DNA of 32,000 nucleotides from Limnohabitans sp. (GTDB lineage: Bacteria > Pseudomonadota > Gammaproteobacteria > Burkholderiales > Burkholderiaceae_C), in assembly GCF_036804465.1 (NCBI RefSeq), contig NZ_DAIRSK010000013.1, positions 24,441 to 56,440 on the forward strand, in the 5' to 3' direction. Shown here one piece after another: positions 1-32,000 of this stretch. Under the pieces are notes generated by a model. It did no database searches and was not told the origin of the DNA. It saw only the letters and a program-made list of their open reading frames with translations. Numbering within the stretch: the first letter of the stretch is position 1; each line of letters begins with the position of its first letter. The position numbers were made by a program, and so were the translations under genes.

Positions 1-269
1 ACTCCAAGTTCACTCAGTACGGCATTGTTTACACCATGGGTAACTTCGACGTCATGGCTCAAATGGCCACTGTTGACAACAAGAACGCTGCAACTGCCAC
101 AGTCACTGGCGATCGCAAGATGACTGGCTTGGGCTTGAACTACAACTTCACCAAGACAGCTCGTGCTTATGTGCGTTACGACAACCTGAAGTACGCTGAT
201 GGCGCTGCCACTGCTACCCCTGGTTCTGAAGTCAAGCGTACCGCTATCGGTATCAGCAAGTCTTTCTAA
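1..269 (+). CDS. General (OmpC/Omp32-type) porin, C-terminal fragment; 5' end lies outside the window (codons start at nt 3)
   Basis: Translation ...SKFTQYGIVYTMGNFDVMAQ...YVRYDNLKYADGAATAT...RTAIGISKSF ends in the C-terminal Phe typical of OM beta-barrels. Hand alignment to the 3' end of the minus-strand porin at 10134-10400 gives 29 mismatches in 267 nt. Confidence 0.85.
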   Translation, partial: SKFTQYGIVYTMGNFDVMAQMATVDNKNAATATVTGDRKMTGLGLNYNFTKTARAYVRYDNLKYADGAATATPGSEVKRTAIGISKSF

Positions 270-310
270 TCGCCGCGCTGGCTTAGCCAGTTAAGGATTT
301 TTAAAGTCTC

Positions 311-344
311 AAACCCCGCTGTGGCAACACAGTGGGGTTTTTTG
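311..344 (+). terminator. Rho-independent terminator of porin 1
   Basis: CCCCGCTGTG-GCAA-CACAGTGGGG stem-loop (314-337) followed by TTTTTT (338-343). Confidence 0.75.
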
Positions 345-463
345 TGGGCGGGTGTCAGGTGTTTTTTTGATGCGCGTAACTACCTACAAACCATGCCCGT
401 GCTTGGTCCTTGGGGCCACTAAACTTTAGTCATATTTTTTGACAGCCAAAGATGGAGATATGT

Positions 464-1423
464 ATGCGTCGTGATGCTTTTTTGAAGACTTGTGCGGCCT
501 TGTTGGCTTCGGGTGCCTTGCCCATGAGCGCCCAAGCGTCGGCTAATTTGAAGATGATGATTCCCGCCAACCCCGGCGGCGGCTGGGATGCCACAGGCCG
601 CGCGTTGGGCAAGGCTTTGCAAGATGCAGGGGCTGCCAGCACGGTGACGTTTGAAAACAAGGGCGGTGCCGCAGGCGTGATTGGCTTGTCGCAGTTTGTC
701 AACTCGGCCAAAGGCGACGGCAATGCCTTGATGATCATGGGTGCCGTGATGGTAGGCGGCATCATCACTGGCAAATCGCCCGTGAGCTTAGACAAGGTCA
801 CGCCCTTGGCGCGTTTGACCACCGAGTACAACGTGTTTGTGTTGCCCGCCAACTCGCCGTTCAAGAGCATGAAAGACGTGATCGAGCAGCTCAAAAAAGA
901 CCCTGGCAGTGTCAAGTGGGGCGGTGGTTCACGCGGCTCCACCGAACACATTGCGGCCGCCATGTTGGCGCGCGAAGCAGGTGTGGATGCGTCCAAAATT
1001 AACTACGTGGCATTCCGTGGCGGCGGTGAGGCAGTGGCCGCTATTTTGGGCGGCAACGTGACCGTGGGCGGCAGTGGCTACAGCGAGTTTCAGCAATACA
1101 TTGAAGCGGGCAAGATGACGCCGATCGCGGTGACCTCAGCTGCTCGCCTCAAGGGCTTGAACATCCCCACGCTCAAAGAGCAAGGCTTTAATGTCGAGAT
1201 CGGCAACTGGCGCGGCGTCTATGGGGCACCAGACATCACACCCGCCCAGCGCAAAGCGTTGATTGAGTTGGTGGTCAAGGCGTCTCGCTCCAAATCATGG
1301 GCCGAGTCGTTGGCCAAAAACGGCTGGACCTCGGCGGTGATGACGGGTGATGAGTTTGGCGATTTTGTGGACCGCGAGTTTGCCAGTCTGCGCGCCACCA
1401 TGGTCAAAGCCGGAATGATCTAA
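464..1423 (+). CDS. tctC: Tripartite tricarboxylate transporter substrate-binding protein (Bug/TctC family)
   Basis: Long ORF 452-1423. The ATG at 464 is preceded by GGAGA and gives MRRDAFLK (twin-arginine RRxFLK-like signal) with an AQA cleavage site. It is followed directly by TctB- and TctA-like genes. Confidence 0.85.
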   Translation: MRRDAFLKTCAALLASGALPMSAQASANLKMMIPANPGGGWDATGRALGKALQDAGAASTVTFENKGGAAGVIGLSQFVNSAKGDGNALMIMGAVMVGGIITGKSPVSLDKVTPLARLTTEYNVFVLPANSPFKSMKDVIEQLKKDPGSVKWGGGSRGSTEHIAAAMLAREAGVDASKINYVAFRGGGEAVAAILGGNVTVGGSGYSEFQQYIEAGKMTPIAVTSAARLKGLNIPTLKEQGFNVEIGNWRGVYGAPDITPAQRKALIELVVKASRSKSWAESLAKNGWTSAVMTGDEFGDFVDREFASLRATMVKAGMI

Positions 1424-1428
1424 ACACC

Positions 1429-1935
1429 ATGTCTCACCCGGTTGTTTCTCGCCCCCAAGTGTGGATGGGCGTTGGCTGTGTGCTGCTGGCTCTGTGGATG
1501 ATGTGGGGCGCACAGTTCATTTCTTCTGAGGCGGGCTACGGCGGTGTGGGCCCCAACTTTTTGCCTTGGGTCGTGGCCGTGGGTTTGCTGGTGTGTGGTG
1601 GTTTGCTGTTGTGGCAAGCGTTTCATGGTGGCTACCAACACATGCCCGAGCCACCCGAGGCGCCTGCTGACTGGCACGCCACGGCGTGGGTGTCTGCGGG
1701 TGTGCTGGCCAATGCTTTGTTGCTGACCACACTGGGCTTTACGTTGAGCTGTGCGCTGTGTTTTGTGCTGGCCGTGCGCGGTCTGCGCTTATCCGAAGGC
1801 AAGCCTGCAGGCGGCCTGCGTCAAACCTTGACCGACGTGGCAACAGGCCTTCTGATTGCCGCCCCCGTTTACTGGCTGTTTAGCAAGCTTTTATCAATCA
1901 ATCTTCCCGGCCTGACCCAAACGGGCTGGCTCTAA
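1429..1935 (+). CDS. tctB: Tripartite tricarboxylate transporter small membrane subunit TctB
   Basis: 168-aa very hydrophobic ORF starting 5 nt after the tctC stop, in the canonical position between tctC and tctA. Confidence 0.75.
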   Translation: MSHPVVSRPQVWMGVGCVLLALWMMWGAQFISSEAGYGGVGPNFLPWVVAVGLLVCGGLLLWQAFHGGYQHMPEPPEAPADWHATAWVSAGVLANALLLTTLGFTLSCALCFVLAVRGLRLSEGKPAGGLRQTLTDVATGLLIAAPVYWLFSKLLSINLPGLTQTGWL

Positions 1936-1955
1936 CTTTTCGTTAGCACCGCATC

Positions 1956-3461
1956 ATGATGGACACCTGGGCTCAACTAATGGGCGGCTTTGCCACTGCC
2001 GCCACGCCGATGAATTTGCTCTGGGCCTTTGTGGGTTGCGCCTTGGGCACGGCCATTGGCGTGCTGCCTGGCTTGGGCCCTGCGGTCACGGTGGCCATGT
2101 TGCTGCCCATCACCTCGCAAGTCGAGCCCACGGCTTCGATGATCTTTTTTGCGGGCATTTATTACGGCGCCATGTATGGCGGCTCCACCACCTCCATCTT
2201 GCTCAACACCCCAGGCGAAACGGGCACCATGGTCACGGCGCTGGAAGGCTTCAAGATGGCCAAGAATGGCCGCGCGGGTGCCGCCTTGGCCACTGCAGCC
2301 ATTGGCTCGTTTGTGGCGGGCACGATTGCCACCGTGTTGGTGACCTTGTTTGCGCCCATGGTGGCCGAGTTTGCCGTCAAGCTGGGGCCGCCTGAATATT
2401 TCTGCATGATGTTGCTGGCCTTCATCACCGTGAGTGCGGTGTTGGGCCAAAGCACGTTGCGCGGCATCACGGCCTTGCTGTTGGGGTTGGCTGCGGGTTT
2501 GATTGGCATGGACCAAATTTCTGGTCAATTGCGCTACACAGGCGGCATTCCAGAGCTGATGGACGGCATTGAAGTGGTGCTGATTGCGGTGGGCTTGTTT
2601 GCGGTGGGCGAGGTGATTTACAACGCCATGTACGAGGGGCGCAGCCAAGTGGAGATCAACCACCTCAACAGCGTGCACATGACGCGCGAAGAGTGGAAGC
2701 GCTCTTGGCCCGCGTGGTTGCGCGGCACATTCATGGGGTTTCCGTTTGGCACCATTCCCGCGGGCGGGTCAGAAATCCCCACATTCTTGAGCTATGCGAC
2801 AGAAAAAAAACTGTCATCACACCCCGAAGAGTTTGGCACGGTGGGCGCCATTGAAGGCGTGGCAGGCCCCGAGGCCGCCAACAACTCTGCGGTCACGGCT
2901 ACCTTGGTGCCCTTGTTGACCTTGGGCATCCCCACTTCGGTGACAGCGGCCATTTTGCTGTCGGCTTTGCAAAACTACGGCATCCAAGCGGGACCGCAGT
3001 TGTTCCAAAATTCGTCAGATCTGGTGTGGGCCCTGATCGCCTCGCTCTACATTGGCAACATCATGCTGTTGGTGCTCAATTTGCCGTTGGTGGGCTTGTG
3101 GGTCAAGCTGCTCAAAATACCCAAGCCCCAGCTGTATGCAGGTATTTTGATTTTTGCCACCGTGGGTGTGTACGGCATGCGCCAAAGCAGCTTTGACTTG
3201 CTGCTGATGTACGGCATCGGTTTGTTGGGCGTGATGATGCGCCGCTACGACTTCCCCGTCGCCCCTGTGATCGTGGGCATGATTTTGGGCCCCTTGGCCG
3301 AGGCGCAAATGCGCAATGCGTTGTCGATTGGCGAGGGCCACTGGACCATCTTCATGGACCGCCCCATGTCAGCGGTGTTGCTGGCGGTGGCGGTGGCGTG
3401 TTTGGTGGTGCCGCGTTTGTGGGCGTTCTTTAGTAAACAGCCCAAGCAGCAGAAGGTTTGA
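1956..3461 (+). CDS. tctA: Tripartite tricarboxylate transporter large permease TctA
   Basis: 501-aa polytopic Gly/Ala/Leu-rich membrane protein. Size and operon context fit TctA. Confidence 0.85.
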
Positions 3462-3472
3462 GTTTCAACCTG

Positions 3473-3823
3473 TCATCCAACACCTAGTCCGACAGCAGGC
3501 GCGTTGCGGCTGACTGCGATTTTTCTTACAACCGCCCGTTTGATACGCGGCTTTGAAATGCTGACTTCAGGATCCATGCCAGCTGTTGAAGCCATGTCCA
3601 TGAGCATGTCCAACGAAAAAAGATGGATCTTCCCGCGGGTCAGGTCAGAGATGCGTGGTTGCGTGACTCCAAATAGATCAGCTGCGTCTTTTTGACGCAA
3701 CTTGCGACTGTGGATGATCTCACTTAATTCCATCATGAGTTTTGAGCGAGCCTTCATACTTGCTGTTTCTTGCGGCGTGTCAGTGATGGCATCCCAGACG
3801 CTTGTGTAGTGCGTATTTTTCAT
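3473..3823 (-). CDS. higA: XRE-family HTH antitoxin (HigA-like)
   Basis: HTH segment LRQKDAADLFGVTQPRISDLTRGK. The ATG at 3823 overlaps the stop of the upstream toxin remnant (ATGA). The longer ORF start at 3850 is unlikely. Confidence 0.75.
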   Translation of the reverse strand: MKNTHYTSVWDAITDTPQETASMKARSKLMMELSEIIHSRKLRQKDAADLFGVTQPRISDLTRGKIHLFSLDMLMDMASTAGMDPEVSISKPRIKRAVVRKIAVSRNAPAVGLGVG

Positions 3824-4002
3824 AACTTCAGTCCTTGTCGTAGCTCCCAAACGCCTTTACCTATGGTGGGCATTGGTTTGAAGTCATCTGGCATGAGCCC
3901 ATGTTGTACTTTGTCGAGTTGATAGCCTGCTTCATTTCTAGCTGAAGGTGCAAACTCCCTCAAGTCATCCAGTGAGCTGCCTTGAAAGGCAATTTTTTTC
4001 AT
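3820..4002 (-). pseudogene. higB: Truncated RelE/HigB (Gp49-like) toxin, N-terminal ~55 residues only
   Basis: MKKIAFQGSSLDDLREFAPSARNEAGYQLDKVQHGLMPDDFKPMPTIGKGVWELR resembles the N-terminal half of HigB-type toxins as I recall them. The ORF stops after 60 aa, so the C-terminal half is absent. Confidence 0.55.
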
Positions 4003-4034
4003 AGCGAAATTATACAAAAAATAGATAATTCGGC

Positions 4035-4745
4035 ATGTTTTATTCAAGTGTTTCAACAGATAATTTCTGCGTGAATGCATCAAACTTCTTGAACTATTTT
4101 TCCCAACGTCGTTCCACTCGCGCTTATTTGCCAACACCAGTGGCTGACGCCTTGTTGCACGAGGTGTTGGTGCAAGCCCGCTTAGCGCCCAGCGGTGCCA
4201 ATTTGCAACCCGGGGCATTTGTGCAGGTGCGCGGTGCGGTGCGTGAGGCGCTCAGCGCTGATTTGGTGGCGGCTTGGCAACACGGCCGCACCGAGCCTGA
4301 AGACTACAGCTACTTTCCCCAACCCTTGCCCCACTCGCTGCGCCGTCGCCAAGTGGCTGCGGCGCAAGCCATGTACGGCGCCTTGGGTGTGGCGCGCGAC
4401 GATCGCGCAGGCCGCGACGCGCAGTTTGCCCGTAATTTCAGATTCTTTGATGCCCCCGTGGCGCTGATCGTGACCATCGCCCACGACATGGGCAGCGGCT
4501 GCTACATGGACCTGGGCATGACCTTGTACGGCCTGATGTTGGCAGCCCAAGCCAAGGGCCTGTCGACCTGCGCCATTGGCGCCTTGGCGTCTTACCCCCA
4601 TTTGATTCGCGGCCATTTGGGCTTAGATGCCTCATCACACATTGTCTGCGGCATGGCTTTGGGCTATGCCGATCCCGAGGCCCCCGTCAACCAAACGCAA
4701 ACCACGCGTTGCGCGCTGGATGACTACTTCAAGGTAATCGGCTGA
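4035..4745 (+). CDS. Nitroreductase family protein
   Basis: 236 aa. N-terminal RRSTRAY and LAPSGANLQP motifs and the C-terminal GYAD region are typical of NAD(P)H-flavin nitroreductases. Confidence 0.8.
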   Translation: MFYSSVSTDNFCVNASNFLNYFSQRRSTRAYLPTPVADALLHEVLVQARLAPSGANLQPGAFVQVRGAVREALSADLVAAWQHGRTEPEDYSYFPQPLPHSLRRRQVAAAQAMYGALGVARDDRAGRDAQFARNFRFFDAPVALIVTIAHDMGSGCYMDLGMTLYGLMLAAQAKGLSTCAIGALASYPHLIRGHLGLDASSHIVCGMALGYADPEAPVNQTQTTRCALDDYFKVIG

Positions 4746-5901
4746 CCACAGCCGCACTTCCCACCCCACCAGCCCCTGCCACAGCCACCAACCCATGATT
4801 TTGGGTGGCAGTGCCAAGCGACAAACCAGCCAGCACACGCACCAAGGCGATGGCGCCCGATGCGCCAATGGGGTGGCCTCTGGCCAAGCCGCCTCCCTGC
4901 AAGTTGATTTGCGTGGGTGCAAGGCCCAAGCCTTTGGCAAAGCTCAAACCCTGCACCGCAAATGCGTCGTGCAATTCGACGTGTTGGATCCGCTCCACAT
5001 CGTTAATGCCTGCACTTGCCAGGGCTTGGCGCGCCGCCAACTCAGCGCACAACATGGGCCACTCTGGCGCGCCGCCCACCGACGCACTGGCCACCCATGT
5101 GGCTTTGGGCTGGCGCTTGAGGCGCGCTGCCGCTGCGTGGCTGATCAGCAGCACCAAAGCCGCGCCATCGGCCTGTGCCGAAATGGTGAGTGCACTGAGG
5201 GCAAAGGCATCGGCCTCCTGCCTTTGCAACGCGTCGGTGCGGGCCACCACGGGCATGCGCTGGGCGCGCGCAGCGTCCAACGCACGCGGGTGGGCATCAT
5301 GCGTCACACCAGCCACTGCCACGATTTCTGCCGTCATGTGGTGTTGGTGCGCCACTGCTTTGTCATGGCTGTGCAGGGCATAGGCTTCTTGCTCGGCCCT
5401 GGTGTAGCCGTGCGCTGCTGCATACCGTGCGGCAGACAGCAGCATGTCGGGGTCTTGCGCTGGCGTTGGCGCAAAGGCGGGGCGCTCATAGGCCACGGGC
5501 GAATCGTTTGCATGCAAAGGCCGATGCATGCGAAGGGGCGATGTGCTCCACGCCTCCACCCCGCCTGCCACCACCACGTGGGCTTGGCCCGACGCAATCA
5601 AGGCAGCGCCCATGGCCACGGCGTCTAAGCCCGAACAACACTGCGTGTCTAGCGTGTAAGCAGCGCAATGCAAGGGCAAGCCTGCATGCAAGGCCAGCAT
5701 GCGTGCGGGGTTGCCGCCTGCGCCAAGTGCATTGCCCAGCACCACCGCATCTACCGCTGCGCCATCCACGCCAGCTTGGGCAAGCAAGCCATGCAGCACA
5801 GGCGCGGCCAAGTCGTGCGGCTGCAAGGCTTTGAATGCGCCGCCACGCGGCACCACCGCACTGCGCGCCCAAGCGGCGATCAAAGGAGTGGGCGTAGGCA
5901 T
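4729..5901 (-). CDS. Thiolase-like acetyl-CoA C-acyltransferase family protein
   Basis: Start at MPTPTPLIAAW (ATG 5901). Nucleophile motif QCCSGLDAV and GGGLARGHPIGASG are present, but the C-terminal CxGGGxG box reads AGAGGVG. It overlaps the upstream ligase stop by 22 nt. Confidence 0.85.
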   Translation of the reverse strand: MPTPTPLIAAWARSAVVPRGGAFKALQPHDLAAPVLHGLLAQAGVDGAAVDAVVLGNALGAGGNPARMLALHAGLPLHCAAYTLDTQCCSGLDAVAMGAALIASGQAHVVVAGGVEAWSTSPLRMHRPLHANDSPVAYERPAFAPTPAQDPDMLLSAARYAAAHGYTRAEQEAYALHSHDKAVAHQHHMTAEIVAVAGVTHDAHPRALDAARAQRMPVVARTDALQRQEADAFALSALTISAQADGAALVLLISHAAAARLKRQPKATWVASASVGGAPEWPMLCAELAARQALASAGINDVERIQHVELHDAFAVQGLSFAKGLGLAPTQINLQGGGLARGHPIGASGAIALVRVLAGLSLGTATQNHGLVAVAGAGGVGSAAVVSRLP

Positions 5902-7328
5902 GAAAGGGCTTTCTCGTCGTGCAAATGCGCTTGCAGTTGTTGGGCCAAGGCGGGATGGTCGGTTTTGCCGCTGACTGTCCAAGGCCAATCGCTGCAGACA
6001 AAAAACCGCCTGGGTACTTTGTAGCTTTCTAGCTGTGCGCGGCACAGGTCTGACAAAGCGTGTGCAGACACCTCAGCGCCTTCATGGGCGGCGCACACAA
6101 TGGCCACCACCTGTTGCCCCCGAAGGGCGTCGGGTACGCCCAACACCGAGGCTTGTGCCACCTCAGTGCAAGACAACAACACAGACTCCACCTCTTCTGG
6201 AAACAAGTTTTTACCTTGGGTGACCACCATGCGGTTTTCACGCCCCACCAAGCACAAATAGCCTTGTGCATCCAAGTAGCCCATGTCTCGCACCGACAGC
6301 CAATCGCCATCGCGCACGGCGGCGGTGTGGTCGCTGGCTGCGCCCACGTAGTCGGTGAACAGCATGGGGCTGCGCACAAAAATTTGTCCTGTGCCCAAAG
6401 GCGGCTGCGGCTGGCGAATGTCGATGTCGACATTGGAGAAAGGTTTGCCCACGGCGTGCGCTGGGGCAGAGGCGTCGGCATCCATCCACGCCATGAAACT
6501 GGTTTCGGAGGCGCCATAAAACTCAACCACGCGGGCGTTTGGAAACAAGGCTTGCAACGCGGGTGTGCGCTCGCGCATCCAGCGTGCGCCGCTGATCAAA
6601 ATCAACCGCACGCCGTTGATGGGGGCGAGTTGGCGACGCGCTGCCATCTCGAGCACCAGCAGCAATTGGCTGGGCACGGCCACCACACACGGGGTGCGGC
6701 CTGCGCGCAAGGTGTCCATCATGCGCGGCACAGAAAACCGCTCTTGCACCACCACACCCGCGCCACTCCAAAGCCCCAGCACCATGCCAAACAAAAACAG
6801 CGAATGCGACAAGCGGCCAGGCGCCATCACACAACTGGCTGCATCAGGGCCAAAGGTGTCTAGGCACACACGCAGGCTCTCGGTCCACGAGGCATGGTGG
6901 CGGCGAAAGCCCTTGGGCAGGCCCGTGCTGCCCGAGGTAAAGCCAATGTAGAACGGGCTCGTGGGTGTGGGCGCTTGCGTGATGCTGGGTGCGGTCAAGG
7001 CGGTGCCGAGTGCGCGCTGCACGCTGTCACGCACGGTGCTGGGCCAATCGGGGTCGCTCACCGCGGCGCATCGACCCGAGTGGATGATGCCCATGAACGC
7101 CACCATTTGTTGAATGATGCTGAGCTGGTCGTCCACAAACACCGTGGCAGGTGCGTCTTGGCGGGTCAGAGCGTCTGCATGCTGCAACACGCCCGCGTGC
7201 AGCTGGGCAAAGCTCAGCTGGGTGTCACCATCCTCCATGGCCAGCGCTTGCGCACGGGTCTGGGCCCAGTGCGCGAGCGGTGCATGCACCCAGGTGTTAG
7301 CCACCCAAGCGCCAGTCAGGCAAGCCAC
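5880..7328 (-). CDS. AMP-dependent synthetase/ligase (acyl-CoA synthetase family)
   Basis: AMP-binding motif FTSGSTGLPKGF, GASETS, and the C-terminal SGKTD lysine motif. The start at 7328 overlaps the bioY end; an alternative downstream start at 7238 is possible. Confidence 0.85.
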   Translation of the reverse strand: MACLTGAWVANTWVHAPLAHWAQTRAQALAMEDGDTQLSFAQLHAGVLQHADALTRQDAPATVFVDDQLSIIQQMVAFMGIIHSGRCAAVSDPDWPSTVRDSVQRALGTALTAPSITQAPTPTSPFYIGFTSGSTGLPKGFRRHHASWTESLRVCLDTFGPDAASCVMAPGRLSHSLFLFGMVLGLWSGAGVVVQERFSVPRMMDTLRAGRTPCVVAVPSQLLLVLEMAARRQLAPINGVRLILISGARWMRERTPALQALFPNARVVEFYGASETSFMAWMDADASAPAHAVGKPFSNVDIDIRQPQPPLGTGQIFVRSPMLFTDYVGAASDHTAAVRDGDWLSVRDMGYLDAQGYLCLVGRENRMVVTQGKNLFPEEVESVLLSCTEVAQASVLGVPDALRGQQVVAIVCAAHEGAEVSAHALSDLCRAQLESYKVPRRFFVCSDWPWTVSGKTDHPALAQQLQAHLHDEKALSCLRPLL

Positions 7329-7857
7329 GGGCCACCGTGTGAACCACGGTGGCGCACAAGACGCACTTGATCAAGTCGCCCGGCACAAACACCAAGGTGC
7401 CCATGACGGCTTGTTCCCACGACAGGTTGGCCATATGGACCAAACCCACCACGCCAAACACATGCACCACCAACAAACCGCCCACAGCAGACGCGATGAA
7501 CGCGCTGATGGCCGCACCACGAGGTGTGGCGCGAGGCAACAAATGCATGACCATGCCCGTGACCAAGGCCCCCACAGGCCAGCCGATGAGGTAGCCACTG
7601 GCTGGCGAAAAGAACACACCCACCCCGCCGCGACCACCCGAGAGCAAAGGCAGGCCAATGGCCACAGCAGCCAAAAACAGCAACAAGGCTTGCAGCGCAC
7701 GCTTGGGGCCCAACAAGCAGCCTGCCAACATGACGCCCAAGGTTTGCAAGGTGATGGGCACGCCCAAGGGCAAGTCAATTTTGGGGATCAAACCAAACAC
7801 AGCAATGAGGGCTGCAAACAAAGCAACCAAAGCCATCGAGAAAGAAGAAGTGTTCAT
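7297..7857 (-). CDS. bioY: Biotin ECF transporter S component BioY
   Basis: 186-aa membrane protein with PITLQTLGVMLAG...GPKRA...LSGGRGG...SGYLIGW, as in BioY. It lies downstream of the EcfA/EcfT genes. Confidence 0.85.
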   Translation of the reverse strand: MNTSSFSMALVALFAALIAVFGLIPKIDLPLGVPITLQTLGVMLAGCLLGPKRALQALLLFLAAVAIGLPLLSGGRGGVGVFFSPASGYLIGWPVGALVTGMVMHLLPRATPRGAAISAFIASAVGGLLVVHVFGVVGLVHMANLSWEQAVMGTLVFVPGDLIKCVLCATVVHTVARGLPDWRLGG

Positions 7858-7878
7858 GCGAAAAAAATAAAAGCCATT

Positions 7879-8472
7879 TCAGCGGCGATAGCGCACATGC
7901 AATGTGTCGGCCACGCGGCGCGCAGCAATGAGCATGTGAAGGGTCAGAGGAGCCAATATTTTAAAACCACCCGCCTTGCCTGTGCGCAGGCGATGCGCAT
8001 CGTCCAAGCGACGCCACACCACAAAGAAGTGTTCGGTGAAGCGCAGCATCAGGGCTACATGCATGGACAAGCGTTCGGGCTGAACGCCTACCAAGCGCAA
8101 TGGCGCGAGCAGCCACTCCAACACACCCAGCAAGTCGGTGTAGCGCGTGGTGAGGGTAAGCGCCACCCCCATCAATGCGGTGCACAACAAGCGCAGCACG
8201 CTGACCGCACCCACCATGGGTTGTTGCATGTAGAGGTGAAACAGCCCTATCAACACACTGGCCCATGCCAAGCCCACCAGCAGGGGTTTGGCGCGCAGTG
8301 TGGCTCGGCCCAGTGAAGCAAACATCAGCACGCAGCAAGCGGTGCTGGCCAGCAGCACAGAGAGCGCATGGGTGACAAACACACCCGTGCCCAGCAACGC
8401 CAAAAACGCCAGCTTGACGCCAGCGGGCACGCCGTGCAGCCAAGTGGGATGGTCGCTGTACAGGCTGCCCAT
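7879..8472 (-). CDS. bioN: ECF transporter transmembrane T component (BioN/CbiQ family)
   Basis: 197-aa hydrophobic protein between the ATPase and bioY. The genes are separated by 3 nt. Confidence 0.75.
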   Translation of the reverse strand: MGSLYSDHPTWLHGVPAGVKLAFLALLGTGVFVTHALSVLLASTACCVLMFASLGRATLRAKPLLVGLAWASVLIGLFHLYMQQPMVGAVSVLRLLCTALMGVALTLTTRYTDLLGVLEWLLAPLRLVGVQPERLSMHVALMLRFTEHFFVVWRRLDDAHRLRTGKAGGFKILAPLTLHMLIAARRVADTLHVRYRR

Positions 8473-8475
8473 GGC

Positions 8476-9213
8476 TCAGGTCTTGTTGATGGCGTGTGCC
8501 GCGCGTGTGGCCACATCTGCCTCGTACTGGGCGCACACCTGCGCGCCTGGGCCATCGGCGCGCACGTGGCCGCGGTCTAGCCAAATGACACGTTCAAAGT
8601 GGCGCACATGGTCGAGCACATGGGTGGAAACAATGATTTGTTGCGGCGCTGCTGCCATTTCTTGGCGCAGCAAGGCCTGCCCAGGTAGGTCCAGGCTAGC
8701 AAACGGCTCATCCAGCAACAGGGTGTGATGGGCGCCAATCAGCAAGGCCAGCCAACACACATGCTGGCGCTGCCCTTGGCTGAGGCTGCCAATGGCTCGC
8801 GGCGCCCAGTCGGCCAAACCGCGTGTGGCCAACCAGGTGCGCACATGGGTTTGCGCCTCGGCGCGCGACAAACGCAGGTGGCGCAGACTCAAGGCGAGCT
8901 CTTCTTCGACGGTGGGGAAAATGATTTGCTCGTCCGAGTTTTGAAACATCATGCCCACCCAAGGCGCAGCATCCTCAGACGCAGCCGGGGGCAGATAGAC
9001 ATGCCCAGATTGCGGCTGGTCGAGCCCGCAAATCAAACGAAACAAACTGCTTTTGCCCGCACCGTTGTCGCCAATCAAACCGATGCGGTGCTCTGCGAAT
9101 TGCAAGCTCAATGACTCAAACACCCAGGTGTTGCCGCGTTGCAAGTTGACTGCTTCGAGCGCAATGTGCGCAACCAAGCCAGGCGTGAGCGGTGTCGTGA
9201 AAAGAGTGGGCAT
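8476..9213 (-). CDS. bioM: ECF transporter ATPase (BioM/CbiO family ABC ATPase)
   Basis: Walker A GDNGAGKSS, signature LSQGQRQ, Walker B LLLDEP. The ATG at 9213 is preferred over the GTG at 9219. A TATAAT (minus strand, 9237-9242) lies upstream. Confidence 0.85.
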   Translation of the reverse strand: MPTLFTTPLTPGLVAHIALEAVNLQRGNTWVFESLSLQFAEHRIGLIGDNGAGKSSLFRLICGLDQPQSGHVYLPPAASEDAAPWVGMMFQNSDEQIIFPTVEEELALSLRHLRLSRAEAQTHVRTWLATRGLADWAPRAIGSLSQGQRQHVCWLALLIGAHHTLLLDEPFASLDLPGQALLRQEMAAAPQQIIVSTHVLDHVRHFERVIWLDRGHVRADGPGAQVCAQYEADVATRAAHAINKT

Positions 9214-9260
9214 GCGCACAAACGAGATAAATCCCGATTATAAGCGTAGCCAACCCATGC

Positions 9261-9293
9261 AAAAACCCCCACCACGCTCAAGCGCGATGGGGG
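9261..9293 (-). terminator. Rho-independent terminator of ompW
   Basis: On the minus strand, a CCCCCATCGCGC-TTGA-GCGTGGTGGGGG hairpin (with G-U pairs) is followed by TTTTT. Confidence 0.6.
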
Positions 9294-9308
9294 TTCAGCG
9301 ATATGCCA

Positions 9309-10037
9309 TTAAAACCGATAGCCTACGCGCAGCACATAGTCTGTGGTGTTGAGCTTCACATCGCCCGTGCTGGTGACTGCCACACCCATACCTGGGCCCA
9401 CAAAGGTGGCAGTGGTTTTGATTGGCAGATAGGCCACTGAACCAATCACGCTCCACCTGTCATCGATGTTGTAGACAACACCTGCGTTAAAGACAGGCGC
9501 CCAAGATGACTTGAAAGACGCCGACGTGGCAGCCAAGGCCTGCACCGTCGCGTCTGCAGTATTGGTTTTGATATCCGTAAACGTCACATGCGTCAGGCCC
9601 AAACCCAGATAGGGACGCCATTGATCTTTGGCTTCACCAAAGAAGTATTTGGCAATCACGGCAGGCGTCAAAATCTTTAACTTTGCAGCGGCAGGATGCG
9701 TTTTGACTGTGCCATTGGGCGTATTCAAATCCTGAGTGAACTCTGAAGGAATACCCAGCGACAGCTCGGCGCCCATGTTGTCGCTGTACATGTGCAACCA
9801 GCTGAAGGGCACCGTTGATTTGCCTGCCACACTCACAGAAGCGTCTTTCAATTGCGCGGTAAACGCTGCCGCTGAGGGGGCACTGGCACTGGTTGAAGTC
9901 ACTGTGCCAAGTTGGGCATCGGGGTTGATCGAAGCCAATCCAAGGCTCACGATGTTGTCACCCGCTTTTTGCGCCAACGCACCTGAGGCAGCAACAGCCA
10001 AGGCGCAGGCAAAAGAAATCTTTGAAATTGTTTTCAT
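9309..10037 (-). CDS. ompW: OmpW/AlkL family outer-membrane protein
   Basis: 242 aa, signal peptide ...AASGALA/QKA, alternating beta-strand pattern, C-terminal ...LRVGYRF. Confidence 0.85.
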   Translation of the reverse strand: MKTISKISFACALAVAASGALAQKAGDNIVSLGLASINPDAQLGTVTSTSASAPSAAAFTAQLKDASVSVAGKSTVPFSWLHMYSDNMGAELSLGIPSEFTQDLNTPNGTVKTHPAAAKLKILTPAVIAKYFFGEAKDQWRPYLGLGLTHVTFTDIKTNTADATVQALAATSASFKSSWAPVFNAGVVYNIDDRWSVIGSVAYLPIKTTATFVGPGMGVAVTSTGDVKLNTTDYVLRVGYRF

Positions 10038-10057
10038 TGTCGTCTCCCATTTTTAAA

Positions 10058-10094
10058 AATAAAAAACCCCACTGCGTTTCCACAGCGGGGTTTT
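10058..10094 (-). terminator. Terminator of porin 2 (part of the conserved porin 3' module)
   Basis: On the minus strand, a CCCCGCTG-TGGAAACG-CAGTGGGG hairpin is followed by TTTTTT. Near-identical copies follow the other two porin genes. Confidence 0.75.
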
Positions 10095-10133
10095 AGACTT
10101 TTAAATCCTTAACTGGCTAAGCCAGCGCGGGGA

Positions 10134-11323
10134 TTAGAAGGACTTGCTGACACCGATAGCTGTACGCTTGATCTCAGAACCAGCAGTAGCAGTAGCAGCG
10201 CCATCAGCGTACTTCAGGTTGTCATAACGCACATATGCACGTGCTGTCTTGCTGAGGTTGTAGTTCAAGCCCAAGCCAGTCATCTTACGGTCGCCAGTGA
10301 CAGTAGCAGTTGCGGCGTTCTTGCCGTCAACAGTTGCCATTTGAGCCATGATGTCGATCTGACCCATGGTGTACACAACGCCGTACTGCGTGAACTTAGA
10401 GTTGGCGATGCTGGCAACAGAAGCCTTAGAACCACCAGTGGCAGCGCTGATCTTCAAGGTTGGCATCACTGCATAAGAGGCAGCCAAAACAGTGTGTGTG
10501 TTAGTGCTGTTGGCAGTCAAGCCAGCAGTTTGATCAGTCAACTTACCACCGTTAAATGTGGTGTCAGAGCCAACTTTGTATTTCAAAGAAGCGTACATCA
10601 CGTCCACTGGACCAGCTGCGTAGCGGATAGACATGTCGGTCACGCCAACAGTTGAAACCGCAGAAGCTGCGCCGCTGTCGTTGCTCAAGGCTTGGCCCAA
10701 AGACACTGTGACGTTCATGATTTTTGGAGAAACGTACTTGACAGTATTGATTTGACGGATGCCGCGAACGCCACCGTTGGTAGCAGATGCTGCAGCGTTG
10801 ATCACTTGGTTGTTGCGACCCGAAGTACCTGAGCCGTAACCGTCATGCACAGAAAATGCTGAGCTGTAGGCAGAACCCACACCAGTTGAGAATGCAGCGC
10901 CAATGCCTGTGGTGGCAGTCAACACTTCATTGTTGACGTTACCCAAACGCAGTGTGCCCAACTTGGCATCTTCAACGAACAAGAAGGATTGCGCGTTACC
11001 AAAAGAACCGTTGGCTGTTGGGATGTTGCCAACAGCAGTGTTTGCAGCAGCAGCGCCGTCTTGAGTCAAGCCACCAGCTTCAGCCCAGTCAGTTGCGATG
11101 CTCGCACCAACCTTCAGGCCGCCGCCGAGGTCTTCAGTAGCAACGAATAGGACACCAGTGGTACCAGCTGAAGAAGAAATGCCTTTGACATCCTTCTGAT
11201 TGTCAGAGCTGTTTGTTTTTGTGTAAGCACGGTCCATGTAACCAGTGATGGAAACTGATGATTGTGCGAATGCTGACACTGCGGTCAATGCTGCGATAGC
11301 AACGAGGGTTTACGATTTTGCAT
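10134..11323 (-). pseudogene. General porin (porin 2); body intact, 5' end out of frame with its RBS+ATG (apparent 1-nt frameshift)
   Basis: The ORF 10134-11288 encodes a complete barrel from ...LTAVSAFA/QSS to ...GVSKSF. AAAGGAG-N9-ATG (11339-11321) reads ATG CAA AAT CGT AAA CCC TCG... and stops after 12 codons. One extra A in AAA would give MQNRKTLVAIAALTAVSAFA. Within the porin frame, a TAA lies directly upstream of the KTLV codons. Confidence 0.65.
11284..11311. repeat. Left copy of the 28-bp direct repeat GTCAATGCTGCGATAGCAACGAGGGTTT (candidate att core)
   Basis: Identical 28-mer at 19129-19156. On the minus strand it encodes the porin signal-peptide residues TLVAIAAL plus flanking partial codons. 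Confidence 0.8.
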
Positions 11324-11387
11324 TAGAAGGTACTCCTTTAAGGTGCTTAAAAGGTTCTTAATTGATTGCATCGTAGTCTTTTTTACA

Positions 11388-11557
11388 AAAGTTGTATGGT
11401 CTGCGGCATACAACTTTGTGGCGGTTTTCACAACATTTTGCAAACTGTTTTTCGCACTGGCACGATTGGCAAGACGATGGTGGCTGCACGGATTTCAAGC
11501 GCCAGCAAATCGCTTGGGAACAGCGTGAAATCTTTGCCCTATACGGCATACAACTTT
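11388..11557 (+). promoter_or_regulatory. Three copies of CATACAACTTT upstream of int1 (candidate recombinase or regulator binding sites)
   Basis: AAAGTTGTATG (11388-11398, inverted), CATACAACTTT (11407-11417) and CATACAACTTT (11547-11557). The first two form a perfect 11-bp inverted repeat with an 8-bp spacer. Confidence 0.4.
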
Positions 11558-11568
11558 ACGCTGCGAGC

Positions 11569-12891
11569 ATGTTCACTCAGCTTGCCAATTACAGCTCTAT
11601 CGCTGCAAATGACGATAGAAACTCACGCGATCGCACCGTTCCAATACCAAGCACCATTGCAGCTGTCGCTGGTTATCCCAGCAAGCTAGTGGTTTACAAA
11701 ATCTCTGCCAGTCAATATTGGCAAGTGCGCTGCTGGGTTGATGGTCGTTTTCATAGACGATCAGCAAAAACCACTTCGTTCAAATTGGCAGAGCGATTTG
11801 CACGTTGGTTTTATGAAAGCCTGCTCGCCAAGCGACATGTCTCGCAGCTTGAGCCAAGTGCTGCACTTGCCACCCAACCTGCCCGCAAGACAAATGATCC
11901 TCAAGCGCTGAGGTTTGGTGCGATTGCTTCACAGGTTTATGCCAATGAACATGCACGAATGGAGCGTGGTGAATTTGGGGCTGGCAGTTTACGAATGTTT
12001 CGCAACAGGCTAGATGCATATGTTCTCCCGCACTTTGGTGCAATGCTTCCAAGTGCGATCACGTACCAAATGCTGCAGGAGTTTGCACAAACGTTAAGCA
12101 TCAAGCACACAACCACCACAGTTAGTAACTATCTAATCTGTGTTCGCAAGGTGCTTGTTCATGCTGTGCGTATTGGTGCAATAGAGCTAGCGCCTGATAT
12201 CCCAAAGATAAAGGTCAAGTCTGCGTCCCGTGGTGCATTTACACCCACTGAATATTGGCAGCTACTTAGAGCTGCACGTGCGCTGCGTGGTGTGCAACAT
12301 CCAGCTGGTAGGAAAGAGATGCGTAAGCGCATCAAGCAGGCATACAACGACCATCGCATGCCACCAGATATGGCTTGGGCAATTAGCATGATGGTCAATT
12401 GCTTTTTGCGACCAGGCGACTTAACCAAGCTCAAGCATCGCCATGTTGAAGTGATACGGGGCAAGAACACCTATTTGCGACTGACCCTGCCAGAAACCAA
12501 GCTGCACAGTGCGCCCATCGTCACTCTGCGACCTGCGGTTCGCATTTATGAGCAAATCCGCCAGTACAGACCTGAAGCAAAGTCCAACGATTACCTATTA
12601 CTGCCAGACCTTAAAAATCGCACCCACGCACTAGCGGTACTCAGCACCATGTTTAATTGGGTGCTTGACCATACAGGGCTAAAACTTAACCCACACGGCA
12701 ATCCGCGTAGCCTTTACAGCTTGCGACACAGCGCCATCACGTTTCGTCTGCTGTATGGGCAAGGCATAGACCTGATCACACTGGCACGAAATGCACGAAC
12801 CAGCGTTGAGGTGATCAACAACCACTACGCAAGCACAGTTACGGGCGAACAAAATATTGCCATGCTGCAAAGTCGTCGCCCGCGAAAGTGA
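11569..12891 (+). CDS. Tyrosine-type site-specific integrase (int1)
   Basis: Catalytic-domain motifs RPGD..., LYSLRHSAITFRL, LARNARTSVEVINNHYAS. About half of its residues match int2 (19362-20672) by eye, including the N-terminal PSKLVVYKISASQYWQVR box. The ATG at 11569 gives a length equivalent to int2. Confidence 0.85.
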   Translation: MFTQLANYSSIAANDDRNSRDRTVPIPSTIAAVAGYPSKLVVYKISASQYWQVRCWVDGRFHRRSAKTTSFKLAERFARWFYESLLAKRHVSQLEPSAALATQPARKTNDPQALRFGAIASQVYANEHARMERGEFGAGSLRMFRNRLDAYVLPHFGAMLPSAITYQMLQEFAQTLSIKHTTTTVSNYLICVRKVLVHAVRIGAIELAPDIPKIKVKSASRGAFTPTEYWQLLRAARALRGVQHPAGRKEMRKRIKQAYNDHRMPPDMAWAISMMVNCFLRPGDLTKLKHRHVEVIRGKNTYLRLTLPETKLHSAPIVTLRPAVRIYEQIRQYRPEAKSNDYLLLPDLKNRTHALAVLSTMFNWVLDHTGLKLNPHGNPRSLYSLRHSAITFRLLYGQGIDLITLARNARTSVEVINNHYASTVTGEQNIAMLQSRRPRK

Positions 12892-13338
12892 TTACTTCTT
12901 GAACCCATCTCGCAGCTTGACACTGGCAGCTTCAATCAGCACATCAAGCTCTGCGTTTTGTGTTGCAGTAATCACTGTATCCAACACTGACACCAATTGC
13001 TTATAGTCCGTGATTTCAATTGCTGTCTTACCTTTTGCAAGTTCTAGGTTTCTACTTCCATAAAAAATGCTCAGCAGCGTTTCGTTCTTTTCACCAGTCC
13101 ACCACCATGCTTTGATACGCACTGGCACTTCACGCACTGTGCGCTCTCCTGTAGCTTTATCCCGCACAGTTCGCAGACGTTTTGGTGTGTAGTTGCGACC
13201 TTCAAGCTGCGCCATGGCGAGTTCACGCTGTTCGCTCAGCTTGTTCAGTAATTTGTTGCGACGCTTGATCACGTCTGGCAACGCACGGGGTTTGCGAGCT
13301 GTGGTCAATTTAAGAGTGGCGAGTGCAGAAGTGGACAT
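12892..13338 (-). CDS. Hypothetical protein (148 aa, basic N-terminus, KAWWWTGEK motif)
   Basis: Clean ORF with AGGAAAAG upstream of the ATG. Its stop abuts the int1 stop (TGATTA, zero spacer). No family recognised with confidence. Confidence 0.6.
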   Translation of the reverse strand: MSTSALATLKLTTARKPRALPDVIKRRNKLLNKLSEQRELAMAQLEGRNYTPKRLRTVRDKATGERTVREVPVRIKAWWWTGEKNETLLSIFYGSRNLELAKGKTAIEITDYKQLVSVLDTVITATQNAELDVLIEAASVKLRDGFKK

Positions 13339-13475
13339 GTGCTTTTCCTTTCAGTTGTTTGATAAAGCACAGGTAATTTTGTGATCATGCTGGCGCTTGG
13401 GCGACCAGCAACCCGTCATTTAGGCGGGGCATTGAGATGTAGTGACGTGTTAAACGACAGTTCGTGAACGTCTAG

Positions 13476-13781
13476 CTACTGGACGTTGGGCTTCACTTGT
13501 CTTGCTGCTGTAAGTGACTTTTGGGCTTTAGCGACCTGCTGGCGCTGGCGCTCAGCACTCAATGCGTCATTGGCGCGATCTTTCGTAGCCTTCAAGCTAT
13601 CAATACGTTGCTGCTCTGGAGTTTTGGGTTTGATTGTTTCCCCAAGCACGGGGCTGGCAACGATGCTGTCCCAGCCATATTGGTATTGCAGCAGCAGACG
13701 TGCATGTGTCGTGCTTTCTGCATGAACAACGGTTTTGACGATGTTGCCCTTGATGCGAACTGTGGCGTTGTAGTCTTTCAT
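13476..13781 (-). CDS. Hypothetical protein (101 aa)
   Basis: An ORF is the only evidence. The C-terminal half is charged and predicted helical (QQRIDSLKATKDRANDALSAERQRQQVAKAQK). The RBS is weak. Confidence 0.45.
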   Translation of the reverse strand: MKDYNATVRIKGNIVKTVVHAESTTHARLLLQYQYGWDSIVASPVLGETIKPKTPEQQRIDSLKATKDRANDALSAERQRQQVAKAQKSLTAARQVKPNVQ

Positions 13782-14365
13782 GAATTATTTAGCCAAATAT
13801 CTCCATGAAAAATGCACGGTTCTTTTTGGCAGGACTAAATATATTGACGATCAAAGAAGAGGAAAACTTTGATCATCACAATCACTACTGAAACGAGCAG
13901 TGCCCTCAGTCGTTAGGCACCCTATACCTGGTCATTGTTGGTCACAGGGACGGAAATTCTGAGCAGTAGCAGAGACTTGTTGTCACTACCCGTATGGATG
14001 ATGTTGAGCGTTGCGGCTCAATTGGCACAAGAATACATAAAGCACAAAAGTGATAGGTTAAACCTATGCACTACGAGCAAGTAAAGACGCTGATATCTTG
14101 CGAACGCTGAAACGGTTGGCACTTGGGCTGTTTCGTGCGTTGCGTTTCATTGCAGTTCATAAAGGGAGATAGCGAAACCGCCCCTACCTGTTAAAAGGTT
14201 GAACTCAAGTGCTGTGGTAACGAACTCATCGAAAGTCCGTGTCCATTTCTGAGCCTTATTGCTTAAGGCTCAGTGTGGGTTGAATCTATCGAATGCCCTC
14301 AATTCAATACTTGTTTCAACTTTAAGACTTTCCAAACCGAAAACTTAAAAGCAGGTGATGAGCAG

Positions 14366-14593
14366 ATGCTGAGCGAGAGCGACAGCACAAGCGAGCTGCG
14401 CTCGCTTTATCAATGTGACATTGGGGATATTGCGTCCGCACTTGCAACCTCTCAAATCAACCCTACAAGCAACGATTTATCCCTACCTGCAGCTCTGGTA
14501 GCTGGAACGAACAAAAGACGCTGCAGCGTTGTTTTAAGCAATTGCAGGGCAAATGTCGTCTTTGTCCCACAGATTGCACGGGTAAAGGCATAA
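14366..14593 (+). CDS. Possible small ORF (75 aa) inside a long non-coding stretch
   Basis: The ATG at 14366 is preceded by AGGTGA. The stop is followed 7 nt later by a perfect 13-bp hairpin. The composition is not compelling. Confidence 0.25.
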   Translation: MLSESDSTSELRSLYQCDIGDIASALATSQINPTSNDLSLPAALVAGTNKRRCSVVLSNCRANVVFVPQIARVKA

Positions 14594-14600
14594 ATACCTG

Positions 14601-14630
14601 CACCAAATAAAAGTGCGCTTTTATTTGGTG
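14601..14630. other. Perfect 13-bp stem / 4-nt loop hairpin
   Basis: CACCAAATAAAAG-TGCG-CTTTTATTTGGTG. No flanking T-run on either strand, so it is not a canonical intrinsic terminator. Confidence 0.7.
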
Positions 14631-14739
14631 ATGACGGAAGTCATTGAAATCATTGAAGATTTTTACCCTGCCATCTTCTCAGGGCAAAGGTCGCCCAAAA
14701 ACACAAAAGAAAACACACTTAAAGGAACGAAATCATTAA

Positions 14740-15324
14740 ATGCAAACAACACAAATCATGAGCCAAGCAAAAACACTCACCTCCACTGAACTTGAGCAGG
14801 TATTGAATTACATCGCAGCTCAAAGTTACTCCCAACGCAATCGCGTGATGCTGCTGACAGGACTATGGTCAGGCATGCGAGTTGGAGAAATCAGCAGTTT
14901 GACCATTAGTGATGTGATGAACCCAGATCGCTCTGTCAAAGCAGAAGTGCGATTGACAGCTGAGCAAACCAAGGGTCGCCAACCACGCACAGTGTTCCTG
15001 CCGCAGAAGCTGCGGGACGAACTCGCTGCATACATGGCGCTGCGAACAGATGCCAAGCCAGAACACCCACTTTTCGTCACAGCAGGTCGCAAACGCTTTA
15101 GTGCCAATGTGATGGCACAGCATTTTCACTACTTGTTCAAGAAGGCTGGTATTGCGGGTGCAAGTAGCCACTCCATGCGTCGCAGCTTCATCACCAACTT
15201 GGCAGCCAAGGGCATAGGCGTTCGTGTGCTAGCCAGTCTCGCAGGACATCGCTCAATCGCCGTGACCCAACGCTACATTGACGTGAATGACGAGATGAAG
15301 CGCAACGCTGTGGAGTTGATTTAG
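14740..15324 (+). CDS. Short catalytic-domain-only tyrosine recombinase (FimB/FimE/MrpI-sized)
   Basis: 194 aa. Candidate catalytic residues: R in GMRVGEI, HSMRRS (H-x-x-R), GHRS and the RY tyrosine. There is no N-terminal core-binding domain. Its N-terminal layout LTSTELEQVL...NRVMLLTGLWSGMRVGEISSLTISDV parallels FimB as I recall it. Confidence 0.8.
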   Translation: MQTTQIMSQAKTLTSTELEQVLNYIAAQSYSQRNRVMLLTGLWSGMRVGEISSLTISDVMNPDRSVKAEVRLTAEQTKGRQPRTVFLPQKLRDELAAYMALRTDAKPEHPLFVTAGRKRFSANVMAQHFHYLFKKAGIAGASSHSMRRSFITNLAAKGIGVRVLASLAGHRSIAVTQRYIDVNDEMKRNAVELI

Positions 15325-15328
15325 GCAT

Positions 15329-15356
15329 AAAAAAGCCCTGCAGCAACTACAGGGCT
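15329..15356 (-). terminator. Terminator of the minus-strand AAA+ operon
   Basis: AGCCCTG-N9-CAGGGCT hairpin followed, on the minus strand, by TTTTTT. Confidence 0.6.
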
Positions 15357-15380
15357 AATCGTCCAGCAACGAGACGATGA

Positions 15381-16061
15381 TCAGACGATTGTTAGCGAAG
15401 GTGCTGTGGCTTTCCATTTAGGAAATGTTTGCCCATTGTTAAAAAGAAATAACAACTCGTCTGCTTTCTTGAAGTATTTTCGTAAATCCATAAAGTGTTC
15501 TTCTTGCTTTAAGTAATAAAGAACCTGAGCATCTGGCAAGTTCAGCCCCTCTGCTTTAAGCACATACTGGATGCGAGGCAGAGCTGCCATGGCACTTATG
15601 CCCCCAAATTCAATCATGTCAAAGCGAGAGCGCAAAGCACGATCAATATTCATGGGATGGTTTGTGGTGATGATCGCCATCACTTCATCCTCACACGCAT
15701 CCAAGGCAGCCCAGAATTTGTTAACGTTGCGCTTTGCATTGTCAAACTCGTTGAATACCAAAAAATACTTGCTACTGGTTGTCATCCGTGCCAATGCACA
15801 AGCATTGCGAAAATGATCATGCAGCTTTGGCTTTGCTAGCAGCTCATCAAAGTCTTCGCTTTCCACTAGAGCATCAGCGCCACCAATTACGTTGACCAGC
15901 AAGTGGGCCATAGTTGTCTTACCTGTTCCGTTGGGGCCGTGCAGCATTACATGGCCCTCCATCTGGGCAGCAGCGTAGGCGTTAATGCGTCGTTCTACTG
16001 CTGCGCTGGGATAAATGACCTCGCGGAGGGCGGTTGGGGCGTATTTAATTGCGGTTTTCAT
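15381..16061 (-). CDS. Small AAA+ ATPase with clamp-loader (RFC / T4 gp44)-like boxes, lacking a collar domain
   Basis: KYAPTALREVIYP (RFC box II-like), Walker A GPNGTGKTT, Walker B LVFNEFD, sensor-1 IITTN, SRC-like RSRF. Only 226 aa. Confidence 0.75.
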   Translation of the reverse strand: MKTAIKYAPTALREVIYPSAAVERRINAYAAAQMEGHVMLHGPNGTGKTTMAHLLVNVIGGADALVESEDFDELLAKPKLHDHFRNACALARMTTSSKYFLVFNEFDNAKRNVNKFWAALDACEDEVMAIITTNHPMNIDRALRSRFDMIEFGGISAMAALPRIQYVLKAEGLNLPDAQVLYYLKQEEHFMDLRKYFKKADELLFLFNNGQTFPKWKATAPSLTIV

Positions 16062-16115
16062 CTGCTTTCCTTTCTATTTAGATGACAGACAGGAGTCTGT
16101 CCCCTGTCTAACTCT

Positions 16116-16907
16116 TTAGCCGTTGACCACTTTGCTCGTTTGCTCATCGTTTGCAGCCGCGAGCAAATCGTTGCTTTCGCGCTGAGTCTGATCGCCCATC
16201 TCTTTATCTGCCATGGCTGTCGCTACCTGTGCTTTCGCCATACGCACCACCAATGCATTTACCAATGCTTCATTGATGTTGCTGAGTGACCCCACGACAT
16301 CAGCACCTCCATTGACACATGGCTTGACCAAAAGCACTGCATAAGTGCCTGTCAACCCTTCAAGCGAGACATGAGCCAAAGGCTGCAAAGCCTTGTTCTC
16401 CAAATCACCTTTGACCACTGCAGTCGCTGCCTTTACAGCTTCTTGCTTCGCTACTGCCTCTGCTTTCTTGACCATCTTGCGCTTGATCTCCTCAATACCT
16501 CCTTGCTTCACTACCCAAGCTGCGAAGCCTTTCGCATTGATTTCGTGCGATACAGCAGCAGCTAACACATAGCCGTAGCCTTGGGCACGCTTACGATCAG
16601 CGTTGAACACATAGCGTGTCAGCATGGTCAGCGTTGTAGAGGTCTTCACCACACGAACCTTGGCCGCTGTCAAACGCTCAATCAACTGGCGACGTAGTGC
16701 TTTTTTATCATCCTCGCTGCCCTTAACAAAGCGGACATTAAACACCTCCAAACAATCAGCCAACAAGGCATACAAACCTTCATTTGCCTTTTTGTAGTCC
16801 GTTGCTTCCCATTGCTCGCGACGAGCAGACAGAACGTCCAGTTGCTGGACGATGGAGTCAGCGAATACCAAGTTTTCTGCGGTCAGGGTTTTTACTTTCT
16901 TGCTCAT
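16116..16907 (-). CDS. Hypothetical protein (263 aa), co-transcribed upstream of the AAA+ ATPase
   Basis: The ATG at 16907 is preceded by AAGGAGAA. The longer ORF start at 17018 has no RBS. No family recognised. Confidence 0.6.
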   Translation of the reverse strand: MSKKVKTLTAENLVFADSIVQQLDVLSARREQWEATDYKKANEGLYALLADCLEVFNVRFVKGSEDDKKALRRQLIERLTAAKVRVVKTSTTLTMLTRYVFNADRKRAQGYGYVLAAAVSHEINAKGFAAWVVKQGGIEEIKRKMVKKAEAVAKQEAVKAATAVVKGDLENKALQPLAHVSLEGLTGTYAVLLVKPCVNGGADVVGSLSNINEALVNALVVRMAKAQVATAMADKEMGDQTQRESNDLLAAANDEQTSKVVNG

Positions 16908-16950
16908 GGGGTTCTCCTTTAAGTGAGCTATCAACCTAGCTTTCAGGCAC

Positions 16951-17032
16951 TTTGCTTTGTGTTTGCTTTGTCGATAACGAATAGTCTCATCGTTATCAGT
17001 TATCATGCCTTTAAGCACATTTATGTGATAAC
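16951..17032. promoter_or_regulatory. Divergent promoter/operator region with GATAAC half-sites and a tandem 11-mer
   Basis: TTTGCTTTGTG/TTTGCTTTGTC tandem (16951-16972). GATAACGA-N9-TCGTTATC (16973-16997). GTTATCA (16999-17005) and TGATAAC (17026-17032). Confidence 0.5.
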
Positions 17033-17047
17033 ACTAAAAATATCCAT

Positions 17048-17950
17048 ATGAATCAACAAGATGAAGAGCTGCGCTTCAAAGGCATGCGGCGGTTTCGCTA
17101 CAAAAACCGCGATGACTTGCTTAAAGATGCGAAACGTGGACCGCACTTTTGGTGGTGGTCTTATTTGCGTATCAGCAAGGATTACTGGTGGGCGTGCCAA
17201 CGCAAAGGCTTGGTGGATGACCCCCGTTTACGCTCTATGCATAGAGACTTTGGCGATGTGTATTCCATGACGTTTGACCAGTGGTGGAACAAGCGTGGCA
17301 TTGGGCTGTTTTATGAGCAAATGGCAATGGCTGAAGTACGAGCGCTAGATAAACACAAGCTGGAGTTAACTCGTGGCAGCAAAGAGCATCTGCTACTGGA
17401 AATTCCGCTGCATCTCACTGAAAAAACTATCATTAGCCAAGTTCGCAAACACCTGCGTCAGCATCCAGAGCGACTGGTAGAGCGCATCAGTCATGCTGAG
17501 CGCAAGTTAGCAAAATTGATTGGTATCAGGCAGGATGTGATTGAAGTGGCCTATCAAGTTTGGCAGCTGCACTTTGAGCATCACGACTCCAGTAAGACTT
17601 ATGCGATTGGCGAAACTCAAGGAAGCAAAAGTCTGTATCAAATAGGCAAGGAGTTGCGCCTTGTCAAATCCTGCATGCCCGCAGCCACTGACGATGCGAA
17701 GAAAGCGGCAATGCGTGTGAACGGAATGAAAGTGGCTGTGTCGCGAATGTTGGCGAGAGCAAATAATCTTGCGGTGAATGCAGCAGTGGGTGTGTTTCCT
17801 TCAGTTCAAGCGCCAGCAGAACCAATTTCATGGAAACGTATTCCTCAACAACGCATGGATGAAGCCATTGCTAAAGGCCTATGGCGACCGTTATTTAATG
17901 AGAACGAAGTGCTGAACGTCCAGCAACTGGACGATGACCTGCTGATTTAA
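17048..17950 (+). CDS. Hypothetical protein (300 aa) with Trp-rich N-terminal box
   Basis: Clean ORF. HFWWWSYLRISKDYWWACQRKG near the N-terminus. Divergent from the AAA+ operon. Possibly a regulator, not verifiable here. Confidence 0.6.
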   Translation: MNQQDEELRFKGMRRFRYKNRDDLLKDAKRGPHFWWWSYLRISKDYWWACQRKGLVDDPRLRSMHRDFGDVYSMTFDQWWNKRGIGLFYEQMAMAEVRALDKHKLELTRGSKEHLLLEIPLHLTEKTIISQVRKHLRQHPERLVERISHAERKLAKLIGIRQDVIEVAYQVWQLHFEHHDSSKTYAIGETQGSKSLYQIGKELRLVKSCMPAATDDAKKAAMRVNGMKVAVSRMLARANNLAVNAAVGVFPSVQAPAEPISWKRIPQQRMDEAIAKGLWRPLFNENEVLNVQQLDDDLLI

Positions 17951-17959
17951 AACGCCCAC

Positions 17960-17993
17960 AAAAAACCCCGCTGCGTTTCCACAGCGGGGTTTT
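17960..17993. terminator. Bidirectional terminator shared by the 17048 ORF and porin 3
   Basis: AAAAAA-CCCCGCTG-CGTTTCCA-CAGCGGGG-TTTT, a perfect 8-bp stem with A/T runs on both sides. Confidence 0.75.
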
Positions 17994-18032
17994 AGACTTT
18001 TAAATCCTTAACTGGCTAAGCCAGCGGGGGGA

Positions 18033-19175
18033 TTAGAAAGAACGGCTGACACCGATAGCAGTACGCTTGATGCTGTCGCCATTAACAGCAGTTGCTGCGC
18101 CGTCGTTCAACTTCAGGTTGTCGTAACGCACATAAGCGCGAGTTGTCTTGCTCAAGTTGTAGTTCACGCCCAAGCCAGTCATCTTACGGTCGTAAGCTGT
18201 GGTGTTCTTGTCATCAACTTTGGCAGTCTGAGCCATGATGTCGAATGCACCCATGGTGTATGTAACGCCAAACTGTGTGCTGGAAGAGTTAGCGATTGCA
18301 GTGTCAGAGGCTTTGGACTTGCCAGAACCAGCATGCAACTTCAAAGTTGGCAACACTGCGTAAGAAGCACCAAGCATGGTGTGGGTGTTGTTAGAGCCAA
18401 CAACCAAAGAACCTTGAGCAGGAGCAGTGGCGAAGGTACCAACTTCGTACTTGATAGAAGCGTACATCACGTCCACTGGACCTGCTTGGTAGCGGATAGA
18501 CATTTCAGTTACACCAGCTGTGTCGCCAGTACCAGTAGAGTTCTTAGGTGCAAAGCCGTAAGCAACCGTTACATCCATGACTTTTGGCGAGATGTACTTG
18601 ATGGTGTTGGCTTGGCGGATACCACGTGAACCAGCTTTGGTTGCACCCAAACCATCTTCGAACACCAAGCCACCGTTGCCAGATTTACCTGTGCCGTAGC
18701 CGTTATGCACAGACCATGAAGAGCTGTAAGCAGAACCAATGCCAGTTGAGAAAGCAGGAGATGCAACACCAGTTGTAGCAGTCAAGATTTCATTGTTAAT
18801 CGAGCCCATGCGCAATGTACCGATTTTTGCATTGATCACTTCAATGAAGCTTTGGCTGTTAGCAAAAGTACCGGCTTGTGCTGCAGTAACTGCAGAGCCG
18901 TCTTGGGTCATACCACCTAGGTCAGACCAGTCGGTGTTCACAGAGAAACCAACTTTCAAGCCGCCACCGAGGTCTTCAACGCCTTTGATACCAACTGTTG
19001 TAGTGCCAGCTGAAGAAGCCAGACCTTTGGTCTTGCCAATTGCTGGGTCAGAGTTTTTTACCGTTGTGTAGCCACGGTCAAAATAGCCATCCAGAGTCAC
19101 AGAAGATTGTGCGAAAGCTGACACGGCAGTCAATGCTGCGATAGCAACGAGGGTTTTCTGACTTTAAAGCCGCAT
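18033..19175 (-). pseudogene. General porin (porin 3, divergent allele); in-frame TAA at codon 4 after the only upstream ATG
   Basis: The barrel ORF 18033-19133 runs from ...LTAVSAFA/QSS to ...GVSRSF. It appears roughly 60-65% identical to porin 2 by eye, with differences clustered in blocks. The minus strand reads ATG CGG CTT TAA AGT CAG AAA ACC CTC GTT..., that is MRL*SQKTLVAIAAL. No alternative start would give a signal peptide. Confidence 0.6.
19129..19156. repeat. Right copy of the 28-bp direct repeat (candidate att core)
   Basis: Identical to 11284-11311. Similarity to the left locus ends at 19156/19157. Confidence 0.8.
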
Positions 19176-19361
19176 GAATCCGCTAAGTGGTTGATATAAA
19201 TGAATATTATTTTGTCAAGGACGTCATGGAATAACCCTATACACTTATGCACTATGCACACAAGGTGTCTGGAATTTCGGTGTGTTCCAAAAGGTGTTCT
19301 GAACTAATTAAATAGTATTGGTCCTCATAACTTCATCCAACTTAGTCATGGGGCATGGATA

Positions 19362-20672
19362 TTGGCAATTCGCAGACTTCCTTTCACTGATCAATCATCA
19401 AACGACCCTTCCTTTCATCTCCCCCGTGTCCGTAATGCGCCTATCAAGGCAAGCATGACATCGGTAGAGGGCCTGCCCGATAAGCTCAAAATTTATCGAA
19501 TTTCTGGCAGCAAATATTGGCAGATGCGTTTGTACAACTTAGGCCGCTACACCATTCAGAGTTTGAAGACGACTGATTTGGAAGAGGCCAAGGGTTTGGC
19601 TGTCGAAATTTTCAATGACTTGGTCGCGTCGGGTGCTTATGTGTCTCAAGCGCAAGTCAAGTTGATGTCAGAGGCTTGCAACCATCGGCTGCTGCATGAC
19701 GCCATACAGGAGGTGCTGACGGCTGAGCTGGACAAGGTCAGCCGTGACGAAATCAAGCAGGCCTCTTATGTGATGACCAAGATCCGCTTGGAAGGTTTGA
19801 TTTTTGATTTCTTTAAAACGCACGCCTTAAACAAAATCAATGCCGATGTGTTCGCTGAATTCATTCGTTTTTTGACACACAAAAAATTGTCTGCTTCAAC
19901 CATCCAAGGCTATGTCGCGCAAACGCGCAAGTTGCTCACGCTGCTTTGCCGCAAAAAAATCATCCCTGTCGTGCCGACGTTTCCGCCCTTGAAGTCGCAG
20001 CCGCATCCCCGAGGTGCCTTCACCCTCACAGAATACAAAGCCATTTTGCGCAAATCCAAGCAGTTGCGCGCAGTCACATTCACCGACTGGGGCCCGCGCA
20101 ACAAAGCCTGGATCAGGCGTGAATACCACCAAATGCCTCAAGAGATGAACTGGCTCATTCGCTTCATGGTCTATACCTTTGTGCGGCCTGGCGATATTCG
20201 GCAGATTAAGAACAAGCACATTGAAGTGATTCGAGGTGCCTACCATTACCTCAGGTTGAATTTGCCTGAAGTCAAACGCCATAGCGCAGCCACCGTCAGT
20301 CTGTCACCCGCGGTGTTTGTGTATGAAAAATTGCTGGCTTACCAAACAGCGCGTGGCTATGGGGCGCCCGATGACTATGTGTTTTTCCCCGAAGAGCGCA
20401 ACCGCCGTTTGGTGTTGGACATCACGGGTTGGGCCTTCAATTGGATTTTGAAGGACCTGGGCATCAAAGTGGGGCCGCATGGCGCAGACCGCAGCTTGTA
20501 TAGCTTGCGGCACACCAGCATCACCTTCAGGTTGATTTATGGCGGCAGCATTGATTTGCTGACGTTGGCTAGAAACGCCAGAACCTCGGTGGAGATGATT
20601 GATAAGTTTTATGCCAGCACCTTGTCGGCTGAGATGAACATTGCCTTGCTGCTGGGCAAAAGGGCTAAGTGA
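19362..20672 (+). CDS. Tyrosine-type site-specific integrase (int2), paralog of int1
   Basis: PDKLKIYRISGSKYWQMR, RPGDIRQ, LYSLRHTSITFRL, LARNARTSVEMIDKFYAS. A TTG start at 19362 keeps the N-terminal region that aligns with int1. An ATG at 19455 is the alternative. Confidence 0.85.
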   Translation: MAIRRLPFTDQSSNDPSFHLPRVRNAPIKASMTSVEGLPDKLKIYRISGSKYWQMRLYNLGRYTIQSLKTTDLEEAKGLAVEIFNDLVASGAYVSQAQVKLMSEACNHRLLHDAIQEVLTAELDKVSRDEIKQASYVMTKIRLEGLIFDFFKTHALNKINADVFAEFIRFLTHKKLSASTIQGYVAQTRKLLTLLCRKKIIPVVPTFPPLKSQPHPRGAFTLTEYKAILRKSKQLRAVTFTDWGPRNKAWIRREYHQMPQEMNWLIRFMVYTFVRPGDIRQIKNKHIEVIRGAYHYLRLNLPEVKRHSAATVSLSPAVFVYEKLLAYQTARGYGAPDDYVFFPEERNRRLVLDITGWAFNWILKDLGIKVGPHGADRSLYSLRHTSITFRLIYGGSIDLLTLARNARTSVEMIDKFYASTLSAEMNIALLLGKRAK

Positions 20673-20739
20673 TTTCCCGATAGAAACATTCTCTAGAATG
20701 CAAATTTTGTTTTCCATCACAACTTCATTGGAGCAACTC

Positions 20740-21639
20740 ATGAAAAAGCAGTTCATCACCTTGGCTGTTGCCACCCTGTTGGCGGGCACCGCCTTTGCGC
20801 AAGCCAACGACACCATCGCCAAAGTCAGAGCTTCTGGCAGCGTCACCATGGGTGTGCGCGATTCTTCAGGCGCTTTGTCCTACACCTTGGGGGACGGCAA
20901 GTATGTGGGCTACCACGTTGAGATTTGCCAACGCATCATTGACAACTTGGAAAAAGCGGCTGGCAAAAAGCTGGAAGTCAAATACACCTCGGTCACTTCA
21001 CAAAACCGCATTCCTTTGACAGAAAACGGCACCGTGGACATTGAGTGCGGCTCCACCACCAACAACGAAGCACGCCAAAAGCAAGTCGCTTTTGCGTTCA
21101 CCACCTATGTGGAAGAAGTGCGTATTGCGGTGCGTGCCAACTCGGGCATCACCAACATCGCGCAGCTCAACGGCAAGAACGTGGCTACCACCACGGGCAC
21201 CACGTCGGTGCAACTGTTGCGCAAGAACGAACGCGCCACGGGCGTTGACTTCAAGGAAGTGTTTGGCAAAGACCACGCAGACAGCTTTTTGTTGCTTGAG
21301 TCTGGCCGCGCTGATGCGTTTGTGATGGACGGCCAAATCTTGGCGGGCAACATTGCCAACTCCAAGGCGCCAGGCGATTTCAAAATTGTGGGCGAGGTGT
21401 TGAACGTCGAGCCCATCGCCATCATGTTCCGCAAGGACGACCCTGCTTTCAAGAAGCTGGCTGACGACACCATTGCGGCTTTGGCCAAGTCAGGTGAACT
21501 CGCCAAGTTGTACGACAAGTGGTTTGTGCAAGCCATTCCTCCTAAAAACATCAAGTTGGGCCTGGTGGCCAGCGATGCCACCAAGGGCGCTTGGGCAAAC
21601 TTGAACGACAGGCCGGTTGAAGCCTACGCCAAGAAGTAA
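20740..21639 (+). CDS. gltI: Glutamate/aspartate ABC transporter periplasmic binding protein
   Basis: MKKQF... signal peptide ending AFA/QA. The block TSQNRIPL..NGT.D.ECGSTTNN..RQKQ.AF and ...KWF...IPPKN match E. coli GltI as I recall it. GGAG lies upstream of the ATG at 20740. Confidence 0.85.
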   Translation: MKKQFITLAVATLLAGTAFAQANDTIAKVRASGSVTMGVRDSSGALSYTLGDGKYVGYHVEICQRIIDNLEKAAGKKLEVKYTSVTSQNRIPLTENGTVDIECGSTTNNEARQKQVAFAFTTYVEEVRIAVRANSGITNIAQLNGKNVATTTGTTSVQLLRKNERATGVDFKEVFGKDHADSFLLLESGRADAFVMDGQILAGNIANSKAPGDFKIVGEVLNVEPIAIMFRKDDPAFKKLADDTIAALAKSGELAKLYDKWFVQAIPPKNIKLGLVASDATKGAWANLNDRPVEAYAKK

Positions 21640-21657
21640 TTTCAAAAGCGCACGGAC

Positions 21658-22392
21658 ATGGCACTCGAGTGGCAGGTTTTTCTTGAAGACGATGGCGGTG
21701 GAAGAACCTACCTCGAGTGGATGTTTGAAGCCTGGGGCTGGACGCTCTCTGTAGCGGGCAGTGCCTGGGTGGTGGCTGTTGTGTCGGGCTGCCTGATGGG
21801 GGTTTTGCGCACCTTGCCGCCAGACACGCGTTTGAATGTTGGCTTGGCCCGATTGGCCACAGCGTGGGTGGAGTTGTTTCGCAACATCCCGTTGCTGGTT
21901 CAAATTTTTCTTTGGTACTTTGTGTTGCCCAAGGTCTTTCCGGCCATGCAACAAGTGCCGGGGTTTGTGTTGGTGGTGTTGGGCTTGGGCTTTTTCACTT
22001 CCTCACGGATTGCCGAAATGCTGCGTGCGGGTATTCAAGCCATGCCCCGGGGCCAGCGTTATGCGGCCATGGCCATGGGCTTTACCACTTGGCAGACGTA
22101 TCGCTACGTGCTGCTGCCCATTGCGTTTCGCACCATTTGGCCGCCGCTGACCAGCGAGTCGATGAACTTGCTCAAAAACTCGTCGGTGGCGTTTGCCGTG
22201 TCGATTGCCGAACTCACCATGTACGCCATGCAAGTGCAAGAGGAAACCTCGCGCGGCATTGAGGTCTATTTGGTGGTGACGGCGCTCTACACCCTGTCCG
22301 CCTTTGCGGTCAACCGTGTGATGGCATTTGCCGAGCGCCGCTTGCAAATCCCCGGCATGGTGGTGGCTGGCAACGTGGGTGGGGGGCACTGA
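21658..22392 (+). CDS. gltJ: Amino-acid ABC transporter permease
   Basis: 244-aa polytopic protein with an EAA-like loop (SSRIAEMLRAGIQAMPRGQ). Confidence 0.8.
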   Translation: MALEWQVFLEDDGGGRTYLEWMFEAWGWTLSVAGSAWVVAVVSGCLMGVLRTLPPDTRLNVGLARLATAWVELFRNIPLLVQIFLWYFVLPKVFPAMQQVPGFVLVVLGLGFFTSSRIAEMLRAGIQAMPRGQRYAAMAMGFTTWQTYRYVLLPIAFRTIWPPLTSESMNLLKNSSVAFAVSIAELTMYAMQVQEETSRGIEVYLVVTALYTLSAFAVNRVMAFAERRLQIPGMVVAGNVGGGH

Positions 22393-22394
22393 GC

Positions 22395-23063
22395 ATGAGC
22401 GCACTCGACTTTTCGTTTGTCGACTGGGACATCTTCAGCAAATTTGTGTTGAAGGGCATGCTGTTCAGCATTGAGCTGACCCTCGTGGCCACCATCGGTG
22501 GCTTGGTGTTTGGCACCATCTTGGCGCTGATGCGCTTGTCGGGGCACAAATTGTTAGAACTGCCCGCGGTGATTTATGTCAACGGCATGCGCTCCATTCC
22601 TTTGGTGATGGTGATTTTGTGGTTCTTCTTGTTGATTCCGTTTTTGATTGGCCGCTCCATCGGTGCTGAGCTCTCCGCCACCATCACTTTTGTGGCTTTT
22701 GAAGCGGCGTATTTCAGTGAAATCATGCGGGCGGGCATTCAGTCCGTTTCGCGGGGCCAGGTGATGGCGGGGCAAGCCTTGGGGCTGACGTATGCACAGA
22801 ACATGCGCCTCATTGTGTTGCCCCAAGCTTTTCGCAACATGTTGCCCGTGTTGCTCACGCAAACCATTATTTTGTTTCAAGACACCTCGCTTGTCTATGC
22901 CATTGGCGCCTATGACTTGCTCAAGGGCTTTGTGACGGCAGGCAAAATTTACGGCCGCGTAGAAGAGGTGTACATCTTGGCTGCTTTGGTTTATTTTGTG
23001 ATTTGTTTTGGCCTCTCGGCCTTGGTGCGTCGCTTGCAAGCGCGCATTGCCATCATTCGCTAA
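22395..23063 (+). CDS. gltK: Amino-acid ABC transporter permease
   Basis: 222 aa, EAA-like loop ([19 protein letters not shown]). Starts 2 nt after gltJ. Confidence 0.8.
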
Positions 23064-23088
23064 GCATGTACTTGCGCTGGAGTTCACT

Positions 23089-23826
23089 GTGATTGAATTA
23101 AAAAATGTGTCCAAGTGGTACGGCTCTGTGCAGGTGCTCAACAACTGCTCCACCGTCATCCAAAAAGGCGAGGTGGTGGTGGTCTGCGGCCCCTCGGGTT
23201 CGGGCAAGTCCACCCTCATCAAAACCATCAATGCCTTGGAGCCTTTTCAAGAGGGTGAAATTTTTGTGGAAGGCATGCCCGTGCACAGCAAAGACACCGA
23301 CCTGCCCAAGTTGCGCAGCCGTGTGGGCATGGTGTTTCAAAGCTTCGAGCTGTTCCCGCATTTGTCTGTCACCCAAAACTTAACGATGGCCCAGCAAAAA
23401 GTGTTGGGCCGTAGCGAAGAACAAGCCCACGCGTATGGCTTGAAGTACTTGGAGCGTGTGGGTCTGATGGCACACAAAGACAAGTTCCCAGGCCAGCTCT
23501 CTGGCGGGCAGCAACAACGCGTGGCCATTGCCCGTGCACTGAGCATGGACCCCATCGTGATGTTGTTTGACGAACCCACCTCAGCGCTTGACCCTGAGAT
23601 GGTGGGCGAGGTGTTGGATGTGATGGTGGACTTGGCCCATGAGGGCATGACGATGATGTGTGTGACCCACGAAATGGGATTTGCCCGCAAAGTGGGCAGC
23701 CGTGTGATCTTCATGGACATAGGCGGCAAGATTTTGGAAGACTGCTCTAAGGATGAGTTTTTCAACCACCCCGAAAACCGTCAGCCGCGCACCAAAGAGT
23801 TCTTGAACAAGATCTTGGCGCATTGA
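23089..23826 (+). CDS. gltL: Amino-acid ABC transporter ATP-binding protein
   Basis: The GTG at 23089 (GGAG 6 nt upstream) gives [12 protein letters not shown]. Walker [25 protein letters not shown], Walker [12 protein letters not shown]. Confidence 0.85.
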
Positions 23827-23848
23827 TTTCTGTTTTCGCGCCGGAGAG

Positions 23849-24039
23849 GGTTGCGCGGCTTGGGTATGGCGGCTTCCTCATGCTGGGGTACCAGAAATCG
23901 TCAGCCGCCACACCCAAGCCGCGCAACTGTGGGTAACCAACTGTCATCATCCAGCTTTTGTAAGCCGCAGTCTGTGGGTAGAGGGTATGGGCAGGTGACG
24001 ATTTCTGGTACCCCAGCATGAGGAACCTGCCCATACCCG
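23849..24039. repeat. Two inverted copies of a ~55-nt hairpin element (REP/BIME-like) in the gltL-pyrC spacer
   Basis: A 28-nt perfect inverted repeat CCTCATGCTGGGGTACCAGAAATCGTCA (23876-23903 vs 23996-24023), each copy enclosed by its own stem (23849-23873/23904-23928 and 23983-23995/24027-24039). Confidence 0.7.
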
Positions 24040-24082
24040 CTGCCCACAGCGAGCCCAGAAACAAAAAAGCGACAATCAAAGC

Positions 24083-25114
24083 ATGACGCAACAACTCACC
24101 ATCACCAAACCCGACGACTGGCATCTGCACGTGCGCGATGGCGCTGCACTCCACACCGTGGTGCCCCACACCGCCGCCGAGTTTGGTCGCGCCATCATCA
24201 TGCCCAACCTCAGGCCCCCCCTCACCACAGCGGCGCAAGCCTTGGCGTACAAAGAGCGCATTTTGGCGGCAGTACCTCAAGGTGTGCGCTTTGAGCCCTT
24301 GATGACGCTCTACCTCACCGACAACTTGCCAGCCGACGAAATCGCCCGCGCCAAAGACGCAGGTGTGGTTGCCTGCAAGCTCTACCCAGCTGGCGCCACG
24401 ACCAACAGCGATGCGGGTGTGACGGATCTGCGCAAAACCTACAAAACCCTGGAAGCCATGCAAAAGGCAGGCATGTTGTTGTTGGTACATGGTGAAGTGA
24501 CCAACAGCGACATTGACCTGTTTGACCGCGAAGCCGTGTTCATCGACACCCAGCTGATTCCGCTGCGCCGTGACTTTCCCGAGCTCAACATTGTGTTCGA
24601 GCACATCACCACCGCCGAAGCCGCGCAATACGTGGCTGAGAGTGCGCAGCACACCGCCGCCACCATCACTGCGCACCACTTGCTGTTCAACCGCAACGCC
24701 ATCTTCACTGGCGGTATTCGCCCGCATTACTACTGCTTGCCCGTGCTCAAGCGAGAGACGCATCGCCAAGCCTTGGTGAAGGCGGCCACCAGTGGCTCGC
24801 CCAAGTTCTTCTTGGGCACCGACAGCGCGCCTCACCCCGCGCAGCTCAAAGAACACGCCACAGGTTGTGCGGGTTGCTACACCGCGCATGCGGCTATGTC
24901 CATGTACGCTGAAGCGTTTGACAACGCAGGCGCACTCGACAAGCTCGAAGGCTTTGCGAGCTTTTACGGGGCAGACTTTTATGGCTTGCCTCGCAACACC
25001 GGCACGCTCACCTTGCGCAAAGAAAGCTGGACACCACCCGAGAGCTTTGCGTTTGGCCAAGCCGATTTGAAGCCTCTGCGCTCTGGCGAGACCTTGCCTT
25101 GGCGCGTGGTTTAA
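24083..25114 (+). CDS. pyrC: Dihydroorotase (class II, homodimeric type)
   Basis: 343 aa. N-terminal [14 protein letters not shown] and IMPNL motifs as in E. coli PyrC. Confidence 0.9.
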
Positions 25115-25860
25115 CTGTCTTAGCCGAGATTGATTGGGCGCAGCCATGGTTTGAGCCGTGGCGCGAACTGGGGGAGCCAACGGCCCACAGTGCGCTGCAA
25201 CTTCAAAGCGTTGCGGATGCGCTTGGCAACGCCAAGGACGTGAGGTTTGTCCCCCAATCCGCCTTGCCCGACAACCAAGCGTACGAAGACTTCGTTTTCA
25301 AAACCGCCCAAGTCCCAACACGCGACGGCTTGCACGACTTTTTCAACGGCTTGTGTTGGCAACGCTTTCCACAGGCCAAACGCCGCTTGAATCAACTCCA
25401 AGCCGCACAGATCGAGGCCCAAGGCATTTGCCACACACGTGGTCCCGTGCGCGACGCGCTCACGCTGTTTGACGAAAACGTGGTGCTCATGCACGCACCT
25501 CACGCGGTGTGGGCTGCACTGCAAGCACGCGATTGGCTCAGGTTGTTTGTGGATTTGCGCGAGCAATGGCAGCAGGTGCACCTGGTGTTGTTTGGTCATG
25601 CCTTGCTTGAAAAACTGGTCACCCCCTACAAGTCCATCACGGCGCATGTGTACCGCGTGGACAGCCATGTTGATCCACACGACGAAGCCGCGCTCGACGC
25701 TTGGCTGGTGCAAGACCTGCAGCCCGCCAAACTCGCTACCAAACCCTTCGAGCCGCTGCCCGTCTTAGGCGTGCCAGGCTGGTGGGCGGCCAATGTGGAG
25801 CGGGTGTTTTACGAGGACGCGCAGGTGTTTCGGCCCAAGCGAGTCGTTGAGCACAAGTAA
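25099..25860 (+). CDS. Conserved hypothetical protein (DUF3025-like)
   Basis: ORF with [22 protein letters not shown] and [14 protein letters not shown] blocks that I associate with DUF3025. The TTG start overlapping the pyrC end is uncertain. Confidence 0.6.
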
Positions 25861-25894
25861 TCCTTAAGGTTTGTGGCGGTTTGCCCATTGCCTA

Positions 25895-25922
25895 TTGAAA
25901 AGCGACAAAACGCCCCTAACAT
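25895..25922 (+). promoter_or_regulatory. Possible sigma-32 type heat-shock promoter of htpX
   Basis: TTGAAA (25895-25900), a 12-nt spacer, then CCCCTAACAT (25913-25922), close to the CTTGAAA / CCCCATNT consensus. htpX is heat-shock regulated in E. coli. Confidence 0.3.
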
Positions 25923-25966
25923 TCGTCTGCTGCGGCGTCCTGTGATCACCGCTGAAAAGGAAAACC

Positions 25967-26842
25967 ATGAAACGCATTCTTCTGTTCGTCCTCACCAACC
26001 TCGCTGTCATGGTGGTGCTGGGGGTCGTCGCCAGTTTGCTGGGCGTCAACCGCTTTCTTACTTCCAACGGTCTAGACCTCTCGGCCCTGTTGGGCTTTTC
26101 GCTCATCATGGGTTTTGGCGGTGCATTTATTTCGCTCTTGATGAGTAAGCCTCTGGCCAAGTGGAGCACGGGCGCGCGCGTCATCAATCAGCCAGCCAAC
26201 CAAGACGAGGCATGGTTGGTCAGCGTGGTGCAGCGTTTGTCTGAGCGCGCGGGCATTGCCATGCCTGAAGTGGCGATTTACGACGGCGAACCCAATGCGT
26301 TTGCCACGGGTGCATTTAAAAACTCAGCGTTGGTGGCGGTGTCTACCGGTTTGCTGCAAGGCATGACGCGCGAAGAAATTGAAGCGGTGTTGGGCCATGA
26401 AGTTGCCCACGTGGCCAATGGCGACATGGTCACCCTCACGCTCATCCAAGGCGTGCTCAACACCTTTGTGGTGTTCTTGAGCCGTGTGGTGGGCTATTTT
26501 GTCGACAGCATGTTGCGCAGCAAAGATGATGAATCCACTGGCCCTGGCATGGGCTACTACATCACCAGCTTTGTGCTTGACATCTTGTTTGGTCTGGTGG
26601 CCAGCATGATCGTGGCGTGGTTCAGCCGCCAGCGTGAGTTCCGCGCCGACGAGGGCGCAGCACAACTGATGGGCAGCAAGCAACCCATGATCAATGCCCT
26701 GGCCCGACTCAACAGCATGCAAGCAGGCGAGTTGCCCACCAGCGTGGCGGCCATGGGCATCACCGGTGGTTTGGGCAAGTGGTTTGCCTCGCACCCGCCT
26801 TTGGAAGAGCGCATTGCAGCTTTGCAAAATGCAAGAGGCTGA
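25967..26842 (+). CDS. htpX: Membrane zinc protease HtpX (M48 family)
   Basis: [20 protein letters not shown]-terminus, [11 protein letters not shown] zinc motif, 291 aa. Confidence 0.9.
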
Positions 26843-26865
26843 GTGTTTGTGATGACGTTTTTTCT

Positions 26866-28020
26866 TTGAGCCATTCAAGCTCTCCTTGGACGGTCGCCCC
26901 TGTGCAAGCAGTGGCGACCGTTGCCATTCAGCCAGCTGCAGCGTTAACGCCTGTACAAAAGCGGTTCAACACCTTGTTGGCGCGTGTGTCGCAACTGTCG
27001 GATGCCATCGCCACGCTAGAGGCCTTGTCTACCCAGCACCGCAGCAGCCATCTGAGTGCCATGCGCGCTTTGCAGAGCCAAGAAGACGATGTGCGTAAAA
27101 ACTTGTTGTTGTTTTTAGATGGTCGCTTGCATCAAGCCGAGCTCACGGCCTCGCACCGCCGCAGCGCCACGCAAATCATCCTGGGTCTGTGCGAAGCCCT
27201 TGCACACAAGAATGACGGCCAAGTGCAAGCCGTGTTCAACCAGCACCATAGCGAAGAAGACGCACAAGCGCTGGCCGAAGAAGCCCGTGCAGGTGCCGAG
27301 CACGCCAAGGCTGTGTTTGAAGATTTGTTTGGCAAGCCCTTGCACGGCGCGGACGATTTGCACACGGCAGAGGCGGTGTTTGAAGCAGGCCTGCGCCAAT
27401 ACCGCGAACAACAGCAGCGCCAAGAAGACAAACGCCAAGCCAAGAAGGCGAAGAAAAAACCAGCTCTCCGTCAGCTCAAAGACGCGCAGCAAACGATGGA
27501 TGCCAACACCGCGCTGCGCACCGTCTATCGCCAACTCGCCAGCGCTTTGCACCCCGACCGCGAGCCCGATGAAGCCGAGCGCTTGCGCAAGACCGCGTTG
27601 ATGAGCGAAGTCAACGCAGCGTATGACCGCAAAAATTTGTCTGAGCTGTTGAAGCTGCAATTGCAATTGGCGCAAATCGACAGCGCGTCTTTGAGCCGCA
27701 TCACCGATGACAAACTCAACGCCATGTGCTTGCTGCTCAAAGAGCAAGTGCAAGCGCTGCAAGAGGACGAAGCGCAAGCGCAGTTTGAAATCCGTCACTA
27801 CCTCGGTGTGAATGATCTCGACCACATCAGCGCTGAGAGTTTGGCGCGCGCTTTGGCCATTCAACTGCGCGACAAAGCGCAAGACGTGGACACACTAGAG
27901 CGCGATCTGCGTCGCATTCAAAACGAAGCAGAGCTGAAACGTTGGCTCAAAGAACAAGCGCAACTCGCCAAAGAAATGCGGGCTGAGCTGACGGATTTGG
28001 ATCGCTTGCTTTACCGATAA
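26866..28020 (+). CDS. J-domain-containing coiled-coil protein
   Basis: Internal J-domain signature LRTVYRQLASALHPDREPDEAERLRKTALMSEVNAAY (HPD motif). No in-frame ATG near the 5' end, so the start (TTG 26866 or GTG 26902) is uncertain. Confidence 0.6.
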   Translation: MSHSSSPWTVAPVQAVATVAIQPAAALTPVQKRFNTLLARVSQLSDAIATLEALSTQHRSSHLSAMRALQSQEDDVRKNLLLFLDGRLHQAELTASHRRSATQIILGLCEALAHKNDGQVQAVFNQHHSEEDAQALAEEARAGAEHAKAVFEDLFGKPLHGADDLHTAEAVFEAGLRQYREQQQRQEDKRQAKKAKKKPALRQLKDAQQTMDANTALRTVYRQLASALHPDREPDEAERLRKTALMSEVNAAYDRKNLSELLKLQLQLAQIDSASLSRITDDKLNAMCLLLKEQVQALQEDEAQAQFEIRHYLGVNDLDHISAESLARALAIQLRDKAQDVDTLERDLRRIQNEAELKRWLKEQAQLAKEMRAELTDLDRLLYR

Positions 28021-29861
28021 AGCAGTTTGCCCATCAGGCACCGCGCGACTGCCTCGCCAACTTTGATGCCGTCCACCCCCGCCGACAAAATGCCGCCTGC
28101 ATAGCCCGCGCCTTCACCTGCGGGATACAGGCCAAAGAGGGTGGGGCTTTGTAAGGTGTCGTTGTCACGTTCAATGCGCAGGGGCGATGAGGTGCGAGTT
28201 TCTACGCCCGTCATGACCGCGTCGTGCATGTCAAAGCCTTTGATTTTTTGGCCAAAGATCGGCAGCGCTTCTCGCATGGCGGTGATGGCGTAGGAGGGCA
28301 GGGCGCTGTCAAGGCTCACCATCTTGACGCCAGGTTGGTAGGAGGGCTCTACGCTGCCCAATTCAGTAGAAGCACGGTTGGCTACAAAGTCGCCCACCCG
28401 TTGCGCAGGCGCTTCGTAGCTGCTGCCGCCCAAGGTGTAGGCGTGGGCTTCGAGTTGGCGTTGCAGCACCAAGCCTGCCAGCGGGTGATAGCCCCCCGGC
28501 GCATCATGTGTGGTGTGGCGCACGGCGTTGCCCAGCGTTTGGCCCAGCTCAGCTTCAAACGCCGCTGGATCGGTGGGGTAGTCACTCGGGTCAATGCCCA
28601 CCACGATGCCTGCATTGGCATTGCGCTCGGCGCGTGAGTATTGGCTCATGCCGTTGGTCACCACGCGGCCTGCTTCGCTGGTGGCGGCCACCACCGTGCC
28701 GCCAGGGCACATGCAAAAGCTGTACACGGTGCGGCCGTTGTCGGCGTGGTGCACCAGCTTGTAGTCTGCCGCACCCAGCAGCGGGTGGCCCGCGTGTTGG
28801 CCCCAACGTGCGCGGTCAATCACGCCTTGTGGATGCTCAATGCGCACACCCACCGAAAACGGTTTGGCTTCCATCGCCACCGCATGGCGATGCAGCATGG
28901 TGAAGGTGTCGCGGGCGCTGTGGCCCAGCGCCATCACCACATGGTGGGCGGGTAGGTTGTAGGTCTCGTCGGTGGCGTGGTTGTGAATCCGCAGGGCTTT
29001 GATGGCTCTGGATGATGGGCTAAGGGGCGCTGTGCTGGTGATGTCTTCGTAGTCAATATCCACCACGCGTTGCTCAAAGCGCACTTCGCCGCCTAAGCGA
29101 ATGATTTCTTCGCGCAGCCCTTCCACCACTTTCACCAGTTTGAACGTGCCGATGTGCGGGTGCGCGGCAAACAAAATTTCTTCGGGTGCGCCAAAGCGCA
29201 CAAATTCGTTCATCACCTTGCGGCCTAAGTGGCGTGGGTCTTTGATTTGACTGTAGAGCTTGCCGTCTGAGAACGTGCCTGCGCCACCTTCGCCAAACTG
29301 CACATTGCTCTGCACATTCAAAATCTTTTTGCGCCACAAACCCCAAGTGTCTTTGGTGCGTTGACGCATGGAGGTGCCGCGCTCAATCACGATGGGCTTG
29401 AACCCCATTTGCGCCAACACCAGAGCCGCAAAAATGCCGCACGGCCCAAATCCCACCACCACGGGGCGCTCGCCCGCGCCCGTAGACGATGAAGAGCCCC
29501 AGTCCCCAGGCGCGTGTGCAGGCGCGTGCCACACCATATCGGGCGTGGGTTGGATGTGCGAGTTTTTGTCGAACTTGGCCAGCAAATTCGCTTCTTGCGT
29601 TGCGTCTGCCAAGGTGATGTCCACGATGTAGACCACCAGCAAGTTTTGTTTGCGCGCATCAAAGCTGCGTTTGAACACCGCCAGCGTGGTGATGGCGTCA
29701 GGCGACAGCCCCAAGACTTCAGCGGCGAGAGCGCGCAGTGCGTCAATCGGGTGAGGGGGGAGTTGTCGGTCTGCCTCGGTTTCAGCAGGCGCATCGGCTG
29801 CGCGACGTGCTTCTACGGCAAGGGCAGACAGCGGGAGTTTGAGTTCTGAGAGTCGAATCAC
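28011..29861 (-). CDS. NAD(P)/FAD-dependent oxidoreductase (COG2509-like)
   Basis: 616 aa with a GTG start. Dinucleotide-binding VVVGFGPCGIFAALVLAQMGFKPIVIERG, and a C-terminal GEGAGYAGGI motif. Confidence 0.8.
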   Translation of the reverse strand: MIRLSELKLPLSALAVEARRAADAPAETEADRQLPPHPIDALRALAAEVLGLSPDAITTLAVFKRSFDARKQNLLVVYIVDITLADATQEANLLAKFDKNSHIQPTPDMVWHAPAHAPGDWGSSSSTGAGERPVVVGFGPCGIFAALVLAQMGFKPIVIERGTSMRQRTKDTWGLWRKKILNVQSNVQFGEGGAGTFSDGKLYSQIKDPRHLGRKVMNEFVRFGAPEEILFAAHPHIGTFKLVKVVEGLREEIIRLGGEVRFEQRVVDIDYEDITSTAPLSPSSRAIKALRIHNHATDETYNLPAHHVVMALGHSARDTFTMLHRHAVAMEAKPFSVGVRIEHPQGVIDRARWGQHAGHPLLGAADYKLVHHADNGRTVYSFCMCPGGTVVAATSEAGRVVTNGMSQYSRAERNANAGIVVGIDPSDYPTDPAAFEAELGQTLGNAVRHTTHDAPGGYHPLAGLVLQRQLEAHAYTLGGSSYEAPAQRVGDFVANRASTELGSVEPSYQPGVKMVSLDSALPSYAITAMREALPIFGQKIKGFDMHDAVMTGVETRTSSPLRIERDNDTLQSPTLFGLYPAGEGAGYAGGILSAGVDGIKVGEAVARCLMGKLLYR

Positions 29862-29927
29862 AAGCGAGTGGCCCGTGGTGATCGGGCAAGTTATGTCGAG
29901 GGCTTTGATTATCCGTCGATAATCCTG

Positions 29928-30284
29928 CTGTGAAGTTCGCTAGGCCGTCGCTGGTGCAATCTGGGAAACTAGGCACTGGAGGAACGTCCGGACTGCGAAG
30001 GACAGCGTAAGAGGTAACACCTCTCCACCGTGAGGTGAGGATCAGAGCAACAGAGACGAGCCGCTTCAGTGCGGGTGAAACGGGCAATCTCTACGCGCAG
30101 CAATACCAAGTAGGCCAACACGGAGCGGCGCGGTTCGCCGCGACTTCTCCAACTTGCGGTTCGCAGGTTGTTGGCGGGTAGGTAGCACCGAGCCGAGTGG
30201 GCAACCCTCGGCCCAGATTAATGACGGTCACGCGTGGGGCAACCCGCGTGCACAGAATCCGGCGTATCGGCGAGCTTCACACTT
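29928..30284 (+). ncRNA. rnpB: RNase P RNA (bacterial type A)
   Basis: Conserved GGAGGAACGUCCGGAC (P4 5' side) and CACAGAAUCCGGCGUAUCGG (P4 3' side). P1 pairing GUGAAGUUCGC (29930-29940) with GCGAGCUUCAC (30270-30280). GGUAAC and GGGUGAAAC loop motifs. A T-run follows. The ends are approximate. Confidence 0.85.
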
Positions 30285-30346
30285 TTATTTTTTTGAGCTT
30301 GTTCGCTTGGCTTTGTCTGGCGCACGTCTCATTTTGAAAGATCGCG

Positions 30347-31105
30347 TTGTCACCTACCACGTCAGACGAGCGTTTCGAAAAACCCGTCGTGCAAGAAACG
30401 ACCTTAGCCAAGTCGATGGTGTTTTCAGACATCGACATCCAAAGCCGCATGAGCGTGGCACGGCCCGACGAGCTGCAGTTTGAATACACGCGTTTGATGA
30501 TGGGTGTGTTGTTGTTTGTGCCGCAGCCTAAACGCATTTTGATGGTGGGCTTGGGTGGCGGATCACTTGCGAAGTTTTGTTACAAGCATTTGCCCGACGC
30601 ACACATCACGGTGGTGGAGATCAACCCACATGTCATTGCATTGCGTCAAAGTTTTTTTATTCCTGCAGACGATGCGCGGTTTCATGTGCTGCAGATGGAT
30701 GCGGCTCACTTCATGGCGCAGACGGAGCAAATGTTTGACGTGGTGTTGGTGGATGGCTTTGACCCGCACGGCATGCCTGAGCAACTGTGCTCGCCGCAGT
30801 TTTACGCAGACTGCCGACGCGTGTTGACTAACGGTGGCGTGATGGTTGCCAATCTGCACCGCTTCAACGCTTACCGCGATGTGTATGTGGATCGCATTGA
30901 TGCCGCGTTTCAAGGTGCGCTGTGGGTGGTCAATGCGCCTGGCAGCACCAATTGCGTGGTGTTTGCCATGCATGGGTTTTCAAAACACACCAAGCTCAGC
31001 TTTAGCAAACACAAGCCTGCACAACTGAGCGATGAGGCATGGGTACAAATTTCATCCAGCGTGGCGCGGGTGTTTTTAGCCACACAAGAAAAGCTGCAGG
31101 CTTAA
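30347..31105 (+). CDS. Spermidine-synthase-like SAM-dependent methyltransferase family protein
   Basis: ILMVGLGGGSLAKF (SAM-binding G-loop), VVEINP, VLVDGFDP. The TTG start at 30347 is chosen because a conserved-looking N-terminal region precedes the first ATG. Confidence 0.7.
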   Translation: MSPTTSDERFEKPVVQETTLAKSMVFSDIDIQSRMSVARPDELQFEYTRLMMGVLLFVPQPKRILMVGLGGGSLAKFCYKHLPDAHITVVEINPHVIALRQSFFIPADDARFHVLQMDAAHFMAQTEQMFDVVLVDGFDPHGMPEQLCSPQFYADCRRVLTNGGVMVANLHRFNAYRDVYVDRIDAAFQGALWVVNAPGSTNCVVFAMHGFSKHTKLSFSKHKPAQLSDEAWVQISSSVARVFLATQEKLQA

Positions 31106-31638
31106 ATCGCCACCAGGTCGATGACGCGGCGCGGATGCGTCACATGGGTGCCGACAAAACCTTGGTCTGAAAAGTAGGCTTGCATGGCCTCTGTGAATTC
31201 ATCAGGGCCTACCGTGCGCAGGTTGAATTCACCGTTAAAGCCTTGTGCATCTTTTTTAAACTCCACCACTGCCAATTGACGCGATGTGAGATGGGCCAAG
31301 CTGCAAAGCCAATGAAACGTTCGCGCTGGCATTCGCTCGCCTGTTGCGACTGCGACGATGACATCTTCACCTTGCCACTGCAGTTGGTCGGTCATGACGA
31401 TGGCACCTGACAGATCGGGGCGCATGGGTGTTGGCAGCAAAGAGCCTTCTTGTCGCCATGCGCAATGAAAACTTTGACAAGGATTCAGTGGACGGTAGCT
31501 GTAAATGCTGCAACCCTTGGGTTCGCAATGCACACAAGGTTTGCCTAAGTGGGCTTGGGCAATCGGGTGCTTGATGTCAAGCCACCCCTCGCAGCAAGCC
31601 GTGCAGGGCTGGCAATTTCTGGTGTTGATCGTTGGCAT
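31102..31638 (-). CDS. YkgJ-family cysteine-cluster (Fe-S/Zn-binding) protein
   Basis: N-terminal CQPCTACCEGW plus CVHCEPKGCSIY and CQSFHC clusters. Confidence 0.7.
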   Translation of the reverse strand: MPTINTRNCQPCTACCEGWLDIKHPIAQAHLGKPCVHCEPKGCSIYSYRPLNPCQSFHCAWRQEGSLLPTPMRPDLSGAIVMTDQLQWQGEDVIVAVATGERMPARTFHWLCSLAHLTSRQLAVVEFKKDAQGFNGEFNLRTVGPDEFTEAMQAYFSDQGFVGTHVTHPRRVIDLVAI

Positions 31639-31711
31639 GAACCAACGTTAATCCTTGCGCTACGGGGTGAGGATGACGTTGCCATCATTTGGCAGTTGCA
31701 TGATGCAGATG

Positions 31712-32000
31712 TCATCCATCGCAACGGGTTCGAATGCGCTCGACATGCGCTAGCAGTGAGCGCATGGCCACAGGCCACAACCGAGGAGGCACATCGTCAT
31801 AGGCTTGTTTGACCCAGTCGTCCATGCTGCCTTGTGGGAGTTGTTGCATGACATTCAATATCTTGGCTTCGCGTTTGAGGCGGTGCGCTTTGAGGTGGCT
31901 GATGCATGCACGCGCATCGTGCGGCTCATCCCAGAGGTTGCCCAGCACATAGCCGTGCGCGGGCAGGATGAAAGAGACGCGGTCTTGTTCGCAGGCGGCC
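31712..32000 (-). CDS. MBL-fold metallo-hydrolase, C-terminal part (5' end outside window)
   Basis: The frame stays open to the window edge. ...FILPAHGYVLGN... (His of the MBL motif) is followed by a C-terminal helical domain with HRLKREAKIL. Confidence 0.6.
   Translation of the reverse strand, partial: AACEQDRVSFILPAHGYVLGNLWDEPHDARACISHLKAHRLKREAKILNVMQQLPQGSMDDWVKQAYDDVPPRLWPVAMRSLLAHVERIRTRCDG

Follow-up and report, generated by a model that had tools for sequence, protein, structure and literature searches.

The window analysed here, the whole stretch of 32,000 nucleotides from Limnohabitans sp., carries two porin bodies (A and B), two tyrosine integrase genes (int1 and int2) and a gltIJKL-type transporter (Table 1). 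The 5' end of each porin body lies in a copy of a 28-mer, GTCAATGCTGCGATAGCAACGAGGGTTT, whose two exact copies sit on the same strand 7,845 bp apart and, read on the minus strand, encode the residues (K)TLVAIAAL of two Porin_4 proteins. No further match with up to three mismatches was found in the window, and 0 were expected in 100 shuffles. The preliminary description had reported a divergent tyrosine integrase beside each copy and a similarity between the two porins that fades gradually to the left of the core and stops abruptly to its right, and comparison of the flanks confirmed both points: int1 and int2, both on the plus strand, start 258 and 206 bp from their cores, and the A/B similarity amounts to 78% over 110 nt on the left before declining further and ends within 1 nt on the right. 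The AT-richness noted for this segment was likewise recovered, with a GC content of 0.45-0.50 between about 10000 and 20000 versus 0.54-0.65 in the flanks.

Between the cores lie int1, genes for a DUF6641 protein and a 101-aa protein, a Polynucleobacter-1 RNA, a small tyrosine recombinase (which matched the NCBIfam tyrosine-type DNA invertase model at E=1e-10, below the cutoff), an AAA ATPase, two 300-aa proteins and porin body B, which lacks both a promoter and a start codon. The segment was found to contain no transfer or capsid genes and to have no relatives in IMG/VR or phage records. The integrase int1 showed weak Phage_int_SAM_5 and Phage_int_M matches and has 1968 homologues; PF00589 remained below threshold for both int1 and int2, and NCBIfam gave no match at all for either, the integron integrase included. 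The top Foldseek matches of the predicted int1 fold were full-length lambda Int, at only moderate model confidence (pLDDT 66). Three copies of GCATACAACTTT (11388-11399, inverted; 11406-11417; 11546-11557) in the int1 arm, versus 0.31 matches expected, are candidate arm-type or operator sites. We consider int2 unlikely to mark a second tandem element, because it has no cargo, the order start-less porin, int2-type integrase, gltIJKL recurs in two other genomes (L113 and L114) and only the C-terminal half of an int2-like gene is left beside gltI in another (L006).

Table 1. Features of the porin-integrase locus (window coordinates; negative positions lie to the left of the window)
Feature	Position	Strand	Remarks
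Porin 1 (predicted expressed porin), 5' end	-933 to -899 (L086 8604-8638)		promoter, RBS, ATG-AAA-AAA, inverted core; next to COQ7
Porin 1, 3' end	3-266	+	tblastn, 89% identity to porin A C-terminus
Conserved 3' block, cassette A	10061-10172	-	last codons, stop, two hairpins including terminator-like site AAAACCCCGCTGTGGAAACGCAGTGGGGTTTT
Silent porin cassette A	10134-11309	-	complete Porin_4 barrel, most of signal peptide, no start codon; in-frame TAA 11310-11312
Core copy 1	11284-11311	+	attL-type junction; right edge of identity = crossover boundary
int1-proximal arm	11312-11568	+	decoy RBS and ATG (11321-11339); three 12-mer copies
int1, tyrosine integrase of the element	11569-12891	+	lambda-Int-like domain layout; phrog_1 E=1e-26
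DUF6641 protein	12892-13338	-	backbone gene, directly after int in 21 loci
101-aa protein, no assigned function	13476-13781	-	backbone gene, 7 loci
Polynucleobacter-1 RNA (RF01718)	13895-14029	+	91 bits; RF01718 at same relative position in L024 element
Small tyrosine recombinase, 194 aa	14740-15324	+	catalytic domain only (FimB/FimE-sized); PF00589 E=4e-28; backbone, 16 loci
AAA ATPase, clamp-loader-like	15381-16061	-	optional cargo, 3 loci
p300a, about 263-300 aa, no assigned function	16116-17018	-	backbone gene
p300b, 300 aa, no assigned function	17048-17950	+	backbone gene
Conserved 3' block, cassette B	17960-18071	-	94% identical to 10061-10172
Silent porin cassette B (porin allele carried by the element)	18033-19157	-	no start codon; in-frame TAA 19164-19166
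Core copy 2	19129-19156	+	attR-type junction; abuts int2 arm, not expression site
int2-proximal arm	19157-19361	+	no in-frame start for porin B
int2, same integrase family	19362-20672	+	38-39% identical to int1; no cargo; gltI directly after
gltIJKL-type amino-acid ABC transporter	20740-23826	+	core-genome right flank of locus

Silent porins and the predicted expression site

Porins A and B share 60% amino-acid identity, and both are full-length open reading frames with no internal stops; the closest relative of porin B among 5.8 billion proteins is 69% identical. Indels and divergence cluster in the long loops of the porin barrel, in agreement with the surface-loop variation suggested earlier. 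Neither porin has a start codon and the ATG at 11321-11323 lies in another frame, so that both are silent; in each, an in-frame TAA stands at the repeat boundary or just past it. The preliminary description had the RBS and ATG at 11321-11339 driving a porin body. Although these elements are real, the ATG opens an out-of-frame ORF of 12 codons and a TAA stands at the junction, so that a displaced porin is silenced rather than re-expressed from the element's 5' end. Its further proposal that a porin comes to lie behind the host promoter does not hold for this genome, where neither A nor B is so placed and the DNA to the right of copy 2 is the int2 arm followed by gltIJKL.

A third 28-mer of identical sequence, but inverted, lies outside the window, 0.9 kb to its left (L086 8611-8638, equivalent to window positions -926 to -899). 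It sits within an intact porin gene, porin 1, which begins ATGAAAAAAACCCTCGTT (ATG-AAA-AAA plus core) and adjoins COQ7, 12.2 kb to the left of core 1 and 20.1 kb to the left of core 2. Judged from this anatomy, the third core is the predicted expression site. The three identical cores are followed by three different right arms, namely the int1 arm, the int2 arm and the ATG/RBS/COQ7 side. L114, too, has an inverted expression-site porin, at a distance of 8 kb, and its repeat ends at CAACGAGGGTT, as in the window. The 3' block that closes cassettes A and B is kept after porin 1 as well, and also after the unrelated porin body of locus L095.

Alleles at one expression site are diverse: seven metagenome contigs, three of them from one sample, carry 100%-identical expression-site DNA (50-117 nt), which continues via the 28-mer into differing porin bodies. 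L095 retains the same TctC flank at 100% amino-acid identity with a different porin body. Because such a replacement keeps the downstream flank, a second crossover must have taken place within the conserved 3' block, and homologous recombination fits this no less than integration and a subsequent deletion. Assemblies break at the core, and the 22 metagenome contigs with the 28-mer contained no circular junction, empty site, inversion or alternative junction for cassettes A, B or 1.

Integrase homologues in other genomes and rival explanations

We surveyed 78 genome loci with int homologues of 41-88% identity, in which 59 integrase copies had enough upstream DNA. A divergent porin 5' end lay 50-500 bp upstream of the integrase in 53 of these 59, and the porin was start-less in 41 of the 53; all ten upstream porins sampled were Pfam Porin_4. 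This association and the shared cut point uphold the earlier proposal that the 28-mer, within the signal-peptide codons of porins, is a recombination core, and indicate that a dedicated family of integrases acts on it. The 28-mer is best read as the crossover site, or core, at which a family of lambda-Int-like tyrosine integrases recombines. In freshwater Burkholderiales these enzymes would act at the very 5' end of the major porin gene, which in this genome means signal-peptide codons 3-12 (MKK/TLVAIAAL).

A direct-repeat layout was seen in L009, L015, L024 (the complete chromosome of Limnohabitans sp. DCL3), L051 and L057, in the order start-less porin, int with 6-10 kb, intact porin beginning MKKT, COQ7. 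The identity between attL and attR ends at one codon, directly after GCCAGAGCAA, in L024, L051 and L057; in L009 and L015 its end is no more than a few nt away. The suggestion that the element brings a porin allele of its own, located at its far end, is borne out by five Comamonadaceae loci, where the host ATG and promoter lead into the element porin and the resident is displaced. The displaced copy is start-less after Comamonadaceae elements and keeps its RBS and ATG only in the Polynucleobacter clade. L016 and L021 show a compact inverted layout (start-less porin, int, COQ7, promoter-ATG, porin), with inverted cores that end at the same codon, and L010 and L011 have an inverted 16-nt core in common.

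We assign a probability of roughly 70% to the reading that 11312-19156 is one integrated 7.8-kb porin-cassette integrative element with the core as its crossover site. An explanation that we consider unlikely, though it survives best among the rivals, is that the junctions are scars of past integrations with no present activity, A and B being decaying pseudogenes, int1 and int2 relics, and switching absent. The missing alternative junctions for cassettes A, B and 1 would fit such a history, as would the truncated remnant in L006 and the many ways in which the region is rearranged among relatives. On the other hand, A and B are full-length and free of internal stops though only 60% identical, both integrases are complete with all family-invariant columns intact, and the three cores match over all 28 nt, whereas the neighbouring DNA has diverged.

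It is less probable still that the integrases are chromosomal invertases of a resident, non-mobile switch of the shufflon type, flipping porin bodies against a single expression site and producing the direct repeats as by-products. The inverted core at the expression site, the conserved position of int2-type integrases and the resemblance of the compact int-COQ7-promoter modules of L016 and L021 to the Hin segment all speak for such a switch, as does the EcfA block, whose orientation relative to the expression site is opposite in L092 versus L097 and L113. Such differences in the orientation of the intervening segment were found between species only (L092 versus L097/L113, 67-78% nucleotide identity) and never within a population. 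A resident switch is harder to reconcile with the 6-10 kb direct-repeat units, which share a conserved backbone, are present in some genomes and absent from others, and form tandem arrays of up to three, with tandem start-less units in the isolate L. parvus II-B4. The GC content of the present unit is below that of its flanks. Direct-repeat sites yield excision or integration, not inversion.

We give very little weight to RecA-dependent gene conversion between the conserved 5' (signal peptide) and 3' (terminator block) sequences, with the integrases merely using a nearby site. The 5' core and an 85-110 nt 3' block bound every cassette, the body of L095 is replaced between unchanged flanks, and the layout resembles the UHS and DHS of the Borrelia vmp genes (PMC4534519). 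Gene conversion leaves unexplained, however, why identity ends abruptly at or near one codon in 41 start-less copies, always with an integrase arm opposite, and it is not exclusive with integration, since the same product would result if an integration were followed by a deletion between 3' blocks. Finally, that chimeric assembly at a shared k-mer made the porin/integrase junctions is a negligible prospect: the window does derive from a metagenome contig and other assemblies break exactly at the core, but the same junction type occurs in isolate genomes and complete chromosomes (L017, L018, L024, L057 and L065), internal pieces were reproduced by an independent Logan assembly and a repeat of 28-50 nt is shorter than a typical sequencing read.

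Proposed mechanism and closest known systems

If 11312-19156 is an integrative element, the attP core of its circular form would lie between the element porin body and the int1 arm. By recombining with a chromosomal core, the circle would join the element porin body to whatever stood to the right of that core and the resident body to the int1 arm, where the resident would be silenced because this arm has a stop codon and only an out-of-frame ATG. With the expression site (COQ7, promoter-RBS-ATG-AAA-AAA, core) as the target, the incoming allele would be expressed and the old allele archived. In the present genome the element would have inserted at the silent site beside the conserved integrase int2, which would make porins A and B both silent cassettes; Int-mediated inversion between inverted cores could carry A or B to the expression site. 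We infer that recombination is still active, that inversion switching takes place and that porin swapping confers a selective benefit.

We found no published description of a porin-swapping integrase system. The closest known systems include the DusA-specific integrases of genomic islands and prophages that integrate in the 5' end of dusA (PMC4482086). Like those islands, the porin elements are chromosomal and have a dedicated tyrosine integrase clade that targets a single position within the 5' end of a conserved protein-coding gene, with the integrase gene adjoining that end. The dusA elements reportedly keep their target gene functional by supplying it with a new 5' end, and are said to carry no dusA allele. 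By contrast, the Comamonadaceae elements deprive the resident of its start codon and provide the promoter with a replacement body of that gene.

At the vsa locus of Mycoplasma pulmonis, one expression site holds the promoter and N-terminal coding DNA, and site-specific recombination within the 5' coding region joins it to silent genes that have no 5' end (PMC4534519). Similarly, the inverted core at the predicted porin expression site faces start-less porins beside a conserved recombinase. The SusC/SusD shufflons of Bacteroides fragilis are a similar inversion system that swaps 5' ends. While vsa and SusC/SusD are fixed chromosomal paralogues that recombine by inversion only, additional porin cassettes are brought in by self-integrating elements of 6-10 kb that encode an integrase of their own, the repeats are often direct, inversion was not observed and the target is a general porin of a free-living freshwater bacterium.

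As in integrons (IntI, attI, Pc), genes that have no promoter are inserted by a tyrosine recombinase at a single site behind a fixed one, and arrays of unexpressed cassettes accumulate beyond. Unlike integrons, the porin elements lack both attC hairpin sites and an IntI-type integrase. Their cassettes are all alleles of a single gene, each unit supplies an integrase of its own together with some 6 kb of backbone, and the cassette also has no start codon, because the site lies inside the coding sequence. With the islands of tRNA and tmRNA genes the elements share a lambda-Int-type integrase beside attL, a directly repeated core, a supplied copy of the displaced target part and tandem arrays at one site; the porin elements, by contrast, target the 5' end of a protein-coding gene, and their integration changes the product rather than preserving it, since the duplicated part is a whole gene body of a divergent allele. 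Porins are also encoded by prophages, as complete genes with their own promoters (Lc of phage PA-2 and NmpC of DLP12). There, too, a mobile element alters which general porin the cell displays, but the porin element has no phage genes and expression of its porin depends on the capture of the host promoter and start codon.

Small integrase elements of freshwater bacteria would thus put their own porin behind the host promoter and leave the old porin as a silent, start-less copy. The likely role of the system is to diversify the surface loops of the main porin, and this diversification, as a form of receptor or antigen switching, may serve the evasion of phages or predators.

Three copies of a signal-peptide core and one expression site

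The 28-mer GTCAATGCTGCGATAGCAACGAGGGTTT is present as two exact copies on the + strand (cores 1 and 2, see Table), and no further match with up to three mismatches was found within the window, where none is expected by chance either. Read on the minus strand, the repeat encodes TLVAIAAL, the N-terminus of two Porin_4 proteins that are 60% identical to each other, porin A and porin B (profile matches of E = 4e-25 and 3e-33, respectively). To the left of the repeat, similarity falls off gradually, and to the right it is gone within one base, with an integrase starting 258 bp (int1, the integrase of the element) or 206 bp (int2, a second integrase) further on and on the strand opposite to the porins. 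The GC content from ~10 to 20 kb is 0.45-0.50, compared to 0.54-0.65 outside. Each of these features of the preliminary description, namely the repeat and its position in signal-peptide codons, the porin 5' ends, the abrupt right edge, the divergent integrases and the lower GC, is confirmed in the sequence.

The preliminary description had also supposed that the element supplies a 5' end (RBS and ATG) from which a porin is translated. This ATG lies in a different frame from the porin and yields a 12-residue product, and the frame mismatch together with the intervening stop rules out porin translation from it; it is a decoy. An in-frame TAA shuts the porin A frame at the repeat boundary and the porin B frame three codons past it, and no ATG, GTG or TTG precedes the hydrophobic core in either frame. 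With no start and an in-frame TAA, the complete barrels of porins A and B are therefore not translatable with a signal peptide. The arms between core and integrase, in the window and in three comparison loci (L017, L018 and L024), look like the expression site, with an RBS-like GGAG and an A-run, and carry a mutated or frame-shifted start codon; in the window the 12-codon ORF overlaps signal-peptide codons.

The window belongs to a 186-kb JGI metagenome contig, and outside it, in L086, the DNA reaching to the left, the 28-mer has a third exact copy, in inverted orientation. This copy lies within GGAGAACCTTGAA ATG AAA AAA ACC CTC GTT GCT ATC GCA GCA TTG AC, the start of an intact + strand porin (porin 1), whose 3' end lies in the window and which has COQ7 divergently upstream. 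Among the three porins, promoter region, RBS and start codon are found only in porin 1. The promoter swap envisaged in the preliminary description holds as a property of the family that is seen in other genomes, whereas in the window A and B are both silent and the expression site is the third, inverted core outside; its overall interpretation is partly supported and the observation behind it stands.

Table. Coordinates of the features (window positions unless a comparison locus is named)
Feature	Position	Strand	Remark
Core 1	11284-11311	+	exact 28-mer
Core 2	19129-19156	+	exact 28-mer
Third core	L086 8611-8638 (window -926 to -899)		inverted
Porin A	10134-11309	-	start-less
Porin B	18033-19157	-	start-less
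Porin 1, 3' end	3-266	+	expressed porin
TAA in porin A frame	11310-11312	-
TAA in porin B frame	19164-19166	-
RBS and ATG of the element	11321-11339
Element	11312-19156
int1	11569-12891	+
int2	19362-20672	+	before gltIJKL
DUF6641 gene			directly after int; 21 loci
101-aa protein			between int and porin
Polynucleobacter-1 RNA (RF01718)	13895-14029	+
Polynucleobacter-1 RNA (RF01718)	L024 12357-12492	+
Small tyrosine recombinase	14740-15324	+	194 aa, catalytic domain only, FimB/FimE-sized; kept in 16 related loci besides the large integrase
p300a and p300b			two 300-aa proteins of the conserved int-to-porin gene set
AAA ATPase			present in some elements
Palindromic hairpins	13466-13488, 15351-15390, 16832-16854, 17914-17936
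Conserved 3' block	10061-10172, 17960-18071; L086 ~9740-9900; L095 440-600
OmpW gene	9309-10037	-	after porin A
OmpW gene	L114 1590-2192	+	after the expressed porin
Gene pair, HTH_37 protein and weak Gp49 match	3473-4002	-	HigA/HigB-like
RNase P RNA class A	29932-30282	+	200 bits
ALIL pseudoknot (RF01497)	L018 13379-13495	+	downstream of integrase

A family of integrases and elements at porin 5' ends

Homologues of int1 numbered 1968 at E<=1e-5 among 8000 candidates scored, many of them on short contigs. Scanning one genome per species gave 78 loci, which span Limnohabitans, Polaromonas, Rhodoferax, other Comamonadaceae, Polynucleobacter and Oxalobacteraceae. We built a porin HMM from these loci (10 of 10 sampled matches pass Pfam Porin_4) and counted integrase copies only when they had at least 700 bp of upstream DNA (n = 59). 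A divergent porin 5' end was located 50-500 bp upstream in 53 of the 59, and the association of integrase homologues with porin 5' ends, on which the preliminary description had staked its reading, therefore holds strongly. Start-less porins that are cut within the signal peptide made up 41 of the 53 (e.g. TLVAIAAL or WKNQTLFALAAL directly behind a stop, or KLFALAVLAAS), and MKK is kept in the other 12, mostly in distant clades (Polynucleobacter, Oxalobacteraceae and related MAGs) and also in L010-L012.

The two integrases are homologous (38-39% identical) and match the phrog_1 integrase (E=1e-26 for int1, 6e-23 for int2); Pfam PF00589 stays below threshold, the SAM-like and central domains are matched weakly, and neither protein has an NCBIfam match, integron integrase included, or a match to a PDB sequence. 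For the int1 model, which is of moderate confidence (pLDDT 66), full-length lambda Int is the best Foldseek match in the PDB, with ~400 columns aligned, and Tn1549 Int, Cre and XerH come next, all at probability 1.0; residues 41-94 are modelled as a three-stranded sheet and a helix, which may form an arm-binding domain. By these matches both proteins have the catalytic domain of tyrosine recombinases; R281, K311, R386/H387, R393 and Y420, which are invariant in a 14-sequence integrase alignment, are candidate catalytic residues. The motif GCATACAACTTT, a candidate arm-type site, occurs three times in the int1 arm (0.3 expected), and integrase arms retain some similarity to the expression site beside the crossover, as putative core-type binding sites would give.

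Direct core repeats at both ends with an integrase by one end were found in the window and in L009, L015, L024 (the complete chromosome of Limnohabitans sp. DCL3), L051, L057, L065, L069 and L076. The first five of these comparison loci have the order start-less porin, core, int, 6-10 kb, intact porin (MKKTLI...) and COQ7. On alignment of attL with attR the identity lies on the porin side and ends at one position, directly after GCCAGAGCAA, in L024, L051 and L057, and within a few nt of it in L009 and L015. Past this boundary, attR continues with TCAGAGTTTTTTTCAT (ATG AAA AAA ACT CTG A, reversed) and then the COQ7 intergenic region, and attL with a degenerate start-less look-alike and then int. 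In the Polynucleobacter-type loci L065 (the isolate Polynucleobacter sp. UK-Gri1-W3), L069 and L076 the repeat crosses ATG and RBS and stops in the 5' UTR, such that the displaced porin has kept its start codon and lost its promoter. Genomes hold from 1 to 3 units, the cultured isolate L. parvus II-B4 (L017 1-21320) having three tandem start-less porin/int/cargo units at ~7 kb spacing. The element of the window is one unit of this conserved int-to-porin type, and the claim that it bears its own porin allele is borne out; neither an empty site nor a circle for it was found among 22 metagenome contigs with the 28-mer. In the array of Limnohabitans MMS-10A-192 (L018) we observed an ALIL pseudoknot, an IS3-family frameshift element, and this array therefore has an insertion sequence within it.

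The int-to-porin gene set is conserved across lineages (Table). The element's PHROGs matches are limited to the integrase, an ATPase resembling a clamp loader and one family without known function, with no virion, packaging or phage-replication gene, and the element has no relatives in IMG/VR or phage records. Because it has neither viral genes nor viral relatives, the element is not a prophage or satellite; a plasmid origin was likewise rejected, plasmid matches being at most 28% identical across most of the protein. Nor is it an integron, because it has no IntI and no attC: integrons pair an IntI-type integrase with attC, whereas the porin system gives no IntI match, and what flanks its cassettes is the signal-peptide core on one side and a terminator block on the other. 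PDB sequence searches gave no matches for int1, p300a or p300b, and sigma-70-like sites in the island show no excess over shuffled sequence.

The Polynucleobacter-1 RNA, an orphan candidate RNA known from Burkholderiales and from metagenomes of fresh water, is encoded between the genes of the 101-aa protein and the small recombinase. Its relative place is the same in the window and in DCL3, and the five other loci that were scanned (L017, L018, L057, L065 and L069) gave no match. A palindromic hairpin, CGTCCAG(N3-4)CTGGACG, occurs four times, three copies near gene ends and one within the long p300a ORF; possible roles are those of terminators, of REP-like repeats or of sites on which the small recombinase acts.

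Inverted cores and the int2 locus

A second arrangement has the order start-less porin, core, int, COQ7, promoter-ATG, inverted core and intact porin, which places int, COQ7 and the promoter on a 2.5-kb segment flanked by inverted cores. The identity of the inverted cores stops at the same codon, after GCAGCCAATGCAA, in L016 and L021, and L010 and L011 have an inverted 16-nt core in common; in L020, L030 and L033, which have the same gene order, no alignable core was found.

The int2-type integrases form another abundant clade. L113 (GCA_032155125.1) and L114 resemble the window without the int1 element, in the order BioY-CbiQ-EcfA, start-less porin, int2-type integrase and gltIJKL. The expressed porin of L114 lies inverted 8 kb away, and the inverted repeat, exact over 75 nt and ~90 nt long if one mismatch is allowed, stops after CAACGAGGGTT, as in the window. 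An int2 remnant lies beside gltI in L006, and in the relative L097 EcfA is directly by gltI, the block of silent porin and int2 being missing. If int2 belonged to a tandem element, a third direct core would be predicted to its right; none was found at up to three mismatches, and int2 carries no cargo, the gltIJKL genes with core-genome GC lying directly to its right. The better reading is therefore that int2 is conserved and resident-like, a recombinase to which one silent cassette belongs. Two hallmarks of vsa-type and shufflon systems are found here: one expression site that holds the promoter and the 5' coding DNA, beside silent copies without the 5' end (window and L114), and inverted sites served by a resident recombinase (the third core versus cores 1 and 2, and the int2-type order of L113 and L114).

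On the reading of int2 as resident-like, the int1 element would have inserted into the silent site beside int2, which would explain why A and B are both silent. If the inverted expression-site core recombined with core 1, a stretch of 12.2 kb would be inverted, and with core 2 one of 20.1 kb; either inversion would bring A or B to the promoter. The EcfA block is found in both orientations relative to the expression site between species only (L092 versus L097/L113); both orientations were not seen within one strain or population, the L115-L117 contigs all having the L114 orientation, and comparisons of L020 with L010/L011 and of L021 with L019 give only 65-85% identity, too divergent to call an inversion. 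We infer ongoing activity, switching by inversion and an ecological function.

Several observations concern the neighbourhood. The OmpW gene follows porin A in the window and the expressed porin in L114, and the genes between keep their orientation; a single inversion is therefore too simple a rearrangement to account for the locus. The RNase P RNA confirms that the right flank is core genome. On the left, a small gene pair, one for an HTH_37 protein and one weakly matching Gp49 (resembling a HigA/HigB toxin-antitoxin), separates tctA from a nitroreductase gene.

Porin diversity and a proposed two-tier expression-site system

Scanning metagenome contigs for the exact 28-mer returned 22 contigs, 20 with the expression-site arm and 2 with integrase arms (L108 and L111). 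In seven contigs, three of them from one sample, the expression-site DNA is 100% identical over the available 50-117 nt, and each has a different porin body with ~70% nt identity or less to A, B or 1. Similarly, contig L095 matches the context of porin 1 (TctC 100% aa, downstream block 97%) yet has a different porin body. In none of the 22 is cassette A, B or 1 connected to another arm, and searching for the exact proteins yielded nothing beyond the source contig and Logan contigs broken at the core. Every cassette has at its 3' end a conserved block of 85-110 nt, comprising the last codons, the stop and two hairpins, that is kept even with sequence-unrelated porin bodies and could provide the downstream homology when alleles are exchanged: gene conversion, or an integration with a later deletion between two 3' blocks, might then yield a clean replacement.

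The protein closest to porin B among 5.8 billion has 69% identity, too distant to stand for the same allele in an expressed state elsewhere, and many relatives lie on ~1.2 kb contigs. The AlphaFold (AF2) model of porin B (pLDDT 75) is all-beta with 17 predicted strands, which we interpret as a closed barrel. Of 85 alignment insertion columns, 81 fall in long alternate loops of the model, and identity between B and A is 0.45 in these loops versus 0.67 in strands; general porin architecture suggests that these are the outward-facing loops. It is very common for porins of this group to end up on isolated ~1.2 kb contigs with their limits at the core and the 3' block (L099-L104, L110, L112 and many porin B relatives), which implies that standard assemblies systematically fragment and mis-bin the porin locus.

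Integrases targeting a gene 5' end are known from dusA (PMC4482086), and in M. pulmonis the vsa expression site recombines promoter and N-terminal coding DNA onto silent genes (PMC4534519). The porin system combines a 5'-end-targeting integrase as at dusA, a vsa-like expression site and an integron-like pile-up of promoter-less cassettes. We found no description of porin-targeting integrases or of such a system in open-access full text. Islands in dusA reportedly preserve the product of the target gene, as do those in tRNA genes, whereas the porin element replaces it.

Porins act both as nutrient gates and as major receptors for phages, and in lakes Limnohabitans and Polynucleobacter belong to the most abundant bacteria. 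With a probability of roughly 0.4, i.e. somewhat short of even odds, we propose that freshwater Comamonadaceae, Polynucleobacter and related Burkholderiales have a two-tier porin expression-site system, in which porins can be switched reversibly by means of a conserved recombinase and an inverted silent copy, while self-integrating 6-10 kb elements spread start-less alleles horizontally via signal-peptide codons, and that the resulting silent archive, resembling integrons and antigen switching, drives the extreme porin diversity of lake metagenomes and governs phage-host dynamics. The element would represent a new kind of mobile element that carries as cargo a substitute for the gene it targets, and the Polynucleobacter-1 RNA motif gains a genomic home. 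If true, the proposal would account for porin genes assembling as isolated ~1.2 kb contigs and for a nearest allele relative below 70% identity among billions of proteins. A dedicated integrase family that places an incoming porin behind the promoter and start codon of the resident one, and archives the latter, would then be a concrete mechanism of surface diversity, and one that could underlie the metagenomic surface-diversity islands assumed by constant-diversity models of phage-host coexistence.
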